Assembly (NCBI GenBank): GCA_043815185.1
Contig: JBDRJF010000024.1
Span: 64,533 to 128,532 of the forward strand
Length of the DNA stretch: 64,000 nt
Source of the DNA: Candidatus Omnitrophota bacterium
GTDB lineage: Bacteria > Omnitrophota > Gorgyraeia > Duberdicusellales > 4484-171
Direction: 5' to 3'
The position numbers were made by a program, and so were the translations under genes. Below, piece by piece: positions 1 to 64,000 of the stretch. Each line of letters begins with the position of its first letter. Positions within the stretch are counted from its first letter, which is position 1. Below the pieces are notes generated by a model. That model was given only the letters and a program-made list of their open reading frames with translations. It was not told where the DNA came from and did not search any database.

Positions 1-78
1 TTCCCAACAAACATTTTTCTGTTTGATAAACTTTATTCTGTATTTTTCCCAAACACCGTTAAAGTTTATTACTTTCAT
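1..78 (-). CDS. ABC transporter ATP-binding subunit, N-terminal fragment cut by window edge
   Basis: Reverse-strand ATG at 78..76 overlaps the permease stop (ATGA). The frame stays open to base 1 (MKVINFNGVWEKYRIKFIKQKNVCWE). Permease-then-ATPase order is usual for ABC-2 exporters. Too short to see Walker motifs. Confidence 0.4.
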   Translation of the reverse strand, partial: MKVINFNGVWEKYRIKFIKQKNVCWE

Positions 79-857
79 AACTTCTTAAATAATGCTGACT
101 CTCTCTTTATAAAGAACCCGTAACCCCCAATGAAAAAGACTGTTGAAACCAAGAATGATATGAATATGAGCTGTAAAGAAGGTATGTTTCCCTCATACAA
201 AACTTGACGGTATAGCATAACATAGTAGGTTAAAGGATTGAGTAAACAAACCCAACGGTAAGGAAACTTTAGCATCTGGGGAGAATAGAATATCGGAGTA
301 ACCCAAAACCATAACATTAAGCCGACAGACAAAAAATGCATCAGATCGTCAGAGAAAGCGTTGAGAGTTGAAAAAATCATCCCTAAACCTAAAAGAAAAA
401 ATAAATGCAATAAAAAAATCAGCATCAGGAATGGTAAAGTTTTAATCATCTGGGGATTAGCAATAAAGAAAAAAGGCAAAAGAAGAATCATCCCTATTAT
501 GAAAATTAAAGAATTTGCAAAAACACAAGAGGCTGGAACAAATTCGCGCGGAAATATACTTTGCCTCAAAATTGCAGAATCAGCAGTAAAAGAAGTGGTT
601 ACTTCATTTATGGTATTGGAAAAGAATAGCCAGGGAATAATTCCCGAAAGTACGAACAGAGTAAAATTAGGAATTTTAACTTCAAAAACATGGGTAAAAA
701 TGATATCTATACTAAAAGCTAAAATTAAAGGTATAGCAACTGCCCACCAGAAACCAAACATTGCTCCGGAATACTTAGCTTTAAACTTCTTAACCACCAT
801 TCCCTTAAGCACAGCTCTCATCTGAAATGCTTTTGTTACTCGGTCTTTAACAATCAT
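75..857 (-). CDS. ABC-2 type transporter permease (Wzm/TagG-like)
   Basis: 260 aa with a multi-span hydrophobic profile typical of ABC-2 permeases. AAAGGAG SD upstream of the ATG at 857. Confidence 0.8.
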   Translation of the reverse strand: MIVKDRVTKAFQMRAVLKGMVVKKFKAKYSGAMFGFWWAVAIPLILAFSIDIIFTHVFEVKIPNFTLFVLSGIIPWLFFSNTINEVTTSFTADSAILRQSIFPREFVPASCVFANSLIFIIGMILLLPFFFIANPQMIKTLPFLMLIFLLHLFFLLGLGMIFSTLNAFSDDLMHFLSVGLMLWFWVTPIFYSPQMLKFPYRWVCLLNPLTYYVMLYRQVLYEGNIPSLQLIFISFLVSTVFFIGGYGFFIKRESALFKKL

Positions 858-1072
858 AATATGCTCCTTTGGGTATTCTTTATCTTAAGAATAACATCTT
901 CCATAGACAAGTACCACAGGGCGCGGTGTCGACAGCAACATATCGTATTGTTCTGGAATAAAGAGTCGATGATGGTTCTACGAGCTGACTTATAGTTCTT
1001 ATCATAAACCAGATAGCAACCAGTTGTGAGCCTATAAAAACAGTATTTACGTAAAATAGAGACCTCTTCTTT

Positions 1073-1642
1073 TTAAAGGTTCGCTATTTTACTTATAACC
1101 TTTTGGGCGATATTTGCGTAACTATCAGCCTTCTCTATATTATCTACCTGAGCAAAAATAACTCTTACTTTACTTTTGTGGAAAAGTCTTACCCCTTTAG
1201 AGAATACTTTATCGGTTCCGTAAATTCTGGCTGCAATTACTGGAACTCCGGCTTTTTTACAAAGAAAGCCTACGCCGTTATTGGTTACCTCAAAACTCTC
1301 CCCCCGTGTGCCTTGAGGAAAAACAAGCAACGGCTTGACTTTAAGTGTTTTTAAAGCTAAGCGCATAGCCTTGATGTCACTCTTTCCTCTCTTTAAAGGT
1401 ATTGCACCTACATCCTTAAGGTATAAAATAGCTAGCTTATTTTTAAATAGCTCCTCTTTAGCCAAAAAACCTACTTTTCGAGGAGAACCAATAACTAAAA
1501 AAATCGGGTCTAAATTACTTAAGTGATTTGAGGCTAAGATAAAGGGTCCCAACTTCGGAATAGCTTCTCTCCCCTCTATTTTTAACTCACAGAATAGCTT
1601 TGAAAAACAGTATACTAAAAAATTTGAGAGTCTATAAAGCAT
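1073..1642 (-). CDS. plsC: 1-acyl-sn-glycerol-3-phosphate acyltransferase
   Basis: 189 aa with the HX4D acyltransferase motif (SNHLSNLDP) and an FPQGTR block. Confidence 0.85.
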   Translation of the reverse strand: MLYRLSNFLVYCFSKLFCELKIEGREAIPKLGPFILASNHLSNLDPIFLVIGSPRKVGFLAKEELFKNKLAILYLKDVGAIPLKRGKSDIKAMRLALKTLKVKPLLVFPQGTRGESFEVTNNGVGFLCKKAGVPVIAARIYGTDKVFSKGVRLFHKSKVRVIFAQVDNIEKADSYANIAQKVISKIANL

Positions 1643-3050
1643 AAACCTTATTTTTCCCTAAGGTAACCAGACTCTTGGCCTTTTTTCGGCTTTTACTCTC
1701 GGCATAAACTCTTACAATGGGTTCGGTTCCTGACTTTCTGAACATCAACCAGCTATCTTTAGCTATCAGCTTTATCCCATCAAGAGTATTTATCCGCTCA
1801 ACTTTTTGACCGCAAAGATAGGTAGGTAATTTCATATCCGACAAACTCCGCTTGACACTTTTTATCGGAATAGCTGTACGGCTATAGTAATAACGGCCGT
1901 ATTGTTTGTAAAACTTAGCTAACAACGTGCTAAATTTTTTACCTTCAAACGCAACCATCTCTAAAAGAAGAAGGAAGGCTGCTGATCCGTCTCTTTCGGG
2001 AATATATCCTTTAAAACCAATTCCTCCGGCTTCTTCTCCGCCAATACAAATAAGTTTATCTTTAAATAGTCTGGATATGTATTTAAATCCTACCGGAGTT
2101 TCATAGCAAGCGACCCCTAAAGAAAAAGCGACCTTATCAACCAGATTGCTGCCGACAACAGTCTTAGCAATTCCTCCTTTAATCTTTCTATTTTTGATCA
2201 TATGTATAGCTAAAAGAGGTAAAATAACCTGGGCGTTAATGTAATTACCTCGCTCATCAATCATAGCAATTCTATCAGCATCACCATCTAAGACTATCCC
2301 CATATCGTATTTTCCCGTCTTCACCTTATATATAAGCTCTCCTAAATTGCTGGCTATCGGCTCAGGGTGAATCCCGCCAAAAGAAGGATTAAACTCATTA
2401 TGAAGGTAATCTACCTTTAGATTACTGGAGCCTAAGATTCTCTCGACAAAATTGTTTCCAGAACCATACATTACATCTACTAAAACTTTTAACTTCAGTT
2501 GCTTTACGCGTTTTATGTTTATAAATTTTCTTAAGAATCCGATATAATCCTGAGTTAAGTCTCTTGATTGTATTAAATTCTTCTTCTTGGCCAAAGTTAT
2601 ATCCATATACTTAGGCTTACGTCTGCCTAAAAGGCGTTCTACTTTATCGGTCAGTGATTTATCAGCTGAACCACCTTCAGAAGTTTTAATCTTTAAACCA
2701 TTAAATTTAGCCGGGTTATGAGATGCCGTAATCATAATGCCCAAATCATAACTCTTGTTGTAGCAGTGGTAACTCACTGCCGGAGTAGGAACATCTTGGT
2801 CAGATAGGCTAACCTTTATTTTATTTGCAGCCAGTACGCAACCTACGGTTTCAGCAAACTCCCGGGATAAGAATCGGCGATCATAACCAATAACAACTTT
2901 TTTTCTTTTAGCGGTTTTATTGCTCCTGTCCCTAAAGGGATGGCTGCGCCTAAGATGATCAGCAATTGCCTGAGAAACTATTTTTAGGTTTTCGAAAGTA
3001 AAATCCTCGGCTATAACTGCTCGCCATCCATCTGTGCCAAACTTAATCAT
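1632..3050 (-). CDS. phosphoglucomutase/phosphomannomutase family protein
   Basis: 472 aa with motifs TASHNPAKFNG (catalytic Ser), DGDADR (Mg), GGEEAGG and RKSGTEP. Confidence 0.9.
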   Translation of the reverse strand: MIKFGTDGWRAVIAEDFTFENLKIVSQAIADHLRRSHPFRDRSNKTAKRKKVVIGYDRRFLSREFAETVGCVLAANKIKVSLSDQDVPTPAVSYHCYNKSYDLGIMITASHNPAKFNGLKIKTSEGGSADKSLTDKVERLLGRRKPKYMDITLAKKKNLIQSRDLTQDYIGFLRKFINIKRVKQLKLKVLVDVMYGSGNNFVERILGSSNLKVDYLHNEFNPSFGGIHPEPIASNLGELIYKVKTGKYDMGIVLDGDADRIAMIDERGNYINAQVILPLLAIHMIKNRKIKGGIAKTVVGSNLVDKVAFSLGVACYETPVGFKYISRLFKDKLICIGGEEAGGIGFKGYIPERDGSAAFLLLLEMVAFEGKKFSTLLAKFYKQYGRYYYSRTAIPIKSVKRSLSDMKLPTYLCGQKVERINTLDGIKLIAKDSWLMFRKSGTEPIVRVYAESKSRKKAKSLVTLGKNKVYAL

Positions 3051-3059
3051 TACTCCTCC

Positions 3060-3623
3060 TTACATTTTATAAAGTTCATGTTGTTGGATATACTTAGCGA
3101 CATTTTCAGTAACCAAATGCCTTATAGAACAGCCGTTTTTTACTAATTCCCGTATTTGAGATGAAGATGCTTCTATCTGCCGAATATTTACCGTATGGTA
3201 AAACTCATTGTCATCCAAAGGGTATTCCCTGCGTTTCCCAACTACTATTTTGACTTCTTTTTTTAAATCTTGATAATTCCTCCAAGTGGATAATGTCTCT
3301 GTTAAATCTGAACCGACAATGAGATAAAATTCATCTTCGGGAAATTTCTTTTTTAATTCCCGGATAGTATCAATAGTAAAAGAGACGCCTTCTCTTTTTA
3401 TCTCTAAATCCAAAACTTCAAATTTCTTATTGCCAAAAGTTGCTAATTTTGCCATTTCGAGCCGCAGTTTCGCATCAGCTTCTAAAGCCTCTTTATAGGG
3501 AGAGATATTGGTGGGAATAAAAAAAACTTTATCCAAGCTCAGTATCTCTGAAATGTCTTGAGCTAAGGTTAAATGCCCGATATGCGGAGGATTAAATGCT
3601 CCTCCCAATACGCCTATCTTCAT
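3060..3623 (-). CDS. nadD: nicotinate-nucleotide adenylyltransferase
   Basis: 187 aa with the N-terminal GGAFNPPHIGH nucleotidyltransferase motif. Confidence 0.9.
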   Translation of the reverse strand: MKIGVLGGAFNPPHIGHLTLAQDISEILSLDKVFFIPTNISPYKEALEADAKLRLEMAKLATFGNKKFEVLDLEIKREGVSFTIDTIRELKKKFPEDEFYLIVGSDLTETLSTWRNYQDLKKEVKIVVGKRREYPLDDNEFYHTVNIRQIEASSSQIRELVKNGCSIRHLVTENVAKYIQQHELYKM

Positions 3624-3628
3624 CTTTT

Positions 3629-4879
3629 TTATGTTCTTACCTGCCCGTTTCCTTTAGCTATATACTTATAAGTAGTTAGCTCTTCTAAACCCATAGGGCC
3701 TCGGGCATGCAGTTTGTCAGTAGAAATACCTATCTCTGCCCCTAATCCAAATTGGTAACCGTCACTAAAGCGAGTAGAGATATTTATGAAGCAGCAAGCA
3801 GAATCTACTTCTTTTACGAATTTACTAGCATTCTTAAAATTCTTAGTGAGAATACTCTCAGTATGCCTTGAGCCGTAAGTGTTAATATGTTTGATTGCCT
3901 CACCAACATTCTTGACTATCTTAATCGAAACAATCAGATCTAAATACTCTTTAGACCAATCAGCAGCGCTTGCTTTAGCCACTCCCGGTAGTATTTTCCT
4001 GCTTTGCTTATCAGCCCTTATCATAACTCCTAAGGAATCAAATTTCTTCTTCAAAACAGGCAAGAAACTCCTGGCAACCCCCTTATGGACAAGGATTGTC
4101 TCTACGGCATTACAAACCGAAGGCCTTTGAACCTTAGCATTAACGCATATTGTTAAAGCTTTTTTAAAATCAACTTGGCCATCGACGAATATATGGCAGA
4201 CTCCTTTATAGTGCTTTATCACCGGAATCTGCGAGATCTTAACTACTTTTCGTATCAAAGCCTCTCCGCCCCGGGGAATAACTAAATCAATGTATTTATC
4301 CTGTATCAAAAGTTCATCTACTATTTTGCGATCGACTCTATCAACTACGAAAAATACCGGAAAGTTAATGCCGTTCTTTCGGCAAGCTGTGGTTAACACC
4401 TTAGCGATAGCTTTATTAGAATTTATAGCATCCCCCCCGCCTCTTAGTATCCCTATATTCGAAGTTTTAAATAATAAGCCCACACAGTCGCTGGTAACAT
4501 TCGGCCTTGCTTCGTAAACAATCAATACCACCCCTATCGGGACTCTGACTCTCTGGACTGTTATTCCATTAGGCCTTTTGTTAGTTGATATAATTTGTCC
4601 GACCGGATCAGCTAAATTCGCTACTGTCATCAGAGAGGTACTCATCTCTTTAAGGCGCTTATCGTTTAGAGTTAATCTGTCGATAAAGCTTAAATTTAAG
4701 TTCTTCTTCCTGGCCAAAGCAATATCTTTTTTATTGGCCTGGATAATAACTCCTTTATTTTTTATCAAGGCCCGGGCCATATTTTGAAGAGCCCTGTTTT
4801 TCTGAGCAGTAGTTAGGTTGGCTAACTTATAGCTAGAGTCCTTGGCGTCTTTTACTAATTTTTTGACGTAGTTACTCAT
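3629..4879 (-). CDS. proA: gamma-glutamyl phosphate reductase
   Basis: 416 aa aldehyde-dehydrogenase-fold protein directly downstream of proB, with a ProA-typical sequence pattern throughout. Confidence 0.9.
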   Translation of the reverse strand: MSNYVKKLVKDAKDSSYKLANLTTAQKNRALQNMARALIKNKGVIIQANKKDIALARKKNLNLSFIDRLTLNDKRLKEMSTSLMTVANLADPVGQIISTNKRPNGITVQRVRVPIGVVLIVYEARPNVTSDCVGLLFKTSNIGILRGGGDAINSNKAIAKVLTTACRKNGINFPVFFVVDRVDRKIVDELLIQDKYIDLVIPRGGEALIRKVVKISQIPVIKHYKGVCHIFVDGQVDFKKALTICVNAKVQRPSVCNAVETILVHKGVARSFLPVLKKKFDSLGVMIRADKQSRKILPGVAKASAADWSKEYLDLIVSIKIVKNVGEAIKHINTYGSRHTESILTKNFKNASKFVKEVDSACCFINISTRFSDGYQFGLGAEIGISTDKLHARGPMGLEELTTYKYIAKGNGQVRT

Positions 4880-4892
4880 AAAAACCTTGCAA

Positions 4893-5984
4893 TCATTTCC
4901 TATTCTTATGGTAAGACCAATCTTGAGCTATTTTAACAAAGTTATCTCGATGTATTACCTCTTTAGAAAAAGGTTTGGATTGAGATTTTCTTAAATCATC
5001 AGAACTATAGTTAACTAAACCGCAGCCTAAAGCTGCTTCCTCTTTATCAACTACTATCACTGCATCACCTTTATTAAAGCTCGCTGTAACTTTTACAATA
5101 CCAACTGCTAATAGGCTCTTGCCTTTATTTAGCAAAGCCGCCTTAGCCCCATCATCTATGACGATTTTACCTTTTATCTGTTTGCTATCAATCCATCTCT
5201 TGCGTGACTTCTCAATCTCCTTAGAAGGTAAGAAAAGTGTGCCGATATCCTCACCGCTAACTATCCGAGAAATAACTCTCATCTCCCTGCCATTAGCAAT
5301 TCTTACTGTTATCCCCGAAAGATTAGCTTTAGTTGCCGCTGCAAGCTTAGTATCCATACCGCCTTTAGTGTGGGTTTTATCCTGCTTTTTGACTAAAGCC
5401 TTTACTTTATCGTTTATCTGCACAACTTCCTTAACTAACTTTTTTTCATCTAGCAGCCCATCGATATCAGAAAGAATTATTAACTGCTCAGCCCCAATTA
5501 AATCTGCGACTAAGGCGGCTAAACGGTCGTTATCTCCAATACCAATCTCTTCGTGTGATACAGCATCATTTTCATTGATTATCGGTATTGCTTTAGCCAT
5601 CAAAAGCTTCTCTATGGTTTTGCGGATATTTATAAAGCGCTGGCGAATATCAAAATCATCCCAGGTAAGGAGAACCTGAGCACACATTCGTCGATACTTT
5701 TTAAACTTCGCGTTAAAAACATCCATTAATATAATTTGTCCTAATGAAGATATGGCCATAAGCCTGTGTATGTCATTCGGTCTTTTTCTTAATTTGAGCT
5801 GGTTTAGACCACAAGCAATTGCCCCTGAGCTTACTACAATAACCCTATAGCCTTTTTTTTCAACTAAAAGGATATCCTTTACAATCTGCGCAACCAACTT
5901 TGAATCCAGCTTGCCGTAAGGCGCAATAACGCTGCTGCCAATTTTTACGACGATTTTTTTTGCTTCTTTTGCCATAGTGCCCAC
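4893..5984 (-). CDS. proB: glutamate 5-kinase with PUA domain
   Basis: 363 aa with an amino-acid-kinase N-terminus (VVKIGSS...) and a C-terminal PUA-like segment, in proB-proA order. Confidence 0.9.
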   Translation of the reverse strand: MGTMAKEAKKIVVKIGSSVIAPYGKLDSKLVAQIVKDILLVEKKGYRVIVVSSGAIACGLNQLKLRKRPNDIHRLMAISSLGQIILMDVFNAKFKKYRRMCAQVLLTWDDFDIRQRFINIRKTIEKLLMAKAIPIINENDAVSHEEIGIGDNDRLAALVADLIGAEQLIILSDIDGLLDEKKLVKEVVQINDKVKALVKKQDKTHTKGGMDTKLAAATKANLSGITVRIANGREMRVISRIVSGEDIGTLFLPSKEIEKSRKRWIDSKQIKGKIVIDDGAKAALLNKGKSLLAVGIVKVTASFNKGDAVIVVDKEEAALGCGLVNYSSDDLRKSQSKPFSKEVIHRDNFVKIAQDWSYHKNRK

Positions 5985-5990
5985 CTTAAA

Positions 5991-6908
5991 TTATAATTCT
6001 TCCAGACTCTTAGATATCTTAAGTTTAAGAGTCGCAATGGTCTCCGGCTTATTAACGGATATTGTCATGTATTCTTTGCTTGTAACTTTCTTATCCATTG
6101 TATCAATTTTAGTCAACAAGTAAAAATTTTTTTTTGCTCCTAATAAACAGCTATCATAAAGGGAAATTTCCTTCTTCAAATTCCTAAAATCTTCCTCAAA
6201 TGACCTTTTATCGCTTAATAATAACAATATTTTACTACGAAAAACATGTATTAGGAATGTATTTTCTGCTAAATTTAAAGGATCCTTACCTCTTTTAAAA
6301 GGAGGCGTATCTAAAACCCTGAATCGTTGGAATTCATGCTCGCCATTTGCCCAAAAACAAGAAGTAGTAGTAAACGGATACTCGGCAACCTTACGACACT
6401 GATTAGTCAATGCATTAAAGAGGGCGGTTTTGCCGCTATTAGCAAATCCCAAAATCGCTACATCATTAGGAATGCGGTAATCTAAGGTTATTTCTCTCTC
6501 TTGAGACCCTTGAGCCGATATAGTATAACCGCGTTTATGGTTTCCTTTCCCGCCCCGGCCCCCCTGACATATTAAGAATTCCTCTCCTTGACCGACTAAA
6601 TCGGCAACCAATTGATCATGATTTAAAACCCTGGTTCCTGGAGGAAGATTAACGATTAAATCTTGAGCGTCTTTACCTTTCTTGTTTCTGGCTTTACCCT
6701 TTTCTCCGTCGGAAGCAATAAATTTTTTGCTGCCCCTGAATTTACTTAAATCATAGAGATGGGGGTTTACTCTTAAGATAACATTTCCGCCCCGGCCTCC
6801 GTCTCCGCCAGAAGCAACTATTTTACGGGAAGAAAGCTTGGTGACAGCCGAACTTCCTTCTCCGCCTTTGCCTGAACGAAGATAGATTGTTACTTTATCA
6901 ATTATCAC
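5991..6908 (-). CDS. obg: GTPase Obg (short form)
   Basis: 305 aa. Gly-rich Obg fold (GGDGGRGGNV, GGRGGKGN) followed by a GTPase domain. G1 reads GFANSGKT and G4 reads TKID. No C-terminal extension. Confidence 0.8.
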   Translation of the reverse strand: MIIDKVTIYLRSGKGGEGSSAVTKLSSRKIVASGGDGGRGGNVILRVNPHLYDLSKFRGSKKFIASDGEKGKARNKKGKDAQDLIVNLPPGTRVLNHDQLVADLVGQGEEFLICQGGRGGKGNHKRGYTISAQGSQEREITLDYRIPNDVAILGFANSGKTALFNALTNQCRKVAEYPFTTTSCFWANGEHEFQRFRVLDTPPFKRGKDPLNLAENTFLIHVFRSKILLLLSDKRSFEEDFRNLKKEISLYDSCLLGAKKNFYLLTKIDTMDKKVTSKEYMTISVNKPETIATLKLKISKSLEEL

Positions 6909-7255
6909 TTTGCCGGACTTGGAGAAGATGAACTAACAATGCGGGTAATTTTAATAGCGGTATAAATTTGACGATGCCCTTGTTTTCTTCGGTATTTCTT
7001 TCTCCGGTTAAACTTATAGACTATGACTTTTTTGCTCTTCTTCTCTCCTATTAGCTGGGCTTCTACTTTTACCTTTTCAAGATAAGGATTGCCTATCTTT
7101 ACTTTTTTGCCGTCGGCCAAGAGAAGAACCTGATTAAAGACAATTTTGTCCCTGTCTTCCGGCAGGCAGGTTTCTGGCTTTATGCGCTGAACCTCCAGAA
7201 TATCGCCTTTCTCTACCAAATATTGTTTTTTATTAATCTCTACTACTGCTAACAT
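6905..7255 (-). CDS. rplU: 50S ribosomal protein L21
   Basis: 116 aa with the L21-type N-terminus MLAVVEINKKQYLVEKGD, a basic C-half and a Ser/Pro-rich tail. Confidence 0.9.
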   Translation of the reverse strand: MLAVVEINKKQYLVEKGDILEVQRIKPETCLPEDRDKIVFNQVLLLADGKKVKIGNPYLEKVKVEAQLIGEKKSKKVIVYKFNRRKKYRRKQGHRQIYTAIKITRIVSSSSPSPAK

Positions 7256-7263
7256 AGGCTAAA

Positions 7264-7292
7264 ATATTAACATATTGGCCAAAGTGCGTCAA
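7264..7292 (-). promoter_or_regulatory. sigma-70-like promoter of rplU, near-leaderless geometry
   Basis: On the minus strand: TTGACG (7292..7287), 17 nt, TAATAT (7269..7264). The ATG lies 8 nt further on and there is no SD. Confidence 0.45.
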
Positions 7293-7300
7293 GCAATAAG

Positions 7301-7322
7301 AAAAGGGGGATTCCCCCCTTTT
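7301..7322 (-). terminator. rho-independent terminator after the RRM gene
   Basis: G5/C5-6 stem (AAAAGGGGGATTCCCCCCTTTT) followed on the minus strand by TTTTCTTATT. Confidence 0.7.
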
Positions 7323-7375
7323 CTTCTTATTTTTTCTGTAAATTCAAAAAGTATCTCTATTTATTTAAGCTAGCC

Positions 7376-7675
7376 TTAGAATCTCGGTCGGCTTCCACCC
7401 TGGTTAAATCCTTGTTGTCTTGGCGGTCTAGCTTTATTGGCCTTAAGAGTTCTGCCATTCAGTTCCTGGCCATCTATAGCCTCAACTGCTTTCTGAAGTG
7501 CTTCTGCAGATTCTACCTCTACAAATCCGAACCCCTTAGATCTTCCTGTATATTTATCATTTATCACTTTTACATCAGTTGCCTTTATGTCTTTGCTTTC
7601 CAGAAAGCTCCTCAGCGTAGCTTCGTCTACGCTATACTCTAGGTTACCTACGTAAATTTTGTTCTCGTCACTCAT
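7376..7675 (-). CDS. RRM-type RNA-binding protein
   Basis: RNP-2 IYVGNL and RNP-1 KGFGFVEV with a Gly/Arg-rich tail. I moved the start to the ATG at 7675 because the tracked GTG start lies inside the SD GGTGAGGG. Confidence 0.85.
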   Translation of the reverse strand: MSDENKIYVGNLEYSVDEATLRSFLESKDIKATDVKVINDKYTGRSKGFGFVEVESAEALQKAVEAIDGQELNGRTLKANKARPPRQQGFNQGGSRPRF

Positions 7676-7800
7676 TCTTACCCTCACCTTTTTAGTTTGA
7701 AATCACCTATCCTAAATAAACTCACAAACCATCGTTTCCTTATTCTATTGCCTCTTTTCACCCCTCCTCCTTTAGAATAAGTTGTTAATTTGAAAAAAAT

Positions 7801-7827
7801 AAGCTAAACACCAAGTTCGCTTAGCTT
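7801..7827 (-). terminator. rho-independent terminator after the metH/nifU-like operon
   Basis: Stem AAGCTAA/TTAGCTT (7801..7807 with 7821..7827), followed on the minus strand by ATTTTTTT. Confidence 0.55.
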
Positions 7828-7896
7828 TTTCAGCCGCCGTGTTATATTATATTTGATTTTAAAAAATCTGCAATTTAAATTTTCGCCGCCGGATAA

Positions 7897-8121
7897 TTAT
7901 CCGACCTGCTCAACCTCTTTTATCGCTGGTATCGCTTCTTTTAATTTCTGTTCTATCCCCATCTTGAGGGTATAGGTACTCATCGGACAATGACCGCAGG
8001 CACCAGTCAAACGCACCTTGACTATCCCATCTTCGGTAACATCAACCAGCTCGACATTTCCTCCGTCTGCTTGGAGAGCCGGCCTTATTTGGTCTAATGC
8101 TTTTTCAACTTTCTCGCGCAT
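7897..8121 (-). CDS. NifU-like C-terminal domain protein (Fe-S scaffold/carrier)
   Basis: CGHCPMS CxxC motif and typical NifU-C length. The ATG at 8121 follows a GGAGG SD; the tracked start at 8133 is inside that SD. Confidence 0.8.
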
Positions 8122-8133
8122 ATTTACCTCCAT

Positions 8134-10518
8134 TTAACTTATTTTTTTAGCTACTCGAACAGCTTCTACGCTATCGCCAGCATATTCAGCGCCTAAGGAA
8201 CGAGCATAAGCTCGAGTTACTACTGCTCCGCCGACTACAAATTTACAATTTAACCTTTGTTTTTTGACCTTGTCAACAACTTCTTTCATATTAATCATTG
8301 TGGTAATCATCAGCGAAGAAAGCCCCACTATCGATGATTTATGACACTTGATCGCCTTAATAATCCTCTCCGCAGAGACATCTTTTCCTAAATCAACGAC
8401 CTTAAAACCATGGTTTTTCAACATCAGAGCTACAATATTCTTACCAATATCATGGATATCCCCTTTTACTGTAGCTAAAATAATCACGGTTCTTTTGCCC
8501 TTCTGCGGCTGCTTACCTTTTAGATAAGGTTTAAGCTGCCCAAAGGCTATCCGCATCGTTTCAGCACTGGCGATAAGCTGAGGTAGAAAATATTCCTTTT
8601 TGTCAAATAAATCTCCGACTTTATTAATCGCTGGTATCATTAGCTGAGAAATAAGTGTCTCGGCAACCAGGCCTGAAACAATAGCCTCTTCAATAAACCC
8701 CTTAATATCTTCCCGATTGCCTTCGATAATGGCTTGGGAAATTTTTTGTTCTGGCGAAAGAAAAGTTGACCTCTTTGGCTTTTGGCCGGAAGTCTTGCTA
8801 AAATGTGTTAAAAAGGCCTGAGCATCTTTATCCTTATTCAGTAAAAGATTCTCGGCCGGTTTAGAAAATCTAAGCTTGAGTTGCGAAGGATTGGCAATAG
8901 CTAAATTCAAGCCTTTATCTTTAGCTATAGCAAGAAAAGTAGCGTTAATCAATGGACGCCGAGGCAGGCCAAAAGAAATATTAGAAAGACCGATAAGGCT
9001 ATTGGACTTAAAACTACCTGAAGACCAGGATATTGTCTTTAAAGTCTCCAGGGCTGCCGTGGGTTTTGATGAGATAGCCAAAACCATTGCATCGATGATA
9101 ATATCCTGCTTAGAAAAACCAAAGGCTTCTGCCTGCTTAAAGATATATTTAATAATCTCCCTTCGTTCAGGAAAGGTTTCCGGTATATCCTTCCCCTTAA
9201 GGGGAAGGATGATAAACATAGCTCCATATTTAGCAGCCAGAGATAGCATTTTATTTAACTTATTCTTTTCACCGGTTATAGAGTTAATTAAAGCCCGGCC
9301 GGGATAAATCCGTAAAGCCGCTTCTACTGCTTCGACCTTTGAAGAATCAATAACTAAAGGAAGCCTAGAACTAACTGCCAGCATATTGATAACCTTCTTA
9401 AGTGTTTTAACTTCATCAATACCGCCTACCCCCACGTTAACATCCAAAAGAGAAGCTCCTGAGGCTTCCTGCTCTTTTGCCAGGTGACGAATCAATGAAG
9501 TCTTCCCTTGGCCTAATTCTTTCTGGAGAATCTTCTTGCCGGTAGGATTAATTCCTTCTCCGATAACAACCAAAGGCTTAGCCCTCTTGAAAATAACACT
9601 TCCTCTGACCGAACTTACCGCACTGAGGGATTTATTTGAGGAAAGAAGCGGTTTTAAACCGGCGACTTTCTTTTTTAAGCTCTCGATATGCTCTGGTCTG
9701 GTACCACAGCATCCACCAAGCATATTTGCTCCGGCTAAAACTAATTTTTTAGCAAAAGAAGCAAATTCTTTGGGGCCCATGTCAAAAGAGGTCTTACCCT
9801 TTACCAATCTAGGCATGCCAGCATTAGGTTTTGCGATCAGCGGGACTTTTGCGTAGGGTTTAATTGTTTTAATAAACTTCAAGATATGTTGAGGCCCAAC
9901 AGAACAATTGTAACCGAAAGCATCGGCACCGAGGCTTTGTAAGGTGATTAAGGCAGCCAAGGGGTCAGTTCCATTGAGCGTCCGTCCATCTAACTCATAG
10001 GTCATAGTCACCATGGTGAATTTATTAGTAATTTCTTTTACGGCTATAAGTGCTGCCCGGGCCTCCTGAATATCCATCATAGTCTCAATAACAAAAAGAT
10101 CTACCCCTCCGGAAAGTAAACCCTTTACTTGTTCTTTAAAAATTTCAACCGCTTGTTCAAATTTGAGCGGGCCAAAGGGTTCGACAAACTCACCAGTAGG
10201 GCCGATATCACCGGCTACCAGGGTCTTACCTTTAGCGGCTTTTTTAGCTACGAGAGCAAGCTCTTTATTTACTCTGCCAACATTATAATTACCGTAAGGC
10301 TTGAGCTTGAGGCGGTTAGCGCCAAAGGTAGAGGTATAAATTATATCGGCTCCAGCCTTACAATAATCAGCATGAACTGCTGAAAGAATCTGAGGATTCT
10401 TAAGACAGAAGTCTTCCGGACAAGCGCCGCCGGGCATACCTTGTTTCTGCAGCTCGGTTCCAGTAGCACCATCAAGAACTAAAACTTTATTTTTTAAGAG
10501 GTTACTTATCTTTTTCAC
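8134..10518 (-). CDS. metH: cobalamin-dependent methionine synthase core (Hcy-, pterin- and B12-binding domains, no activation domain)
   Basis: 794 aa. GGCCGT zinc site in the Hcy domain, a central pterin-binding region, and a C-terminal DxHxxG (GDIHDIGK) B12 motif. The protein ends after the B12 domain. Confidence 0.9.
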   Translation of the reverse strand: MKKISNLLKNKVLVLDGATGTELQKQGMPGGACPEDFCLKNPQILSAVHADYCKAGADIIYTSTFGANRLKLKPYGNYNVGRVNKELALVAKKAAKGKTLVAGDIGPTGEFVEPFGPLKFEQAVEIFKEQVKGLLSGGVDLFVIETMMDIQEARAALIAVKEITNKFTMVTMTYELDGRTLNGTDPLAALITLQSLGADAFGYNCSVGPQHILKFIKTIKPYAKVPLIAKPNAGMPRLVKGKTSFDMGPKEFASFAKKLVLAGANMLGGCCGTRPEHIESLKKKVAGLKPLLSSNKSLSAVSSVRGSVIFKRAKPLVVIGEGINPTGKKILQKELGQGKTSLIRHLAKEQEASGASLLDVNVGVGGIDEVKTLKKVINMLAVSSRLPLVIDSSKVEAVEAALRIYPGRALINSITGEKNKLNKMLSLAAKYGAMFIILPLKGKDIPETFPERREIIKYIFKQAEAFGFSKQDIIIDAMVLAISSKPTAALETLKTISWSSGSFKSNSLIGLSNISFGLPRRPLINATFLAIAKDKGLNLAIANPSQLKLRFSKPAENLLLNKDKDAQAFLTHFSKTSGQKPKRSTFLSPEQKISQAIIEGNREDIKGFIEEAIVSGLVAETLISQLMIPAINKVGDLFDKKEYFLPQLIASAETMRIAFGQLKPYLKGKQPQKGKRTVIILATVKGDIHDIGKNIVALMLKNHGFKVVDLGKDVSAERIIKAIKCHKSSIVGLSSLMITTMINMKEVVDKVKKQRLNCKFVVGGAVVTRAYARSLGAEYAGDSVEAVRVAKKIS

Positions 10519-11122
10519 TTCTGGCCTCGCCTGGTTCCTTTAATCTAATTCCAGCAACTGCCGTGACTGTTTTTTCGGGAATAAGTAGATAATTATCGCT
10601 TAAGCTAACTCCCAGCTGTTTTAAATCTAAAAGGTCATAGATAATTTTCTGATTCTCCAATAAAAAATCACCATATCCGGCAGAAAAACGCCGGGCAGTA
10701 AATTGTTTATTTTCGCGGGTAAGCTGGTGATTAAAATAATTCATAATCCAGTTAAGAGCACCATCGGCCATTTCACTGGCTACAGCATCAAAGACCACTG
10801 CTCTAGTCACATCTTTACCGCTGGAGTCTTGGGAAATACTATCAACTATTTTGTTGCCGGCGGTAGCTGCCATAAGCATGGCCTCCTGACAACCGGTTAA
10901 TAACTCGGATAAAGACTTACTTTCAAAAGGTAAGTCTTTTTTTGGCATAATCGCCCCGGCACCCTTTAGTTCAATAAGAGTTAAAGCTTCTTCGATGTAA
11001 TGCGCAAGCTCCTGCCTCTGTTTGCCTTCAAGTTTAGTAACTCCCTTGGCATAACCAAGCCGGCTATATATCCGATCTCTGGGAAGTAAAAGGTTTATCG
11101 GGTCAAAGAATTTTACCTTCAT
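10502..11122 (-). CDS. stand-alone methionine synthase activation (AdoMet-binding) domain protein
   Basis: RRFSAGYGDF motif. The start is reset to the ATG at 11122 (MKVKFFDP) because the tracked 29-codon TTG extension is a tRNA. Confidence 0.75.
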   Translation of the reverse strand: MKVKFFDPINLLLPRDRIYSRLGYAKGVTKLEGKQRQELAHYIEEALTLIELKGAGAIMPKKDLPFESKSLSELLTGCQEAMLMAATAGNKIVDSISQDSSGKDVTRAVVFDAVASEMADGALNWIMNYFNHQLTRENKQFTARRFSAGYGDFLLENQKIIYDLLDLKQLGVSLSDNYLLIPEKTVTAVAGIRLKEPGEARSEKDK

Positions 11123-11136
11123 ACCTAAAAATTTAA

Positions 11137-11208
11137 TTGCCCCGTCTGGACTCGAACCAGAAATAGCTGATCCAGAATCAGCCGTGTTACCGATTACACC
11201 ACGGGGCA
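11137..11208 (-). tRNA. tRNA-Gln (anticodon CUG)
   Basis: Full cloverleaf. Acceptor TGCCCCG/CGGGGCA; D stem GTGT/ACAC; anticodon stem GCTGA/TCAGC with loop TTCTGGA; T stem TCTGG/CCAGA with loop TTCGAGT; discriminator A; no encoded CCA. Confidence 0.9.
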
Positions 11209-11218
11209 AGTTCCTATT

Positions 11219-11247
11219 ATTGTAGTATTTTCAATAGATTCTGACAA
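11219..11247 (-). promoter_or_regulatory. sigma-70-like promoter upstream of tRNA-Gln
   Basis: On the minus strand: TTGTCA (11247..11242), 17 nt, TACAAT (11224..11219). The tRNA 5' end lies about 10 nt downstream. Confidence 0.5.
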
Positions 11248-11312
11248 GGGCAATTTTACTTTCCTTACACCCATCAGCATTTGTGGCTATAATAGCATTG
11301 AATATTATAAAT

Positions 11313-11996
11313 TTATTTGCTATCCCTTACCGTTGCGTTAGCCAAACGATGCAATTCAGAGTTTGCTAAAGCCAGGACTTTCTTCTTAACTACCCTAGAA
11401 AAATACTCTCTTTCTGTTTTACTCATCTTCTCGCCTCTAAATTTCTTTAAAAAAAGTTCTTTTTGCCTAGGTGTGAAAAGTTGCGACATCGCATATTCCA
11501 AGGATAAATTGTCTCTCCTGACTCTTAAATCCTTAACACCTAACTCATCTTTTTTAAAATAATTATTAAAAACATGTTTCATTCTTTCTAAATTTAGTCT
11601 TCGTTCAGACACTACAACATCTTGGTTCTTTTTAAAATATTCGAGAAAAGAATTAAGCATTTCCTTATCTGAGTCTAAAAATACCGATTGTCTGAGAAGC
11701 TTATCCGCCCAGCCAAATTTTAGATGTAAATATTTATAAAAAGCAAGCGACACCAAAACAAGGCCTTTAAACAAAAGACTATAAAAGTTACTTTCTAACA
11801 TTCTAGTAACTTCCTTATAACTAAATTCATTTCTTTTACTAGCATTAGCTAACAAAAGAGGAAAACTCTCCCATAAACGGACATTTTTACTCCTTACTGT
11901 ATCAGAAAGCACTTTGTTTACGTCAAGATACATTTCTGTCTGAAACAAAGGGAGCCCTAAACGAGACAACCGTTCTAATAACTCTTTATCTTCCAT
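11313..11996 (-). CDS. hypothetical protein, partner of the NTase (possible C-terminal HTH)
   Basis: 227 aa. Own SD GAAGGAAGGA. Overlaps the upstream gene by 11 nt. C-terminal FTPRQKELFLKKF...VKKKVLALAN resembles a sigma-70 region-4/LuxR HTH. I recognise no family. Confidence 0.6.
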   Translation of the reverse strand: MEDKELLERLSRLGLPLFQTEMYLDVNKVLSDTVRSKNVRLWESFPLLLANASKRNEFSYKEVTRMLESNFYSLLFKGLVLVSLAFYKYLHLKFGWADKLLRQSVFLDSDKEMLNSFLEYFKKNQDVVVSERRLNLERMKHVFNNYFKKDELGVKDLRVRRDNLSLEYAMSQLFTPRQKELFLKKFRGEKMSKTEREYFSRVVKKKVLALANSELHRLANATVRDSK

Positions 11997-12573
11997 ATAT
12001 TCCTTCCTTCATCACTAATCGTAGAAATGAATCTAGATTTTTATTCACCTTATCTTGTGCAATTTCATACCAAGAAGTTTCTAAAAAACGCTCTTTGAGC
12101 ACTTCTAAATTAATATCTTTTCTCTTGAATTTAACCAAACCTAAACAATCCTCAAAATCAACCCCTGTGCCCCTAAATAGTTTACTTATGATGATGTCAT
12201 AGTAGTTTAATATTCCAACATAAATATAAGTAAATTCTTTAAGTAATATATTGTTGCCTTTTTCAAGAGGAGATTCTAATAACTTTGTTGTGTGTACTTT
12301 ATCGCCTCTAAATAAATCAAACGTATACTCTTCCTCCCTGCTCCAACCTACACCACTGGTGTTTCTGTATCCTAGATTTTTTAAAATATTGATTAAGTAA
12401 TCATATTCTTTCTCGATAGGAATAACAAAATCAATATCCTTAGTGGAATCTTTTACTCCTATTAAAGTTAATGCTGTTCCCCCACAAGCTATTAGATGAA
12501 CTTTTCTCTTTAAGAAACCATTCCACATACTCATATTTCCTAACAACCCTTCTTTATCTAATCTATATTCCAT
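11986..12573 (-). CDS. Pol-beta superfamily nucleotidyltransferase, AbiEii-like
   Basis: 195 aa with G-G-x13-D-x-D (ACGGTALTLIGVKDSTKDIDFVIP), spelled like AbiEii/DUF1814-type NTases. Confidence 0.6.
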   Translation of the reverse strand: MEYRLDKEGLLGNMSMWNGFLKRKVHLIACGGTALTLIGVKDSTKDIDFVIPIEKEYDYLINILKNLGYRNTSGVGWSREEEYTFDLFRGDKVHTTKLLESPLEKGNNILLKEFTYIYVGILNYYDIIISKLFRGTGVDFEDCLGLVKFKRKDINLEVLKERFLETSWYEIAQDKVNKNLDSFLRLVMKEGIYGR

Positions 12574-12591
12574 AAGACAATTTGTACATAT

Positions 12592-12632
12592 ATATACAAT
12601 AGATTGTATATTTTAATACAATTTATTGTATT
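12592..12632. promoter_or_regulatory. two perfect palindromic operator-like sites in the NTase leader
   Basis: ATATACAAT-AG-ATTGTATAT (12592..12611) and AATACAAT-TT-ATTGTATT (12615..12632), with extra ATTGTA/TGTACA half sites nearby. Confidence 0.6.
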
Positions 12633-12647
12633 ATCTCGTACAATTCA

Positions 12648-12676
12648 AATATACAATATATATATAGATTTGTCAA
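12648..12676 (-). promoter_or_regulatory. sigma-70-like promoter of the NTase pair
   Basis: On the minus strand: TTGACA (12676..12671), 17 nt, TATATT (12653..12648). Confidence 0.5.
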
Positions 12677-12699
12677 GCCTATTTATTCTCTGGATTTTA

Positions 12700-12856
12700 G
12701 GGGACGGTTCTCGTTGCTCTATCCTTTACTCGCACAACAAGTTATAAACGCAGTATTATAAGTCTTTTTAATTAAGGAAATAAGGCATAAGGGATAATAA
12801 TTGTCTGTTCATAATTAATTGGTGTGTAAGGGGTTACAGGCAAGAGAACCGTCCCC
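12700..12856. mobile_element. MITE-like element, repeat family R1 copy 1 (intact)
   Basis: 157 bp with no ORF. 13-bp perfect terminal inverted repeats GGGGACGGTTCTC / GAGAACCGTCCCC (17 of 18 if extended). Flanked by a direct TTA on both sides (12697..12699 and 12857..12859). Confidence 0.7.
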
Positions 12857-12990
12857 TTAAACATCATTAAGACCTTAGCCAATAAATAATTTCAGACTAA
12901 GAATTTGAATCGAATCGGGATACATCCTATTTGAATTTCTCTTACCAGGCTTAGCTTTTTTAAGTGGGATGTGTCCTGAAATAACTGATT

Positions 12991-13164
12991 CTACCAGTAA
13001 TTCTCCCGGAACCACTCATCGGCCTTGTTGACTGCCTGCCAGGTATTATAAGCATCATCCGCTAAGCCTTTGCCGATTCCTAATACGCCATTTTTTACTG
13101 TCTGGCACCCGGTTATGCTAATAAAAAACACAAGAGACAATAACCCTAAAATCACCTTAGACAT
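12991..13164 (-). CDS. small lipoprotein (57 aa), below the ORF-track cutoff
   Basis: MSKVILGLLSLVFFISITGCQTVKNG...: signal peptide plus lipobox I-T-G-C. Its ATG overlaps the gltX stop (AATGTCTAA). Confidence 0.55.
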   Translation of the reverse strand: MSKVILGLLSLVFFISITGCQTVKNGVLGIGKGLADDAYNTWQAVNKADEWFRENYW

Positions 13165-14455
13165 TAGGCCCTCCTTGTTTCCAGTAACTAATCAATTTAT
13201 TTAATCTCTGAGAAACTCTATCTTTACCTAAAACTTCCATTGTTTCAAACAACCCCGGGCCGACTCTTCTCCCGGTTAAGGCAACACGAGTAGGGTGGAC
13301 TAAATCCCGCAGCTTCAATCCTAGATCCCCGATTATAGCCCGAAAATCACGCTCAATCTCAATATGATTAAAATCCTTAATTGAATTTAATTTATCAATC
13401 AAAGTTTTAACTGCTTCTGATAAATCCTTTTTGAGAATATCTTTTGTATCCTGGCTATAAGTAAAATCATCCTGGAAGCAAAATTTAGCCCAGTCGCTTA
13501 AATCAGCCAGTTTGGTAATCCTTCCCTTAAAAAGGCCGACTACCTTTTCCAAATATTTCCGGTCCACCTCAGAAGAAAAAAAGTTTTTGGTAGCTAAATA
13601 ATCTTGAATAATATCAGTAAGTTCTTTTATGTCCAGGTTATTCAGGTATTCGGTATTTACCCAATTCAGCTTATCAATAGAGAATACTGCTCCGGTCTTA
13701 TTAACATTTTTTATTTCAAAGATATCTTTAGCCGCAGCTAGAGAAATTATTTCCCGGTTATCTCCGGGCGACCAACCTAAAAGTAAAAGGTAATTAGCAA
13801 TCGCCGGGGACAAATAGCCTAGCGCTTTATATTCACCTATCGAAGTAGCTCCGAAGCGCTTAGAAAGCCTTCCTCCCCCGGGAGCGAGAATTAAAGGCAA
13901 ATGGGCAAACTCCGGCAGCTTAAACCCCAGGGCCTGATAGATCAGAATCTGCTTGGGGGTATTAGATATATGGTCTTCACCTCTTACTACGCAGCTTATT
14001 TGAGTTAAGGCATCATCGATACAACAGCTAAAATTATAGGTCGGCGAATTATCACTCTTTATAATTACTTCTTCACTTTTGGGCAGCTCGGTAAAAACAA
14101 TCTTGCCGCGGATTAAGTCGTTTATCTCCACCCGCTCAAAATCATACTTAAAGAATATCGCCCCCTCTTTATGGTAAGCTTTACCTTCCTGGACTAACCT
14201 TTTTGCATATTTCTGATAGAGTTCAAAACGCTGAGATTGATAGTAAATTTCATCCCAATTCATACCCAGCCACTTTATACTTGCTAGTATCTCCTCCAAA
14301 TATTCCTTTTTCGAACGTTCCAGGTCAGTATCCTCGATTCTTAAGATGAACTTACCTCCCAGATGTTTGGCATAAAGCCAATTGAACATGCAGGTACGCG
14401 CACCGCCGATATGCAAATACCCGGTAGGAGAAGGTGCAAATCTGACTCTTAACAT
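13157..14455 (-). CDS. gltX: glutamyl-tRNA synthetase
   Basis: 432 aa with class I motifs HIGG (PSPTGYLHIGGAR) and KMSKS-like RLSKR. Confidence 0.9.
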   Translation of the reverse strand: MLRVRFAPSPTGYLHIGGARTCMFNWLYAKHLGGKFILRIEDTDLERSKKEYLEEILASIKWLGMNWDEIYYQSQRFELYQKYAKRLVQEGKAYHKEGAIFFKYDFERVEINDLIRGKIVFTELPKSEEVIIKSDNSPTYNFSCCIDDALTQISCVVRGEDHISNTPKQILIYQALGFKLPEFAHLPLILAPGGGRLSKRFGATSIGEYKALGYLSPAIANYLLLLGWSPGDNREIISLAAAKDIFEIKNVNKTGAVFSIDKLNWVNTEYLNNLDIKELTDIIQDYLATKNFFSSEVDRKYLEKVVGLFKGRITKLADLSDWAKFCFQDDFTYSQDTKDILKKDLSEAVKTLIDKLNSIKDFNHIEIERDFRAIIGDLGLKLRDLVHPTRVALTGRRVGPGLFETMEVLGKDRVSQRLNKLISYWKQGGPNV

Positions 14456-15015
14456 TTACCACCTCTTTTTTCACGAGGCACCAGGGTTTGTCCCTTATCT
14501 AAAGCCTTTAAGTTCTGAACTAATATATCTTTGCGTTTGAATATTGATGCTATTATTTCAATCAAAGTCTTCTTATTGAAAAGATTTGGCATCAAAACAG
14601 TCAGCACACCTAAAACAACCACATTTGCTACCTTGATGTTACCGCAATCAAGAGCTATTTTAGTGAAAGGCAGGCTAACTTCTTTAGTATTACCAAGAGA
14701 AGGGTTACCGCTGATAAGATCAGAATTAACAATAACCAGCCTGGCTCGTTTAAGTTTCTGCTTAAACTTATCTAAAGAAGGCTGATTAAAAATTATGGCT
14801 ATATCCGGATAGTCGATAAAAGGCGAAGCGATTGGTGAATTAGAAATCTTTACAAAACAATGGGCAGTCCCTCCCCGCATTTCAGCGCCATAAGAAGGAA
14901 ACCAGGTTGTATGTTTTCCTGCACTTAAAGCTGCTCTTGCTAGGACTTTGCCTAAGCTCAACAGACCCTGGCCACCAAAGCCGGAAATTAAAATCTCTGT
15001 TTGGCCCTTCATCAC
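14449..15015 (-). CDS. 2-oxoacid:ferredoxin oxidoreductase gamma subunit
   Basis: 188 aa with the N-terminal GFGGQG motif; last gene of a delta-alpha-beta-gamma set with overlapping junctions. Confidence 0.85.
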   Translation of the reverse strand: MMKGQTEILISGFGGQGLLSLGKVLARAALSAGKHTTWFPSYGAEMRGGTAHCFVKISNSPIASPFIDYPDIAIIFNQPSLDKFKQKLKRARLVIVNSDLISGNPSLGNTKEVSLPFTKIALDCGNIKVANVVVLGVLTVLMPNLFNKKTLIEIIASIFKRKDILVQNLKALDKGQTLVPREKRGGKC

Positions 15016-15749
15016 TTATCTTTTATTACCCCTAATGGAAATTCTTTTACCATTTCGTCATCAATCCACTTTACTGCCTCAGGCGGCGTCTTTTTCCAAA
15101 TAGTAGGACAAGGGCTTAAGACTTCTACCAGGGAAAAACCCTTTTTCTCTATTTGATTAATAAATGCCCTCTTGATATATTGATAAGTTTGCCTAACCCC
15201 TTGAGGTTTACTTATTGAGCTACGAACAAGATAATTTACGCCTTCCAGAGGCGCTAACAACTCACTTACCTTCAAAGGCCAACCTTCACCAAAATCGGGA
15301 TTTCGGCCCCAAGGGGTAGTGGTTGTCTTCTGCCCAATGATGGTAGTAGGGGCCATTTGTCCACCAGTCATGCCATAGCAGGCATTATTTACAAAAATAC
15401 AGGTCAAGTTTTCTCCTCTATTGGCAGTATGCAAGGTTTCCGCAATACCAATAGAAGCGAGATCCCCATCACCTTGATAGGTAAATACTACTGAGTTAGG
15501 CAAGCACCTTTTCATTCCGGTAGCAACAGCTAAAGCCCGGCCATGGGCAGCTTCAGAAACATCAAAATCCCAGTAATCATAAGCTAAAACTGCACAGCCA
15601 ACCGGAGCAACCCCAATTGTCTTCTCTCTTAAATCCAACTCATCTATGGCTTGGGCAACTAAACGATGCAAAATTCCGTGTCCGCAGCCAGAACAATAGT
15701 GGGTGGCCAAATCACGCAGTGATTTAGGGGGACAAAATTTCTTTTTCAT
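15012..15749 (-). CDS. 2-oxoacid:ferredoxin oxidoreductase beta (TPP-binding) subunit
   Basis: 245 aa with an N-terminal Cys cluster (CSGCGHG) and GDGD TPP-binding block. Confidence 0.85.
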   Translation of the reverse strand: MKKKFCPPKSLRDLATHYCSGCGHGILHRLVAQAIDELDLREKTIGVAPVGCAVLAYDYWDFDVSEAAHGRALAVATGMKRCLPNSVVFTYQGDGDLASIGIAETLHTANRGENLTCIFVNNACYGMTGGQMAPTTIIGQKTTTTPWGRNPDFGEGWPLKVSELLAPLEGVNYLVRSSISKPQGVRQTYQYIKRAFINQIEKKGFSLVEVLSPCPTIWKKTPPEAVKWIDDEMVKEFPLGVIKDK

Positions 15750-16828
15750 AAGTTCTTCTTTATCAGCCCTACAATCTCCTTAACCTGAGGTATTCCTCCC
15801 CCGGTTTTGCCGAAAAAACAAACTTCTTTACCGGGTAAGGCTAACCGCACATCTTCAACCATCTGGCCTAAGGATTGTTCTACTACTAATATTTTTTTTA
15901 CTCCCTGGGAAAAGCTCTTCAAGCCCTTCTCGGGATAAGGCCAAAGCGTTATTGGCCGAAACAAACCGGCTTTTATATTTTGTTTCCTTAAAATATCCAC
16001 TGCATCAAAAGTAATTCTGGCCTGAGACCCGTAAGAAACAATTAAATATTCAGCTCCTTTAGCCTTGTGGGCAGAAAATCTTTGTTCTGCTCTTCTTATC
16101 TTATCCCATTTTTCGCCTAATTTCCGATTATGCTCCTGGAGCACGCCATCTTTTAAGAGTAAAGACATTATAGCCCTGGCCGGTCTTTTTCCGGCTCCGC
16201 TTAAAACCCACTTCTTGGGAGGGAGTTTTTTCTTAAATTCGTTACGGAAAGACAAATTTACCGGTTCCATCATCTGACCGATTATTGCATCAGCCAAAAC
16301 TAAGACCGGGTTACGGTAGTAATCAGCTAAATCAAAAGCTAACTTAATTAACCCTACGGCTTCCTCTACACTCCAGGGAGCCAATACTGGTGTATAATAA
16401 TCACCGTGCCCGCCGCCGCGGGTAGCCTGAAAATAATCACTTTGGCTGGAAGAAATATTCCCCAGGCCCGGGCCTCCCCGCATTACATTGATTATAACTG
16501 CCGGGAGTTGGCAACCAGCTAAGTAAGAAATGCCCTCTTGTTTTAAAGAAATTCCCGGGCTGGAAGAAGAGGTCATGGCTCTGGCTCCGGTAGCGGCCGC
16601 TCCAAAGACCATATTAATAGCTGCCAGTTCACTCTCGGCCTGAATAAATGGCCGCTGCTCTTCCCGCATCCTCTTAGCCATATAAGCTGTTAACTCATTC
16701 TGAGGAGTTATCGGGTATCCGGCATAAAAATTACAACCAGCTAAAATAGCAGCTTCAGCCATAGCCTCATTTCCACTCATTAATACTTTCTGAAACTTTG
16801 GTTTTATCATATTATTCCTTACCCTCAC
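15746..16828 (-). CDS. 2-oxoacid:ferredoxin oxidoreductase alpha subunit
   Basis: 360 aa. The N-terminal pattern GNEAMAEAAILAGCNFYAGYPITP is typical of POR/KOR alpha subunits. Confidence 0.85.
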   Translation of the reverse strand: MRVRNNMIKPKFQKVLMSGNEAMAEAAILAGCNFYAGYPITPQNELTAYMAKRMREEQRPFIQAESELAAINMVFGAAATGARAMTSSSSPGISLKQEGISYLAGCQLPAVIINVMRGGPGLGNISSSQSDYFQATRGGGHGDYYTPVLAPWSVEEAVGLIKLAFDLADYYRNPVLVLADAIIGQMMEPVNLSFRNEFKKKLPPKKWVLSGAGKRPARAIMSLLLKDGVLQEHNRKLGEKWDKIRRAEQRFSAHKAKGAEYLIVSYGSQARITFDAVDILRKQNIKAGLFRPITLWPYPEKGLKSFSQGVKKILVVEQSLGQMVEDVRLALPGKEVCFFGKTGGGIPQVKEIVGLIKKNL

Positions 16829-17068
16829 CTATCGGCAAACCTCTTGGTCATCTTTACCGCACTCATATATCTCAATACAGCTATCAGGACAAATGATAAA
16901 ACAAAAACCGCACCCGCTGCAGGAGGCTCCTTTTTTAAAACTAACCGGCTTAACCCCTCTTTTGTTTAAAGAAGAAGAAAGCACTAAACTCTTTAAAGGA
17001 CAATAAAGAATACAAAGTTCACAGCTCTTACACCTATCTTGCTTTATCTTTAGTTTAGGTTTAGGCAT
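16829..17068 (-). CDS. 2-oxoacid:ferredoxin oxidoreductase delta subunit (2x[4Fe-4S] ferredoxin)
   Basis: 79 aa with two CxxCxxCxxxCP motifs (CKSCELCILYCP, CSGCGFCFIICP). Confidence 0.85.
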   Translation of the reverse strand: MPKPKLKIKQDRCKSCELCILYCPLKSLVLSSSLNKRGVKPVSFKKGASCSGCGFCFIICPDSCIEIYECGKDDQEVCR

Positions 17069-18923
17069 TCTCTTTTAATAGTTTCTTTATCTTCACAGTT
17101 AAAGAAGAGGTATTCAGGCCGTAAATATCAAATAACTTCTCTCGCTTAGCTGCCGGAATAAATTGATCAGGGAAACCTACTCTGGTTACCTTGATTTTAT
17201 TGAGAAGATTTTCCTGCTCGTAAAACTCTAAAACTGCTGCCCCAAATCCACAATCGAGGCTGCTTTCCTCAAGAGTAATAATTAAACTAAATTTATCAGC
17301 TAAATTTTTAAGTAAGTCTTGATCTAATGGTTTTATAAAGCGGGCATTTATTAATTGAACACTAATGCCCTCTTTTTTTAATAACTCAGCACACTCACTG
17401 GCTGTCTTGACCATCGATCCTAAAGCAATCAAGCACAACTTCTCTCCTTCACAGATAATCTGCGATTTGCCTAAGCTAATTGATTCCTGCGGGCCCAAAG
17501 AATAAGCTTCGCCCTTAGGATAACGAATACTTACTGGGGAAGAAAGCTTTAGTGCAAACTCTAACATATCTTCCAGCTCTTCCTTATCCTTGGGAGCCAT
17601 ACAGACTATATTGGGAATTAATCTTAAATAACCTACATCAAAAGTACCGTGATGAGTCGGGCCATCTTCTCCTACTACACCGGATCGATCTACGGCAAAA
17701 ACAACGCCTAAATCCTGTAAGGCAACATCATGAATTATTTGATCGAATGCCCGTTGCAAGAATACAGAATAAATAGCCACAACCGGCTTTAGGCCTTGTT
17801 TGGCCAGACCACTGGCAAAACCCACTGCATGAGATTCAGCAATACCTACATCGAAGAACCTCCGGGGAAACTCTTTCTGGAATAAACAAAGTCCTGTTCC
17901 TTGGGGCATGGCCGCGGTTATAGCAATAATTTTCTGATCATCCCTTGCTAAACTTATCAGCTTCTTGGCAAAAATCTCATTAAAATCATCTTTTATCTTT
18001 TCTTTAGGCTGGCCAGTAGCAACGTCAAAACAAGTAACTCCATGAAAACTCTCCGGATTCTCCTCGGAAAACTTATAACCCTTCCCCTTCTTGGTGATTA
18101 CATGAAGAATACGCGGGCCTTTTAAGGAAAGAACATTTTTTAAAGTAGGAATTAACACATCCGGGTTGTGACCATCGATGGGGCCAAAATAACGAAAACC
18201 CAGCTCCTCAAAGAATAAACCCGGTATAATTAAACCTTTTACTGTCTCTTCAAACTTCTTTGCTTTCTGAACTAACCTTTTAATCAAGGCAAAGTGAGCT
18301 AAAAACCTATCCAATTCATCCTTGATTCGATTATAAACTGGTGCCGATATAAATTTAGTAAGATGATTACTCAAAGCACCCACAGAAGGAGAAATGCTCA
18401 TCTCATTATGGTTAACCACTACCAGGATATTACTTTGAGCATGTCCGCAGGAATTTAAAGCTTCAAAACACATCCCTCCGGTTAAAGACCCATCCCCAAT
18501 TACAGCTACGGTCTTAGAATTATCCTCCCGCAATCGTTTTGCCTCAGCTATACCCTGACCCCAGGAAATAGCTGTTGAAGCGTGTCCGGATATATAGAGA
18601 TCATAAGTTGACTCCTTGTGGTTGGGGAAACCGCTAATACCTTTATACTCACGCAAACTAGAAAAAGCGTCTCTTCTGCCGGTAATGATCTTATAGGCAT
18701 AAGTTTGATGACCAACATCGAAAATCAGTGAATCCTGGGGAAGATTAAGACAAACCCCTAAAGCAACACTTAACTCGACTGCTCCTAAAGACGAGGCAAG
18801 GTGGCCTCCTTTAGTAGAAACCACCTTAACAATTAAATCTCTTATCTCTTGATTAAGTGTTTTTAACTCTTCCCGGGTTAATTTTTTCAAATCATCGGGT
18901 GAGTTAACTCTTTCCAAAATCAT
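17061..18923 (-). CDS. dxs: 1-deoxy-D-xylulose-5-phosphate synthase
   Basis: 620 aa with the TPP motif IGDGSLTGGM and a transketolase-like C-half. Confidence 0.92.
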   Translation of the reverse strand: MILERVNSPDDLKKLTREELKTLNQEIRDLIVKVVSTKGGHLASSLGAVELSVALGVCLNLPQDSLIFDVGHQTYAYKIITGRRDAFSSLREYKGISGFPNHKESTYDLYISGHASTAISWGQGIAEAKRLREDNSKTVAVIGDGSLTGGMCFEALNSCGHAQSNILVVVNHNEMSISPSVGALSNHLTKFISAPVYNRIKDELDRFLAHFALIKRLVQKAKKFEETVKGLIIPGLFFEELGFRYFGPIDGHNPDVLIPTLKNVLSLKGPRILHVITKKGKGYKFSEENPESFHGVTCFDVATGQPKEKIKDDFNEIFAKKLISLARDDQKIIAITAAMPQGTGLCLFQKEFPRRFFDVGIAESHAVGFASGLAKQGLKPVVAIYSVFLQRAFDQIIHDVALQDLGVVFAVDRSGVVGEDGPTHHGTFDVGYLRLIPNIVCMAPKDKEELEDMLEFALKLSSPVSIRYPKGEAYSLGPQESISLGKSQIICEGEKLCLIALGSMVKTASECAELLKKEGISVQLINARFIKPLDQDLLKNLADKFSLIITLEESSLDCGFGAAVLEFYEQENLLNKIKVTRVGFPDQFIPAAKREKLFDIYGLNTSSLTVKIKKLLKENA

Positions 18924-19285
18924 TTTTGATTGGAGATGATAGCATCTACAAAATTGCCGATTATCTTCTTATCTCTTTCAGCAATTTCATAAAACTCTAT
19001 ACCGGTATCCCAGATGTTGGACTGAGTATTATCAGACCCGGATCTCTCTACTACCCAGACTATTCTACCTTTACAAATTATCTGTGTACCGCCTAAAAAA
19101 AGCTCTAAACCGACAAGGGAAGAAATATCTAAACTCTCTTCAATGATAATTCTTACTCCTCCAACTGCTATATTCTCGGTATGAGAAACAATAGTATACT
19201 CTCGAGGAGTATAAATAATTATTTTACAGGGAAAGTTAGCTCGTACAAAATTTCGCTTTTCTATACCGTCCCAATCCATAGCCAC
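18920..19285 (-). CDS. PilZ domain protein
   Basis: 121 aa with RxxxR (KRNFVR) and an N-x-A-x-x-G variant (TENIAVGG) of the c-di-GMP-binding motifs. Confidence 0.7.
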   Translation of the reverse strand: MAMDWDGIEKRNFVRANFPCKIIIYTPREYTIVSHTENIAVGGVRIIIEESLDISSLVGLELFLGGTQIICKGRIVWVVERSGSDNTQSNIWDTGIEFYEIAERDKKIIGNFVDAIISNQK

Positions 19286-19298
19286 CTCACCTTTTAAG

Positions 19299-20084
19299 TT
19301 AAGCAGTTTCTTTTTGATACTCTAATCTTTTTATCGATAGAGCCTTTCCGTTTTCTTCATCTACTTCAACTAATACTGCCTGCATTCGCACATCCGTCTG
19401 AGCCAAATTAAAACGTACCGGCATATTAGTAACAAACCGTTCAATAATCTGATGCTTCTCTCTACCCAAAACCGAGTCAAAACTACCAGTCATCCCAACA
19501 TCAGTAATATAGGCAGTAAAATTATCGATTATTCTCTCATCAGCCGTGGGTATATGAGTATGAGTTCCAATAACTGCACTTACCTTTCCCGAAAGAAAGT
19601 AGCCCATAGCTAACTTTTCGCTAGTGGCCTCAGCATGCATATCTACAAAGATTATCTTAGCTCCTTTTCTTACTCCTTCAATGATATTTTTTACGGCTTT
19701 AAAAGGGCAATCAATCGGTTGCATAAAAACTCGGCCTAAAAGATTTATAACACCTATCTTCACCCCCTTAACCTCTTTGACTAAATACCCTTTACCAGCT
19801 GCTAGCTCTCCATAATTCAAAGGCCTTATGAGGTCCTTGGTGTTTAAAACCTCTCTTGACTCTTGCTTCTTAAAAATATGGTCTCCGCTGGTAATTAAGT
19901 CTATTCCGCAGTTAAAAAGGTCATCAGCTGTATTAGGAGTTATGCTTGAACCACCAGCAGCATTTTCACCGTTAGCTATAATGAAATCTAAGCCTAAATC
20001 TTCTCTTAATAAAGGAAGAATCTCGCTGAGGTAGATTCGGGCAGGCTTCCCAACAATATCACCGATAAAAAGTACTCGCATCAC
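19299..20084 (-). CDS. ymdB: YmdB-family metallophosphoesterase (2',3'-cyclic-nucleotide phosphodiesterase)
   Basis: 261 aa starting MRVLFIGDIVGKPAR with GENAAGG. Conserved position downstream of rny. Confidence 0.85.
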   Translation of the reverse strand: MMRVLFIGDIVGKPARIYLSEILPLLREDLGLDFIIANGENAAGGSSITPNTADDLFNCGIDLITSGDHIFKKQESREVLNTKDLIRPLNYGELAAGKGYLVKEVKGVKIGVINLLGRVFMQPIDCPFKAVKNIIEGVRKGAKIIFVDMHAEATSEKLAMGYFLSGKVSAVIGTHTHIPTADERIIDNFTAYITDVGMTGSFDSVLGREKHQIIERFVTNMPVRFNLAQTDVRMQAVLVEVDEENGKALSIKRLEYQKETA

Positions 20085-20152
20085 GATTCACCTATTTTAT
20101 ACCTTATTTATCAGTTCGACAAACAAATAATCAAAAGGTCTCCGGGCTCCTT

Positions 20153-21709
20153 TTATTTCGCGTAATCTACGGCTCTGGTCTCCCTAATAACAGTGATTTT
20201 TATGTTTCCCGGATAATCTAACTCCTGTTCTAGCTTTTTCTTTATCTCATGAGCAAGAAGGTTAATTTCATTGTCCTTTACCTTATTGGGCTGGACAATT
20301 ACTCTTATCTCTCTGCCGGCCTGGATGGCAAAGCTCTTCTCTACCCCTTCAAAGGAAGTAGCAGTTGTCTCCAGTTGCTTTAAACGTTTTACATAGGTCT
20401 CGAGTGTTTCCCGACGGGCTCCCGGGCGAGAAGCTGAAATTGCATCAGCAACTAAAGCCAGGAGAGAAATTAAAGATTTAAACTCTGCTTCCTCATGGTG
20501 AGCTTCAGCTGCATTTATAATCAGATCATTCTCCCCATAGCGCCTTAACAAATCTGCTCCGATTTGAGCATGAGTGCCTTCTACTTGATGATCAATGGCT
20601 TTCCCGATATCATGAAGCAATCCGGCCCTCTTGGCAGTTCGAGCGTCCAGGTCTAATTCTGAAGCTAAAATACCCATGATAATAGCTACCTCTTTTGAAT
20701 GCTGAAGGGCATTTTGGCCAAAACTGGTACGATATTTCAGTTTACCTAATAACTTTATTAACTCCGGATGCAAGTTGTGAATTCCTACATCAAATGCTGC
20801 AGATTTTCCTTCCTCTACCAGTTTTTTATCAAATTCTTGCTTAGTTTTCTCCACTATCTCCTCTATCCTGGCCGGATGAATTCTACCATCCTGAACTAAT
20901 TTTTCCAAGGAAAGACGAGCAATTTCTCTCCGTATAGGATCAAATCCTGATACACTCACTGCCTCAGGAGTATCATCGATAATTAAATCCACACCGGTAG
21001 CCAGCTCAAAGGTCCTTATATTACGCCCTTCCCTGCCAATAATTCTTCCCTTTATCTCATCATTAGGCAAAGGTACCACACTCACGGTAGTCTCGGTAGT
21101 ATGCTCCACAGCGCACCTCTGAATGGCTTGAGAAACTATCTCTTTTGCTGTCGCTTCAGACTCTTCTCTCACAGCCTCCTCCATATCTCGAATCATCTTT
21201 GCTTTTTCACCCCGTAGTTCCTCCTCATATCGCTTAAGTAAAAGCTCTCTTGCCTCCTGAGGGGTCAACGAAGAGATTCTCTTTAACTTTTCTTTTTCCT
21301 CTTCGATTAAGTTATTTAGGGCTTGGTTTTGCCTGTCTACTTCCCCGGATACCTTCCGTAGGTTTTCCTCGCTCCGACGCAGTTCTCTTTCTTTGGTTTC
21401 GATAAAGCCTAATCTCTTATCTAAATTCTCTTCTCGCTGCAAGAGACGCTTCTCCAGCTGGCCCAGCTCATCTTTCTTAGAAGAATTCTCTTTCTCAAAG
21501 TCAACTCTTAACTTATAAAGCAGCTCTTTACCATCTAATTCTGCTTTCCTTCTAATTTCCTCGGTCTTAAACTTAGCTTCTTTTAGTATTTTTTCTGCAT
21601 CCTCTTTAGACTTCTTTAACTTCCTTTTCTCAAAAATTTCACCTAAACACCACCCTAAAAATAACCCCACAACTACACCTGCAAATATGTAAATGATCGT
21701 AGCAATCAT
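20153..21709 (-). CDS. rny: ribonuclease Y
   Basis: 518 aa: N-terminal TM helix, coiled-coil region, KH domain and HD domain (LLHDIGK). Confidence 0.92.
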
Positions 21710-21778
21710 ACAGCCTCCTTCTATCTTTGTAGACGAATATTAGTGCTATTGATTTTTTGATTAGCGCTGATCTGTATC

Positions 21779-22360
21779 TTAGATGACAAGTCTTTCGCTA
21801 ACGACCGTATCGACCTTCTGGTCCCAGGGAAGATTTATAGGAAGGTTTTCTAGGATTTGGAATTCAAAGGCAATACCCACTTTTTTAGTGGGCGGATTTA
21901 TGTTTCTTAAGAAGCGGTCATAGAAACCAGCTCCTCTCCCTAGCCTGTTGTTTTGCCGGTCAAAAGCCAGGCCAGGAACGATTACCACATCTATATCTCT
22001 GATATCCACTTCTTTTGTTCTTTTCGTATCTGGTTGCATTACTCCCCAAGGTCCTAAACACAAATCTGTATCTAAGTTGGTGCTTTCAAAGATACGTAAA
22101 TTTTTTGCCTCTAAATCCATCACTGGGAAACAGAACCGTTTGCTTCCTATATCTTCTCTAATCTTATCCAAAATATCTACTTCCCCTGGTAAAGGATAGT
22201 AGACCATAATAGCTTTCGCCTCTTTATATACAGGTAACTCTGATAATCTATCTGCAACATTTTTACTCCTCCTTTTTATCTCATCTTTAGTTAAAGATAA
22301 AAGACGTTTAAGCAGTTTCTGTCTTATTTCCTGTTTTTCGCGCTCTAAGACCATCGCCAT
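21779..22360 (-). CDS. 5-formyltetrahydrofolate cyclo-ligase
   Basis: 193 aa with an MTHFS-family pattern (VVPGLAFDRQNNRLGRGAGFYDR). Confidence 0.85.
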   Translation of the reverse strand: MAMVLEREKQEIRQKLLKRLLSLTKDEIKRRSKNVADRLSELPVYKEAKAIMVYYPLPGEVDILDKIREDIGSKRFCFPVMDLEAKNLRIFESTNLDTDLCLGPWGVMQPDTKRTKEVDIRDIDVVIVPGLAFDRQNNRLGRGAGFYDRFLRNINPPTKKVGIAFEFQILENLPINLPWDQKVDTVVSERLVI

Positions 22361-22558
22361 AATTTTTTATTAATTGGTTGCTTTTAAACTTGTTTTAAAA
22401 TTATACCACCTAAACTTTTAAAAATCTATGGAAATTTTCTCCCAAAAACCGCTGCTTTTGCCCTTTTCCCTCGTAAAATCAAGCTTTTTTGCCTCCCAAA
22501 ACCGGAATAGGTAGGTAAATCAAGGCGATTTTGGGCCAAAAAAATATATTTAATTTCC

Positions 22559-22586
22559 TTGACAACTAGCCCTTCAGCTATAAAAT
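22559..22586 (+). promoter_or_regulatory. sigma-70-like promoter of hup
   Basis: TTGACA (22559..22564), 16 nt, TAAAAT (22581..22586). AGAAGGAGG SD before the ATG at 22636. Confidence 0.5.
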
Positions 22587-22635
22587 ATAAAAGTAGTTGA
22601 AAATATTAACTTTTTAAACAGAAGGAGGTGCCCAG

Positions 22636-22902
22636 ATGAACAAAGCTCAGCTAGTTGAAGCAATTGTTGCGAAAACAGCTACCAAAAAAGAGGCTCAAGA
22701 GATAGTAGACACTATTTGGTGTACAATCAAGGCTAGCCTTAAAAAGCAAGAAGATGTTGCTATTTCTGGTTTTGGTACTTTCAAAGTAAAACAAACTAAA
22801 GCAAGAATGGGAAGAAATCCTAAAACTGGTGAAACAATCCAGATTCCTGCCAAAAAGAAAATAGCCTTTAGAGTATCTAAAGAATTAAAATCCCTTCTAT
22901 AA
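22636..22902 (+). CDS. hup: DNA-binding protein HU
   Basis: 88 aa: MNKAQLVEAI... GFGTFKV... RMGRNPKTGETIQIPA. Confidence 0.92.
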   Translation: MNKAQLVEAIVAKTATKKEAQEIVDTIWCTIKASLKKQEDVAISGFGTFKVKQTKARMGRNPKTGETIQIPAKKKIAFRVSKELKSLL

Positions 22903-22920
22903 TAAGGGTTTTATAAAAAA

Positions 22921-22951
22921 GAAGGCGTACTGAACAGTACGCCTTCTTTTT
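22921..22951. terminator. bidirectional rho-independent terminator between hup and the convergent methyltransferase gene
   Basis: Perfect 12-bp stem GAAGGCGTACTG / CAGTACGCCTTC. The central AA gives at most a 2-nt loop if fully paired, so the apical pairs probably stay open. Flanked by an A-run upstream and TTTTT downstream. Confidence 0.85.
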
Positions 22952-22967
22952 ATGCCACTCTCTCACC

Positions 22968-23915
22968 TTATACAGAAATTTTCTTTAACTTAGCTACGAA
23001 AAACCCTTCCATTGAAGCATCAGGAATAATTCTCTTAGTTAACCGCAAAGACAGAGAAAATCTCTTATCTTTCCACTGTAATAAACCTTCTCTTGCATTC
23101 TTGAAAGAAAGTTCTATCGGTAGAATCTCTACCTTTTCTTTGAATTTATTAATAAACCAATCAATAATACCTTCATTCTCCTCGGGAGAAAAGGTGCAGG
23201 TAGAGTAAATTAAGATTCCTCCTTCCTTTAAGGCAAAAAATGCCGAATGAAGAAGCTTTTTCTGTTTATGCACCATCTCTTTAACTTTGCGCTGTTTCCA
23301 GTATTTAAAACTCTTGGGGTTAGTGGTCAGGAATCGTCCTTCGGCCGAACAGGGAACATCAGCTAAAATCTTGTCAAAGTACTCGGGAAACTTTTTTCTA
23401 ACCCAAATACCATCAATTAGCATAGCTTTAGCTGATTCAACACCTTGGGCCTTAAGATTAGCTAAAAGTTTATAGTAGCGGTTACGGGCATTATCAATAG
23501 CCACAATCTCAGCTCCCGGAGCAAGCGAAGAAATCTGAGTGGTCTTAGCCCCTGGTGCAGCACATAAATCAAGGATTCTATCCTCATTGGCCGGTGCAAG
23601 ACAAAGTACCGGCAGCATACTGGATAAGTTTTGCACATAAATTAAACCTTTTTGATAAACTTCAGTTCTTTGAAACTCTCTTAAGGGAGTCTTGAGTAAA
23701 AAGGCACCTCGGGGAAAAGGTAGCTCTTGATGTTTTACCCTTTGATTTATTAGGAGCTTTCTAAGGCCCTGTAAATCTGTCTTTAAATAATTTACCCGAA
23801 AAGTAGTATTTTTCTTAACCAAGAAGGTACTGGCTATCTGAGCATAGGAAAAGGGATAAATCTTCTTTAACTTATGTAAGAATTCCTGAGGTAACTTATA
23901 AATTCCTTCTCGCAT
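22968..23915 (-). CDS. rRNA cytosine-C5 methyltransferase, NOL1/NOP2/Sun (RsmB/RsmF-like)
   Basis: 315 aa with DLCAAPGAKT (SAM), DVPCSAEG and YSTCTFSPEENE catalytic Cys motifs. Confidence 0.85.
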   Translation of the reverse strand: MREGIYKLPQEFLHKLKKIYPFSYAQIASTFLVKKNTTFRVNYLKTDLQGLRKLLINQRVKHQELPFPRGAFLLKTPLREFQRTEVYQKGLIYVQNLSSMLPVLCLAPANEDRILDLCAAPGAKTTQISSLAPGAEIVAIDNARNRYYKLLANLKAQGVESAKAMLIDGIWVRKKFPEYFDKILADVPCSAEGRFLTTNPKSFKYWKQRKVKEMVHKQKKLLHSAFFALKEGGILIYSTCTFSPEENEGIIDWFINKFKEKVEILPIELSFKNAREGLLQWKDKRFSLSLRLTKRIIPDASMEGFFVAKLKKISV

Positions 23916-23943
23916 CTCTCCTCCTGACTATAGAGGCTACAGC

Positions 23944-24966
23944 CTAAACCGAATAAACAGCTCTTAACTGACCGCAGGCGGCGTTGATATCGCTGCCGCG
24001 GGATTTTCTAAGAGTAAAAAATACGCCTCTTCTCTTTAGTTCTTGGCTAAAGATATCTACTTCCTCTTGAAGCGGAGCTTTAAATTTAGAAGAAACTCCA
24101 TTATAAGGAATTAAATTAGCTTTGCCATTAACTCTATTAAGCAGCTTTGCTAACTTTTTAGCATCATCTCTACTAATGTTTATACCCCGGATTAAAACAC
24201 ATTCAAAGGTAACCAGGTCTTTAGAAGCCTTACTGAATTCTCTAATTGCCGGCATTAACTTATCTAAGGGATATTTTTCATTAACTGGCATTAGTTTATT
24301 ACGTATGCTATTATCAGCTGAATGCAAGGACACTGAGAGTTTTATCCCTAATTTCAATTTAGCCAATTTCTTAATCTCCGGTATCAGGCCACAGGTAGAT
24401 AGGGATATCCGCCGCTTTGAAAAATTAATCCCGGCTGGATTCATTAATATATTGATACTCTTAATGGTATTTTCAAAATTATCTAAGGGCTCTCCAATGC
24501 CCATAAAAACTAAATTAGTTATCTTAGGAGAAGCCTTTAAGCTAGAGGTACTCAAATACTGATTTATAATCTCACCGGCAGTTAAGTTTCTCTTAAAGCC
24601 TTTCTCTCCGCTGGCGCAAAAAAGGCACCTGAACTTACACCCAACTTGAGTTGAAACACAAAGAGTACTTCTCGCCGCCTCAGGAATTAATACCGCCTCA
24701 ATTACTGAGTCATCTCCTAACTTAAATAAAAACTTCTCGGATTTATCCGATGACTTTTCTTTCTTTATCAGGCTTAAACTTGAAATAGAGAAATTCTCCT
24801 TTAAAAACTCTCTTAACTCCTTAGAAAGATTGCTCATTAAATCAAAATCTTGTACTCTCCTCTTGTAAACCCATTCAAAAATTTGCCGGGCAGTATAGCC
24901 GGGAAAACCATTTGAGGTAAGTTTATCTTTTAACTCATTTTCGCTAAAATTATATATCGCTTCCAT
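23944..24966 (-). CDS. rlmN: 23S rRNA/tRNA adenine-C2 methyltransferase, radical SAM
   Basis: 340 aa with CKFRCLFC (CxxxCxxC) and a C-terminal catalytic Cys region (INAACGQL). Confidence 0.9.
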   Translation of the reverse strand: MEAIYNFSENELKDKLTSNGFPGYTARQIFEWVYKRRVQDFDLMSNLSKELREFLKENFSISSLSLIKKEKSSDKSEKFLFKLGDDSVIEAVLIPEAARSTLCVSTQVGCKFRCLFCASGEKGFKRNLTAGEIINQYLSTSSLKASPKITNLVFMGIGEPLDNFENTIKSINILMNPAGINFSKRRISLSTCGLIPEIKKLAKLKLGIKLSVSLHSADNSIRNKLMPVNEKYPLDKLMPAIREFSKASKDLVTFECVLIRGINISRDDAKKLAKLLNRVNGKANLIPYNGVSSKFKAPLQEEVDIFSQELKRRGVFFTLRKSRGSDINAACGQLRAVYSV

Positions 24967-24974
24967 TTGGTGAT

Positions 24975-25002
24975 ATTATAGAGAAAAACTTATATAATAC
25001 AA
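24975..25002 (-). promoter_or_regulatory. sigma-70-like promoter of rlmN, near-leaderless geometry
   Basis: On the minus strand: TTGTAT (25002..24997), 16 nt, TATAAT (24980..24975). The ATG lies 8 nt downstream and there is no SD. Confidence 0.45.
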
Positions 25003-25065
25003 GGATTTTTTAATTCGGACCTGTCCCGGATTGAGGGGTTAATGAATATAGCAGGGTGTACCTTT

Positions 25066-25103
25066 GTAGACGTCCTACTTTACCCCCAAAATAGGACGTC
25101 TAC
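25066..25103. repeat. perfect 12-bp hairpin abutting R1 copy 2
   Basis: GTAGACGTCCTA, 14-nt loop, TAGGACGTCTAC. Shares the ACGTCTA core with the conserved R1 segment ...TTTTTACGTCTATTATA. Confidence 0.6.
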
Positions 25104-25117
25104 TTTATTATGTTTTA

Positions 25118-25240
25118 GGGGGACGGTTCTCACTGCACTATCCTTTACCGACACAATAAGTTATAATCACACCATTATAAATTTCTAATTTAATTGAAAG
25201 AAAAATCCTTCTTTTTACGTCTATTATAGTAGAGAAAGGA
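25118..25240. repeat. repeat family R1 copy 2 (left end plus conserved body; right TIR not found)
   Basis: Begins with TTA then (G)GGGGACGGTTCTC as in copy 1. About 110 nt are near-identical by eye to copy 3 (CTATCCTTTAC... CATTATAAAT... CTAATTTAATTGAAAGAAAAA... CTTTTTACGTCTATTATA). Confidence 0.65.
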
Positions 25241-25273
25241 AACTCTTGAATATAATAGGCCACAAATAATAGT

Positions 25274-25303
25274 TTGACAAAAACTTCTAAAATATGGTAT
25301 ATT
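25274..25303 (+). promoter_or_regulatory. promoter of the phd/relE cassette with extended -10
   Basis: TTGACA (25274..25279), 18 nt, TGgTATATT (-10 at 25298..25303). AAAGGAGGT SD before the ATG at 25361. Confidence 0.5.
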
Positions 25304-25360
25304 TAAAGTAGTCAGATTAAATGACCGGTCTACTAAATTGACCATTAAAAGGAGGTAAAA

Positions 25361-25639
25361 ATGACTACTTTAACAACTACTACAACAAGCAACGCAAAAG
25401 CACATTTTATTGCGATGGTGAGAAAAGCTCATGAATTAGGGCAAACCTACTTAATCACACACCGTGGCGAAGAATCAGCAGTTCTCTTGAGCAGCGAAGA
25501 TTATGAGGGGCTTTTGGAAACTTTGGATATTTTGAAAGACAATAAAGTTGTTGCTTCAATTATGGAATCTCTAAAAGATTTAAAGAGAGCTGAAATCTAT
25601 TCTTTTGAAGATGTTGTTGGACGAAAACAAAAGAAATGA
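25361..25639 (+). CDS. type II antitoxin, Phd/YefM family
   Basis: 92 aa with pattern AKAHFIAMVRKA...TYLITHRGEESAVLLSSEDYEGLLETL. Overlaps the toxin gene by ATGA. Confidence 0.85.
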   Translation: MTTLTTTTTSNAKAHFIAMVRKAHELGQTYLITHRGEESAVLLSSEDYEGLLETLDILKDNKVVASIMESLKDLKRAEIYSFEDVVGRKQKK

Positions 25640-25929
25640 GCCGCTATAATATCTACACCATTTGTTTCACTCGTACCTCAAAAAAACAATTTGAATCTCT
25701 TCCTTCTAAAATCAAAAAGGAAATCGCAAAAATATTAGAGGAAGAAATAGCTCACAATCCTCTATTGGGTAAACCATTACAGGGAGCATTAAAAGGACTT
25801 CGTTCTCAACGAATCGGAAATTTGCGAATAATCTATCAAATTATAAAGAATGAATTGGTCATAATAGTTATAAACCTTGAGCATCGAAAAAAAGTATATC
25901 AAGGGCTTAAATTAAAGAAAAAATGTTAA
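25636..25929 (+). CDS. type II toxin, RelE/ParE (StbE-like) family
   Basis: 97 aa with RIGNLRIIYQI...LVIIVINLEHRKKVY, typical of the RelE/ParE fold. Confidence 0.8.
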   Translation: MSRYNIYTICFTRTSKKQFESLPSKIKKEIAKILEEEIAHNPLLGKPLQGALKGLRSQRIGNLRIIYQIIKNELVIIVINLEHRKKVYQGLKLKKKC

Positions 25930-26954
25930 GGCTTGTGGGGTTGGATTATTACTTTAAGCGAATCTTCCCCCTTAGCAACAAGACTAAAACCTAGTCCTGC
26001 CTGGGCGAGACTAATTCTATGAGTAATCATCTTACCCACAGGCACTGTGCCACTACGAATCCACTCTATTGCTGCAATGGCATCCTGGGGACTATTGCCG
26101 TAAGAATGCCTAATCGTTATACCGTTACGCCAAAAATCATTAATCGGAACAGCCAGAGCAGCTCCCGGCTCTGTAGGCGCAAAACACAATACAGTGCCTC
26201 CCCGGTCAACAGATTTAAATGCCTGCTCAAAGGCTGACAAGGCCGATGTACAAACGATTACAAGATCAGCAAGCCTATCTTCATTGACCTGACCCAAACG
26301 AACCGGAATATTTTCTTTGGCAGATATTACTGAATCTGCTCCAAATTCCTCTGCCATCTTTAAGCGATATTCGCTTATATCGGTAACGATTATGCGCTCA
26401 GCCCCTGTGGCACGGGCTAATAACAAGTGAATTAGCCCTGAGATACCGCCTCCGAGAATTAATACATGCTGACCAGGCTTTAGGTTAACTTCCCTTTGAC
26501 CTCGCACTACACAGGCTAAAGGTTCAATAAAGGTTGCTTCTTCAAATGATACCTCTTCGGGCAGGAGAAAAGTTCCTCTATCAACATTAATTGCCGGCAG
26601 CCGTATGTACTCGGCAAAACCGCCGGGGAAAAAGTTGGTGGTATGCAGAGTTTGACAAGCAGTATGGTGTCCGTTTAGGCAATAGCGACAAGTATTACAG
26701 GGAACATGGTGGGAAACGCAAACTCTATCCCCTTGTTTAAAGCGAGTGACACCTTCTCCTACTCCGATTACCTCACCAGCAACCTCATGGCCTAAAACAA
26801 GCGGGGCTTTTTTAATCCGGTACCACTGCATGACATCACTGCCGCAAATACCGCTGGCTTGTACCTTTATTAAGAGTTCCCCAACTCCAATTTCTGGCAG
26901 AGGAAACTCCTCTACCCTGATATCATTATTGTTGTAGTACATTGCTACCTTCAT
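25926..26954 (-). CDS. zinc-dependent alcohol/polyol dehydrogenase (MDR family)
   Basis: 342 aa with GHEVAGEV zinc site, a structural-zinc Cys cluster (CNTCRYC) and GGGISG NAD fold. Its stop overlaps the relE stop by 4 nt. Confidence 0.85.
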   Translation of the reverse strand: MKVAMYYNNNDIRVEEFPLPEIGVGELLIKVQASGICGSDVMQWYRIKKAPLVLGHEVAGEVIGVGEGVTRFKQGDRVCVSHHVPCNTCRYCLNGHHTACQTLHTTNFFPGGFAEYIRLPAINVDRGTFLLPEEVSFEEATFIEPLACVVRGQREVNLKPGQHVLILGGGISGLIHLLLARATGAERIIVTDISEYRLKMAEEFGADSVISAKENIPVRLGQVNEDRLADLVIVCTSALSAFEQAFKSVDRGGTVLCFAPTEPGAALAVPINDFWRNGITIRHSYGNSPQDAIAAIEWIRSGTVPVGKMITHRISLAQAGLGFSLVAKGEDSLKVIIQPHKP

Positions 26955-26983
26955 CTTAACCCCTTAGTGCTGATAAACTCCTT

Positions 26984-27772
26984 TTAGCTATTTTTAATCT
27001 GATTAAATAATTCCTGGGCTTCCTTAACCGTAGCTCCTTGGTGGATAATAGCTTGCAAACTCTTAGCCATGGCCACCGGATGAATATTCTGCCAAACATT
27101 TCGGCCTAAGTTTATGCCGATAGCTCCTTTCTGCATACCATCGTAAACAAATTCAAAAACCTCCAGTTCATTTTTACACTTTGGCCCACCGGCCATAACC
27201 ACCGGAACCGGGCAGCCATTCACAACTTTATCAAAATCTTCACACCAATAGGTCTTAACTATTCGCGCACCCAACTCAGCAGCAATGCGGCAGCATAAAC
27301 CAAGGTAACGGGCATCCCGTTTGGCTAACTCCTTACCCACAGCAGTAACTGCCATAACCGGAATCCCATACCTCTCGCATTGATTCACAAGATTGGCAAG
27401 ATTTAGCAGAGTTTGACGTTCATAGTCGCTACCGATAAAAATCGAAATTCCTACCGCAGCAGCATTAAGCCGGATAACCTCCTCTAGGGAAGTAGTGATC
27501 TCCTCATTAGCTAAATCTTTGCCGACTATGCTTGTACCTCCGGATACCCTGAGAATAATCGGTTTAGCATTATCAGGATCGACGGCTGAACGTAATACTC
27601 CCCGGGTCACAAACAGGGCATCACAAAAAGGGAGAAGGGGTTTAATTGTCTCCCCGGGTTTTTCCAAACAGCGGGTCGGTCCCTGAAAATAACCGTGGTC
27701 TATCGGTAAGTAAAAACAGTGACCATCGGGTTTGATAACTTGATTAAGCCGGTTTTTCATTCCCCAATCCAT
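26984..27772 (-). CDS. class I aldolase, DhnA/FbaB/LsrF family
   Basis: 262 aa with PIDHGYFQGP near the N-terminus and an IVKTYW Schiff-base lysine region. GAGGAGGTG SD. Confidence 0.75.
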   Translation of the reverse strand: MDWGMKNRLNQVIKPDGHCFYLPIDHGYFQGPTRCLEKPGETIKPLLPFCDALFVTRGVLRSAVDPDNAKPIILRVSGGTSIVGKDLANEEITTSLEEVIRLNAAAVGISIFIGSDYERQTLLNLANLVNQCERYGIPVMAVTAVGKELAKRDARYLGLCCRIAAELGARIVKTYWCEDFDKVVNGCPVPVVMAGGPKCKNELEVFEFVYDGMQKGAIGINLGRNVWQNIHPVAMAKSLQAIIHQGATVKEAQELFNQIKNS

Positions 27773-27779
27773 ATTTACA

Positions 27780-27957
27780 CCTCCTCAATGAGACTTACGT
27801 TTTCTAAAAGAAAACGTGTAGCCGAATTGACTCCGACGAGCGTTGTAAAATTATGGAACACCCTCTGGAATTTTTTATAAAAAATTCCGAGGACCAAGTC
27901 CCGGGAATTTTGTGAATTCCTCGGGGGAATTTTACAACATCTTCTGCGAGCCGGAGT
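27780..27957 (-). repeat. structured intercistronic element, repeat family R2 copy A
   Basis: Helices: ACTCCG/CGGAGT (27830..35 with 27952..57); GTTGTAAAATT/AATTTTACAAC (27842..52 with 27928..38); hairpins at 27862..27892, 27900..27925 and 27797..27817. Ends in CCTCCTCAATGA, the complement of the downstream SD. Confidence 0.7.
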
Positions 27958-27967
27958 ATAAATAAAC

Positions 27968-29458
27968 TTATCCATACCAATAATTTACTAACGGTTTTGC
28001 ATCTTGGGTAGTGTCTACCACAATATTTTTAAGATGGGTATATTCTAATAAACCTTGATCACCCAATTCTTTACCAAACCCGCTTTGCTTAAACCCACCA
28101 TAAGTGAGCTGATTAAAAAACATACCATAAGTATTAATCCAAATTGTTCCGGCATTAATTTTTGTAGCTATATTTTTGGCTTTTTCAATGTCTTGCGTCC
28201 AAATACAGCCGGCAAGAGCAAAATCACTTTTATTGGCTAAGGCAATCGCTTCTTCCACCGTTGAAAACTTACTGACACAAACTATCGGCCCAAAAATTTC
28301 TTCTTGAAAAATTGGCTCCTGAGGCGAAACTTCGGCAAACACTGTAGGTTCAAAAAAGAATCCTTTTTTTAATTCATTTTGCAAAGGGATCTTACCTCCT
28401 GCCAATAACTTCACACCACGAGCCTTGGCCTTCTTTACATAATTAATAACTTTTTCTCTTTGCCATGGTGAAGCCAAGGGGCCCATTTGAGTCTCAAAGT
28501 CCAGGCCGTTACCTAGCTTAATCCGTTTGACTTTATCAAGGAAATTTTTGATAAATTGATTATAAATACTCTCCTGCACTAAAATTCTTGACATTGCTGT
28601 GCACATCTGTCCCTGGTTTAAAAATATAGAACACAGCGAACCATTTACCGCTAGCTCTAGATCGGCATCTTTCAAAATAATACTGGCAGATTTTCCCCCT
28701 AGCTCCATAATCAACTTCTTTACATTCTTAGATGAATACTCTAAAATCTTTTTCCCGACAATATTTGATCCGGTAAATGAAATCATATCTACTCGTTTAT
28801 CGGAACATAACGGCTTACCTACCCCCTCTCCTGTGCCAGAAATGATATTCACTACCCCCTTAGGCAAACCTGATTGGCCAATAATCCGGGCTAATTCCAA
28901 AACGGTAAGAGGAGTTAAGCTTGCGGGCTTTAAAATAACTGTATTTCCGGCTGCTAAACCTTGTGCCAGTTTCCAAGAAGCAATCAAAAGCGGATAGTTC
29001 CAGGGGACGATTAAACCTACTACTCCTCTTGCCTGAGGCAAGAGCTGAGCTTCTGCGGAGGAGCTTTGAAACTGCACCCTTAAAGTTTTGGCTTTTAAGA
29101 TTCTCTCCAGGTTATTACCAAAATATTTAAAAGTTTCAGCAGCAGAAGGTATATCCATAAAAGTTGATTCCTTAAGCGGCTTGCCGGTATTTAAAGTCTC
29201 CATTTCCGCCAGCTCAGCAGCTTTATCTAATATCCCTTTAGATATCTTAAGAAGAAATTCTTTCCTTTGAGTTAAGGAGATATCAGGCCAAGGCCCTTGA
29301 TCAAAAGCAGATCGCGCAGCTTCGATTGCTAAATTTACATCTTCTCGGGAAGCCAAACTAACCTCGGCTATAATTTCTCCGCTGGCAGGATTAATTATCT
29401 TATTTTTCAATTTCGAATCCCTAAATTCTCCGTTGATCCATAGACTATAGGTCTTCAT
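27968..29458 (-). CDS. NAD(P)-dependent aldehyde dehydrogenase
   Basis: 496 aa with a catalytic Glu block (MELGGKSA) and a Cys block (GQMCTAMSR). Confidence 0.9.
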   Translation of the reverse strand: MKTYSLWINGEFRDSKLKNKIINPASGEIIAEVSLASREDVNLAIEAARSAFDQGPWPDISLTQRKEFLLKISKGILDKAAELAEMETLNTGKPLKESTFMDIPSAAETFKYFGNNLERILKAKTLRVQFQSSSAEAQLLPQARGVVGLIVPWNYPLLIASWKLAQGLAAGNTVILKPASLTPLTVLELARIIGQSGLPKGVVNIISGTGEGVGKPLCSDKRVDMISFTGSNIVGKKILEYSSKNVKKLIMELGGKSASIILKDADLELAVNGSLCSIFLNQGQMCTAMSRILVQESIYNQFIKNFLDKVKRIKLGNGLDFETQMGPLASPWQREKVINYVKKAKARGVKLLAGGKIPLQNELKKGFFFEPTVFAEVSPQEPIFQEEIFGPIVCVSKFSTVEEAIALANKSDFALAGCIWTQDIEKAKNIATKINAGTIWINTYGMFFNQLTYGGFKQSGFGKELGDQGLLEYTHLKNIVVDTTQDAKPLVNYWYG

Positions 29459-30462
29459 TTTGTTTTAACCTGTTTAAATAACTCAAATAAACGTTTAAAC
29501 GGCACATACCAGCGAGACAGCTGCCCTAACTGACCGTTTAGCTTCATTTTTCCTTGAGTAACAGCTACAAAGGGGTCTAACTTTCCCAGAAAAACTAACT
29601 CCCAAATGTCCTCTGAAGCTGAAATTATAAAAGGTGCATTATGATCAAATTCTAATTTTTTTATCTTCCCTTTTTCAAAAATAAATCTATAAGATTTGTT
29701 GTCTTCATTTAGGCTTATGGCTAACTCTAGAGTTAAATCTAATTCTTGGCCTTTTTTACTAATAAATTCATCTTTATTAATCAAATCTACAATTGCCTCT
29801 ATATGTTCCCTGGAAAACATCTTGTAAACATTAGTTTTTTGGGTTAAGTCTTGTTTTAAGGCTATATCTAAATCATCTAAAACTGCCTTATCAAATAATC
29901 TGGCAACACTAGCAACTTTTACTGCCTCTTCTAGGGTTTCGATTAAATCAAAGCTCTCTTTAAAGTTTTGGCCAATACTAACTACACCATGATTTTTAAT
30001 TACTACCAGGTTATTTGCCTTTAAGGCTTCGATTACTAATTCTGGTTTGGTTATGCTGGGAGTCTCCTGCAAAACAACACCCAGATCCCCTAGATAAACT
30101 TGGGATTCAAAGGTTAGGTTCTTAAGCTCAGAACATACAGAAAAATAGCCATTTACTAAAGGCGGGTGGCAATGGATTATTGTATTGGTTTTAAAACTCT
30201 CATAAATTAATCTATGCACAGGAAATTCCGTACTCAGACGATTATTTCTTAAATCTTTTTCGTTCCGAAGATTAATTTTAATTATAGCTTCGGGTTTTAA
30301 TTGGCCCAGAGATGCTCCGGTAGCAGTAATAAGAATATTATTTTTGTCTAATCGGGCGCTTAAATTTCCCGAATTAGCAACTACTAAATGTCCATCTTGC
30401 AACTTCTTGCCAATAGCAATTATTTTCTGCTTTAATTGTCCCGCTCGGCTCAATATCATCAT
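29455..30462 (-). CDS. class II aldolase/adducin-family protein fused to a C-terminal SCP2 domain
   Basis: 335 aa. The N-terminal ~200 aa carry HCHPP and IKNHGVVSIG motifs. The C-terminal ~110 aa show an SCP2 pattern (GKLDPFVAVTQGKMKLNGQLGQL). Confidence 0.75.
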   Translation of the reverse strand: MMILSRAGQLKQKIIAIGKKLQDGHLVVANSGNLSARLDKNNILITATGASLGQLKPEAIIKINLRNEKDLRNNRLSTEFPVHRLIYESFKTNTIIHCHPPLVNGYFSVCSELKNLTFESQVYLGDLGVVLQETPSITKPELVIEALKANNLVVIKNHGVVSIGQNFKESFDLIETLEEAVKVASVARLFDKAVLDDLDIALKQDLTQKTNVYKMFSREHIEAIVDLINKDEFISKKGQELDLTLELAISLNEDNKSYRFIFEKGKIKKLEFDHNAPFIISASEDIWELVFLGKLDPFVAVTQGKMKLNGQLGQLSRWYVPFKRLFELFKQVKTK

Positions 30463-31409
30463 CTTACCTCTAAGTATATATGCTTAGTAATAAACTTACT
30501 AGGAGTAATATCAAAGGCCGGATAATAAGCTTTTGAACCTTTGGGAGCAAGACCCAACCCCTGATAAACCAGAAGTTCCTTATCCGGCCTTATCTCAATC
30601 TTTATATCCTTTCCGGTTTTTGCACCGGATAGTGGAGCACAAAGCACATAAAAAGGAATTTTAAAGTATTTAGCTATTAGGGCTATCTGATAAGTCCCAA
30701 CTTTATTAGCAATGTCTCCATTTTGAGCCAAATTATCTGAACCAACTATGACTTTATTGATTTTACCTTCTTCCATTACCTGGGCAACCATATTATCAGT
30801 TATTACTGTAACATCAAAGCCTCCAAGCATAAGCTCCCAGGCAGTAAGCCTTGAGCCTTGTAAATAAGGCCGGGTCTCAGTAACAAAAAAACTTATCTTT
30901 TTACCCTTAGCCCGGGCAAAAGCAGCTATCAGAGGCAAGAGACCGCTAACATTACAGTGAGTAAGAATTACATCGCCGCCTTTAACTAACTTAAAGGCTT
31001 GTTTTGCTTGTTTAACCCGGGAATTTTTTAGCATCTCTAAAAAACCTAATATGGCCCTTTCTAGGGGCATACCTGCTTTATGCCAACCCAAAACCATATT
31101 AGTCAAATACTTGAATGAAAGAGTAGGCCGAGTTGAATTTATTGCTTTAGCAACCTTAACTAATACAGGAAGAAGATTCTTCTTATTTCTATTATTCCTG
31201 ATAACCATAAGAAAGGTATACATAACCAATATGACCTGTCCCACAGCCCGGGTTTTCATCTGGCTTATTGCCAAGCAAGCTTGTAAATAGTTTTTAGCCT
31301 TTATGTATTTCTCTTTATGCGGTAATAAAGTCTCATCAAGTATATGAATCACATTACCGGTTAATTTAATCGGCCAGAAAAGGGGTGAAAATTTAATATT
31401 TTTTCCCAT
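30459..31409 (-). CDS. eIF-2B alpha/beta/delta-family sugar-phosphate isomerase (MtnA / 5-deoxyribose-1-P isomerase-like)
   Basis: 316 aa with the family signature GSDNLAQNGDIANKVGTYQIALIAKYFKIPFYV. Confidence 0.75.
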   Translation of the reverse strand: MGKNIKFSPLFWPIKLTGNVIHILDETLLPHKEKYIKAKNYLQACLAISQMKTRAVGQVILVMYTFLMVIRNNRNKKNLLPVLVKVAKAINSTRPTLSFKYLTNMVLGWHKAGMPLERAILGFLEMLKNSRVKQAKQAFKLVKGGDVILTHCNVSGLLPLIAAFARAKGKKISFFVTETRPYLQGSRLTAWELMLGGFDVTVITDNMVAQVMEEGKINKVIVGSDNLAQNGDIANKVGTYQIALIAKYFKIPFYVLCAPLSGAKTGKDIKIEIRPDKELLVYQGLGLAPKGSKAYYPAFDITPSKFITKHIYLEVR

Positions 31410-31410
31410 T

Positions 31411-32295
31411 TTAAAACAGCGTTGTGAAGTTCTTATAAATAATCTTTTCTTTTACCTCAAGACCAAATTCATCTAAGGCCTTAAGATTACTCTCTAGATC
31501 AGCATTAACTGGATAGTCCGAGCCCCAAAGAATATGGTCTTGGCCAAATAAATCTAAAGCCAATTTAATATTGCCGAAAGATGCCCCGGATGTATCTACA
31601 TATACTTCTTGTAAAATCTGAGAAGGCAACCTGCCTAAATCTTTGACTATCTCTCTTTTACGTAACATTGTATAAACTCGATCAAACCTATCCTTCAAGA
31701 AAGGAACAACCCCGCCTAAAGATGCCAGAAGAAACTTGACCTTAAACTTATCCAGCACCCCCTGCATCATCAGAAGCCCTAGAAAAATAGAGGTATCAAA
31801 ACTATATTCTAAGACCGGCGTAAGCAAGGGGTCTTTTACGCGACTATAGCCAATAGGATTAATTGTTTGCGAATGAACAAAGATTGGTAAGTTGTGCTTT
31901 TCGGCTGCTTCAAATAAGGGGAAAAGTTTATCAACTATAAACTTGCCACTATAACTTGAAGCCAGATTTATTGCTCGAAACCCTCTGTTCTTTAATTCAG
32001 CTAACTCTGAGGAGATATTGTTTAAGTTCTCTACATCAACCAGACAAGTTGCAATTATCTTGGAATTCTCCTTTAAAATCTTCTCTAATTCCCTATTGTA
32101 AATTTCACTGACCCTTTTAAAGCCACCTAATTTAAGGTGAGCATCAGTAGAAGGATAAACCAAAAGAGCCTTATCAATGTTGTTACTATCTAAGAACTCA
32201 TAAAGCTTATCCTTATTGGCCCATATGCCCTTATAAAAGGTAGTGTGCTCTGAGAGCTCCTGGGGGATAAAATGAATATGGCTATCGCATAGCAT
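31411..32295 (-). CDS. amidohydrolase-2 (metal-dependent hydrolase/decarboxylase) family protein
   Basis: 294 aa with an N-terminal DSHIH metal motif and TIM-barrel-like length. No SD seen. Confidence 0.7.
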   Translation of the reverse strand: MLCDSHIHFIPQELSEHTTFYKGIWANKDKLYEFLDSNNIDKALLVYPSTDAHLKLGGFKRVSEIYNRELEKILKENSKIIATCLVDVENLNNISSELAELKNRGFRAINLASSYSGKFIVDKLFPLFEAAEKHNLPIFVHSQTINPIGYSRVKDPLLTPVLEYSFDTSIFLGLLMMQGVLDKFKVKFLLASLGGVVPFLKDRFDRVYTMLRKREIVKDLGRLPSQILQEVYVDTSGASFGNIKLALDLFGQDHILWGSDYPVNADLESNLKALDEFGLEVKEKIIYKNFTTLF

Positions 32296-32421
32296 AGTTT
32301 TAAAAAATTCGAAATTCTAAATCCGAAGCACGAAACAAACTCGAAATCCTAATTTTCAAAATATTAATTTCTCTATTGATGTTTCTTTTTTCGAATTTCG
32401 ATATTCGGATTTCGTATTTAT
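32296..32421 (-). other. 126-nt intercistronic spacer packed with CGAAAT/ATTTCG motifs
   Basis: About eight copies of (T)TCGAAAT / CGGATTTCG-type words in both orientations. Complementary blocks occur in X-Y...X'-Y' order. Confidence 0.4.
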
Positions 32422-33882
32422 CTATATGTGCTTTTCTCCCTTAACAGCACCTTCTTCCCATTTGCTTACCCCGCGCATTACGTCTTGAAAGCATAATTTT
32501 GCTAAAGGGTCAAAGTTACTAGTCATAATTCTCTGGATTCGCCCGGGTTTTGAGAAGAACTCTCGCATGCACCAAGCGCCTAATCTTCCGTAATCCTCCA
32601 AGGTGAGATGTTCTGTGGCCATTACCGGGTGTAAGAAATCCCACTTAAGAAAATCTATTTTTTTAGGATCAATCTCACCCTTCTTTATCCTCTGCCTCCA
32701 AATTGGAGAGTTCGGCGCCGGAGTAACATAGCCTACCCACAAAATATCCGGGTCAACCTGATCAGTAAATTCAAATCTCTGCTTTATGATAGCTTCGGTA
32801 TCATCATCAAAACCCATCATAATATCAGCAACAATAGCAATATTGTTCTTTCGCAAGATTTCAATGGTCTTTTTTATCTGTTCGATGGTTATTCCTTTAG
32901 CAATCTTCTTTAACTCTGAAGCAGTAGTAACTTCTATACCGAATACGCCGGTAAATAACCCGGACTCTTTCATCAAAGGCAGAATTTCCTCACAATTGGT
33001 CCAATCAATTGCCCGGCCTAAGGAAACCCACTTAATCGGGTTCTTTTTCTCCAGCTTCATCCGGCAGAATTTCTCTACCCGCTTAGGATCAACATTAAAA
33101 TTATCATCCTGGATTACTACTACCTTTACTCCGTATTCACGATAAAGTAATTCTAACTCCTCAATTACCCTCTCCGGAGATTTCGCCCGCCACTTTAGGA
33201 AATCCTCAGGATGCCGGGGGTCATATTGATCCCACTCATAACAAAAGGTGCAAGCCGAAGGGCAACCCCGGGAAGTTACCATTTCAACAAACGGCTTCCA
33301 ATGAGTGTGACCGACATACTTGTCCATGGGGAATAAATTATAAGCCGGAAGCGGTAATTTATCTAAATCTCTATTGAGGGCCCGGTGGGGGCCCATAACA
33401 GCTTTACCGTCTATACGCGAACTTACCCCGGCAATATCTCTGATGTCTTTTAATTGATCGATAGCTTCAATCAAATCATAGAATGCCTCCTCCTCGCCCA
33501 TAACTACATAGTCAATTGCCGGGTTACTCTCTAAAGTAAAAACTGGCATTGAAGAATACCACAAGCCCCCGACGATTATCTTTGTATTAGGAAGAGCTTG
33601 TTTTATTAATTTTGCCGCTTGATTAAAATAATGAAGAATAGCAAAGCCTCCGTAAGAGTGAAGAATATCACCGATAGTAACCACATCGGGATTCTTTTCT
33701 TTTACCTTGGCAACCAGCTCATCCATCTCTATCTCTAAGGCCTTACAATCTAAGACTTCTAATTCTTTATAACCCTTTTCGCGAATGTAGGCTGCCCATT
33801 GAGCATAAAGCTGATTGGGCCCAAGGTGTTTACCATGAGTTGCCCAAGCTCCCAACTTTGGCGTCACAAACAAAACTTTCAT
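32422..33882 (-). CDS. B12-binding domain radical SAM protein (class B)
   Basis: 486 aa with an N-terminal Rossmann-like B12-binding region and the CxxxCxxC motif CPSACTFC. Confidence 0.85.
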   Translation of the reverse strand: MKVLFVTPKLGAWATHGKHLGPNQLYAQWAAYIREKGYKELEVLDCKALEIEMDELVAKVKEKNPDVVTIGDILHSYGGFAILHYFNQAAKLIKQALPNTKIIVGGLWYSSMPVFTLESNPAIDYVVMGEEEAFYDLIEAIDQLKDIRDIAGVSSRIDGKAVMGPHRALNRDLDKLPLPAYNLFPMDKYVGHTHWKPFVEMVTSRGCPSACTFCYEWDQYDPRHPEDFLKWRAKSPERVIEELELLYREYGVKVVVIQDDNFNVDPKRVEKFCRMKLEKKNPIKWVSLGRAIDWTNCEEILPLMKESGLFTGVFGIEVTTASELKKIAKGITIEQIKKTIEILRKNNIAIVADIMMGFDDDTEAIIKQRFEFTDQVDPDILWVGYVTPAPNSPIWRQRIKKGEIDPKKIDFLKWDFLHPVMATEHLTLEDYGRLGAWCMREFFSKPGRIQRIMTSNFDPLAKLCFQDVMRGVSKWEEGAVKGEKHI

Positions 33883-33912
33883 TATCCTATCCTCCTTGCC
33901 TAAATTATTAAA

Positions 33913-34707
33913 CTATTTTTTGGGATGATCTTGTTGAAACGGTATAACCGGCTTTTTCCAAGGTGTTTGCTGATTTATTACTGCCAATTCTAAAAGGCAA
34001 GTATTTTTGCTCTGGGTAAGAGCAAATAAAACTGCATCAGCTACTGCCTCAGGATCCATTAATCTTCCCTGCTCTTCTGATATATCCTTTAACTTACCAG
34101 TTAAGGGAGTTTTGGTCACTCCCGGGAATATGGAAGTAATTTTAATCCCAAAATCCCGCATCTCCCAAAATAATCCCTTAGCAAAAGCTCGTAAAGCCAC
34201 TTTCAACGAAGTATAAACTATAAAATTCCGCGGTGGAGGGTCAACCATAACTGAACCACTGGTAATATTTACAATCTGTCCTCCTCCGGCTTCCTTCATC
34301 GGGTTGACAACCAGACGGGCGAGCATAACATAGCTGTAGTAATTTGTATAGATGATTTTCTCAACATCCTCTACCGGCTGTTGCCAAAAAGGGTGTTGGC
34401 TGGAAACACCGGCTCCATTAACCAAAATATCGATTCTTTTAAACTTCTCTAAGGTTTTGTTGACTAAATTCTCTAAATCCTTCTGTTTAGTGACATCACA
34501 CTTAAGGCAAAGCACTTTATCCTTATCAGGAAGCGTTTCTTTTAACTCCTGAAGAACTTCTTCTCTTCGGGCAGCCAGAATCAACTTAGCGCCCTCCCCG
34601 GCCAATTTCTTAACTACACTCTTGCCGATTCCGCCGCTTGCCCCGGTTATAACGCATACTTTACCTTCTAACTTAGCCATAGCTCTCCTTTTTAATAAAT
34701 CTATCAC
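33913..34707 (-). CDS. short-chain dehydrogenase/reductase
   Basis: 264 aa with TGASGGIG cofactor motif and YTSLK (YxxxK) catalytic motif. Confidence 0.88.
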   Translation of the reverse strand: MIDLLKRRAMAKLEGKVCVITGASGGIGKSVVKKLAGEGAKLILAARREEVLQELKETLPDKDKVLCLKCDVTKQKDLENLVNKTLEKFKRIDILVNGAGVSSQHPFWQQPVEDVEKIIYTNYYSYVMLARLVVNPMKEAGGGQIVNITSGSVMVDPPPRNFIVYTSLKVALRAFAKGLFWEMRDFGIKITSIFPGVTKTPLTGKLKDISEEQGRLMDPEAVADAVLFALTQSKNTCLLELAVINQQTPWKKPVIPFQQDHPKK

Positions 34708-34721
34708 TAAAAATTAATTCC

Positions 34722-36215
34722 TCACTGTCCAGCATCTTGAGCCCTAATTATGTTTTTGATCTCATTCCGGGACAAAGCAATCGTTCCCCAGGATTTTCCT
34801 GCCTGTACCTCTAAAACCACTTTTTCGTTGGTTTCCTTTAATATAATTCCCTCGATCATCCGTCCATTGTTCAAGTAAATTTTATCAAAAAAGGCGGTTC
34901 TTCCAGTTACTACAACAGCCATTTCCTTTAAACGGATGATATCTTTATCGATAAAACCTGATTGAGTGGACAGGGATTTTGCCTTAGTTAAAGCCGCCAA
35001 AGCTTTACTATTATCCCCGATTTCTTGTTCAATTTTAGCAAGAGTTAAATAAGCTTGCCGGAAGCGGGGATACCGCTTTATAACTTCTCCGATTATCTCT
35101 TTGGCCTTATTATGGTTACCGACCTTATTATAAGCATAAGCCATATCGTCAAGAATATTGACATCATCGGGATTAACCGTAAGCTTCCTGCGGCAATTTT
35201 CTATTTCCCGGTAATATTCTTCAGCCGCAGCTTCTGTTTTGCCTTGCTGAGCATAAATATCCCCTAAATCATTATGAATATGCGGGTATCCCGGCAGGCG
35301 CTCAAGTATTTTTTTATATTCTAATACCGCCTGATCAAGTAACCCGTTATCGCGATAAAGACTGGCCAAGCTGTAATGAATATTAAGATTATCGGGAGAA
35401 ATTTTCAAGGCTATTTTTAAATGGGCGATTGCTTCATCGTAACTTTCCATATTCATAAAGCTAAGGCCCACGCTATTATGAAGATAGCTATTGTCAAAGT
35501 CTATAAGCAACCCGGCCTTATATTGAGTAATGGCTTTTTGATAATCGCCTTTTTCATAATGGAGGTTACCCAAAAGTATCTGCGCCGGGAGAAAATCGGG
35601 TTTTAACCGTAAAGCTTCCTTTAGTGAGGTTTCAGCCTGAGAGTAATTCTCGTCAGCAATATAGAAATAGCCCAAAATATAATAAGGGTAGGCATTGTTT
35701 GGGTCGATTTCCAATGCCTTATTTAGTAAGGCATAAGCCTCTGCTGTGTCACCAGCTAGATATGCATCGGTTCCTTTATTTATACTCTCAAGCATATATC
35801 CCAGAGAAACTTCTTTATGTATCTTACTTATTGTTAGGTCAGCCGGGAACTTAATTTCCGCCCGCTTAAGTAGATTAAGTGCCTCGTCATACATCTGCCG
35901 GTCCAAATATATTTGACTAAGGGCAAGGTAGGGGCCAGCATTCTCAGGCCCAGCTTGGATTGAATTTTTATGCTCTTTGACCGCTATATCTTCTTTTTTT
36001 AATTTCGTGTAAGTATTAGCTAAATTGTAATAAGTGATGGAAGAAGGTTTGATTTTCAAGGATTTCTCAAAATAAGCTATTGCTTCCTTATATTGGTCAC
36101 GATTGAAATAGTCAAAGCCTTTGTTGTTGTAGAAAGCAGACAGTTTCGGCCGGCCGAAATATATTAAAACTGCTATTGAGGCAAAAAGAATTAACAGGTC
36201 GATTACTTTACGCAT
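34722..36215 (-). CDS. membrane-anchored TPR repeat protein
   Basis: 497 aa with an N-terminal TM helix and many 34-aa TPR-like repeats (A..Y/F..AL...P). Confidence 0.8.
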   Translation of the reverse strand: MRKVIDLLILFASIAVLIYFGRPKLSAFYNNKGFDYFNRDQYKEAIAYFEKSLKIKPSSITYYNLANTYTKLKKEDIAVKEHKNSIQAGPENAGPYLALSQIYLDRQMYDEALNLLKRAEIKFPADLTISKIHKEVSLGYMLESINKGTDAYLAGDTAEAYALLNKALEIDPNNAYPYYILGYFYIADENYSQAETSLKEALRLKPDFLPAQILLGNLHYEKGDYQKAITQYKAGLLIDFDNSYLHNSVGLSFMNMESYDEAIAHLKIALKISPDNLNIHYSLASLYRDNGLLDQAVLEYKKILERLPGYPHIHNDLGDIYAQQGKTEAAAEEYYREIENCRRKLTVNPDDVNILDDMAYAYNKVGNHNKAKEIIGEVIKRYPRFRQAYLTLAKIEQEIGDNSKALAALTKAKSLSTQSGFIDKDIIRLKEMAVVVTGRTAFFDKIYLNNGRMIEGIILKETNEKVVLEVQAGKSWGTIALSRNEIKNIIRAQDAGQ

Positions 36216-36237
36216 AATAAACTAATTATACCTTCAA

Positions 36238-37389
36238 TTAAGCTAAACTTTGTTGAACTACCCTTTTTAAATTAAACCCTAACAAAAAGACACCTAAACC
36301 CACGATAACAAATAAGGCTTTAAAGCCGGCTTGAGATACTAAGACTCCTCCTAAAAAAGCCCCGAGAGCTCCGAAACTAAAGCGTAAAGCACTATTTAGG
36401 CTGGAAGCATCGCGGAGAATCCGATCGGGAAACTGAGTAAGATGCGATGACAGGCCGACATGGGTTAAAGCCCAACCACAGCCCCATAAAGTTATTAGTA
36501 AAAAGATTGATTGATATTTTTGTATAAAGATAAGAAAAAAAGCAAAGATGCTCATCAAGATAAACCCAATACTGCTTATCCTGATGTTACCGAAGCGGGA
36601 ACTTAAAAACCCTCCCATGAATTCAAATATTATTGCGCTTAAAGTAGCTACGGTAAAAATTGAACTTATAACTACCTGATTTAAAGAAAAACTCTCACTT
36701 AAATATATGCCCAGCCGCTGCTGCAGGCTATGGTAGAGGAAACTACCAAGCATAATCACCAGAAAAAAATTAATTGCTTTTTTATCTTTTAAAGTATCAA
36801 AATAACTTATCCTAAGCTTTTCTACCCGGAAGTCAAAATCATCTAAGTGAGTCATTACCAGGATAAACACCAGAAGGCTTAAACTAGCCGGTATCAGATA
36901 AAGTAGCAGGGGAAAACTGGCGAAGAATCCACTCAAAAAAACACTGATTAAGTTTGAAAGATAGGAAAGAGTGAAAAATATCCCAATATACTTTGATTTA
37001 TCCTGGGTTGAGATAACCTTACCTATAGTAATAAGCACCAGGGGTACGAAGCTGCAGCCAAAACAACCCATTAAAAATCTAAATAGGAAAGCTTCGGTGA
37101 TACTCCTGGAAAGCGAAAAAAATAAAGCTGTCAGAAAGAACCCCAGAGTTGTAAAAAGAAGTAACTTTCTTACCTTAACTACCCGGGTAAAGGGGGCCCA
37201 GATAAGGGCAAATACTCCGTAAGGAAGCATATAGAGCCAGGTGAGCGGCAAGGCCGCGCTCTTAGCTATCCCAAAATAGATTGCGATTGATGGTATTAAA
37301 GCAGCCATAGCCGCAACACCAAAAGAAACTGCAAAAAACATCAAACAGAAGATATAGAAACTTAACTTAGGCATTAGCCTCCTGCTCAA
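36238..37389 (-). CDS. MFS transporter
   Basis: 383 aa with about 12 hydrophobic spans. Confidence 0.8.
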   Translation of the reverse strand: MSRRLMPKLSFYIFCLMFFAVSFGVAAMAALIPSIAIYFGIAKSAALPLTWLYMLPYGVFALIWAPFTRVVKVRKLLLFTTLGFFLTALFFSLSRSITEAFLFRFLMGCFGCSFVPLVLITIGKVISTQDKSKYIGIFFTLSYLSNLISVFLSGFFASFPLLLYLIPASLSLLVFILVMTHLDDFDFRVEKLRISYFDTLKDKKAINFFLVIMLGSFLYHSLQQRLGIYLSESFSLNQVVISSIFTVATLSAIIFEFMGGFLSSRFGNIRISSIGFILMSIFAFFLIFIQKYQSIFLLITLWGCGWALTHVGLSSHLTQFPDRILRDASSLNSALRFSFGALGAFLGGVLVSQAGFKALFVIVGLGVFLLGFNLKRVVQQSLA

Positions 37390-37804
37390 TTATCTCCTTA
37401 AATAGCTTTAAGTTATCCTGGGAGTGTTTATTTATTAACTCCTCAACTTGAGAATCAACATATTTAGCCTGGCTATCCATCTTAAAGTCCTGAATCCAGG
37501 TCATCTCAACACCAGCGGTAACTTCACGGTAGAGCCAGATAATCTTCATATACTCAAAAGGAAACATCGGCTCTAACCTACAAGCATAAGCAAATTTATC
37601 TTCCTTAAACAGCAGGCGATAGGACTTCCAGCTATTCCCGTTCTTATGGGTGAGTTGAAAAATAATCTTATTACCTTGGGTCTCCAAAACATCGGATGCG
37701 GTATATTCTTCAAATAGTTCCTTCCAGCGCGAAATATCATTGCTAATATCAAAAATCAACTCAAAAGGTGCATTAATCACAATCGAGTTTACTGTATGTG
37801 CCAT
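37367..37804 (-). CDS. SRPBCC-superfamily protein (polyketide cyclase/aromatase-like)
   Basis: 145 aa. Starts MAHTVNSIVINAPFELIFDISNDISRW, typical of the polyketide_cyc2/START-like fold. Confidence 0.7.
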   Translation of the reverse strand: MAHTVNSIVINAPFELIFDISNDISRWKELFEEYTASDVLETQGNKIIFQLTHKNGNSWKSYRLLFKEDKFAYACRLEPMFPFEYMKIIWLYREVTAGVEMTWIQDFKMDSQAKYVDSQVEELINKHSQDNLKLFKEIIEQEANA

Positions 37805-37825
37805 AACTACCCCCTTTTTTTAAAA

Positions 37826-38623
37826 TTACAAAACTGCTACTACCCTGGCCCAGGCAGCACCGGTCTTCTTTATTCTTACTGGGAAACAAATAACCTTAAA
37901 TCCCCAATCCGGCAGCTTAGCCAAATTAGCTAATCTCTCAATATGGATAAACTCCCGCTTTCGGCCATGAAAATGGGCCGGCCAAAGGTGTTTAGGGTCT
38001 TTTGTTTTCAAAAAATCCCCAATCATAAATTTATAAGGCCGGTCAATACCCATAGTATCTACTCCCAATATCTTTACCCCCCGATCAAGAAGGTAGTCAA
38101 TTGCTGAAGGGTCTACTCCCGGATAATCAGAAAAATACTCAGGGCTTCCGAAAAGACGATCTGAACCGGTATAAAAAAGAACGATATCCCAAGGCTTGAG
38201 CAAATAATCAATCTTTTTCAAGGCTTCTTCGATGTCTTGACTTGTAATGACCTGATCAGCTCCTTTGTAACTAAAGTCAAGTTTGACTGCGTCTTGATAA
38301 CACCACTCCAGAGGGATTTCATCGGCCGTCTTCGATGGTTTACCTTCAGATTTACTTCCGTAGTGAAAAGAATAGTCAAGATGAGTTCCGCTATGAACCG
38401 AAGAATGCACTATCTCTAAAGATAAAAACTCTTGATCAGGCAAATCCTCCTTCCTGATTATCCGTTGCCCCAGAAAATACTTAATCTTACCCTTAAAAGT
38501 TTTACCCATCAAAACTCTATTTAACTTGGCAACTCCCTCCTGATGAGACACCCGTTCGATCTTTAAATCATGGACCTCAAAAGCTTTATCATCAATCAAT
38601 AAGCTTAAATCTACTATCTTCAT
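37826..38623 (-). CDS. cyclase-family protein (PF04199-like, kynurenine formamidase/polyketide cyclase fold)
   Basis: 265 aa with an HxGTHxD motif (HSGTHLD). Confidence 0.7.
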   Translation of the reverse strand: MKIVDLSLLIDDKAFEVHDLKIERVSHQEGVAKLNRVLMGKTFKGKIKYFLGQRIIRKEDLPDQEFLSLEIVHSSVHSGTHLDYSFHYGSKSEGKPSKTADEIPLEWCYQDAVKLDFSYKGADQVITSQDIEEALKKIDYLLKPWDIVLFYTGSDRLFGSPEYFSDYPGVDPSAIDYLLDRGVKILGVDTMGIDRPYKFMIGDFLKTKDPKHLWPAHFHGRKREFIHIERLANLAKLPDWGFKVICFPVRIKKTGAAWARVVAVL

Positions 38624-38641
38624 GGTTCTGCTGGTTAATAC

Positions 38642-38890
38642 TTAGCTTAGGCTACCCTCTTTCTTGTTAATTACCTCAACAATCTCATTAAGGGTAGAGA
38701 ATTTTGTAATCTCATTAGTTTCAAGCTTAATACCAAAGCGCTTATTAAAAGCGACTACTAACTCTACCATCTCGGTTGAGTCAACTCCGATAGAGTCATA
38801 TAATTTCTGGCCTTCTTTTATCTCGCTTTCTTCTATATCCAAAGTCTTGCTTATGATTCCAAGGACCTCTTCCTTCAACTCCATAAACAC
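38642..38890 (-). CDS. acyl carrier protein
   Basis: 82 aa with the phosphopantetheine attachment motif GVDSTEMVEL. Confidence 0.88.
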   Translation of the reverse strand: MFMELKEEVLGIISKTLDIEESEIKEGQKLYDSIGVDSTEMVELVVAFNKRFGIKLETNEITKFSTLNEIVEVINKKEGSLS

Positions 38891-38893
38891 CTC

Positions 38894-40129
38894 CTATTCT
38901 TTCTCAATAGCCAAAACAACATTTATCCCGCCCCGCCCTCTGGCAATAATCAAAGCTTTGGTAATTTCTTTCTCTTTCAGTTTATTGGGAGTATAGTCTA
39001 AATCACAATAAAGGTCTCTCATCTCCTGGTTAATCGTCGGCAGAACGATTGAGTATTTCATTGAAAAAAGTGTAACAATTAAATCTAAAGCGCTCTGGGC
39101 CCCGAGAAGATTTCCGTACATGCTCTTAGGCGCACTGAGAACAATTTTGTTTATTTGCTTCCCAAATACATTTTTTAAAGCTGATGTTTCAAGATAATCC
39201 CCGATTACAGTTGCCTCACCATCTAAACAGATATAATCTATGTCTGGCTTATTCCAAGAAGCATCCTTTAGGCATTCCTCTATTGCGTATTCTAACTCCT
39301 CTGATTTAGGACTGTATCTTGAATAGTGTTGTCCGTCGGAAGAGAAACCAATTCCTTTTATAAATCCATAAATCGGCACACCTCTTTTTTTGGCCTTAGA
39401 TTCTTTCTCCAAAATAACTACTCCTGAGCCCTCGCCTAAAACAAAACCATCCCGGTTTAAATCATAAGGTTTGTATGCTGTTTTAGGATTAAGATTATTT
39501 TTTGATAAACTACCGCAAGTATTTGCACTCAATAGAGCATAAGGAGTAATCGGGGCTTCCATGCCTCCGGCTAATACGAAATCATTTTTATCCTGAGCTA
39601 TTATTTTAGAACCATACCATAAACTCAAGGCTGAAGAAGCCTTATCGGCAACAATAGTTTTGCTATAACCTTTGAAGCCGTAATATATAGTAATTTGGCC
39701 CTGGGGAGCTGCCGGAAACCAGGCTGAAGCCATATAAGGGGAAATACCTTCTCTTCCCTCTAGATACATATCTCTTAGCTCAGTCTCAGCAAAGAGCCAG
39801 CCGCCAATAGCATTGCCCATAAATACGCCGACTCGATCTTTATCGATTTTTTCCAAATCCATTCCGGCATCTTCTATGGCTTGTTCTGAGGCAACTAGAG
39901 CCATATGAGAAAACACATCTATTTTCTTAACTAACCTTCCTGAAACATGTGAGTAGTGATCAAGCTCATGGACTTGGCCGGCAATCCGAGAAGGATAAAG
40001 GCTAGCGTCAAACCTCTTGATTTCATCGACAAAAGATGCGCATTTTTTAAGGTTAGCCCAAAAGGTTTCTTTTTTTAATCCACAAGGTGAAACTACGCCG
40101 ACACCGGTTATTGCAACTCTCGGCCCCAT
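38894..40129 (-). CDS. ketosynthase beta / chain-length-factor-like (no active-site Cys)
   Basis: 411 aa, colinear with the adjacent KS, but with Lys at the Cys column (IVADKASSALS) and Asp at the second His column (ICLDGEAT). Confidence 0.75.
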   Translation of the reverse strand: MGPRVAITGVGVVSPCGLKKETFWANLKKCASFVDEIKRFDASLYPSRIAGQVHELDHYSHVSGRLVKKIDVFSHMALVASEQAIEDAGMDLEKIDKDRVGVFMGNAIGGWLFAETELRDMYLEGREGISPYMASAWFPAAPQGQITIYYGFKGYSKTIVADKASSALSLWYGSKIIAQDKNDFVLAGGMEAPITPYALLSANTCGSLSKNNLNPKTAYKPYDLNRDGFVLGEGSGVVILEKESKAKKRGVPIYGFIKGIGFSSDGQHYSRYSPKSEELEYAIEECLKDASWNKPDIDYICLDGEATVIGDYLETSALKNVFGKQINKIVLSAPKSMYGNLLGAQSALDLIVTLFSMKYSIVLPTINQEMRDLYCDLDYTPNKLKEKEITKALIIARGRGGINVVLAIEKE

Positions 40130-40132
40130 TAA

Positions 40133-41380
40133 TTACCTCCACTTCTTAAATACAATCGAAGAATGGATTCCCGAAAATCCACTGCTGGTCTTAAGTATAT
40201 ACTCCGGCATTAATTTCCTCTTTTTATTGGGAATATAATCTAAATCACACTTAGGATCAGGCTCTTCCTGGTTAATCGTCGGTGGAAGATATCCTTTTTC
40301 AAAAATCATACAACATAATACACTCTCTACAGCATTAGCAGCAGCTAAAGGATGGCCGATCATCGATTTAATCGAGCTTATCGGCACCTTATAAGCAAAA
40401 TCTCCTAAAACTTTTTTGTAAGCGTCAGTTTCAAAGACATCATTCTGCCGGGTCGATGAGCCGTGAGCATTTATATAACCAATATCCTCATTCTTTATCC
40501 CTGAATTCTTTATTGCTTCCCGTATAGAACGAGCCATCGGTTCACCGTCTTCAGGCAAATCAGTCATATGATAGGCATTACAACTTGTCCCATAACCAAG
40601 AATTTCAGCATAAATATGGGAGCCTCTCTTCTTAGCATGTTCTAACTCTTCCAATATAAGGATTCCAGCTGCCTCACTAATAACAAAACCATTCCGCTTG
40701 TTATCAAAAGGACGGCTGGCCTTATGAGGTTCCTGGTTATTCTTGGCTAAAACGCTTACCACGTCAAAAGCTCCGAAGGTAATCGGGGTAACCGGAGCTT
40801 CATTGGCTCCGGCAATAATTAGGTCCTGCCTTCCTTCCTGAATAAGCTCATAAGCAAAACCTAAAGAATCAGTTCCGGCAGTGCAACCGGTTGAGACTGT
40901 ACAATTCATTCCCTTGGTCCCATAAATAGCCCCTACCTCTGCGCTGGGAGTATTAAACATAGCAGCATCATAAAGATAAGGCCTTCCCTTCCGGGGATCA
41001 ATCGGGCTCTTACCCCAATCAGTGACTAATAAAAATTCTTCTTCCATAAAACGGGTCCCGCAAATAGCATTGGCTAAGATTACACCACATCTGCGGCGGT
41101 CCAACTTATTAAAATCTAATTTTGCATCTTCCACCGCTCCCTTAGCAGCGGCAATCCCGAATTGAACATACCGATCCATACGTTTATGGTCAGTTATACC
41201 AAACTTTAAAGGGTCGAAATTCAAATCTTGGGAAGCAATCTTTGAAAGGAATAAACTTACATCAAAGTTCTCAACCCTTTCAATACAAGATTTACCCTCA
41301 ATTAGATTGTTGTAAAATTCATTCTTATCTTCTCCGGCTGCGCAGATAACTCCAATTCCAGTAATCACCACTCTCTTCAC
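40133..41380 (-). CDS. ketosynthase alpha, type II PKS-like
   Basis: 415 aa with a GTG start after a GAGGAGG SD. Motifs VSTGCTAGTDS (Cys), CNAYHMT and INAHGSSTRQNDVFET (His/His). Confidence 0.8.
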   Translation of the reverse strand: MKRVVITGIGVICAAGEDKNEFYNNLIEGKSCIERVENFDVSLFLSKIASQDLNFDPLKFGITDHKRMDRYVQFGIAAAKGAVEDAKLDFNKLDRRRCGVILANAICGTRFMEEEFLLVTDWGKSPIDPRKGRPYLYDAAMFNTPSAEVGAIYGTKGMNCTVSTGCTAGTDSLGFAYELIQEGRQDLIIAGANEAPVTPITFGAFDVVSVLAKNNQEPHKASRPFDNKRNGFVISEAAGILILEELEHAKKRGSHIYAEILGYGTSCNAYHMTDLPEDGEPMARSIREAIKNSGIKNEDIGYINAHGSSTRQNDVFETDAYKKVLGDFAYKVPISSIKSMIGHPLAAANAVESVLCCMIFEKGYLPPTINQEEPDPKCDLDYIPNKKRKLMPEYILKTSSGFSGIHSSIVFKKWR

Positions 41381-41388
41381 TTCTCTTT

Positions 41389-41556
41389 CCTCCTCAATGA
41401 TCCGCCTTAGGCGGAGAATTGATCCCGACGAGCGTTACAAAATTGTCGAAGAGAATTTTGTAACATCTTCTGCCCTCTGGAATTTTCCACTGGAAAATTC
41501 CGAGGACTCAGTCCCTGAAATTTCAGCATGTGAAATTTCTAGGGGCGAGTCGGGAT
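41389..41556 (-). repeat. structured intercistronic element, repeat family R2 copy B
   Basis: Outer stem ATCCCGAC/GTCGGGAT (41422..29 with 41549..56) enclosing hairpins at 41434..41464, 41474..41505 and 41513..41544, plus a hairpin at 41401..41415 and CCTCCTCAATGA (41389..41400). Confidence 0.7.
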
Positions 41557-41562
41557 ATATTA

Positions 41563-42168
41563 TTAATCTTTCCTAGCAACTTTAAATACAATGTTCCCGC
41601 CATCCGGGCAGGTTACCGTATCTATAGAATTCTGATTATCCATAAACTGAAATTTTGCTCCAAAATTTAGGGCAAAGAGGGCTGGGAAAGCTGTGTGCCA
41701 GGCTGCTCCGCAGAATCCAGGAATACACTTAAGGCCTTCAATATCCCATTTATCACCAACCTGATACTTATAAAAACACTTAGGCGAAGCCATCCCTTTA
41801 GGGGTACCCTTAGCTTTAATAACCTCAATAACCATCCTCTTGGGGTTCGGGCCCTTATAGTTATGATCTTTAGGAATATTATCGATCTCACCCTGCTTAT
41901 TAAAAATTTCGGCCTTAAACTCTAGTTTCCCGCCATCGGGACAAGTTACTAACAATGACCTTTGATTATCCATAAAAGGGAATTTTGCTCCAAAACTTAA
42001 AGCGTAAATTACCGGAAATAAAGCATGGGCCAGGCCTAAGCAAAAGTGCTTGGGCGGATGGGTAAAATCCTCTAAAATTAATTCATCACCGGCCTTATAG
42101 CCATGGTAACAATCTCCATAAACATTAAGCACTGTTAATTTTAATTTTGGGAAAGGTGTTTTAACCAT
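41563..42168 (-). CDS. tandem-duplicated TIGR04076-like protein
   Basis: 201 aa. The two halves share FC..A....FP...AL.FGAKF.FMDNQ......TCPDGG...FK. The family call is from memory of the CPDG-containing TIGR04076 pattern. Confidence 0.5.
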   Translation of the reverse strand: MVKTPFPKLKLTVLNVYGDCYHGYKAGDELILEDFTHPPKHFCLGLAHALFPVIYALSFGAKFPFMDNQRSLLVTCPDGGKLEFKAEIFNKQGEIDNIPKDHNYKGPNPKRMVIEVIKAKGTPKGMASPKCFYKYQVGDKWDIEGLKCIPGFCGAAWHTAFPALFALNFGAKFQFMDNQNSIDTVTCPDGGNIVFKVARKD

Positions 42169-42169
42169 A

Positions 42170-43165
42170 TCAGATCTCCATTTCTTTTAATAATTCTCCC
42201 TTTTCAAAAAACTTTTTTGACTCCTCTACTCTATGAACTAATTCAACTATTTTACTATTTAGCCGGGCCTTAAGATTATTTTCAGAAGCTATTCTTACAA
42301 TTTCTCCGTTGATATAATCAATCTCTGAAGGCTTACCACTCTTTATGCTTTGTAATATTGAACCGTAGAGAGGTTCTTGGCTTAAAGAGGCCATTACTTT
42401 TGAAAAAATACCGGCAGCTTGTTCTATGTCCATTGAAACTAATCCCTCTAATCTGGCCTTAGGATAACTAGGCAAATCAGCTAACTCTATGCCGCTATTT
42501 TTAACAACATTGAATGCCTCTTTATTTAGTTTTATTGCCAGTTTTGCGAAATTTATATCAGCAAAGGCCTCCTGCATCGATAAACCTAAAATTGCCGGAA
42601 TACAATTATTGAGATTAATCAATAGCTTAAGGTATTTAGCCCCTTTTATTTTGTCTAAAACTGCTAGATCAAAAGCCGATTTTAAAAGGCCGGCTACCTC
42701 CTCTATATTGGCTACTTCTTGCTCAAAGATATTCCCTAATATTAAGTTACCTTTAAAATTATGAACTATTCTGTTCGGCCGGTAAAAAGTTGCTCCAAAC
42801 ATCACAATACCGGTTATAATCTTCTCTTTAGGAAAATACTCACTCAATATATAATCAGCTCTTATTCCGTTCTGAGTACTAAGAATAGTCGCATCTTTTA
42901 AATATTTTAAATTTTCCTTTATTAAAGCCTCTAAATCACCTAACTTGCTGGCGAGAATAGCCAGGCCTACTCTCGCTCCAAGTTTATTATCAACTCTTAC
43001 CTTATAGGTATCTTTACCTCTTGAGCCCTCAATGAGTAAACCCTTCTTAAGTAAAGGCTCCTTCTGGTAATCCTTAACTATACCAATAACATCAATATTC
43101 GCTCCGGAGAGATAGCCTAAAAATAATCCGCCAATTGCTCCACAACCTAAAACTGCTACTTTCAT
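42170..43165 (-). CDS. 2-dehydropantoate 2-reductase (PanE/ApbA) family oxidoreductase
   Basis: The Rossmann N-terminus MKVAVLGCGAIGG sets the start at 43165; the tracked start at 43204 adds 13 unlikely residues. Confidence 0.75.
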   Translation of the reverse strand: MKVAVLGCGAIGGLFLGYLSGANIDVIGIVKDYQKEPLLKKGLLIEGSRGKDTYKVRVDNKLGARVGLAILASKLGDLEALIKENLKYLKDATILSTQNGIRADYILSEYFPKEKIITGIVMFGATFYRPNRIVHNFKGNLILGNIFEQEVANIEEVAGLLKSAFDLAVLDKIKGAKYLKLLINLNNCIPAILGLSMQEAFADINFAKLAIKLNKEAFNVVKNSGIELADLPSYPKARLEGLVSMDIEQAAGIFSKVMASLSQEPLYGSILQSIKSGKPSEIDYINGEIVRIASENNLKARLNSKIVELVHRVEESKKFFEKGELLKEMEI

Positions 43166-43169
43166 TTTT

Positions 43170-43448
43170 CTACTTCTCTTGACTAATATATTGTGAATAA
43201 TCAATATTTAATTGGCTAAGTAGCCTCACAAGCATACCTTTGAAGGCCGGAGGAACCTCCTGGAAGAAGGCAACAATTAAATCTTTATCCTCAACTTCTT
43301 TAGAATCTCTTGCCTTAGCTAACTGTTCAGACTTTTGCTTAATAAGTTGCTCAGCAATTGTTCTATGAAATTGCGGTAAATTCTCAATTATCCGATCAAA
43401 CTTACTCTTGGTTTCTCGGTTCCAGTTAACTTCCATAATACCTTCCAC
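43170..43448 (-). CDS. small helical protein, PCP_red-like (protochlorophyllide reductase B C-terminal-like) domain
   Basis: 92 aa. The W-x2-E...LPQFHR...E..A pattern resembles PF08369. Tentative. Confidence 0.35.
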   Translation of the reverse strand: MEGIMEVNWNRETKSKFDRIIENLPQFHRTIAEQLIKQKSEQLAKARDSKEVEDKDLIVAFFQEVPPAFKGMLVRLLSQLNIDYSQYISQEK

Positions 43449-43454
43449 TCCTTC

Positions 43455-44189
43455 TTATAATTTATCAACAACACCGAATGCTAAATCAGCCATTTTCATC
43501 TCAGCCTCAAAGAATCTATAGTCGGCAAACCCTAATCTTCCGGTAATAAGGTTATCAGATACTGCTAAAACAGCTGCGGCCTTTCTCTTATAAATATTGG
43601 CTACAGTTACAAACGGTGAAGTTACCATATCCACGGCAATCGCACCTTTCTCAATATAAGGATTAACTATCTCTTTAGTCTCTCTAAATAAAGCATCGGT
43701 TGTCCACACTCCTCCGCGATGTAAGGTGCCAGCATTTTTAAAAACCGCTTCTATCTTCGATGTCAATTGGTTATCTACCTTAGATACATAATTATCATCT
43801 ACGTAGTACTTAGTTGCCCCGTCTCCCCGGATAATATCAGTAGCTAAGATGTAATCTCCGACATTTATATCTTCTCTCAAGGCTCCGCAAGAACCAAGCC
43901 TGACCAAAGTATTGATCCCGCCGACACATAAAAACTCAGTAACAAAGGCTGAATCAGGAGCATAAAATCCGCCATTACCAACAGTTACTTTTCTGCCTTT
44001 GTAAAAGCCGGTCCAAAAAGTATAGCCAAGAAAGGTAAAATTCTTTACTGAATTCTCTAATCTCTCTAAACACATCTTTGCCCTGTGCTGCTGGCCGCTG
44101 ACTAAAGCAATTTCGCCAAAATCACCATCTTTAAACTGCAAAGAGTAAAGAAGCTCTTTGGGGCTTAGATGAAGCTCTCTCTGCATCAT
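43455..44189 (-). CDS. PNP/UDP-1 family nucleoside phosphorylase
   Basis: 244 aa with a family pattern (LVRLGSCGAL..., AVDMVTS). Confidence 0.7.
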   Translation of the reverse strand: MMQRELHLSPKELLYSLQFKDGDFGEIALVSGQQHRAKMCLERLENSVKNFTFLGYTFWTGFYKGRKVTVGNGGFYAPDSAFVTEFLCVGGINTLVRLGSCGALREDINVGDYILATDIIRGDGATKYYVDDNYVSKVDNQLTSKIEAVFKNAGTLHRGGVWTTDALFRETKEIVNPYIEKGAIAVDMVTSPFVTVANIYKRKAAAVLAVSDNLITGRLGFADYRFFEAEMKMADLAFGVVDKL

Positions 44190-44191
44190 AG

Positions 44192-45703
44192 CTAAGCTCC
44201 TCCTTTAACTAATTTTTGCTTATCAATTTTGCCAGTTCTATTCTTAGGTAAATCTTCTACAAATTCAAAGTGATGGGGAACTTTAAAGTGAGCTATCCGT
44301 TCTTTTAAGAAGTCCTTTATCTCGTCCGCATCTAAGCTCGCCTGCTGCCGGGTGACGATAAATGCTTTGGGTACCTCACCGCGCAAATTATCAGCTACAC
44401 CAATAATCGCAACCTCTTTTACTTTGGGATGTTCTTGTATTTTCTCTTCCACTTCAGCCGGAGAAACTATCTCCCCTGCCACTTTAATCATATCTTTTTT
44501 TCTTCCTACTATATAATACAGACCCTCCTGGTCTTGTTTAACGATATCGCCGGTCTTAAGCCAGCGGTCTTGGGTCAACACCTCTTGGGTTAGGGCCGGT
44601 TCTTTAAAGTAGCCGCGCATTATCGCCTCACCCTTAACCCATAACTCTCCTTTTTTTCCCCTGCTTACACTTTCTCCAGCTTCATTGACAATCTTAGCTT
44701 CCATCTTAGAGTCAAAAGAACCGATACTGGAAATCTTGGCTTCATCAGGCGGTGAAAAAGTATTGGGGGCTGCTGTTTCAGTCATTCCCCAGCCATTTAA
44801 AACTACTGCATTAGGGCATAGTTTATGAAATCGCTCCAGAAGCAGCGGCGATGAAGGAGCACCAAAGACAACCGCAAACCGTAGCGAAGAAAGGTCAAAC
44901 TTCTCATATTCTTTTAAACCGAGAATCGCCACATACATTGCCGGAACAATGCAGAATATAGTAACTTTATGCCGCTCTATATTCCTTAAGAACTCTAAAG
45001 GATGAAATCTCTCCATAAGGATAAGGGGAGAGGAGAAATAAATCATCAGGAGTATATAACCTAAGCCTCCGATATGGGAAAATGGCACACCGCCGCATAA
45101 AAACCGATCTTCTCCAGATATACCTAAGAAGCGGTCGATAGTTTTCGGAGAATTATCTAAGTGCCGGAATTCTAAGCTTACTCCCTTGGGATGACCGGTA
45201 GAGCCGGAAGTATAAAATATCGAACAAAGGCCGCGCTCATTGTGTTTTAAGCTAATTTCATCAGAATTTCCTTGAGTTAAGGCTGAATCCCAGGTTGAAA
45301 AACTCTCCGAATTCTCTAGGCAGACGATTATTTCTTTTAAACTTTTACACTTACTCTTAATGTTTAGCAGGTTTAATTCCTTCTTAGGGTGGATCACTAA
45401 AACTTTAGCCTGGCTGTGATTTATGAAATTAATAATTTCACTTTCAGTTAACATGAAATCCAAAGGTACTATTGCTGCCTGGGCGCTAAATACACCTAAG
45501 AAGGTAAACAGAGCCTCAAGGCCGTTAGGAAGAAACATGGCTACTTTATCTTCCTGCCTAATACCTAAACTGAGAAGATAATTAGCCAGCTTAAAAGAGG
45601 TTTCTTTAAGCTCGCGGAAGGTAACTGTCCTATCTTGAAATAATACTGCCTTCTTCTGAGGACAATTCTTGGCTTTGTCTTTGAGTAATTCCCCAATATT
45701 CAT
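44192..45703 (-). CDS. AMP-dependent synthetase/ligase (acyl-CoA or acyl-ACP ligase)
   Basis: 503 aa with YTSGSTGHPKGV (A3), GWGMTE and TGDIV motifs and a C-terminal lysine block (RTGKIDK). Confidence 0.9.
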   Translation of the reverse strand: MNIGELLKDKAKNCPQKKAVLFQDRTVTFRELKETSFKLANYLLSLGIRQEDKVAMFLPNGLEALFTFLGVFSAQAAIVPLDFMLTESEIINFINHSQAKVLVIHPKKELNLLNIKSKCKSLKEIIVCLENSESFSTWDSALTQGNSDEISLKHNERGLCSIFYTSGSTGHPKGVSLEFRHLDNSPKTIDRFLGISGEDRFLCGGVPFSHIGGLGYILLMIYFSSPLILMERFHPLEFLRNIERHKVTIFCIVPAMYVAILGLKEYEKFDLSSLRFAVVFGAPSSPLLLERFHKLCPNAVVLNGWGMTETAAPNTFSPPDEAKISSIGSFDSKMEAKIVNEAGESVSRGKKGELWVKGEAIMRGYFKEPALTQEVLTQDRWLKTGDIVKQDQEGLYYIVGRKKDMIKVAGEIVSPAEVEEKIQEHPKVKEVAIIGVADNLRGEVPKAFIVTRQQASLDADEIKDFLKERIAHFKVPHHFEFVEDLPKNRTGKIDKQKLVKGGA

Positions 45704-45712
45704 CTGTGAAAA

Positions 45713-45744
45713 ATAGTAAAATTTTAATAGTAAAATTTTACTAT
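45713..45744. promoter_or_regulatory. operator-like palindrome at the head of the supercluster
   Basis: Perfect 18-bp palindrome ATAGTAAAATTTTACTAT (45727..45744), preceded by a direct copy of its first 14 nt (45713..45726). It lies 10-41 nt upstream of the AMP-ligase ATG. Confidence 0.55.
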
Positions 45745-45779
45745 CAATAGCTATTTAGTCAAGTTTTTTAAGCTAAAAT

Positions 45780-46928
45780 TTAATTGTTCCGCTTAAGGAA
45801 ACTTAAGCACTCCAGGTGGGGGGTATGAGGGAAAAAGTCAAAAGGCTCAATAAAATCAAGGCTATATTGGCCTAAGAACCCTTCTAAGTCTCCGAAGAAA
45901 GCCTCAGGATTACAGGATGAATAGATAATATTTTTAGGTTCCAGCCTTAAAATAGCTCTTATTATCTTGGGCGAGAGCCCGCAGCGGGGAGGGTTTACAA
46001 CTAAGAAATCAGTATTCTTATAGAATGCGCCTTGGGTGTTGAGGAACTTTCGGGAGTCAGCAGTAAAAAAGGAAATATTATCTATCCGGTTAAGCTTAGC
46101 ATTCTGCCAAGCTAGATCAACAATTTCCTCTTCTCTTTCTACGCCCCAAACAAATTTTGCATCCCGGGCAAGAAACATCCCGATAGAACCTACTCCGCAA
46201 AAAAGATCCAATACCTGCTCAGCGGAAGAAGCTCTGGCATAATCTCTGATCTTCTTGTAAAAATCTACTATAGCATAAGGATTAACCTGGAAGAATGTAT
46301 CAATCCCGATTCTAAAAGTTAGCTCATCTAATCTCTCCTCGATAAAAGCCTGGCCATACAAGAGCTCTTTTTTGTCAAAGACTACCGCATCGGAGAATGA
46401 ATCGCTAACAATCTGATAAATAGATTTAATAGTCGATTTTAATTTTAATGAAGTTAAAACTTTTATAAACCCTTTAACATCCAGGGCTTCACTGCTGCTG
46501 GTAACTATACCGATCATCATCTCTTGGGTGAATTTTGTTTCCCGGATGATTAAGTAACGCAGGAACCCTTGATGCGAATACTTATCATATACCGAGTGCT
46601 TTTTTTTCTTAACAAAATCCTTAATTGCTTTTATCAGCGCTCCTAAATCCGGAGAAAAAATCAGACACTCTTCTATGTCTACTACCTTTCGCTTCTCTCT
46701 CTTGCTGTAAAGGCCGCAAACAACTCCCTCCTGATCAGCAAAACTAAACTCCATTTTGTTGCGGTAATACTCGGGGGGAAAGGAATTAATCGGTTTTAGC
46801 TCGGTATCAATTTTATGGAAGGTGGCTAAATCCCTAACCTTAGCTTCTTTTGTGGCCAGCTGCTGTTTATAAGGAATATCCTGGAAGCGGCATCCGCCGC
46901 ACTCAGAGAAGTGCTTACAAATCTTCAT
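45780..46928 (-). CDS. 23S rRNA (uracil-C5)-methyltransferase, RlmD/RumA-like
   Basis: 382 aa with an N-terminal Fe-S Cys cluster (CKHFSECGGC), the SAM motif DLFCGVGSIG and a catalytic Cys (YSSCNP). Confidence 0.85.
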   Translation of the reverse strand: MKICKHFSECGGCRFQDIPYKQQLATKEAKVRDLATFHKIDTELKPINSFPPEYYRNKMEFSFADQEGVVCGLYSKREKRKVVDIEECLIFSPDLGALIKAIKDFVKKKKHSVYDKYSHQGFLRYLIIRETKFTQEMMIGIVTSSSEALDVKGFIKVLTSLKLKSTIKSIYQIVSDSFSDAVVFDKKELLYGQAFIEERLDELTFRIGIDTFFQVNPYAIVDFYKKIRDYARASSAEQVLDLFCGVGSIGMFLARDAKFVWGVEREEEIVDLAWQNAKLNRIDNISFFTADSRKFLNTQGAFYKNTDFLVVNPPRCGLSPKIIRAILRLEPKNIIYSSCNPEAFFGDLEGFLGQYSLDFIEPFDFFPHTPHLECLSFLKRNN

Positions 46929-47419
46929 CTTATGATTAAATCCTTTAATTTCTTTCGCCTTGCTCCCCGGGGAGAATCAAGAGGATATCCCAGGGCTAAA
47001 ACTGCTGCTAACTCTAAGTTTTTAGGGGTTTTTAAGAGTTTGTGGATTTGGGTTTTTTGATTTAAAATTTCACCTAGCCAACAAGCTCCTAGTCCTTTGG
47101 AGTGGATAGAAATAAGCATATTCTCAATACAAGCGCCGATTGCCATTAAATCCTTGTCGCGATTATAAGAGTTTTCTTGATCAAAAAATACCAATATAAG
47201 CTTATCGGCATTCTTTACTATCTGGGAATACTTTGTGCACTCGGCCAAGGAATTTTTTCTCTCTGCTTCCAGGATCATAAACTTCCAAGGCTGATTGTTT
47301 AACCCGGAAGGCGCCCAACGCCCAGCTTCCAGGATATCATTGATGATCTCTCGGCTAACATCTTTATTCTTAAATTTCCTTACTGAACGCCGAGTTTTTA
47401 TTAATTCTAGTATATCCAT
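46925..47419 (-). CDS. nitroreductase family protein
   Basis: Starts MDILELIKTRRSVRKF. The start is reset to the ATG at 47419 because the tracked 10-codon extension translates a hairpin. Confidence 0.8.
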   Translation of the reverse strand: MDILELIKTRRSVRKFKNKDVSREIINDILEAGRWAPSGLNNQPWKFMILEAERKNSLAECTKYSQIVKNADKLILVFFDQENSYNRDKDLMAIGACIENMLISIHSKGLGACWLGEILNQKTQIHKLLKTPKNLELAAVLALGYPLDSPRGARRKKLKDLIIR

Positions 47420-47430
47420 CCCCTTCTTCC

Positions 47431-47451
47431 GGTTGAGGCTTAGCCTCAACC
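47431..47451 (-). other. GC-rich hairpin just upstream of the nitroreductase SD
   Basis: GGTTGAGGC, TTA loop, GCCTCAACC (9-bp perfect stem). Confidence 0.5.
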
Positions 47452-47469
47452 GCTATTTACTTTGCTGCC

Positions 47470-47498
47470 ATTGTAGTACAATTACCACCCTCAATCAA
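47470..47498 (-). promoter_or_regulatory. sigma-70-like promoter of the nitroreductase/rlmD-like operon
   Basis: On the minus strand: TTGATT (47498..47493), 17 nt, TACAAT (47475..47470). Confidence 0.5.
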
Positions 47499-47547
47499 GG
47501 TGATTCTTCCTCCGATAAGGTAAAATAAAGTGCCTAATCCAGACACC

Positions 47548-47587
47548 TACGCGGTGCAGATAAAAGAATTACTCTACCCACCGCGTA
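47548..47587. repeat. 9-bp hairpin abutting R1 copy 3
   Basis: TACGCGGTG, 22-nt loop, CACCGCGTA. It holds the same position relative to the R1 left end as the hairpin at 25066..25103. Confidence 0.5.
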
Positions 47588-47592
47588 TCTCA

Positions 47593-47735
47593 GGGGACGG
47601 TTCTCGTTACCCTATCCTTTACCCGCACAACAAGCTGTAAACACACCATTATAAATATCTAATTTAATTGAAAGAAAAAACTTTCTTTTTACGTCTATTA
47701 TAATAAGAGAGGTAAAAAAGAGGAGGGGCGTCCCC
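47593..47735. mobile_element. repeat family R1 copy 3 (left TIR intact, right TIR reduced to CGTCCCC)
   Basis: Starts GGGGACGGTTCTC and ends ...GGGGCGTCCCC. Flanks are TCA and TAA (both TNA). The body is near-identical by eye to copy 2. Confidence 0.65.
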
Positions 47736-47773
47736 TAAGATAGATTTTGGGTGTTAGAACGATAAAATATAAT

Positions 47774-47802
47774 TTGACTTAGCTAGATTTATGGTATATA
47801 TT
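47774..47802 (+). promoter_or_regulatory. promoter of the NYN gene
   Basis: TTGACT (47774..47779), 17 nt, TATATT (47797..47802). An alternative TGgTATATA extended -10 is also present. The spelling around -35/-10 resembles the phd promoter. Confidence 0.5.
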
Positions 47803-47825
47803 TTAGGTAGAAATGAAACTACTAC

Positions 47826-47868
47826 CCTTGGGTTTCGACCCAAGGTGCGGGGCTGCCTTAGGCAGCCC
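47826..47868 (+). promoter_or_regulatory. two GC-rich hairpins in the NYN 5' leader
   Basis: CCTTGGGT-TTCG-ACCCAAGG (47826..47845) and GGGCTGCC-TTA-GGCAGCCC (47850..47868). Only a weak AGG precedes the ATG. Confidence 0.6.
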
Positions 47869-47885
47869 TCGCTTATTTATAGGCA

Positions 47886-48509
47886 ATGAAAAGAACTTAC
47901 GTTTACATTGACGGGTTTAATTTATACTACCGCGCTATTAAAAATACCCCTTATAAATGGCTTGATTTAAAAGTTCTTTGCCAAAAGCTTCTTACTAAAG
48001 ATCATAGAATTGATGCACTTAAATATTTTACTGCAATCGTATCGGGTAAAAAAGACTCCCAAAAACCTATCCGACAACAGACTTATATTAGAGCGCTTGA
48101 GAAATATAACCCAGAAGTATCTGTATACTACGGCCAATTTCGTAGCCATAGGCAAAAAGCACTTCTTGCTTACCCAACTAAAAAAAAGAAATTTGAATAC
48201 ATCATTAAAACGGAAGAGAAAGGTTCTGATGTCAATCTTGCTGTACATCTTTTAAATGATGGCTGGCTTAATAAATATGACTGTGCGGTGCTAATTTCAA
48301 ATGATAGCGACCTTGCAGAGGCAATAAATCTTGTTAAAAAAGAACATAGCAAGTTAATAGGTTTGCTTCTACCTACGAATTGTTACCCGTCAAAAGAATT
48401 AATGCCTTTGGTTGATTTTGTTAAAACTATAAGAAAAGGTGTGCTGGCGATATCACAGTTGCCAAATTTGATACCAGGAACAAAAATACATAAGCCAATA
48501 ACATGGTAA
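47886..48509 (+). CDS. NYN (LabA/PIN-like) domain protein, predicted ribonuclease
   Basis: 207 aa with acidic motifs YIDGFNLYY, EKGSDVNLA and SNDSDL in the NYN order. Confidence 0.75.
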   Translation: MKRTYVYIDGFNLYYRAIKNTPYKWLDLKVLCQKLLTKDHRIDALKYFTAIVSGKKDSQKPIRQQTYIRALEKYNPEVSVYYGQFRSHRQKALLAYPTKKKKFEYIIKTEEKGSDVNLAVHLLNDGWLNKYDCAVLISNDSDLAEAINLVKKEHSKLIGLLLPTNCYPSKELMPLVDFVKTIRKGVLAISQLPNLIPGTKIHKPITW

Positions 48510-48537
48510 AGTTTTTTGGTTGAGAATAAACTTTACC
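48505..48537. terminator. bidirectional hairpin between the convergent NYN and era genes
   Basis: Perfect 10-bp stem GGTAAAGTTT / AAACTTTACC with a 13-nt loop. AT-rich, so probably weak. Confidence 0.45.
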
Positions 48538-48539
48538 GA

Positions 48540-49448
48540 TTAATCCCACCAATAGCCTAATTCTTTTAATATCCGCGGCCGGTCCTGCCAATCCTTTAAA
48601 ACCTTAACCCAAATATCCAAAAAGACTTTTTTATTATAAATCTTCTCAATCTCCGGACGCGAGCGGCTCCCTACTTCCTTCAGTACTTCTCCTCCCTTAC
48701 CAATAACAATTCGCTTTTGAGAATTTCGCTTAACATAGATATTGGCTTTTATCGAAACTATCTTTTTCTTATTATTTATCTCTTCAATCTCAACTGCTAT
48801 AGAGTGTGGCAATTCTTTCTTAAGTTGTAAGAATAATTTCTCCCTGATGATATCAGCAACCCGGAATTTAGGCGGGAAATCAGTTAAAGAATCAGTATCA
48901 TAGTAAGGGTGGGCCTCTGATAAGTTCTCTAAAATAGAATCTCGTAACTTATCAACATCTTTTCCGGTCTTAGCTGATAAAGGTAGGTAATAAATTAAAG
49001 GGTTTCTCTTACCCTCTACTTTCTCGGCCCATAAATCAATGTAAGCGTTAAGATACTTAAGCCCTAAGTCAATCTTATTTAAAACCATAATTGTTTTAAC
49101 TTTTTGTCCGCTAATAATCCGCATCAGCTCTTGCTCTTCCTTACCGGGGCGCCGGGATATATCAACCACATAAATGACCAGGTCACAGCCCTCTAAGGCT
49201 CTTTTAGCAACTGTATTCAAGTGCGAAGCTAACTTATCCTCAAAAGAATGAATACCCGGCGTATCCACAAAAACAACCTGAGCATTTTCCAGATTTAGAA
49301 TTCCTTTTATCTGATGACGGGTTGTCTGGGGGATGGGCGAAATAATACTTATTTTATTGGCTACTAAAGCATTAAGCAAGGTAGACTTGCCGACATTAGG
49401 CCGGCCTAGGATAGTTACGAATCCTGATCTAAATTTTGTTTTCCCCAT
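48540..49448 (-). CDS. era: GTPase Era
   Basis: 302 aa with GRPNVGKST (G1), DTPG, NKID and a C-terminal KH domain. Confidence 0.92.
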   Translation of the reverse strand: MGKTKFRSGFVTILGRPNVGKSTLLNALVANKISIISPIPQTTRHQIKGILNLENAQVVFVDTPGIHSFEDKLASHLNTVAKRALEGCDLVIYVVDISRRPGKEEQELMRIISGQKVKTIMVLNKIDLGLKYLNAYIDLWAEKVEGKRNPLIYYLPLSAKTGKDVDKLRDSILENLSEAHPYYDTDSLTDFPPKFRVADIIREKLFLQLKKELPHSIAVEIEEINNKKKIVSIKANIYVKRNSQKRIVIGKGGEVLKEVGSRSRPEIEKIYNKKVFLDIWVKVLKDWQDRPRILKELGYWWD

Positions 49449-49465
49449 TTTAGAAGTAAATTTGG

Positions 49466-51463
49466 CTATCCCTTTTGATAACGTTTTTTCAAAGATAAAT
49501 CCAAAAACTCTCCCTTTAAAGGATTATAGCCGTAATAGGCGAGCAGAAAACAGGCTGTTGAAGCAAGGGAACCGGTTCTACTCCCCTTAGGAGTCCGCCA
49601 ACCGTGTCCGGTATCAACAAAGGGGCTAGAAGCATAAGGAAGACAAGGATCTTCCCGGCCGGCAGGCGAAGGAGAAGTTATAAGCATTTTCTGCAATTCA
49701 TTAAAATAAAAGAGCGCCTTGGCTAAATATTCTTTAGATTTATTAGGGTTTTTATCTTTAAAATAATCAGCCATAACCTCAAAGGCTAAAATCATCTGGG
49801 AGGTCCACTCGCTTGACACTACACCGCCTCGAGAAGCATTTTTTAGTTTAGCAAAATCAAACCCTTCTAACTCTACCTCACCTTTCTTACGCTTAAACTT
49901 TACCCCCACCTTACAATGCTCGACAGCAAACTTTAAGATTGTCTCAGGATTCATTTTTAGGCTAAAAAGCTCCTCGGGACCAAAAGCAGTTATTGACCAA
50001 GCATAAGTATCAGTAGCAATAGTAGAATCACCCTTACCTCTTTTAACCGGAGGGCCGTAATCGGTATAGGAGTAGCGGCAGACCCAGCTCTTTATCTTCT
50101 GGGCCGCATTTAAATACTTTTTTTCACCGCTTAACTGATAGAAGAGGTTAAAAAAACTAAAGACATCCAGATTGTGTTCGGTAGAATACCAAGACTCATC
50201 AGGGCCTCCCTTTATTCCGCCTTCGACATCCATCAAACCCAGGAGAAAATTACTTACTCCTCTTGCAATCGGTAAATATTTTCCATCACCGGTTTCCTTA
50301 GTATAACAAAGAGCAGCTAAGCCAAGCCAGGCGTTCGGCCCACTATGGAGTACATACTCAAAGACATCTCCCTGAGTAAAGTAGGCGTTATAAATACCCT
50401 TGCCTTCATTGGCCTTCTTAAGGTAAAAATCCAGTATTTTCTCAGCTCTTGGTTGATCCCCGGAAACGAGAAACACAATCGTGGCCAAAGCTTGGTCATA
50501 GGTAAAACAGACCCGGTCTAGACTATTATCCCCTTCATAGCTAAGCACTAACCCCCTTTGCAAATCTTGACGGTTCTTTATCCAATTATACATACCTCCG
50601 ATTACTTCTTGTGAAGACTTCAGCTCTTCCTGCTGAAGGTTTTCTACTTCTTCTTGGATCTTTAATGTAGCGGCTTTGCTCTCTTTTTCTTTCACCTTTA
50701 AGAACTCGTTTTCCCGTTTTAAGCCGGCTAACTCTAGTCTCAACACCGAAAGCTTCGCTTTAAGCTTCCCGGCTTCTTCCAAGTTAGCGCTATCCGCGCT
50801 TTGGCTTTGAAGTAACGCATCGTACTTGCCCTGCCCAAGAATGACCTCTTTGCTCAATGAATCAATGGACTTAGTTAAATTTAATTGACTTTCTCTAAAG
50901 AATGTCTTGCTGTTAGCCTCTTTCGCTAAAATATCTTCAAGGGCCGACTTCTTTTCCAAGATACTCACATAATTACTTACTAACCGGATATTTTTCCTCG
51001 CTAAGGAGCTCACTCGCCAGAATAAAGAAAAAGAAAGAAATAAAAGAATCGTTATGACTCCGGTTACAACCGCTGGTGTGTATTTCTTAACCAGAGCATA
51101 TTTAAATAAAAATTTTGCTTTCTGCTTGTCGTCGTCCATGAATCTTAAGCCTACTGCATAACGATTAAAATCCTTTAATCTTTGTTGCCTTAACCAACTT
51201 ATCTCGGCCTTTAAACAAACAGCTTGAGATTTAAAAGGCAGTTCAATGCACAGGGAGAGTTGAGCTCCCGGGTAACTTAGGCGGTCGGCAAAACCCCACC
51301 AAAGGTCATTAATTAAAAGGCAGATACCGCCTTTTCCGATATCATGGGTAAATCCTTGAAGCCAAGGTGTCATTTTCTCGCCCTTAACATCAAGGATGAA
51401 AAACTCAACCGGCAAAACAGTAGAAGTCCTTATATATCTTCGCTGGTCCTTCCTGTTTTTCAT
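49466..51463 (-). CDS. PilZ / TM / coiled-coil / (alpha/alpha)-toroid-like domain protein
   Basis: 665 aa. PilZ motifs RRYIR and DIGKGG; one TM span (VVTGVITILLFLSFSLFW); a heptad-rich segment of roughly 130 aa; and a ~370-aa C-terminal region with toroid-like repeats. Confidence 0.65.
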   Translation of the reverse strand: MKNRKDQRRYIRTSTVLPVEFFILDVKGEKMTPWLQGFTHDIGKGGICLLINDLWWGFADRLSYPGAQLSLCIELPFKSQAVCLKAEISWLRQQRLKDFNRYAVGLRFMDDDKQKAKFLFKYALVKKYTPAVVTGVITILLFLSFSLFWRVSSLARKNIRLVSNYVSILEKKSALEDILAKEANSKTFFRESQLNLTKSIDSLSKEVILGQGKYDALLQSQSADSANLEEAGKLKAKLSVLRLELAGLKRENEFLKVKEKESKAATLKIQEEVENLQQEELKSSQEVIGGMYNWIKNRQDLQRGLVLSYEGDNSLDRVCFTYDQALATIVFLVSGDQPRAEKILDFYLKKANEGKGIYNAYFTQGDVFEYVLHSGPNAWLGLAALCYTKETGDGKYLPIARGVSNFLLGLMDVEGGIKGGPDESWYSTEHNLDVFSFFNLFYQLSGEKKYLNAAQKIKSWVCRYSYTDYGPPVKRGKGDSTIATDTYAWSITAFGPEELFSLKMNPETILKFAVEHCKVGVKFKRKKGEVELEGFDFAKLKNASRGGVVSSEWTSQMILAFEVMADYFKDKNPNKSKEYLAKALFYFNELQKMLITSPSPAGREDPCLPYASSPFVDTGHGWRTPKGSRTGSLASTACFLLAYYGYNPLKGEFLDLSLKKRYQKG

Positions 51464-51469
51464 TTATTT

Positions 51470-53839
51470 TTATTTAGCTGGGGAAGGCTTAGACGATACT
51501 TCTAAAATAATTTCTTCCCGCAAAAGATAGAGCGCTTCTTTAAAATGGGCTTTAAATTCCTCATACTCGCTCTTGTCTACAAATCTCTTCTTCACCCTGA
51601 ATAACTGCTGAAATTTAATCTGATTGGACTCCTGTTCATAAGATAGGTTTAATTTAAACCAGGAATTTTCTAAACTGGTAGAAGGAGGTAGATATTGAAC
51701 TCTTAGATTCTCGGGCAAGCTTATCTTTATTTTAACTCCCAGATTATACATCCCATCAAAATCCAGAGGATAATCCCTTTTTTCTTTGCTGATTAAAGCA
51801 TGGTCAAGGTCTATTTGGTCTAGGATTGGCACAATTCTTAAATTCCCTGCTGGATTAAGGAATTTCTCGGCGGCAAACTTATATTTAAGTGTCGGGGTGG
51901 TATCAAAATTATCGGCATCTTTTATCTCGTAATCAATAAGCTGGGAAAGGGATGATATCTCGGTCATCTTTTGCTGGATTTCTTCTTTGATTGTGGCCGG
52001 ATGGGTATGTTTTAGATACCAGCGATAAGAGGCAGCATGGAATCCGCGGGTTTCTACCTTCCGGGTAATTATCGCGTTCTCTTTATTATCAATTGCTATA
52101 TCCATTGTATAAATAATACCGTTATCTTCTTGATCACCGATCTTAGTTATCCGCCAGGTATCATCCAAAAATACCAAAACTTCTCTATCCTGGTCTCCCA
52201 GTGGAATATTTTTGAATACAACCGTTTCAGCTGTGGGATCCATAAAAATTAACTCCCCGTCTATTTCTACAGCCGCAATCGCATGGTTAAAAAGAACCGT
52301 GGGAAAATCTTTATCTAAGGGGTAGGCGGCGCGAGTAGGGATAAGTACCGGGTAAGCTTTTAAACCCGCACTTCTTAGCATCGCTACTAAAAGAATCGCT
52401 TGGTCTTTACAGTCACCGTATCTATTAATAAATACATCGTTGGCGTAGTGCGGTTCATAGCCGCTATCGCCATACTCTATAGCGACATAGCGGATATTTT
52501 TAGCTACGAATTCATGTATTTTCTTAGCTTTATCCTGGCTATCAGAAATATCTTTAGTGAGTTCTCTGGTGAAATTTTCTATTTCCTGGCTTAGTTGAAC
52601 CTTATCCTGATAAAGAGATTTCCACCATTGATAGATTTCATCCCAGGAACCAAAACTGGAGATTGCGAATGCCGGATTGATATAGGAAGTAGTTGGCATG
52701 CTATACTCGGGAATAATCGGGGCTATCTGACTGAAATTCCAGGTATATATCTTCTTTGCTTGCTCCTGCCTTAAGTTAGGTTCAAAAATAATACTCTCGG
52801 CATAGTCTTGATTAAAAATTTTAAACTTAGCTTCTCGGCCTTCAGGAATGATCAGGGTAAAGTCAGCTTTAAACACCGGGTATTTTTCCCTCAAGCGATA
52901 GATCTGGCTAAAATCATCCTGGTTGATTAACTTCGAGGAATAAACCTTTATCTTATATTCAATGAATGACCCCACCTCTACTGAGGGCATTGAAACAATA
53001 AATACCCGGGAATTACTATAAAGAGGGAAATTCTGATAAAGCCCTATATTGCGGATACTTTCACCGCCGGCATAGATAACTTTACCTTCTTTGGTAACCG
53101 TACGGGCAAATTCTAATTCTACCCGCTCATAGGTAGAATCATAGCCCACTTGGACCTCAGCCAGTTCTTTGCCGCGCTCTTTTAACACCTTCTCTAGGAC
53201 ATGTATGGTAGAAAGTGATCTATTATCTGATGTAATTTCCACACTTTCCTCAACTAACAAATATATCGCGGCATCGTCTTTTAACTGGTTAATATAGCCT
53301 TTAGCCTCCTCGGAGATTACGGTTATTTCATCAGGAATACTATCTTCTACTTTTGCTTTAATAAATTCTATTCTCGCTTGGGCTCCCGTCTTAAAAGAGC
53401 CGCCTGCTTTAGCATATATTTCAAGAGCTTTAGGAAACAAATTCTTTTCTTCCAAAACTTGGCCGTGAAGATAGAGGCATTCATCATCCTGAGGTGTCGA
53501 CTTTAATTGTTCAAATATTTCAATAGCATAATCGTAATCTTTGGCCCTCGCTAAAGCTTTAGCCAGAATTATTTTTGCACTTTCAGTATCGATACCATCG
53601 AGAAGCTCTTTTACTTGCAGATAATCTTTAAACCCATAGTAAGCTTTAGCTAGATTTAACTTTAACTCTAAATTAGCGGGTTCAGCGTTTATTAATCCTT
53701 GGTAATGTTCGACTAGCTCTTGGTATCGTCCTTTTAGTTCTTCTAAAGAATCAGCATCCCCCTTAGGGCTTGGTGAACACCCAAGAAGATTAAACAGGAC
53801 AATTATAGTGATTAGTTTAGACAATAATCTTAAGTACAT
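51470..53839 (-). CDS. lipoprotein with TPR, DUF3857-like, transglutaminase-core and DUF3858-like regions
   Basis: 789 aa. Lipobox LLGC. Transglutaminase triad context GDCKD ... NHAIA ... MDPT. Confidence 0.7.
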   Translation of the reverse strand: MYLRLLSKLITIIVLFNLLGCSPSPKGDADSLEELKGRYQELVEHYQGLINAEPANLELKLNLAKAYYGFKDYLQVKELLDGIDTESAKIILAKALARAKDYDYAIEIFEQLKSTPQDDECLYLHGQVLEEKNLFPKALEIYAKAGGSFKTGAQARIEFIKAKVEDSIPDEITVISEEAKGYINQLKDDAAIYLLVEESVEITSDNRSLSTIHVLEKVLKERGKELAEVQVGYDSTYERVELEFARTVTKEGKVIYAGGESIRNIGLYQNFPLYSNSRVFIVSMPSVEVGSFIEYKIKVYSSKLINQDDFSQIYRLREKYPVFKADFTLIIPEGREAKFKIFNQDYAESIIFEPNLRQEQAKKIYTWNFSQIAPIIPEYSMPTTSYINPAFAISSFGSWDEIYQWWKSLYQDKVQLSQEIENFTRELTKDISDSQDKAKKIHEFVAKNIRYVAIEYGDSGYEPHYANDVFINRYGDCKDQAILLVAMLRSAGLKAYPVLIPTRAAYPLDKDFPTVLFNHAIAAVEIDGELIFMDPTAETVVFKNIPLGDQDREVLVFLDDTWRITKIGDQEDNGIIYTMDIAIDNKENAIITRKVETRGFHAASYRWYLKHTHPATIKEEIQQKMTEISSLSQLIDYEIKDADNFDTTPTLKYKFAAEKFLNPAGNLRIVPILDQIDLDHALISKEKRDYPLDFDGMYNLGVKIKISLPENLRVQYLPPSTSLENSWFKLNLSYEQESNQIKFQQLFRVKKRFVDKSEYEEFKAHFKEALYLLREEIILEVSSKPSPAK

Positions 53840-54107
53840 CTTTTATCGCTTGGCCTTTATGAATCCCCAGTCGTTTTGCCATGAAGGTTGCCGAATGAAC
53901 TTTTGCCCGGAGAGCATCTTTGATCGTAGATACGCCGGTAATCTTTACTGCAACATCCTTGAATGCATTGGCGGCTCTTAAGTTTAGATAACCACACATG
54001 ATGTATCCTTTCTGCCCAGCTAGGACGATTAAGTTCTTGGTGGACAGCTTAAAACAAAGCCCCAGAACACTTTTTTTCCCTACTTTAATTTTACGAGAAT
54101 TTAACAT
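53817..54107 (-). CDS. DUF1805 (YunC-like) protein
   Basis: KGYIMCGYLN core. I prefer the ATG at 54107 (96 aa) over the tracked GTG at 54161. Confidence 0.6.
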   Translation of the reverse strand: MLNSRKIKVGKKSVLGLCFKLSTKNLIVLAGQKGYIMCGYLNLRAANAFKDVAVKITGVSTIKDALRAKVHSATFMAKRLGIHKGQAIKDVLKIIV

Positions 54108-54169
54108 GAATCCATTGCGGCCGAAAGCTGTAAACTTCGTTAGAACACTACGCCTTCTCACGAAGCCAA

Positions 54170-55318
54170 TTACAATTTGCTCAAGAATCTCTCAATCCTT
54201 ATTATCGCCTCTTTTAAATTATCTAAAGAGCTAGCATAAGAAATTCTTATGTAAGATCCAAATTCTTTTCCGAATGCCCCTCCGGGGACTACAGCAACCT
54301 TTTCTTGTATCAATAGTTTCTTAGCAAAATCTAAAGCGCCTATTTTATACCGCTTTAAAGAAGAGAAACAATAAAATGCACCTTGGGGGTTAACTGTTGA
54401 CAGTCCCAGACGGTTTAGCTCCTTAACCACAAAAATCCTTCGCTGATTATATTCCCGTTGCATTTGTTGAACTTCCCTTTTTGCTAACAAAGCCTCACAA
54501 GAAGCTACCTGAGATATAGTCGGCCCGCAGAGTGCCGAATATGAGTGTATTTTAGTCATTGCTGAAATAATCTCACTCCCCCCGCAGGCAAAACCCACTC
54601 TAAATCCGGTCATTGCATAGCCTTTGGAAAATCCGTTGAGTAGAATTGTCTTCTCTTTTGCTCCTCTCCCTAAAGATGCAAAGCTAATGTGTTCTTGGGA
54701 GTAGGTTAACTGATCATAGGTCTCATCGCTGATGATAACTATATCTTCACTAGCTAAAACTTTCCAAATCTGCTTTAGTTCATTATAGCTATAGGTTATG
54801 CCGGTAGGGTTGCAAGGATAATTTAATATTATGGCTTTGGGCTTCCGGAGAAGTAACCCCTTAAGATTCTTAAGGTTAATCTTAAAACCTTCTTCCTCTT
54901 GGGTGGGTAAATAAAGCACCTTTCCGTGGGATATCTCAACTAAAGCCGGATAAGCAACATAGTAGGGGCTTACCACAATAACCTTATCACCGGGTTCTAT
55001 AATCGCCCGGAGAGCTAAATCCAGCCCCTCGCTAACCCCAACCGTAATCAAAATTTCTTCTTGGGGATTATAATTTAAAGAGTATTTTTTGGTAAGCAGC
55101 TCAGAAATTCCCTGGCGTAAAAGGAGCAGGCCTTGGTTGGAAGTATAAGAGGTAATGCCCTCCTCTAAAGCAGTAATTGCCTTCTCCCTAATCCTCCAAG
55201 GCGTAATAAAGTCCGGCTCGCCTACACCTAGAGAAATTACCTCCGGCATCCCTAAAACTAAATCAAAAAATTCCCTGATTCCCGAAGGTGGTAACTTTTT
55301 TATCTGTTTTGCAATCAT
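54170..55318 (-). CDS. class I/II pyridoxal-phosphate aminotransferase (aspartate/alanine type)
   Basis: 382 aa with the PLP-lysine block NGFSKGYAMTGFRVG. Confidence 0.88.
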   Translation of the reverse strand: MIAKQIKKLPPSGIREFFDLVLGMPEVISLGVGEPDFITPWRIREKAITALEEGITSYTSNQGLLLLRQGISELLTKKYSLNYNPQEEILITVGVSEGLDLALRAIIEPGDKVIVVSPYYVAYPALVEISHGKVLYLPTQEEEGFKINLKNLKGLLLRKPKAIILNYPCNPTGITYSYNELKQIWKVLASEDIVIISDETYDQLTYSQEHISFASLGRGAKEKTILLNGFSKGYAMTGFRVGFACGGSEIISAMTKIHSYSALCGPTISQVASCEALLAKREVQQMQREYNQRRIFVVKELNRLGLSTVNPQGAFYCFSSLKRYKIGALDFAKKLLIQEKVAVVPGGAFGKEFGSYIRISYASSLDNLKEAIIRIERFLSKL

Positions 55319-55319
55319 A

Positions 55320-55802
55320 TTAATAAGTTATCGGCAAACGTTTATTCTTTTCATCCTTTACCAAAACTACTCCGTCTTCCTTATACTTCTTAAGCATAAA
55401 ATGGGTAGCTGTACCTCTTACGGAACTTAAGGGAGCTAACTTCTCTGAGACAAAACTTGCTACCGTCTGTATATCTTTCCCGCAAACCTCCAGAAGCAAA
55501 TCATAAGTGCCAGAAAGAAGATAACAGTTCTTTACCTCGGGAAACCGATAGATCCTTTGGGCAACCATATCAAAACCTACGTCTTTCTGGGGAGCCACTT
55601 TAACTTCAATTAAAGCACCTACTCCCGCTTCACCCTTAATCTTTCGTTTATTTATAATTGTTTTATACTTTATAATTACTCCTTTCTTCTCATAACTTTT
55701 TATCGCCTGCTCAATTTCCTTCTTATTCTTACCAGTTAATTTCTGCAAATCCTCTAAGGAAATTCTTGCATTGCTCTCTAAAATCTCTAATATATCATCC
55801 AT
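55320..55802 (-). CDS. Lrp/AsnC family transcriptional regulator
   Basis: 160 aa with an N-terminal HTH and a C-terminal RAM-like domain. Adjacent to the aminotransferase gene. Confidence 0.8.
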   Translation of the reverse strand: MDDILEILESNARISLEDLQKLTGKNKKEIEQAIKSYEKKGVIIKYKTIINKRKIKGEAGVGALIEVKVAPQKDVGFDMVAQRIYRFPEVKNCYLLSGTYDLLLEVCGKDIQTVASFVSEKLAPLSSVRGTATHFMLKKYKEDGVVLVKDEKNKRLPITY

Positions 55803-55896
55803 TGCCAGCCTCCTTTGTGTTTCGCCTGCCTATTTTAGCTGGGTTAAAATATATAGCTAAAACATTTAATTTATTTTATCAAAATAACCTTTAAAT

Positions 55897-56739
55897 TCAT
55901 AGCAAATTAATTATCTGGGGCGGGGGTTCCCCTACCTTAAGGATACGATTCAGCTTTAGACGGCAGGAAGCTTCACCCTCTCCCTGATATAAAAGATAAG
56001 AATACTTGCCTTCCTGGAAAATACTCAGCGGCAGGATTTTCTCTTCCTTTAATCTGTTGGAAGAAGAAAAATATCTTATCGCTAAGGTAGTCTTACTATC
56101 CATCGCCTCTTTGAAAAGAAGTGTTTTATGATCTTCTCCGGCCCGGAAAATTTCATTATCCAGGCCATAGAGAGAGATGAACTCGTTTAACTTCTCTATT
56201 CGTTTCTCCTTAAAAATATCAATTAGCTTTAAAAAAATTCTATAAGCAACGAAAGCATCACCAACCGCCCGATGTAAGCCTCGGCTACAATCGATATTAA
56301 AAAACTTAGCGGTTGCCTCTAGATTGTATCGTGGTAATTTAAGGCCGTCCCTGGCCATAGAGAGAACATCTATGGCTGGCCCCTCAAGATACGAACGCCC
56401 CATCCTCCGTAACTGGTGGTTAATAAATCCCATATCAAATCCCACGTTGTAAGCACAGATTACACAGCCATTTAAGAATCTAATCAGCCTATCAGCTATT
56501 TCCTCGAAGCAAGGAGCATCTTTTAGCTCCTCATCCGATATCTTATGGACTTCATAAGCTTGAGCAGGCATTTTTTTTCTGGGATTAACCAGGCTATGAA
56601 ATTTATTAATAACTTTCCTCTCCCGGACTTTGAGCGCCCCCACCTCGCATAAAGAATCTCCAGTCACCACATCTAGGCCGGTAGTCTCCAAATCAAGGAA
56701 AACTAAATCAAAATCTTCGATGTTTTTGGTTAAATCCAT
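55897..56739 (-). CDS. DEDDh 3'-5' exonuclease (DnaQ-like) with a WYL-like C-terminal domain
   Basis: 280 aa with Exo I FLDLETTG, Exo II AYNVGFDMGF and Exo III HRAVGDA. The C-terminal ~80 aa (LAIRYFSS...EKILPLSI...YSYLLYQ...RLKLNRILKV) show a WYL-like pattern. Confidence 0.7.
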   Translation of the reverse strand: MDLTKNIEDFDLVFLDLETTGLDVVTGDSLCEVGALKVRERKVINKFHSLVNPRKKMPAQAYEVHKISDEELKDAPCFEEIADRLIRFLNGCVICAYNVGFDMGFINHQLRRMGRSYLEGPAIDVLSMARDGLKLPRYNLEATAKFFNIDCSRGLHRAVGDAFVAYRIFLKLIDIFKEKRIEKLNEFISLYGLDNEIFRAGEDHKTLLFKEAMDSKTTLAIRYFSSSNRLKEEKILPLSIFQEGKYSYLLYQGEGEASCRLKLNRILKVGEPPPQIINLL

Positions 56740-56748
56740 CTTAGCTAA

Positions 56749-57159
56749 TTAGGCAATTATCTTGGCTACAATCTTTCTATCCCGGGAACGAGTATCGAAA
56801 TCAATTAAAACTACCTGTTGCCAAGTTCCTAAATCGAGTTTACCTCCGGTTACCGAAACAAATAAGTGCGTTTTAATAAAAGAACTCCTCAAATGAGAGT
56901 GCCCATTATCATCTGCCCAGGTAAAATTATGGCTATAATCACCTTTATAAGGCAAGAGCTTCTCCAAGGCGTTTTTTAGATCTTTTATCAGGCCTCCTTC
57001 ATACTCCATTGTAGTAAGTGAGGCTGTCGAGCCAATAACCGATAAAAATAGTACAGCTTCCTTTATCTTAGCATCAGCTATGATCTTCCTCAAATCAGAG
57101 GTGATATCAATAATATCACTATTTCCTTTAGTTTTTACTCTTATGTATTTAGTTACCAT
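56749..57159 (-). CDS. YjbQ/UPF0047 family protein (secondary thiamine-phosphate synthase)
   Basis: 136 aa with the family pattern ...TTASLTTMEYE...GHSHLRSS.... Confidence 0.75.
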   Translation of the reverse strand: MVTKYIRVKTKGNSDIIDITSDLRKIIADAKIKEAVLFLSVIGSTASLTTMEYEGGLIKDLKNALEKLLPYKGDYSHNFTWADDNGHSHLRSSFIKTHLFVSVTGGKLDLGTWQQVVLIDFDTRSRDRKIVAKIIA

Positions 57160-57177
57160 AGTTTATACCAGAAAAAT

Positions 57178-57498
57178 TTATTTTATTGTACTCCCTACAG
57201 ATACTTCTTTATCTAAAATTACCAAGCTAAGATCATCTTTACCCTGAGCCGCCAACACCATACCTTCAGATAGAACGCCTCTAACATCTTTTGGTTCTAA
57301 ATTGGCTAAAACAACTACAAGCTTATTCTCTAACTGCTCAGGCGAATAAAAAGGCTTGATACCGGCCACGACCTGTACAATCTTATCCCCTAGGTCGACT
57401 TTTAGTAAATAAAGCTTCGCGGCGTCAGGATGAATATTAACCTCTAAAATCTTTCCTGCTTTTAAATCCAGTTTAGAAAAATCATCGAAACTAACCAT
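57178..57498 (-). CDS. tRNA-binding (CsaA/EMAP-type OB-fold) domain protein
   Basis: 106 aa: FSKLDLKAGKILEV..HPDA.KLYLLKVDLG....QVVAGI. Confidence 0.8.
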   Translation of the reverse strand: MVSFDDFSKLDLKAGKILEVNIHPDAAKLYLLKVDLGDKIVQVVAGIKPFYSPEQLENKLVVVLANLEPKDVRGVLSEGMVLAAQGKDDLSLVILDKEVSVGSTIK

Positions 57499-57546
57499 TT
57501 TTTGCTCCTTTTTTAAAGTTTTAAACCGCTGGAGGGAGGTCGCCTA

Positions 57547-57864
57547 TTAACCACCAAAGGCAATATCTTTTATTATTACCCAAAGCAGAACGACAATTAT
57601 TATTGCCGAGACAAGATAAAAGTCATTAAAATAAACAAATTCTCTTGCCCCTTCCAAAACCTGACCTTTTTTTTCGGGGAGATTATATTTTTTCTTTATT
57701 TTCGGCTTGACCTTTGCTATATCCTCTTTCTTGAATCGTAAGAACTCTCCAGCCACTTTAAAGTGGGGGATAAGGTTCTTATTGGCTAGCTCGATTATAT
57801 CCTTTTCAGAAATACCCAAAACCTGCGACATTTCTCTGGTAGTAAAAAGTTTCTCTTTCATCAC
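57547..57864 (-). CDS. excisionase-type HTH protein with a C-terminal TM anchor
   Basis: 105 aa. HTH_17-like N-terminus (TTREMSQVLGISEKDIIELANKNLIPHFKV) and a hydrophobic C-terminus (YLVSAIIIVVLLWVII). Confidence 0.6.
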   Translation of the reverse strand: MMKEKLFTTREMSQVLGISEKDIIELANKNLIPHFKVAGEFLRFKKEDIAKVKPKIKKKYNLPEKKGQVLEGAREFVYFNDFYLVSAIIIVVLLWVIIKDIAFGG

Positions 57865-57929
57865 TTGGTTATAATAATCTTTAAACCTTGTAAAGTTTTA
57901 CTTCAGCAAGATTGAAGTCTAAAATAATC

Positions 57930-58430
57930 TTAAGATTTATGGGCAACCCAGTTATCTACTTCCCTGCGGTCAAAAAATAGCTTGTTACCTTCTTTCTCTA
58001 CGGGAATTTTTCCACCTTCAACCCACTCTACAATTTTCTTCTCTTCAACCGAAAGATAGTCTGAGAGCTCTTCTAAGGAAATTCTGGCCTCAGCTGTCCG
58101 GCACTTACCGTTAAAAATTGCTCCCTCATCAATAGAAACCTTAGGGACTTCTATATCCCCAATAACCTGGGCTGTGGAAAGAAGCTTAATACTCTCCATT
58201 GCTTTAATATTCCCTTTGACTGTACCGGCAATAGTTACCCTTTCTCCGATAATATTAGCCTTTACCGTTGCAGCCTGGCCAATAATAAGGTTACCCTTTG
58301 TGTCCAGACTACCCTCAAACTTACCATTTATTCGTAAATTCACAGGGTCGGAGAAAATCAAGCTCCCTTTCATTGCTGCGCTTACATCAAGAACTTTTTC
58401 CTCTTCTTTTCGTCTAGCCATCTTTTTCAC
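57930..58430 (-). CDS. bactofilin fused to a C-terminal excisionase-type HTH
   Basis: 166 aa. Beta-helical bactofilin repeats (INGKFEGSL.TKGNLIIG..A.VKANI.GERVTIAG.VKGNI) followed by LEELSDYLSVEEKKIVEWVEGGKIP...FDRREVDNWV. Confidence 0.7.
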   Translation of the reverse strand: MKKMARRKEEEKVLDVSAAMKGSLIFSDPVNLRINGKFEGSLDTKGNLIIGQAATVKANIIGERVTIAGTVKGNIKAMESIKLLSTAQVIGDIEVPKVSIDEGAIFNGKCRTAEARISLEELSDYLSVEEKKIVEWVEGGKIPVEKEGNKLFFDRREVDNWVAHKS

Positions 58431-58446
58431 CCCCTAATAATTACTA

Positions 58447-58872
58447 CTAAATAGTTTCTTTTTCTATTTTCTTTAAAAACGAAAGAACCAAATAAGAAAT
58501 GCCGGTAACAATTATTGCTCCGCTAATATACCCACAGCCTATAGCTAACCCAATTGCTGCACTAACCCAGATACTTGCCGCTGTAGTCAATCCGTGAACT
58601 CCTTCTTTACTTCGTATAATCGTTCCAGCACCCAAGAAACCAATGCCGGTAATTACTCCGGCAGCAATTCTTCCGGGATCAACAGTAGCTGCTTCTTGAT
58701 AAATACCATAAATATAAAGCGAAGTCAACATTATTAGGGTTGAACCCACAGTAACTAAGATATGGGTCCTTAAACCGGCTCCTCCGCCTTTTTTTTGGCG
58801 CTCGAACCCAATTATACTGCCTAAAATAAAGGCAATTATTAAACGTAATGCTGTAGAGAATAAGTTTACCAT
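58447..58872 (-). CDS. MgtC/SapB family membrane protein
   Basis: 141 aa with four or five TM spans and the pattern GFERQKKGGGAGLRTHILV. Confidence 0.8.
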   Translation of the reverse strand: MVNLFSTALRLIIAFILGSIIGFERQKKGGGAGLRTHILVTVGSTLIMLTSLYIYGIYQEAATVDPGRIAAGVITGIGFLGAGTIIRSKEGVHGLTTAASIWVSAAIGLAIGCGYISGAIIVTGISYLVLSFLKKIEKETI

Positions 58873-58873
58873 A

Positions 58874-59863
58874 TTAGTTGGCCTGAGCTTTTAAGTTTAA
58901 ACCGCTTTCCTTCCCTGTTTTATTATACAGGTAAAATCCTAATCCTGCAACTATTGCGGCATTATCCCCAGTATACTCAAGCGGCGCCATAAGAACCTCG
59001 ATTCCTTGCTTTTCCTCCTGTTTAAGCCGCCGGCGTAAGTATTTATTGGCAACAACCCCACCGCCACAGACTATTCTTTTAATTTTTAGCTTATCTTTAG
59101 CCTCCAGGATTGTCTTAATGATTGTCTCGATAACCGCATATTGGAAAGAAGACATAAGCTTTTTCTTCATCTTTGAATCAAAAATACCTTTTTTCTCCAA
59201 TTCCTTCTTTTTATAAATAAGCCCGGTCTTTATCCCGCTAAAACTTAAATCCAGCCCTATTTTCCCGCACTTAAAGTTAAAATCATCTTTATACCGGAGG
59301 TTAAAAAGCCTATCGATAACTGGTCCTCCAGGATAACCTAGATTGTAAGCTTTAGCTATCTTATCAAAGACCTCTCCGCAAGCATCATCACGAGTCTGTC
59401 CTAAAATCTTTATTTTGTCAAAATCGCCTACTCGATAGATCTCAGTATGACCACCGGAAACCACTACTCCCAAAAAAGGAAATTTTAATCTTCGCTGATA
59501 ATCTAAAAAGGGAGCAAAAATATGGGCATGAAGATGATTAATTCCAATAAAAGGCTTCTTAAGAGCTAAAGATAAAGCTTTAGCAAAGTTTAGCCCAACA
59601 ACCAGGGCTCCCAGGAAGCCAGGTTTATAGGTCACCGAAATTAAATTCAATCTTTTTAAAGATATACCGGCAACTTTACAGGCAGTTGTTAAGACTTTAT
59701 CGATATTTTTAAGGTGGGCCCGGGTAGCTATCTCAGGAACTATCCCCCCGTATTTCTTATGCTCGCTTAAAGAAGACAAGGTAATGTTGGAGAGGACCCG
59801 ATAATTTTTTAAGATTGCACAGGAAGTTTCGTCACAAGAAGTCTCAATGCCTAGGGTATACAT
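58874..59863 (-). CDS. tsaD: tRNA N6-adenosine threonylcarbamoyltransferase
   Basis: 329 aa starting MYTLGIETSCDETS, with the HLHAHI metal site. Confidence 0.92.
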   Translation of the reverse strand: MYTLGIETSCDETSCAILKNYRVLSNITLSSLSEHKKYGGIVPEIATRAHLKNIDKVLTTACKVAGISLKRLNLISVTYKPGFLGALVVGLNFAKALSLALKKPFIGINHLHAHIFAPFLDYQRRLKFPFLGVVVSGGHTEIYRVGDFDKIKILGQTRDDACGEVFDKIAKAYNLGYPGGPVIDRLFNLRYKDDFNFKCGKIGLDLSFSGIKTGLIYKKKELEKKGIFDSKMKKKLMSSFQYAVIETIIKTILEAKDKLKIKRIVCGGGVVANKYLRRRLKQEEKQGIEVLMAPLEYTGDNAAIVAGLGFYLYNKTGKESGLNLKAQAN

Positions 59864-59881
59864 ATTTTATATTATCGTAGG

Positions 59882-59945
59882 GGGCAGGACTTGTTCCTGC
59901 CCGATATAAGATTTAGATTAAAATGGATGGCCACAAGGGCCATCC
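59882..59945 (-). terminator. pair of GC-rich hairpins between ctp and tsaD
   Basis: GGATGGCC/GGCCATCC (59925..59945) starts right after the ctp stop and is followed on the minus strand by ATTTTAAT. A second hairpin GGGCAGGA/TCCTGCCC lies at 59882..59902. Confidence 0.45.
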
Positions 59946-61157
59946 CTACCGTCTTAAAATAAGGATGCCTTTGATTAAATCTAAGGCTCTTACTATCTGT
60001 GAATCTTTTTTGTAATCAAAGTCTTGTTTTCTGTCTAATTCCTTAAAGACATCATCTTTTGACTTCTCAATTACTTCTTTAACCATTTTAATATCGGGTT
60101 CTATTCCTTTCTCATGAATGCTTATTCCGGCCGGAGTGTAATATTTAGAAGTAGTAAGACGCATGGCCGAGCCGTCCGATAAAGGCAGTATTGTTTGAAC
60201 TGAGCCCTTACCAAAAGTTGCCTCACCAACAAGAATTGCCCGGTTGTTGTCACGCAAGGCTGCAGCAAGAATCTCACTTCCCGAAGCGCTGCCTTTATTG
60301 ATCAATACTACTATCGGAATATCAATATACTTTTTTCTAAACGGCGCAGTTTTATATATTCTCTCGTCTTCGTTCCGGGAGTCAGTGGACACTACTGTTG
60401 TTCCATCGTCTAAGAATTTACTGGATATGTCTATAGCCGAGTTAAGTAACCCTCCGGGGTTATTTCTTACATCAATAACCAGAGCTTTTAGGCCTTCTTC
60501 TTCCAACTCCTCTAAAGCTTTGCATAGGTCTTTGTAGGTAGATTCTCTAAACTCCCCTATTTTTATGTACCCGACACCATCTTCAAGAATAAGCGATCTT
60601 TTTATGTCTTTTATTTTTATTATATCCCTTACAATAGTTATATCCTCGACCAATCCATTTCCTTCTCGAAATACAGTTAAAATAACTTCGGTCTCGGGAT
60701 CGCCGCGTAATTGTTTAACTGCTTCGTTTAAAGTAATATCTTTGGTTGATTCACCGTCGATCTTAATAATAATATCTCCGGCTTCAATGCCGGCTCGCCA
60801 GGCTGGTGTGTCTTCTATCGGAGAAATAATAGTAAGAAGGCTATTTCTTAGGGTGATTTCAATACCTAAACCGCCAAATTTGCCTTCTGTTTCAACAAGA
60901 AGGTTCTTGTAGTCATCAGGAGTCAGAAATTGGCTGTAAGCATCTAAAGATGAGGCCAATCCTCTCATCGCTCCGTAGACTAAATCTTCAGGATTTTTTT
61001 CTTCTACGTATTTTCCTTCAATGACCGCTAACCCCTCAGCAAATATCTCTAGATCCCGATACAAATCATCCTTGTCGTTACTAAAAGAAATTCCGATCTT
61101 ATAAGAGGAAATGGCTATTGTTAAAACGACTGCAATAATAATAAATCTTCTTCTCAT
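59946..61157 (-). CDS. carboxyl-terminal processing protease (S41)
   Basis: 403 aa with an N-terminal anchor, a PDZ region, the catalytic Ser block GSASGSEI and the Lys block TFGKGSVQ. Confidence 0.9.
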   Translation of the reverse strand: MRRRFIIIAVVLTIAISSYKIGISFSNDKDDLYRDLEIFAEGLAVIEGKYVEEKNPEDLVYGAMRGLASSLDAYSQFLTPDDYKNLLVETEGKFGGLGIEITLRNSLLTIISPIEDTPAWRAGIEAGDIIIKIDGESTKDITLNEAVKQLRGDPETEVILTVFREGNGLVEDITIVRDIIKIKDIKRSLILEDGVGYIKIGEFRESTYKDLCKALEELEEEGLKALVIDVRNNPGGLLNSAIDISSKFLDDGTTVVSTDSRNEDERIYKTAPFRKKYIDIPIVVLINKGSASGSEILAAALRDNNRAILVGEATFGKGSVQTILPLSDGSAMRLTTSKYYTPAGISIHEKGIEPDIKMVKEVIEKSKDDVFKELDRKQDFDYKKDSQIVRALDLIKGILILRR

Positions 61158-62572
61158 TTCTCTATCCTCCTTTTTATCATCTCTCTCGCTACCTGGGGGT
61201 TGGCTTTCCCCTTACTCTTCTTCATTGCCTGTCCCACCAGAAACATTATTGCCTGATTCTTACCCTCTAAATACTCTTTGACCGGTTTAGGGTTTTCTTT
61301 AATAACCTCTTCAATAAAAATATCTATCTCGCCTTCGGCGGATAGCTGCTTAAGACCTTCTCTTTCGATAATCATATCTATATTTTCATTAGTAGTAATA
61401 CTCAAAAAAAGAGCTTTTTTCGCCGTAATATTGTTCAGCCTCCCCTCCTTGAAGTATTTTACTATTTGGGAAAACTTTTCCGCCGATATTTTTACCGAAC
61501 TGAATCCATTCTCTAAACTATTGATCTGCTCAAGAAACGGGCCGATCAGCCAATTAGATACCTCCTGTGGCTTAAGATAAAACTTAACCGCGGCTTCAAA
61601 AAAATCAGCTAGCCGGCGGTCAGACAGAAGTATATCTATTTCATCAGGGCCGATTCTGTAATCCTCTAAAAATCTCTTTCTCTTCTCCAAAGGTAACTCT
61701 CCTACCAAATCCTGCTCCCTTTTAATAAGCTCACCAGGGATAGCGAAATCTAGAAGATCGGGTTCGGGAAAATAACGGTAATCATGGGCCTCTTCTTTAC
61801 TGCGCATGACTATTGTCTTTAGTTTACCCACATCCCATAATCTTGTCTCTTGAGTTATCTTTTTTCCCTGCCCTATTACTTTAGCTTGCCTCTTTGTTTC
61901 AAATTCTAAAGCCGCCTTAACTCCCCTGAAGCTATTCATGTTTTTCAGCTCCACCTTGGTACCGAGTGCAGTATCTCCCCGCTTGCGCAGAGAAATATTG
62001 GCATCGCAGCGTAAAGACCCTTTCTCCATATCACAGTCAGAAGCATTGATGTATTGAAGGATTAACTTCAAAGAAGACAGATATTCAAAAGCTTCCTCAG
62101 GACTCCTTATATCCGGTTCAGTTACAATTTCTAACAACGGTGTGCCAGCACGATTAAAATCTATCCAGGAATAACCTTCTTTGTGGATAAGTTTGCCGGC
62201 ATCCTCTTCCATATGTACTCTGTTTATATTTATTTTTTTGCCGGAAGAGAGTTCGAAGAATCCTGCCTCACCCAAAGGCATCTTATACTGAGAAATTTGA
62301 TAATTTTTAGGCAGGTCGGGATAAAAATAGTTCTTCCGCTCAAAATATATACTTTTATTAATCTTACAATTCACGGCCAACGAAACCCTTATAGCCAATT
62401 CTAAAACTTTTTTGTTGAAGACCGGTAACACTCCGGGGTACCCGCAACAAACCGGACAAATATTAGTATTGGGAAGGCTCTGAGATTTCGTAGAGCAAGA
62501 ACAGAAAATCTTTGACTCTGTCTTCAACTGAGTGTGAACTTCCAAACCAATTATAACTTCAAAATCACTCAT
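61154..62572 (-). CDS. gatB: aspartyl/glutamyl-tRNA amidotransferase subunit B
   Basis: 472 aa with a GatB-typical N-terminus [13 protein letters not shown] and a C-terminal YqeY-like tail. Confidence 0.93.
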
Positions 62573-63998
62573 GATTAATCTTGGGTATTTTCGTATGAAA
62601 GTCCGTACTAGTTTGAAAAGCCGAACCTAAGCTCACCAGAGTAAACTCATCAAATTCCTTTCCAATCAGCTGGGCTCCAATCGGTAACTTATCATTAGAG
62701 AATCCGCAAGGAAAAGATACAGCTGGTAACCCGGCTAGATTTGCAGAAATAGTATAAATATCTGATAAATACATGCTTAAAGGATCACTTGCTTTCTCAC
62801 CAATTTTAAAAGCAGTTGTTGGCGAGGTCGGTGTAAAAATAGCGTCAACGTTTTCGAAGGCCTGATCAAAATCGCCTTTGATCAGCCTCCTCACTTTAAG
62901 AGCTTTTAGGTAGTAAGCATCGTAGTAGCCGCTGGAAAGGCTGTAGGTGCCTAAAAATATTCTCCTCTTTGACTCAGTGCCAAAACCTTGCCCCCGGCTC
63001 TGATCATAAAGGTCTTCTAAATTGCTGCTCTTTGCTCTTAACCCATACCTTATTCCGTCAAATCTCTGGAGGTTAGAACTTGCCTCTGAAGAAGCAATGA
63101 TATAATAAGTAGCCACAGCATATTCGGTGTGTGGCAAACTCACTTCGATGAACTTTACCCCCTTGGCCTCAAAAACCTTCTTGGCCCTATTGACTGCCTC
63201 TCTGACTTCTTGACTTAATCCCTGTTGAAAATACTCTTTAGGTATTCCTATTTTTATGCCGTCAATATCGCTACCTAGAGCTTGCTTAAAATCAGGTACC
63301 TTAAAAGATACTGATGTCGAGTCTTGATCGTCCTGACCGCAAATGATGTTGAGAAGATGCGCGCAGTCGGGGAAATTGGTAGTTATCGGCCCAATCTGAT
63401 CTAAGCTTGAACCAAAAGCAATTAAACCCCAGCGGGAAACCCGGCCATAAGTGGGCTTAAAACCGACTACCCCACAAAAACAAGCTGGTTGCCGGATTGA
63501 GCCTCCGGTATCAGAACCCAAGGCAAAAGGAACTAAGCGAGCTGCAACTGCTGCTGCAGAACCTCCACTAGAACCACCGACAACTCTAGTTATATCCCAA
63601 GGATTTTTTGTCGGCCCGTAACAAGAATTCTCAGTAGATGAGCCAAAAGCAAACTCATCCATATTTGTAGTCCCGATAATGCTTAAGCCGGCGCGCTTTA
63701 ATCTTCTTATAACTTCGGCATCATAGACGGCTAAGTGGGTAGAAAGAATTCGGGAAGCACAGGTAATTTTCTTTCCCTTTATGCAGATATTATCTTTTAT
63801 CGCAATCGGCAAATTGGCGAGCGGGGAACTTCCCTCTCCGATAATTGGTTGTTTATAAACTTCTACGAAACTCCCCAGAGAAGAATCGTACTTTTTGATT
63901 CTTTCTTTGAAGAAAGAGTGGACTTCTTCCAGTTTTAATTGGCCAGAGCTAATTCTTTCTCCGATTGTGCTGGCTGTCAGATTAATTAAGTCTTCCAT
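62565..63998 (-). CDS. gatA: glutamyl-tRNA(Gln) amidotransferase subunit A
   Basis: 477 aa with the amidase signature [12 protein letters not shown] and the catalytic Ser-cisSer-Lys context. Confidence 0.93.
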
Positions 63999-64000
63999 CT

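Follow-up and report, generated by a model that had tools for sequence, protein, structure and literature searches.

We asked what kind of element underlies a 157-bp inverted repeat (c1; positions 12700 to 12856, + strand) in a 64-kb window (i.e., the whole stretch of 64,000 nucleotides analyzed here) of an Omnitrophota contig. The initial annotation described c1 as an intact MITE with 13-bp terminal inverted repeats (TIRs), a TTA target duplication, and no internal gene. It also guessed at an affiliation with the IS5 group, placed any autonomous parent outside the window, and noted two further partial copies sharing the left end.

The basic geometry of this description was borne out. The 13-mer GGGGACGGTTCTC is located at positions 12700 to 12712 (+), and its exact reverse complement is located at positions 12844 to 12856. 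Moreover, A12699 pairs with T12857, which brings the perfect inverted repeat to 14 bp. Beyond the tip, the inverted match becomes imperfect: the extended match of 17 of 18 nucleotides was reproduced by alignment, 30-nt arms are 80% identical, and the right half of c1, when inverted, is 73% identical to the left-end module over 63 nt. Thus considered, the "TIR" of c1 is a module of approximately 65 nt with four conserved boxes, namely, the 13-mer, TAWCC (at approximately +21), CAAnAAGTTAnnA (approximately +38), and CCATTAT or CAATTAT (approximately +56). In the left-end (LE) module (12700 to 12768, + strand), the boxes read TATCC, CAAnAAGTTATAA, and ATTAT, in addition to the invariant 13-mer. 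The right-end (RE) module (12791 to 12856, − strand) is inverted and carries an RE-specific signature (TTATGAACAGACAATTATT). As annotated, no ORF is contained wholly within c1; a 47-aa TTG ORF (12604 to 12747) only overlaps its left edge. As single-stranded DNA, c1 folds into a long imperfect hairpin (fold z-scores, −5.5 and −4.5), in which the sole strong structure is formed by the two ends of the element paired with each other. We looked for a conserved hairpin or covariation within the terminal modules and found none.

Regarding statistical significance, a lone 13-mer inverted repeat is not rare, because at least one perfect 13-mer inverted repeat within 250 nt was present in 27 of 100 Markov-shuffled windows. 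The 13-mer itself occurs in four exact copies in the window (approximately 0.002 expected per copy), and a scan of the window with a module profile detected exactly four modules, belonging to three elements in 64 kb, with zero degenerate extras. The other two elements (c2 and c3) are 86% identical to each other over 124 nt, and c1 is approximately 80% identical to them over 74 to 88 nt. The recurrence of the 13-mer, together with 65 to 124 nt of homology between copies, is far beyond chance.

Representative genomes were scanned using the 13-mer plus CTATCC as a query, and the only real matches were in one Omnitrophota MAG ("Ca. Susulua stagnicola"). The GltX protein encoded in the window likewise points to Omnitrophota. 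A scan of metagenomes yielded 70 loci, and there were zero matches among the viral contigs searched. In the metagenomic and MAG contigs, the terminal module (approximately 65 nt) flanks units of approximately 760 to 790 bp in inverted orientation, and the only gene in these units encodes a HUH/Y1 transposase of approximately 190 aa. Six transposase-bearing loci with the shared ends were used (L017, L067, L041, L080, L086, and L092). The inverted 13-mers are exact at both ends of the full-length units of L017 (222 to 1009) and L067 (640 to 1429), and those of L041 (2438 to 3229) include one mismatch at the LE. In several metagenomic loci, the left module is followed by the same 5′ untranslated region (5′UTR) as in c2 and c3 (with a GAAAGAA..TTCTTTC hairpin and a ribosome-binding site) and then directly by the transposase ORF. 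No Y1 transposase ORF was detected in the 64-kb window by tblastn or with the family profile, in agreement with the annotated absence of a transposase, and the autonomous-looking parent proposed to lie elsewhere has its counterpart in these Y1-bearing units of related Omnitrophota contigs.

The encoded proteins scored 64 to 70 bits against Pfam Y1_Tnp (cutoff, 23). Their best NCBIfam model was the REP-associated tyrosine transposase (REP_Tyr_transpos; 71 bits, under its cutoff of 80), and the same transposases scored 24.9 bits against NCBIfam transpos_IS200 (cutoff, 55). A family profile of 26 homologues was compared with solved structures, of which E. coli TnpA-REP was the best match (4ER8; E value, 2e-6); the E values were 7.5e-4 for ISDra2 TnpA and 0.5 for IS608 TnpA. 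All 26 homologues have the HUH histidines and the tyrosine of YIELNP. The transposases are 181 to 203 aa long (some homologues, approximately 225 aa), and no Pfam domain other than Y1_Tnp was reported for those of 189 to 190 aa.

For an independent test of the association, homologues were retrieved by protein similarity alone (3,305 proteins at an E value of ≤1e-20); where source names were given, almost all were from Omnitrophota. At three loci chosen by protein only (84, 66, and 61% identity to the query), the exact 13-mer was present at all six ends, and the inverted 13-mers were 757 to 783 bp apart. The DNA termini are therefore more conserved than the protein that they flank.

A second type of Y1 gene (N terminus, ..NGYDYSQTNHYFVT..) follows the same left end and 5′UTR at L008, L020, L023 (158 to 886), and L029 (601 to 1150); the dimers of L003 and L070 were listed with this type. 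It is accompanied by canonical GTAG REPs (GTAGGGGCCGGCCTTGCGTCGGCCC) and by tandem "SARYNT" repeats within the ORF, several copies are frameshifted, and a right end was not found for this gene type. GTAG REPs and tandem "SARYNT" repeats inside the ORF have been reported for TnpAY1 subclass 2.4.

We classified the window copies using LE and RE profiles that were built only from the ends of the six transposase-bearing elements. The left half of c1 scored 56.1 bits with the LE profile and 22.7 bits with the RE profile, and the right half scored 30.8 and 44.7 bits, respectively. Because its halves score as LE and RE, respectively, c1 is composed of an LE, a linker of approximately 22 nt, and an inverted RE, i.e., a non-autonomous internal-deletion derivative. 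Over 62 nt, the c1 LE has 84% identity with its counterpart at the L080 transposase locus, and the c1 RE matches the RE of L067 at 50 of 63 nt and L047 at 82% over 61 nt. Noncoding LE+RE dimers of 145 to 216 bp are a common form in other contigs, and some of those in other Omnitrophota contigs align with c1 from end to end (70 to 72% identity).

Both c2 (LE, 56.4 bits; RE, 23.7 bits) and c3 (LE, 51.8 bits; RE, 22.6 bits) were classified as left ends. They are real copies, as had been annotated, and the position given for c3 (47593) was right, while c2 starts at 25119 and not at 25118. Their interpretation as truncated MITEs did not hold, as they are left ends still joined to the 5′UTR of a lost transposase gene. 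In c2 (25119 to 25242, + strand), the LE module is followed by a remnant of this 5′UTR (hairpin GAAAGAA..TTCTTT), and the gene and the RE are missing; c2 is a one-ended relic, an LE and 5′UTR with everything else replaced. In c3 (47593 to 47737, + strand), the LE module and the 5′UTR up to the ribosome-binding site run without a gap into the terminal 7 nt of an RE (CGTCCCC), followed by TA. This structure evidently represents an internal-deletion derivative, i.e., an in situ deletion caught in the act. In the locus set, a full unit occurs together with a deletion form (LE-5′UTR-RE tip), a dimer (LE+RE), and a solo LE.

On the basis of these sequence comparisons, c1 is probably a miniature non-autonomous derivative of an Omnitrophota RAYT-type (RAYT/TnpA-REP) Y1 element of approximately 760 to 790 bp, having kept the ends and lost the interior. 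In this parent element, a HUH/Y1 gene of approximately 190 aa lies between TIRs of approximately 65 bp that start with GGGGACGGTTCTC. Mechanistically, the two ends of c1 would pair into a hairpin in single-stranded DNA (e.g., in the lagging-strand template), and a Y1 transposase, assumed to be supplied from elsewhere in the genome, would recognize the conserved termini and cut and rejoin single strands. The element would thereby be excised or copied with no target-site duplication. Such single-strand cutting and rejoining without duplication has been shown experimentally for the TnpA proteins of IS608 and ISDra2, and cleavage and rejoining of REPs have been shown experimentally for E. coli TnpA-REP. 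We infer that c1 is likely mobilized, or at least processed, in trans by a genomic Y1 transposase, now or formerly.

The same structure might also have arisen if a resident full-length unit lost its interior in situ, with the resulting dimer never having transposed. This is the strongest of the alternatives, and we consider it unlikely. It finds a precedent in c3, which exhibits such an in situ deletion, and in the one-ended c2. Furthermore, transposase loci appear positionally fixed across samples: the P0122 and P0133 transposase genes each occupy one fixed locus in 8 to 10 contigs from different samples, and the full-length unit may accordingly not move. That no clean empty site was recovered for c1 has the same bearing; its absence upstream of eight related DUF6036 loci favors the Y1 derivative. 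The element lies in an accessory segment of 1.77 kb (11209 to 12982), which comprises c1, a DUF6036 gene, and a 227-aa gene and is located between a small gene after gltX and tRNA-Gln. In L076, the closest relative (approximately 90% nucleotide identity across gltX and metH), the whole segment is absent (compared with 6473 to 6488 of L076), and the small gene that lies downstream of gltX is followed at once by tRNA-Gln. Eight loci contain a DUF6036 operon and promoter with 85 to 94% identity, including three that are syntenic with gltX; none of the eight contains c1, and approximately 75 nt around c1 differ in all of them. A clean empty site was sought in L076, L078, and the seven other DUF6036 loci, and no precise junction was found; in L078, the only relative of the island that could be aligned on both sides of c1, 15 unrelated nucleotides replace 233 nt including c1. 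The comparison with empty sites proposed in the initial annotation therefore showed the absence of c1 from the eight DUF6036 loci and from L076, but no precise junction could be read. Against a dimer that never moved, dimers of similar size (145 to 216 bp) recur in many unrelated contexts, and some of these match c1 over the whole length, including the linker; the common linker therefore suggests that c1 and these dimers descend from an ancestral dimer and did not each arise by a separate deletion. The 14-bp termini of c1 are also still perfect.

Several other features of the accessory segment were observed. L076 contains a DUF2490 gene instead, located on the opposite side of the tRNA. In one relative, the copy of the DUF6036 operon shows 91% identity, compared with only 77% nucleotide identity for the gltX region, which suggests horizontal movement of the DUF6036 cassette. 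The promoter of this nucleotidyltransferase operon (12648 to 12676, − strand) is sigma-70-like (11 of 12 matches), and 24 nt separate its −35 box from the c1 LE tip upstream. Repeated TTGTATA/TATACAA motifs form overlapping inverted repeats over the promoter and leader (12582 to 12665) and are kept in all eight related loci; they probably constitute an operator through which the cassette regulates itself. Between the small gene and c1 lies another, unrelated palindromic element (GGACACATCC...GGATGTATCC; 12916 to 12975), of which L078, L095, and L096 have a longer version ahead of the DUF6036 promoter. As for c1, it is an ordinary repeat whose effect on neighboring genes is not evident.

We then considered whether c1 is a classical DDE MITE, resembling either IS5/PIF elements (TNA duplication) or IS630/mariner elements (TA duplication). 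The TIR architecture is compatible with this, and TTA is present directly outside both ends, as annotated (12697 to 12699 and, abutting the right end, 12857 to 12859). Among 49 nonredundant ends, the outside flank follows the consensus WTA (T at −2, 76%; A at −1, 71%), and 29 (59%) abut TA. TA was present on both sides in 5 of 14 scored inverted pairs, i.e., in a minority. A 3-bp direct repeat occurred in 1 of the 14 pairs, c1 alone, and position-specific flank frequencies predict such a repeat by chance in approximately 3.5% of elements (approximately 0.5 expected in 14). Because one observed case compares with approximately 0.5 expected by chance, the TTA at c1 is not evidence of a target duplication, contrary to its original reading. 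The c1 TTA fits the WTA end preference of a family that has no target-duplication feature. To our knowledge, Y1/HUH transposases make no target duplication, as established for IS608 and ISDra2, and the missing family-wide duplication agrees with a Y1 enzyme. In addition, each full-length element with such termini encodes a RAYT-type Y1/HUH transposase and nothing else, and these ends were not seen to enclose a DDE gene. These results remove the basis for the guess of an IS5-group element, and we regard a DDE origin as very improbable.

Equally improbable is that the module represents a structured noncoding RNA or a cis-regulatory or recombination site (e.g., a terminator, an insulator, or a landing site for toxin-antitoxin genes): although the three window copies, L002, and L036 adjoin toxin-antitoxin-like cassettes, c1 is close to a promoter, and its hairpin is strong, there were no Rfam matches at gathering or permissive thresholds other than spurious ones to miRNA hairpins, no conserved intramodule structure, no covariation, and no U-tract terminator, other solo ends lie beside housekeeping genes, and the sequence is fully accounted for by its direct physical link to Y1 transposase genes. 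The Rfam searches covered the window region and ten related loci and, apart from these spurious matches, returned only tRNAs and one nhaA-I. Two narrower candidates were also rejected. An integron attC-like or dif-like site, which was suggested by the cassettes with their own promoters after c2, c3, and L002, was dropped once the module was found on Y1 transposase genes, and a tmRNA- or tRNA-like 5′ end, which was suggested by GGGGAC, was negative with ARAGORN and Rfam.

The adjoining cassettes themselves are small and accessory. They are located directly 3′ of solo or remnant left ends, each with its own extended −10 promoter; TATGGTATAT, which is common upstream of the cassettes, is merely this promoter and lies outside the element. 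Beside c1 is the DUF6036 nucleotidyltransferase and 227-aa gene cassette (11313 to 12573). The cassette downstream of c2 is a toxin-antitoxin pair, Phd/ParE (25361 to 25929), under its own promoter, and that downstream of c3 is an NYN-domain gene (47886 to 48509). The corresponding cassettes encode BrnT and an RHH protein in L002 (402 to 879, reverse complement) and Phd and Doc in L036 (528 to 1145). The association between ends and cassettes is unproven because other solo ends adjoin housekeeping genes.

Many termini have a tandem duplication directly outside, consisting of 5 to 12 nt of flank and GGGGAC(GGT) (e.g., GGGGACCAATCA GGGGACCAATCA GGGGACGGTTCTC). These duplications were observed at L080 (1403 to 1439 and 2171 to 2200), L041 (approximately 3229 to 3260), L032 (approximately 4069 to 4100), L050, L018, L042, L075 (1030 to 1072), and L017 (986 to 1009). 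They were present at 7 of the 49 nonredundant Omnitrophota-type ends and at several Clostridia-type ends and at none of the window copies. In nearly all cases, the junction immediately follows GGGGAC, and it may mark the nick site of the enzyme, whose cutting position we infer.

The exact 13-mer was also observed in higher-GC contigs, including MAGs of Eubacteriales and Lachnospiraceae. There, it forms the loop of a hairpin whose stem (7 to 9 bp) varies by locus, sometimes in tandem or in perfect long palindromes (L004, 3648 to 3680; L005, 724 to 760; L021, 1940 to 2025; L022; L030; L036, 180 to 260 and 1415 to 1450; L042, 2094 to 2163; L054; L055; L062; and L075). In L075, a Y1 ORF (38% identical) lies between two such hairpin-loop ends. 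When the literature was searched in full text for DNA and RNA forms of the 13-mer in both orientations, the only hit was an unrelated C. elegans paper, present in two versions.

A broader reading, which we find doubtful as a whole, is that Omnitrophota carry a phylum-wide, still undescribed replicator of the RAYT/TIRYT type with asymmetric ends of approximately 65 bp. Under this reading, GGGGACGGTTCTC may be the recognition and cleavage site, invariant across transposases that are 38 to 84% identical and common to Clostridia-like contigs. The recurrent tandem duplications of flank and GGGGAC suggest that the enzyme may cut directly after GGGGAC. The transposase gene may also be recurrently replaced by toxin-antitoxin or defense cassettes (c2, c3, L002, and L036), in which case the ends would be carriers or landing pads for such cassettes.

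How the probable Y1 derivative compares with known systems can now be considered, beginning with MITEs. Like IS5/PIF-Harbinger MITEs, c1 has TIRs starting with GG, A+T-rich flanks, and TTA on both sides; in contrast to these, its parent enzyme is not of the DDE type, and other members of the family do not show the 3-bp duplication. More generally, c1 resembles a MITE in being short and noncoding, in having TIRs, and in having an autonomous relative with a transposase in Omnitrophota contigs, but its family lacks a target-site duplication of fixed length. Reassigning c1 from a DDE-type MITE to a Y1/HUH miniature of the RAYT/TIRYT type changes what is expected of it, i.e., single-strand cutting and rejoining and no target duplication.

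Elements of the IS200/IS605 family lack TIRs, and their subterminal hairpins share one orientation. The Omnitrophota elements share with them the HUH/Y1 superfamily (Pfam Y1_Tnp), the lack of a target duplication, and noncoding derivatives that keep both ends (PATEs in IS200/IS605). Their ends differ, as they are long inverted repeats without a conserved local hairpin. Membership in this family was ruled out on the basis of the score with the IS200 model (24.9 bits versus a cutoff of 55), the E value with IS608 TnpA (0.5), and the presence of TIRs.

A further parallel is found in REPINs, which Ton-Hoang et al. reportedly described in 2012 as being mobilized by RAYTs. REPINs are REP doublets that form hairpins and are mobilized by RAYTs (Bertels and Rainey 2011, PMC3116915). 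Similarly, c1 is a short, noncoding, and non-autonomous doublet of two inverted units with a hairpin fold, for which no target duplication is expected, and the Omnitrophota repeat both flanks a RAYT-type gene and is dispersed as inverted doublets. However, the Omnitrophota units are approximately 65 nt long and have no internal palindrome or GTAG tag, whereas REPs are hairpins of 20 to 40 nt with a 5′ GTAG, and the two units of c1 (LE versus RE) are nonidentical, unlike those of REPINs. The Omnitrophota elements would work like REPIN/RAYT systems and fail the definition of a REP as a GTAG-tagged hairpin.

The closest described kind appears to be the TIR-flanked RAYT (TIRtron/TIRYT), a putative assignment based on architecture. 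In the description by Di Nocera et al. (2013, PMC3733652), RAYT-like genes with long TIRs in place of GTAG REPs are named "TIRtrons" and their enzymes "TIRYTs"; many of the TIRs share GGGGWSAS (GGGG[AT][CG]A[CG]), and the families are moderately abundant and occur as singles, dimers, and clusters. According to Quentin et al. (2018, PMC6006769), TIRYTs equate with TnpAY1 subclass 2.1 (RAYT group 1), which has the widest taxonomic spread, no REPs nearby, and a C-terminal HTH or Bac_DnaA_C-like extension. The Omnitrophota elements agree with TIRtrons in having a Y1/HUH gene between long inverted repeats without self-complementarity (six loci). Their TIR start (GGGGACGG) matches GGGGWSAS at 7 of 8 positions, with G instead of A at position 7. 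Single TIRs and inverted TIR dimers are also found apart from the gene, and the position of the transposase appears stable. In contrast to subclass 2.1, the Omnitrophota proteins are short (181 to 203 aa) and, by Pfam, without the C-terminal HTH/DnaA-like domain. Another difference from TIRtrons is that the left and right TIRs of the Omnitrophota elements are distinguishable, and the dimers are therefore LE+RE deletion derivatives. All stages from the full unit to the solo LE thus occur side by side and provide natural evidence for the origin of TIR dimers, which the TIRYT literature left open.

The class of TIR-flanked RAYTs accordingly extends to Omnitrophota, which is not among the phyla named in the excerpts of PMC3733652 and PMC6006769. 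The c1 element belongs to a described but little-studied class in an uncultured host phylum, and the invariant 13-mer offers a concrete substrate for the biochemistry of an uncharacterized RAYT clade.

Follow-up and report, generated by a model that had tools for sequence, protein, structure and literature searches.

A phosphorylase, isomerase, and aldolase module co-inherited with a B12-radical SAM and type II PKS-like cluster in Omnitrophota, a proposed variant of the route from SAM-derived nucleosides to DHAP and an aldehyde

The closest described systems are the DHAP shunt and the related disposal of 5-deoxyribose, which use MtnP (or MtnN plus MtnK), MtnA, and Ald2, or DrdK, DrdI, and DrdA in Bacillus thuringiensis (PMC6079011, PMC10986504). 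For 5'-deoxyadenosine, the logic of phosphorylase, isomerase, and aldolase is established (PMC6079011). The Omnitrophota module described here appears to be a variant of this route from a SAM-derived nucleoside to DHAP plus an aldehyde. It shares with the shunt a phosphorylase, an eIF-2B-family isomerase (Cys/Asp), and a metal-dependent class II aldolase of the type that yields DHAP plus an aldehyde, encoded by genes that are contiguous in most Omnitrophota relatives. It also has features that are absent from every described version of the route. Whereas the shunt is a stand-alone three-gene operon, the module is co-inherited with a cluster encoding a B12-binding radical SAM enzyme and type II PKS-like proteins. 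Its aldolase is fused to an SCP2 domain, its isomerase is shortened and scores under the MtnA cut-offs, its phosphorylase is hexameric-DeoD-like without the ribose-binding Glu, and a dedicated aldehyde dehydrogenase (ALDH) and AMP-ligase are added, with an optional Zn-ADH/LsrF pair.

Other routes offer further points of comparison. In Streptomyces cattleya, the fluoroacetate pathway consists of a fluorinase, the FlB phosphorylase, an isomerase, an aldolase, and an aldehyde dehydrogenase, and the SalL/SalT route leads to chloroethylmalonyl-CoA. The likeness lies in the conversion of a SAM-derived 5'-substituted deoxyadenosine to an X-acetate or a PKS building block, and the phosphorylase, isomerase, aldolase, and ALDH of the fluoroacetate pathway all have counterparts in the Omnitrophota cluster. 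However, the SAM consumer in this cluster is a B12-radical SAM protein, and none of the scanned cluster ORFs matched DUF62 (PF01887). The hopanoid side-chain (HpnH/HpnG) and futalosine (MqnE/MqnB) systems likewise pair a radical SAM enzyme with one of the PNP/UDP family that cleaves the base off an adenosyl-type intermediate, and their hydrophobic substrates would suit an SCP2 domain, but their radical SAM enzymes are not B12-binding and they use neither an isomerase nor an aldolase.

We analyzed a 64,000-nucleotide stretch of DNA (the window) from a Candidatus Omnitrophota MAG and compared it with 80 other Omnitrophota species. The five ORFs of the preliminary description all lie on the minus strand where it had placed them, and the PNP/UDP-family gene that it reported at 43455..44189 is confirmed (PF01048, PNP_UDP_1; E value, 2e-33). 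The features discussed here are as follows.

25926..26954, minus strand: Zn-dependent polyol/threonine-dehydrogenase-like ADH (PF08240, ADH_N; PF00107, ADH_zinc_N)
26984..27772, minus strand: LsrF-type class I aldolase-fold thiolase, optional in the module (DeoC/LacD family, NF006081)
27968..29458, minus strand: NAD(P)+-dependent non-acylating aldehyde dehydrogenase (PF00171)
29455..30462, minus strand: class II metal-dependent DHAP-type aldolase with a C-terminal SCP2 domain (PF00596, PF02036)
30459..31409, minus strand: MtnA/DrdI-like eIF-2B-family aldose-1-phosphate isomerase, shortened to 316 aa (PF01008)
31411..32295, minus strand: Amidohydro_2 (ACMSD/IDCase/LigW-like) protein (PF04909)
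32422..33882, minus strand: B12-binding radical SAM enzyme (PF02310, PF04055)
33913..34707, minus strand: SDR ketoreductase-type gene, synteny conserved (PF00106)
37367..43204, minus strand: type II PKS-like core, which relatives also have upstream of the module
43455..44189, minus strand: PNP/UDP-family (NP-I, DeoD/SsMTAP-like) nucleoside phosphorylase (PF01048)
44192..45703, minus strand: AMP-forming acyl-CoA/ACP ligase of the 4CL/FadD/MenE type (PF00501, PF13193)

The isomerase and aldolase genes overlap by 4 nt, as do the aldolase and ALDH genes, and 1 nt separates the end of the Amidohydro_2 gene from the start of the isomerase gene. The earlier description of the genes as mostly overlapping thus holds for the first three but not for those of LsrF and the Zn-ADH, which lie apart, after spacers of 196 nt and 29 nt. 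In the window, the phosphorylase gene is 12 kb upstream of the isomerase and aldolase genes, within the same cluster.

The association of these genes is far beyond chance, as they recur in synteny in the 80 other Omnitrophota species. The isomerase gene is directly preceded by the phosphorylase gene in 52 of 61 loci and abuts the aldolase gene in 70 of 72; in 54 of 55 relatives, an ALDH gene follows the aldolase gene. The clustering of phosphorylase, isomerase, and aldolase genes that characterizes the DHAP shunt is therefore present, and the triad proposed in the preliminary description is real, being contiguous in most relatives. The AMP-ligase gene usually comes next after ALDH (directly so in 29 loci), and in each of the three gene orders that occur it adjoins one of the module genes; in the window and in loci L085 and L086 it sits beside the phosphorylase gene. 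The housekeeping gene rlmN adjoins the cluster in most genomes.

In each of the three gene orders, the module adjoins the cluster of B12-radical SAM, KSalpha/KSbeta, ACP, and cyclase genes, and the module, B12-radical SAM, and KS genes are kept together down to about 40% aldolase identity. The proposed tie between the triad and the radical SAM gene is borne out by this co-inheritance across deep divergence. The alternative of a separate sugar-phosphate catabolic operon finds no support: among loci with at least 9 kb of upstream sequence (n = 40), the Amidohydro_2 gene is upstream of the module in 40 of 40 and a cyclase gene in 38 of 40. Because the block is always beside the B12-radical SAM and KSalpha/KSbeta-ACP-cyclase cluster, we conclude that the module belongs integrally to a cluster conserved in Omnitrophota and is no separate sugar operon.

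The cluster itself is polyketide-like. Its core comprises an ApbA-type reductase, a TIGR04076 protein, KS1, KS2, an ACP, a PF04199 cyclase, and an SRPBCC cyclase; KS1 carries Cys-His-His, and KS2 is CLF-like, with neither Cys nor Gln. The B12-radical SAM protein is BchE-like (210 bits, under the cut-off), is 73 to 90% identical across 35 relatives, and is presumed to be the source of 5'-deoxyadenosine. The Amidohydro_2 protein matches ACMSD, IDCase, and LigW in the PDB and is probably a decarboxylase of the polyketide branch.

It is conceivable, if improbable, that the triad serves general nucleoside and ribose-1-phosphate catabolism, in which scavenged adenosine, inosine, or uridine would pass through ribose-1-phosphate and ribulose-1-phosphate to DHAP and glycolaldehyde, as in the final part of the haloarchaeal non-carboxylating pentose-bisphosphate pathway, with the PKS-like neighbor reflecting phylum-level synteny only. 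The DeoD/Udp-like phosphorylase and the aldolase's weak match to the NCBIfam ribulose-1-phosphate aldolase model (48 bits) fit such a role, and the position of rlmN indicates that some local synteny is simply conserved. However, passive synteny would not be expected to survive three rearranged gene orders and divergence to about 40% identity as the radical SAM/KS link does, the isomerase is MtnA-like, and the ALDH-ligase and Zn-ADH/LsrF additions would be of little use for glycolaldehyde.

The isomerase belongs to the IF-2B family (PF01008; E value, 1.4e-55) and, judged by its sequence, is MtnA-like and not a ribose-1,5-bisphosphate (R15P) isomerase. It scores 234.4 bits against the MtnA subfamily model NF004326 (cut-off, 271) and 215.5 bits against the MtnA model TIGR00512 (cut-off, 279), so it stays under both MtnA equivalog cut-offs, and it passes the broad TIGR00524 (196.8 bits; cut-off, 185.85). 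The R15P isomerase model TIGR00511 gives 117 bits (cut-off, 314). Structural matches follow the same order, with 170 bits for Thermotoga maritima MtnA (1t9k) and at most 92 for R15P isomerases. R15P isomerases bind the 5-phosphate through Ser137 and Lys138, which follow the catalytic Cys, and through Lys240 (PH0208 numbering; PMC5789824). These Ser/Lys/Lys residues are absent from the window isomerase, which has C-N-V-S-G after the Cys and a Ser 36 residues past the Asp. The MtnA/DrdI-like assignment of the preliminary description is accordingly upheld, as the grouping with R15P isomerases that it named as a counterindication was not found (234 versus 117 bits). The isomerase retains its catalytic Cys and Asp as well as the residues for the 1-phosphate, and the motifs LTHCN (Cys), VGxDxLxxNGDxANK (Asp), RPT, and TETRPYxQGxRL are kept in 72 orthologs. 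The LATxxYGTALG loop of MtnA, which adjoins the catalytic Cys, is lost through a deletion of 7 residues.

The phosphorylase scores 97 bits against the NCBIfam DeoD model (under the cut-off) and 42 bits against the HpnG model, and in the PDB it comes closest to the hexameric Sulfolobus solfataricus MTA phosphorylase (1jds; 98 bits). The 61 orthologs keep the phosphate-binding Gly/Arg, the RxG(S/T)CG motif, and the catalytic Asp (VSDN), but where the EME motif has its ribose-binding Glu, every one of them (61/61) carries Val.

In the aldolase (Aldolase_II, PF00596; E value, 1.6e-31), the three metal-binding His residues are retained together with the catalytic Glu and the site for the DHAP phosphate, and N33, S35, T46, E79, H97, H99, and H158 are invariant in 85 sequences. 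It is about equally distant from FucA, YgbL, and DrdA. By sequence, it matches DrdA (6btd) with 42 bits and Thermus thermophilus FucA with 56 bits; a Foldseek search with its AF2 model (pLDDT, 94.4; pTM, 0.91) returned T. thermophilus FucA (2e-14), YgbL (4e-12), and DrdA 6btd (7e-12). These values do not separate an Ald2/DrdA-like assignment, as in the preliminary description, from a placement with FucA. Model scores do not identify it as an L-fuculose-phosphate aldolase either, with 27.5 bits against TIGR01086 (cut-off, 400) and 79 against NF040649 (FucA_Meth; cut-off, 250), and the window holds no fucose genes (fucI/fucK context).

The possibility that this protein acts as an MtnB-like dehydratase on MTA-derived methylthioribulose-1-phosphate, as in methionine salvage, appears very remote. 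MtnB has the same fold and its models match weakly (52 to 55 bits), but aldolase models score more (PRK08660, 115 bits, besides FucA_Meth), the equivalents of FucA Glu73, Tyr113, and His3 are present, an ALDH gene directly downstream suits an aldehyde product, and the window contains no MtnC, MtnD, MtnW, or MtnX genes.

Residues about 210 to 335 of the aldolase form a domain of the lipid-binding SCP2 fold (PF02036; 24 bits; cut-off, 21.3) that was missed in the preliminary description. Its profile mainly matches SCP2-fold PDB entries (TT1886, 5e-5; T. thermophilus 2cx7, 8e-5; AF_1534; 3bn8), and the order of secondary-structure elements in the AF2 model agrees with that fold. The model's pTM suggests that the domain may be packed in a fixed position against the catalytic domain. 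As a conserved fusion on the aldolase, SCP2 is almost confined to Omnitrophota.

The ALDH (Aldedh; E value, 7e-163) has the active-site motifs ELGGKS and GQMC. The AMP-ligase scores 425 bits against PRK06187; its PDB matches are 4-coumarate-CoA ligase (223 bits), followed by feruloyl-CoA, MenE, and FadD enzymes, so that it resembles aryl/medium-long-chain ligases and not acetyl-CoA synthetase.

Gene identities, active-site motifs, synteny, and co-variation are demonstrated; for the substrate, the direction of flux, the ADH/LsrF chemistry, and a link to priming, we infer the following scheme. We tentatively favor, at somewhat short of even confidence, a 5'-deoxyadenosine-type DHAP shunt inside the radical SAM/PKS cluster, with the C2 fragment returned as a thioester. 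The DeoD/SsMTAP-like phosphorylase would convert a nucleoside and phosphate to the base and a 5-substituted ribose-1-phosphate, the most likely nucleoside being 5'-deoxyadenosine, the stoichiometric product of the cluster's B12-radical SAM enzyme. The MtnA-like isomerase would then yield the corresponding ribulose-1-phosphate, which the class II aldolase would cleave to DHAP and X-CH2-CHO (acetaldehyde if X is H). The translationally coupled ALDH would oxidize the aldehyde to the acid, and the adjoining AMP-ligase would turn the acid into a thioester, possibly priming the KS/ACP system, whose KSbeta lacks the priming Gln.

Several observations count against a 5'-deoxyadenosine shunt: release of acetaldehyde would give no reason for a conserved SCP2 domain, the ligase is aryl/medium-long-chain-like, all 61 phosphorylases have Val for the ribose-binding Glu, the isomerase lacks the MtnA-specific loop and its scores stay under the equivalog cut-offs, and the aldolase does not group specifically with DrdA. 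The proposal that the genes clear 5'-deoxyadenosine therefore stands in part: the triad fits it, and the SCP2 fusion, the pairing of ALDH with a 4CL/FadD-type ligase, and the loss of the phosphorylase Glu are left over.

It may be instead, though we consider this rather unlikely, that the substrate is a SAM-derived adenosine with a bulky hydrophobic 5' substituent (e.g., an adenosyl adduct of a cluster intermediate), which phosphorylase, isomerase, and aldolase would trim biosynthetically. SCP2 would hold the tail, and X-CH2-CHO would be oxidized and loaded by the ligase as a special starter for KSalpha/KSbeta, following HpnH/HpnG or MqnE/MqnB logic and paralleling the fluoroacetate and SalL/SalT routes. 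The conserved SCP2 fusion with its SCP2-fold profile matches, the 4CL/FadD/MenE-type ligase, and the remodeled isomerase 5-substituent region and phosphorylase ribose site would all suit such a substrate, while the ALDH-ligase pairing and Gln-less KSbeta suit a need for an external starter. In the single case of a stand-alone PNP-aldolase pair outside the KS/radical SAM context, SCP2 is also lacking, and fluorometabolites offer a precedent (cited in PMC6079011). However, the radical SAM enzyme of the cluster belongs to the B12-binding class (class B), of which no member is known to adenosylate a substrate. The scanned cluster ORFs include neither a fluorinase/chlorinase (DUF62) nor an HpnH/MqnE-like gene, and the LsrF-like enzyme closely resembles genuine LsrF, whose transferred group is acetyl-sized. 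We give a correspondingly small chance to the module being a chain-building device fed by a hydrophobic 5'-substituted adenosine, not a disposal route, with the Zn-ADH and LsrF separately forming an undescribed oxidative-thiolytic branch of 5'-deoxynucleoside salvage. If so, a nucleoside-derived polyketide or lipid building block would be conserved across a whole candidate phylum, and an aldehyde-derived acid would be the starter for a type II PKS-like system without self-priming.

Within the favored 5'-deoxyadenosine shunt, the Zn-ADH and LsrF-like proteins would have a place of their own. The Zn-ADH had been proposed as a handler of the released aldehyde; it is tied to LsrF instead, as the pair never comes apart (17 loci with both genes, 38 with neither, and 0 with one alone), and is often inserted between aldolase and ALDH. 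The best NCBIfam models for the Zn-ADH are of the Tdh, IolM, and GatD type, all under cut-off. The LsrF-like protein scores 360.6 bits against NF006081 (LsrF; cut-off, 297) and 253 bits against Escherichia coli LsrF (46% identity), with the Schiff-base Lys motif I(V/I)KTY kept; the kinase gene lsrK, the isomerase gene lsrG, and the transporter genes lsrACDB are absent from the window and related loci. In about one-third of species, the pair may provide an ATP-free, thiolytic bypass. The Zn-ADH would oxidize the C4-OH of 5-deoxyribulose-1-phosphate to 3-hydroxy-2,4-pentanedione-5-phosphate (P-HPD), the native LsrF substrate, and LsrF would transfer the acetyl group to CoA, giving DHAP and acetyl-CoA. 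From the chemistry, 4-oxidation of 5-deoxyribulose-1-phosphate yields exactly P-HPD, so that the proposed substrate is constitutionally identical to the one in the E. coli lsr (AI-2) system; in Omnitrophota, by contrast, LsrF is strictly paired with a Zn-ADH and inserted in a nucleoside-processing module.

We conclude that the phosphorylase, MtnA-like isomerase, SCP2-fused class II aldolase, aldehyde dehydrogenase (ALDH), and AMP-ligase, with an optional LsrF-like protein and Zn-dependent alcohol dehydrogenase (Zn-ADH), form a module that is best read as a new variant of the DHAP shunt, integrated into a B12-binding radical SAM (B12-rSAM)/type II PKS-like cluster. The succession of phosphorylase, isomerase, and class II aldolase is the one established for the DHAP shunt and for salvage of 5-deoxyribose (PMC6079011), and the fluoroacetate pathway (cited in PMC6079011) has the same enzyme order as the module, with an aldehyde dehydrogenase after the aldolase. 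The genes concerned lie in the window as follows.

30459-31409, minus strand: IF-2B family protein, the isomerase (family match)
29455-30462, minus strand: class II aldolase with C-terminal SCP2 domain (family match)
27968-29458, minus strand: aldehyde dehydrogenase (family match)
26984-27772, minus strand: DeoC/LacD-fold protein, LsrF-like (NCBIfam LsrF equivalog, 360.6 bits versus a cut-off of 297)
25926-26954, minus strand: Zn-dependent ADH (family match)
43455-44189: PNP_UDP_1 phosphorylase (family match)
38894-40129: ketosynthase-type protein KS2, chain-length-factor-like
41563-42168: TIGR04076 protein, 201 aa (two TIGR04076 repeats)

The first five are the open reading frames of the preliminary description, all present where it placed them and all on the minus strand, and the phosphorylase gene that it reported is real. 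Its statement that the five mostly overlap holds for the first three genes (4-nt overlaps) but not for the last two, which follow gaps of 196 and 29 nt. One co-directional cluster spans 21 kb around the module (25.9-47.4 kb), transcribed in the order AMP-ligase, PNP-type phosphorylase, ApbA-type reductase, TIGR04076 protein, KS1, KS2, ACP, PF04199 cyclase, SRPBCC cyclase, MFS transporter, TPR protein, SDR, B12-binding radical SAM enzyme, and Amidohydro_2 protein, with the five genes last; housekeeping genes fill the remainder of the window. An Rfam scan detected no SAM, SAH, or B12 riboswitch, its sole match being one tRNA, and the promoter and terminator scan did no better than on shuffled sequence.

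We mapped the window's cluster proteins by tblastn onto 80 species loci. The commonest gene order is TIGR04076, KS1, KS2, B12-rSAM, ACP, cyclase, SRPBCC, (MFS), SDR, and Amidohydro_2, followed by PNP, isomerase, aldolase-SCP2, (LsrF, Zn-ADH), ALDH, AMP-ligase, and rlmN. The isomerase adjoins the aldolase in 70/72 loci and the PNP gene in 52/61, ALDH lies downstream of the aldolase in 54/55, and the AMP-ligase is downstream in 40/55, immediately 3' of ALDH in 29. Where at least 9 kb of upstream sequence is available, Amidohydro_2 is found in 40/40 loci, the cyclase in 38/40, and the B12-rSAM gene in 34/40. In the window's subclade, PNP and ligase have been relocated together to the upstream end. 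Deep lineages, whose aldolase is about 40% identical, show a third order: PadR, AMP-ligase, PNP, isomerase, a short second IF-2B gene, aldolase-SCP2, ALDH, B12-rSAM, ApbA, KS, and KS, with a Zn-ADH/DeoC pair close by. The module and the rSAM/KS genes keep company through both rearrangement and deep divergence, which speaks for a functional link and against the separate sugar-phosphate operon that had been offered as an alternative.

The B12-rSAM/type II PKS-like cluster is undescribed and phylum-wide. A Candidatus Omnitrophota MAG encodes a protein 100% identical to the window's aldolase. Relatives of the aldolase-SCP2 fusion number more than 1200 at E < 1e-10; the best 120 are at least 62% identical, and all organism names attached to these are Omnitrophota or Omnitrophica. 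The fusion is encoded by 183 genomes of the GTDB species set, and the best 80 of these are Omnitrophota MAGs, some labelled "uncultured Planctomycetia." A search of 50%-identity representatives added about 25 full-length fused clusters at 29-41% identity, the named members of which are Omnitrophota except for one MAG labelled Deltaproteobacteria. Our literature searches found no description of this B12-rSAM/KS cluster; similar Omnitrophota clusters carry only the label "ladderane" in an antiSMASH-type survey (PMC9902471).

Since the ALDH, an ordinary non-acylating type with ELGGKS and GQMC motifs, is coupled translationally to the aldolase and the AMP-ligase follows or is clustered, flux would proceed from nucleoside to aldehyde to acid to thioester. 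The reverse, nucleoside-synthesizing direction was rejected on the translational coupling of non-acylating ALDH to the aldolase in 54/55 genomes. 5'-Deoxyadenosine (dAdo) is an inhibitory by-product of every radical SAM reaction, class B enzymes releasing one molecule per turnover, and its disposal is known for only a few organisms. As the module constantly accompanies the B12-rSAM enzyme, the presumed source of dAdo, dAdo would be its most economical substrate. A salvage-type route appears to be built firmly into a radical SAM biosynthetic cluster throughout an entire uncultured phylum; its new parts are the fusion of the aldolase to SCP2, the shortened isomerase, and the passage of the product from ALDH to ligase.

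The isomerase is of MtnA type. Its best models score 234 and 215 bits, both just under their cut-offs, and only a broad eIF-2B-related model passes; the ribose-1,5-bisphosphate isomerase model reaches 117 versus a cut-off of 314. Among PDB matches, the MtnA proteins of T. maritima, B. subtilis, and A. fulgidus give 150-170 bits, versus at most 92 for ribose-1,5-bisphosphate isomerases. A grouping with the latter, which had been named as evidence against dAdo clearance, is therefore not what the models and PDB matches indicate. The catalytic Cys (LTHCN) and Asp (VGxDxLxxNGDxANK) are conserved in 72 orthologs, as are the 1-phosphate residues: the Arg of the N-terminal TRA motif, RPT, and the Gln of TETRPYxQG. 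In ribose-1,5-bisphosphate isomerase the 5-phosphate is bound by Ser137, Lys138, and Lys240 (PMC5789824); the ortholog alignment contains no equivalents, and we rejected this reading on residues and scores. Seven residues of the MtnA loop after the Cys are deleted. Based on these residues, the substrate should be an aldose-1-phosphate without a phosphate at position 5, held there in a pocket that differs from that of MtnA. General ribose-1-phosphate catabolism is a less likely role for the module.

The nearest solved relative of the phosphorylase is the hexameric MTA phosphorylase of S. solfataricus (SsMTAP), followed by DeoD-type PNPs. Phosphate-binding residues and the catalytic Asp are conserved, and Val replaces the ribose-binding Glu of the family E-M-E motif (VDMV(T/S)S) in all 61 phosphorylases (the window and 60 orthologs, loci L005-L086); this alignment included an E. 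coli reference sequence, and alignment to SsMTAP gives the same Glu-to-Val replacement. Across 85 aldolase sequences, no variation is seen at the three His, at the Glu73 equivalent, or at the DHAP-phosphate residues, and the Tyr113 equivalent is present in the window's clade. By sequence and fold the enzyme is about equidistant from T. thermophilus FucA, YgbL/OtnC, and B. thuringiensis DrdA. An MtnB-type dehydratase is less likely, as MtnB models score below aldolase models, and this reading was rejected on residues and scores. The nearest stand-alone aldolases have neither fuc genes nor classical mtnK/mtnA neighbors and do not place the enzyme.

The SCP2 domain is as conserved as the catalytic domain, and its profile matches mainly SCP2-fold entries in the PDB. 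An AF2 model from a 20-sequence alignment (pLDDT 53.8) was discarded; that from 85 sequences has predicted scores of pLDDT 94.4 and pTM 0.91, the latter consistent with an SCP2 domain held in fixed orientation to the catalytic domain. For the AMP-ligase, the nearest relatives are ligases of the 4-coumarate, feruloyl, MenE, and FadD types rather than acetyl-CoA synthetase. Clearance of dAdo by a DHAP-shunt-like route, as the preliminary description proposed, agrees with the enzyme order and the radical SAM companionship, but these features do not fit it: handling acetaldehyde would call for no SCP2 domain and no ligase of 4CL/FadD type, and the changed phosphorylase ribose site and trimmed 5-substituent region of the isomerase hint at a substrate other than plain dAdo or MTA. 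They underlie the main rival explanation, in which a SAM-derived adenosine with a larger hydrophobic 5' group yields a special starter acid. Such a substituent would mean a new way to polyketide or lipid building blocks from SAM. However, the scanned cluster ORFs include neither an adenosylating radical SAM enzyme nor a halogenase, the radical SAM enzyme of the cluster is of the B12 class, and the LsrF-like protein is close to genuine LsrF.

That protein shares 46% identity with E. coli LsrF, and its Schiff-base Lys motif is intact. LsrF and Zn-ADH are both present in 17 loci, both absent from 38, and never found alone; they are often inserted between aldolase and ALDH, and GC3 gives no sign of recent acquisition. 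The native substrate of LsrF is 3-hydroxy-2,4-pentanedione-5-phosphate (P-HPD). With dAdo as the source, we infer that the Zn-ADH could oxidize the C4-OH of 5-deoxyribulose-1-phosphate to CH3-CO-CHOH-CO-CH2-OP, which is P-HPD, and that LsrF with CoA would split this into DHAP and acetyl-CoA. The pair would thereby bypass aldolase, ALDH, and ligase at no cost in ATP, in keeping with its occurrence as an optional unit that is either complete or missing, and would give LsrF-type enzymes a role beyond quorum-signal degradation. A literature search returned no paper tying LsrF to deoxyribulose or dAdo.

The Cys-His-His triad is intact in KS1, whereas none of its three residues remains in KS2, and the Cys position of KS2 is not occupied by Gln either. 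The two thus resemble a KSalpha/KSbeta (chain-length-factor) pair in which the residue normally used for self-priming is missing. Judged by these positions, KS2 is a subunit of chain-length-factor type, unable to prime itself by decarboxylating malonyl units. Because the priming Gln is missing, we speculate that the recovered C2 unit may serve as KS/ACP primer; if the aldehyde fragment truly primes this system, by-product salvage and starter supply are merged. The TIGR04076 protein, which relatives retain just ahead of their KS genes, carries a CPDGG motif in each repeat; it has no Pfam match, and a literature search on TIGR04076 was uninformative.

In the related locus L087 (7265-8570), the gene immediately after a PNP ortholog (45% identical) encodes a stand-alone class II aldolase of 189 aa (38% identical) that lacks an SCP2 domain, and no isomerase, KS, or rSAM genes occur within 8 kb; this single case fits SCP2 accompanying the cluster context. 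L089 (8001-12471) encodes a 213-aa aldolase relative, then an AMP-ligase and an MMPL-type transporter, with ACCA and PadR genes upstream; it may be a reduced or repurposed remnant, as the same genes flank the full module in L086. The short IF-2B genes of deep Omnitrophota lineages (L085 9426-9941, L086 9483-9926; 147-171 aa), located after the isomerase, encode the C-terminal domain only, without catalytic Cys and Asp, and may thus provide a non-catalytic partner subunit. In one relative (the P0280 locus), a gene of the MamF/MmsF family of magnetosome membrane proteins separates ALDH from the B12-rSAM gene, and small mobile-type insertions (MazE/PIN, HicAB, HEPN/NTase, SLFN-AlbA) occur between module genes in related Omnitrophota loci. 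In the window, a Phd/YefM-ParE toxin-antitoxin pair (25361-25929, plus strand) lies on the strand opposite to the module and terminates within the 3' end of the Zn-ADH gene. A mechanical ORF at 10502-11209 is probably not a gene over its full length, as it overlaps a tRNA-Gln(CTG) gene (11136-11209) and has no family match. The window also encodes MetH, a short-form cobalamin-dependent methionine synthase (8134-10518) with no match to the reactivation domain, which shows B12 use and a methionine cycle in this organism.

Follow-up and report, generated by a model that had tools for sequence, protein, structure and literature searches.

Repeats of the REP/BIME/REPIN kind, found in Proteobacteria, are short extragenic imperfect palindromes, which occur in many copies per genome, are arranged in inverted pairs, are often located in operons and have been proposed to stabilize mRNA (PMC2817692, PMC3337134 and PMC3733652). 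More than 100 copies per genome are usual for this class. The repeat family considered here resembles them in its core module, a head-to-head pair of hairpins with a short conserved GUCC tag beside each stem. The core hairpins are imperfect palindromes of 26–32 nt, within the 20–40 nt of REP units, and the units are paired in inverted orientation, the covariance model of the core (R1) scoring 74 and 49 bits on the two strands. However, the GTAG/CGTC tag is lacking and the core units carry GUCC(U/C) instead (as GGGAC...GUCCUC); moreover, the bulge of each hairpin is fixed, the pair lies within a larger shell that is itself strongly oriented, and the hosts belong to other phyla. A cognate RAYT, the Y1 HUH transposase that REP repeats typically flank, was not found in 941 kb of flanking sequence, where tblastn with the E. 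coli protein gave nothing better than E 1.4 (about 8 kb per locus was covered, hence this is a weak test).

Repeats of the ERIC/IRU, Correia/NEMIS, BOX, RUP and RPE types are non-coding, co-transcribed, strain-variable elements of 100–200 nt, among which BOX is modular (A/B/C) and ERIC carries internal insertions (described in part in the reviews PMC3184786, PMC10969869 and PMC2229807). The Omnitrophota family shares with these MITE-type repeats RNA folding, modularity and presence/absence at orthologous sites. It differs in that neither long terminal inverted repeats nor a TA-type target duplication were recognized: helix P1 does form an inverted repeat of 8 bp, but one that differs between copies and covaries. 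In addition, its helices are re-spelt between copies and not merely decayed. We know of no parent IS of this repeat.

Two further systems are close by description. The sub-terminal hairpins of IS200/IS605 elements are imperfect, contain extrahelical bases and are read as single-stranded DNA (ssDNA), insertion being duplication-free and strand-biased. Here no TnpA/TnpB gene is associated, and the likeness is a mechanistic analogy that concerns only the movement of the core. The nested small dispersed repeats of cyanobacteria are tiny palindromic units inserting into one another and into hairpin loops; they are unrelated to the present family in sequence and host, and are likened to it by description only. 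Since the REP tag and the MITE terminal repeats and duplication are absent and no RAYT could be tied to the repeat, it was filed as a new family and not under any named one. No published description of repeats in Omnitrophota was found in the searchable literature, and the family appears to be undescribed, being of the general REP/BIME/REPIN and RNA-folding MITE-type kind.

Two composite copies in an Omnitrophota chromosome

The window, a 64-kb stretch of DNA from a Candidatus Omnitrophota bacterium, contains two composite copies of the element, A and B. The surroundings are ordinary chromosome (GatA/B, Dxs, GltX, TsaD, RNase Y and others). Copy A, consisting of shell and core, spans 27785..27959 of the minus strand, slightly beyond the 27780–27957 of the original prediction, and is read on this strand as sense, as all surrounding genes lie on it. 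It fills a 195-nt gap between an Aldedh gene (27968–29458) and a DeoC/LsrF-type aldolase gene (26984–27772), 8 nt from the upstream Aldedh stop codon (27970–27968) and 12 nt from the aldolase ATG (27772–27770). An exact look-up of the aldolase protein gave no record. Copy B fills a 182-nt gap between a 201-aa ORF without a Pfam match (41563–42168) and a ketosynthase (KS) gene (40133–41380). The predicted RNA folds reach −65.6 kcal/mol for copy A (z −6.0 against shuffles) and −74.3 kcal/mol for copy B (z −7.1). The block CAGAAGAUGUURYAAAAUU (about 20 nt) occurs exactly twice in the window (chance 0.08), a number reached by none of 100 shuffles. The features of both copies are as follows.

27785..27959, minus strand: composite copy A (shell and core), filling the gap between the Aldedh stop codon and the native Shine-Dalgarno (SD) sequence
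27950..27957, minus strand: shell helix P1a, 5' strand ACUCCGGC, pairing with 27837–27830 (columns 3–10 with 58–65 of alignment A3; double changes in 5 of 8 pairs, 15 shells)
27946..27947, minus strand: shell helix P1b, 5' strand GC, pairing with 27841–27840 across a conserved UC/UC internal loop
27939..27945, minus strand: 5' bulge or junction AGAAGAU, conserved in the shell alignment (family consensus UAAGAU)
27928..27938, minus strand: shell helix P2, 5' strand GUUGUAAAAUU, pairing with 27852–27842, long-range in copy A (A3 columns 22–32 with 43–53)
27862..27925, minus strand: core, two mirror-image hairpins in the P2 loop (A-type); R1 73.9 bits, E 3.9e-17, reverse strand 48.8 bits
27900..27925, minus strand: core hairpin H1, CCCG-(A bulge)-GGAAUUC...GAAUUCC-CGGG, from the core alignment (the third hairpin of the original prediction)
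27893..27899, minus strand: core junction ACUUGGU (family consensus with flanking hairpin bases GGGAC-UNNR-UCCUC)
27862..27892, minus strand: core hairpin H2, CCUC-GGAAUUUUUU...AAAAAAUUCC-(A bulge)-GAGG, from the core alignment
27842..27852, minus strand: shell helix P2, 3' strand AAUUUUACAAC, from shell covariation
27830..27837, minus strand: shell helix P1a, 3' strand GUCGGAGU, from shell covariation
27785..27830, minus strand: shell hairpin P3 (SD-proximal), UCAAU-UC-GGCU-ACGUUUUC...GAAAACGU-AGUC-UC-AUUGA; the same P3 subtype is found at the unrelated locus L006
27780..27786, minus strand: native SD GAGGAGG of the aldolase gene, abutting copy A and outside the element; element-free relatives keep AGGAGGTGTAAAAATGG
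41394..41558, minus strand: composite copy B (B-type), core at 41544–41474 between P1 and P2
Copy B helices, minus strand, from the shell alignment: P1a 41556–41549 with 41429–41422; P2 41464–41454 with 41444–41434; P3 41422–41394

The compensatory differences noticed at first between the two copies were recovered. The outer stem reads ACUCCG/CGGAGU in copy A (27957–27952 with 27835–27830) and AUCCCG/CGGGAU in copy B, which corresponds to two adjacent compensatory pair changes. The fully re-spelt third hairpin is H1 (CCCG-A-GGAAUU.../...AAUUCC-CGGG in copy A versus CCCU-A-GAAAUUUC/GAAAUUUC-AGGG in copy B), and its bulge is identical in both, the T seen on the plus strand being an A on the sense strand. 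The SD-proximal hairpin also differs, with ACGUUUUC/GAAAACGU in copy A and UCCGCC/GGCGGA in copy B. On the sense strand the shared block lies 5' of the two central hairpins in copy A and 3' of them in copy B, so that the GUURYAAAAUU/AAUUUURYAAC helix is long-range in the former and local in the latter. This had been described as a relocated helix strand. Both positions are real; no rearranged RNA is involved, and a separate two-hairpin module of about 65 nt sits at two places in the shell instead. The apparent relocation results from the position of this core, which is at the P2 loop in copy A and at the P1/P2 junction in copy B.

Core and shell modules

The core comprises 64 nt in copy A and 71 nt in copy B, with a family range of 60–80 nt. 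It has the form 5' CCCN-(bulge)-stemA-loop-stemA'-N'GGG AC UNNR UCCUC-stemB-loop-stemB'-(bulge)-GAGG 3', each hairpin consisting of a conserved, G+C-rich base of 4 bp, a single bulged nucleotide and an A/U stem of 7–12 bp whose spelling is free. The palindromes are 25–28 nt (H1) and 26–34 nt (H2) long in most copies. Stems A and B occur in many spellings, complementarity being kept. A covariance model, proposed as a check in the original prediction, was built as R1; it detects exactly two cores in the window, at 27925–27862 (73.9 bits) and 41544–41474 (63.7 bits), and about 80 over the collected loci, several of which contain 2–4 copies. As the opposite strand of each window core is scored as well (about 49 bits), H2 is an inverted version of H1 and the core is pseudo-dyad-symmetric. 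The core and shell alignments were made by MAFFT and were not fitted to structure. Among 30 distinct cores, 98.7% of cells are paired, compared with 14–66% in slid controls. Double changes are found in 10 of 23 pairs, amounting to 61 cells versus 15.9 in shuffles, and none of 500 shuffles was as high.

The shell, of about 110 nt, is formed by helices P1 and P2 followed by hairpin P3, and ends with UCAUUGA directly 5' of the gene's own SD. From 5' to 3' it contains P1a (8 bp), the UC/UC internal loop, P1b (2 bp), the bulge UAAGAU, P2, the P1b' and P1a' strands, YAAUUC, P3 and UCAUURA. P2 is an A/U-rich helix of 11 bp with the loop consensus CUNUUCGAY, and P3 is a long variable hairpin. About 18 shells of the same type were retrieved with an nhmmer profile that covered the 3' half, from the 3' strand of P2 via P1' to YAAUUC; the shell is recognizably homologous also in copies of the Ratteibacteria type. 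Fifteen shells were aligned with the core excised beforehand. Their cells are paired in 96.1% of cases (slid controls 35–50%), with double changes in 11 of 19 pairs and 50 double-change cells versus 12.9 in shuffles, a value that 0 of 500 shuffles reached. In P2, double changes affect 6 of 11 pairs, and all four Watson–Crick types are present at three positions. The P1b pairs (A3 columns 13–55 and 14–54), as read from the alignment, are Watson–Crick in 15/15 shells, A-U/G-C alternating with U-A/C-G. The unpaired junction bases UAAGAU, UC/UC, YAAUUC and UCAUUGA are conserved between very different helices. Thus the earlier statement that pairing is kept while sequence diverges holds family-wide; the further step, from this pairing to selection on RNA structure, is not borne out by the G-U and A-C counts given below.

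Once the core is removed, the two window copies can be aligned over their whole length, and copy B is the closest shell to copy A (77% identity). The position of the core is their sole architectural difference, and both layouts recur in other genomes.

A-type: core inside the P2 loop, after AAAAUUCY; window copy A, L105, L126, L063, L064 and L080; H1 of type CCCGRG in 6/6
B-type: core between the two P1b pairs (CUCR-core-UAAGAU); window copy B, L012a, L001a, L112, L092, L047 and L073b; H1 of type CCC[UC]AG in 7/7

When the core is cut out of A-type copies, the P2 loop returns to its consensus CUNUUCGAY. This could be seen in L105 (A-type) and L112 (B-type), which come from the same groundwater well and have shells 94% identical: the loop is CUAU-core-UCUAC in the former and CUAUUCUAC in the latter. 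These two loci, like L001, L012, L080, L092 and L126, originate from the Hainich groundwater wells. Shells also occur without a core (L001b, L012b, L006, L146/L147, L073a), and some cores lack this shell and lie in palindromes rich in CAAT (L005, L006, L010, L013). Cores may be arranged in tandem (L013) or lie within the loop of another core (L003), and L011 shows shell and core in opposite orientations. Judging by these sequences, the core behaves as a separable, independent insert with two preferred docking sites, the P2 loop and the P1/P2 junction. No target-site duplication is visible at the core boundaries in the paralogue comparisons of L012b with L012a and of the L112 loop with L105. 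A candidate TAAGT duplication at copy A was rejected, because ...CGUAAGUCUCAUUGA is the element's own P3 strand and is also present in the unrelated L006.

Distribution of the family and orthologous sites

An exact-pattern scan with the most conserved hairpin, covering one genome per species, gave 16 loci, of which 14 are true copies; these belong to Candidatus Omnitrophota, Candidatus Ratteibacteria and further MAGs, the highest number in a single MAG being five. In metagenomes the pattern consisted of the junction and one closing strand (GGGACU-N2-4-UCCUCG...CAGAGGG) and yielded at least 120 loci. About 55 true copies, from groundwater or sediment metagenomes, were recognized among the matches listed, the remainder being G+C-rich chance matches. 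The same junction pattern applied to viral contigs gave two chance matches only. The density is two copies per 64 kb in the window and at least five in one fragmentary MAG, any number per genome being an extrapolation.

Shells are followed by unrelated genes, which code for aldolases, KS, a flavodoxin-like protein, a response regulator, PfkA, RibH, CarA, a GTPase and membrane proteins. Those beside multi-copy loci are housekeeping genes. The closely examined copies sit between ORFs; some others were flagged inside ORFs by crude ORF calls and were set aside as probable spurious ORFs. A search of the whole window against Rfam at gathering thresholds returned one tRNA only, and neither a promoter nor a terminator was found inside the element on the sense strand. 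No transposase was seen by eye between paired copies. A filter for the HUH...Y motif applied to 187 flanking ORFs left five, all of them housekeeping, and no Y1/HUH candidate was found within 3 kb of the cores. One XerD-like gene is located near one copy, L014.

Both sites occupied in the window could be compared with their orthologs in relatives. The aldolase is an LsrF-like thiolase whose best relatives, 87% identical, belong to Candidatus Omnitrophota. In the closest relatives the same operon is present (IF-2B, class II aldolase, Aldedh with 85% identity, DeoC, ADH), and the Aldedh–DeoC gap is 20 bp, GGATAG TCTAATTAGGAGGTGTAAAAATGG; in further relatives it is 41 or 55 bp. Among relatives carrying something at this site, L143 has a degenerate shell without core and L146/L147 a complete shell without core; R1 detected no core in L139–L143. 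At the site of copy B, three relatives (KS 91%, 86% and 86% identical) have no intergenic DNA, since the upstream ORF overlaps or directly adjoins the start of KS. By comparison with them, copy B is an insertion of about 180 nt just 5' of the native GGAGG, which shortens the upstream ORF by about three codons, the new stop lying in the A/T-rich 5' end of the element. Both copies thus show presence/absence polymorphism at orthologous sites, and the elements are gained and lost at DNA level. The SD and the spacer are native at both sites, lie outside the helices and are not sequestered. An SD carried by the element itself had been suggested by UCAUUGAGGAGG, which in the window occurs only at these two genes; the idea was rejected, as element-free relatives share SD and spacer.

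Pairing signal and competing explanations

In the covarying helices, G-U and A-C pairs number 5 and 5 among 315 shell cells, and 5 and 4 among 680 core cells. G-U pairs make up 7 of 306 pairs of the P3 hairpins in sense and 11 of 321 in antisense. The large excess of G-U over A-C on the transcribed strand that would mark an RNA-level signal is therefore absent. In 14/16 composites, the antisense RNA has the more stable fold of the two strands. As a test of strand, however, fold energy is uninformative alone, the antisense gain coming from G-U pairing of A/C-rich junctions and not from the covarying helices. Based on crude ORF calls, cores in co-directional contexts are sense in 15 cases and antisense in 9 (p = 0.31), and the gene downstream shares the strand of the core in 28 cases versus 14 (p = 0.04). 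Such strictly Watson–Crick, strand-symmetric complementarity fits palindromes maintained or copied as DNA (ssDNA hairpins, arm-to-arm templated correction). Palindrome upkeep at DNA level accounts equally for the pairing data, and selection on RNA structure is not demonstrated. The shells are sense to the downstream gene in 14/15 cases and to the upstream gene in 14/16, a bias that could come either from insertion with strand specificity or from selection acting on the transcript. Together with the conserved unpaired bases it resembles functional RNA, and a purely selfish-DNA reading may be incomplete.

The best explanation, to which a probability of about three in four is assigned, is that copy A belongs to a dispersed family of palindromic repeats, modular, intergenic and REP/BIME- or MITE-like, which is transcribed as an intercistronic hairpin block. 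A general-purpose RNA leader is a rather unlikely alternative; here the shell, with or without the core, would be under selection at RNA level as a portable intercistronic module (for instance a 5' stabilizer protecting from decay of the RNase Y/J type, a site of processing or an insulator of translation), spread by duplication because it is useful. The sense orientation of the shells, the conserved junction bases, the covariation of P1b in every shell aligned and the RNase Y gene in the window are consistent with it, as is the position of the shell 3' end UCAUURA, which in 13/18 shells falls at −1 to +13 nt relative to a long-ORF start and is often flush with GGAGG. Such tight flanks are expected in compact operons regardless, as few bases separate genes in these genomes. 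The missing wobble asymmetry, the better antisense folds, the weak strand bias of cores alone, the native and unsequestered SD and the dispensability of the element at both orthologous sites all speak against the leader. It is rather doubtful, though conceivable, that the shell is a phylum-wide portable RNA leader docking on ribosome-binding sites, which the core, an ssDNA parasite or a protein-binding platform, has colonized at two sites. The original prediction implied instead a dedicated cis-regulatory RNA (riboswitch, attenuator or thermometer) of the aldolase and the ketosynthase, from a strong covarying fold directly upstream of both start codons. This reading is largely refuted and is by now very unlikely, since the family precedes many unrelated genes and the nearest relatives lack it in these operons, the helices do not include the SD, and the element contains no sense-strand terminator or promoter. 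There is also no convincing Rfam match: at E up to 10 the two copies gave eight chance-level matches, the best being RsaA with 24 bits versus a gathering score of 50 (E 0.04). Gene-specific regulation by the element is unlikely.

The remaining explanations concern other activities of the same structures. Small ribozymes often occur as dispersed repeats, and a multi-helix junction with conserved unpaired nucleotides, dispersed, intercistronic and sense-oriented, could represent a new self-cleaving or catalytic RNA cutting polycistronic transcripts between cistrons. It is highly improbable, given that no known ribozyme class in Rfam was matched, G-U pairs are not enriched and the core is found in either orientation and position; the candidate pseudoknot GAAGA (J12) with UCUUC of the P2 loop fits copy B and is not conserved in other copies. 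An integron attC-type site, i.e. a bulged ssDNA hairpin read by a tyrosine recombinase, would share the conservation of structure over sequence, the conserved hairpin bases, the extrahelical bases, the free central stems and the strand bias, and the XerD-like gene near L014 could be counted in its favor. Nevertheless, the flanks are conserved housekeeping operons and not cassettes, GTTRRRY/RYYYAAC core sites are absent from copies A and B, the listed Pfam matches of the window include no integrase and the unit consists of two hairpins instead of one, so that this explanation is extremely improbable. A 66-aa ORF (27775..27975) does overlap copy A, but, as the original prediction held, it is the element translated: it lacks a Pfam match, is coextensive with the repeat and is absent in relatives, and other copies carry indels and other frames. 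The chance that it is a real gene for a small protein is practically negligible.

For the preferred reading, a dispersed palindromic repeat, the following course could be envisaged. The paralogue comparison, in which no target-site duplication appears, suggests a hairpin-dependent mechanism by which the units are moved or copied and the target is not duplicated, in analogy to the chemistry of REP/REPIN-RAYT or IS200/IS605. They would survive in compact operons, whose spacers are very short, and would be co-transcribed, so that a highly stable hairpin block would stand between the cistrons, immediately 5' of the ribosome-binding site that belongs to the downstream gene. The likeliest effect, if any, would be segmental stabilization or insulation of mRNA together with uncoupling of translation.

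Compensatory changes, the classic cue of functional RNA, can thus arise from a dispersed palindromic repeat, and such cues have to be weighed together with the spread of the family, empty sites in orthologous positions and the asymmetry of wobble pairs. Models like R1 would prevent the miscalling of these elements as small ORFs or riboswitch candidates during annotation of Omnitrophota, Ratteibacteria and groundwater or sediment metagenomes, in which the family is abundant. Its clean architecture, with two nested modules, two fixed docking sites, fixed bulges and free stems, is suited to the study of the movement of hairpin repeats without a visible transposase and, equally, to the question of what such repeats do to operon expression. 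Copy B documents a 180-nt insertion that splits a translationally coupled pair in a type II polyketide-like cluster and leaves both genes intact. If the shell were an RNA leader, it would determine how stable the downstream cistron is, how it is processed or how independently it is translated. If shell and core are related as host and parasite, the family would represent a two-tier system among non-coding elements in a phylum without cultured members.

Genes around the two copies

Copy B of the element lies between a 201-aa ORF and a ketosynthase (KS) gene, inside a type II polyketide/fatty-acid-like cluster. The features concerned are:
37826-43204, minus strand: type II polyketide/fatty-acid-like cluster, with counterparts in the relatives L151 and L153
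41563-42168, minus strand: 201-aa ORF, 5' of the KS gene

The cluster is kept in Omnitrophota at 86-91% identity. Its part within the window comprises an ApbA-like reductase, the 201-aa ORF and two KS genes; in L151 and L153 it continues with an ACP, a cyclase and a polyketide cyclase. The 201-aa ORF, for which a Pfam search gave no match, carries an internal direct repeat with copies about 330 nt apart (repeat families D10 and D13), and its C-terminus, CPDGGNI(V/K)FK, is conserved among relatives. Possibly it is made up of a small domain of unknown function that has been duplicated.

Copy A is situated between Aldedh and DeoC-type aldolase genes. The corresponding gaps in two relatives resemble the ends of the shell (helices P1 and P2, then hairpin P3; the core, a pair of mirror-image hairpins, is a separate module):
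L139 (closest relative), 3982-3999: short Aldedh-DeoC spacer
L144, 2460-2500: short Aldedh-DeoC spacer

The likeness is seen in AGTCTAATTA, compared with AGUCUCAUUGA of the element, and also in TTCCCTCGC...TCATTAA. Instead of being sites that never held a shell, these spacers may be what the deletion of one has left behind. In the closest relative, the orthologous operon is closely followed, on its 3' side, by toxin-antitoxin genes (ParE/PhdYeFM) and a gene for HEPN AbiU2 (L139, 7013-8652); the matching position in the window holds two small ORFs on the plus strand (25361-25929).

A second repeat family and a tRNA gene

Other non-coding features of the window are as follows:
12640-12830, 25060-25250 and 47535-47725, minus strand: three sites of a second repeat family
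11137-11208, minus strand: tRNA gene, the sole Rfam gathering-level match within the window

The three repeat sites lie in large gaps heading minus-strand gene runs. In each, a TATAAT-like box precedes a conserved stretch of about 60 nt, UUAUAACUUGUUGUGCGGGUAAAGGAUAGNGCAACGAGAACCGUCCCC, and an Rfam search of this family at E values up to 1 returned no match. The family is probably the repeat termed 'R1' in the original prediction (distinct from R1, the covariance model of the core), and could be a shared promoter with its leader, or a small RNA.

Variation of hairpins, cores and shells

Most P3 hairpins (L001a, L001b, L012a, L012b, L047, L080, L105, L112, L126, L143) share the inner consensus AAYUUAYGUC...UCCRUAARUU, while those of copies A and B are of other types; P3 itself may constitute a third exchangeable module. 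In chain variants (L029, L031, L041, L046, L068, L075, L095, L133), at least three core-type hairpins follow in succession, linked by GGGAC-N3-GUCC junctions, and the matches to covariance model R1 overlap on alternating strands. At four further loci (L005, L006, L010, L013), cores sit inside a different, CAAT-rich palindromic repeat (AAUAACCAAUAAUCAAGAUACAAG...), which suggests that other lineages have further shell families.
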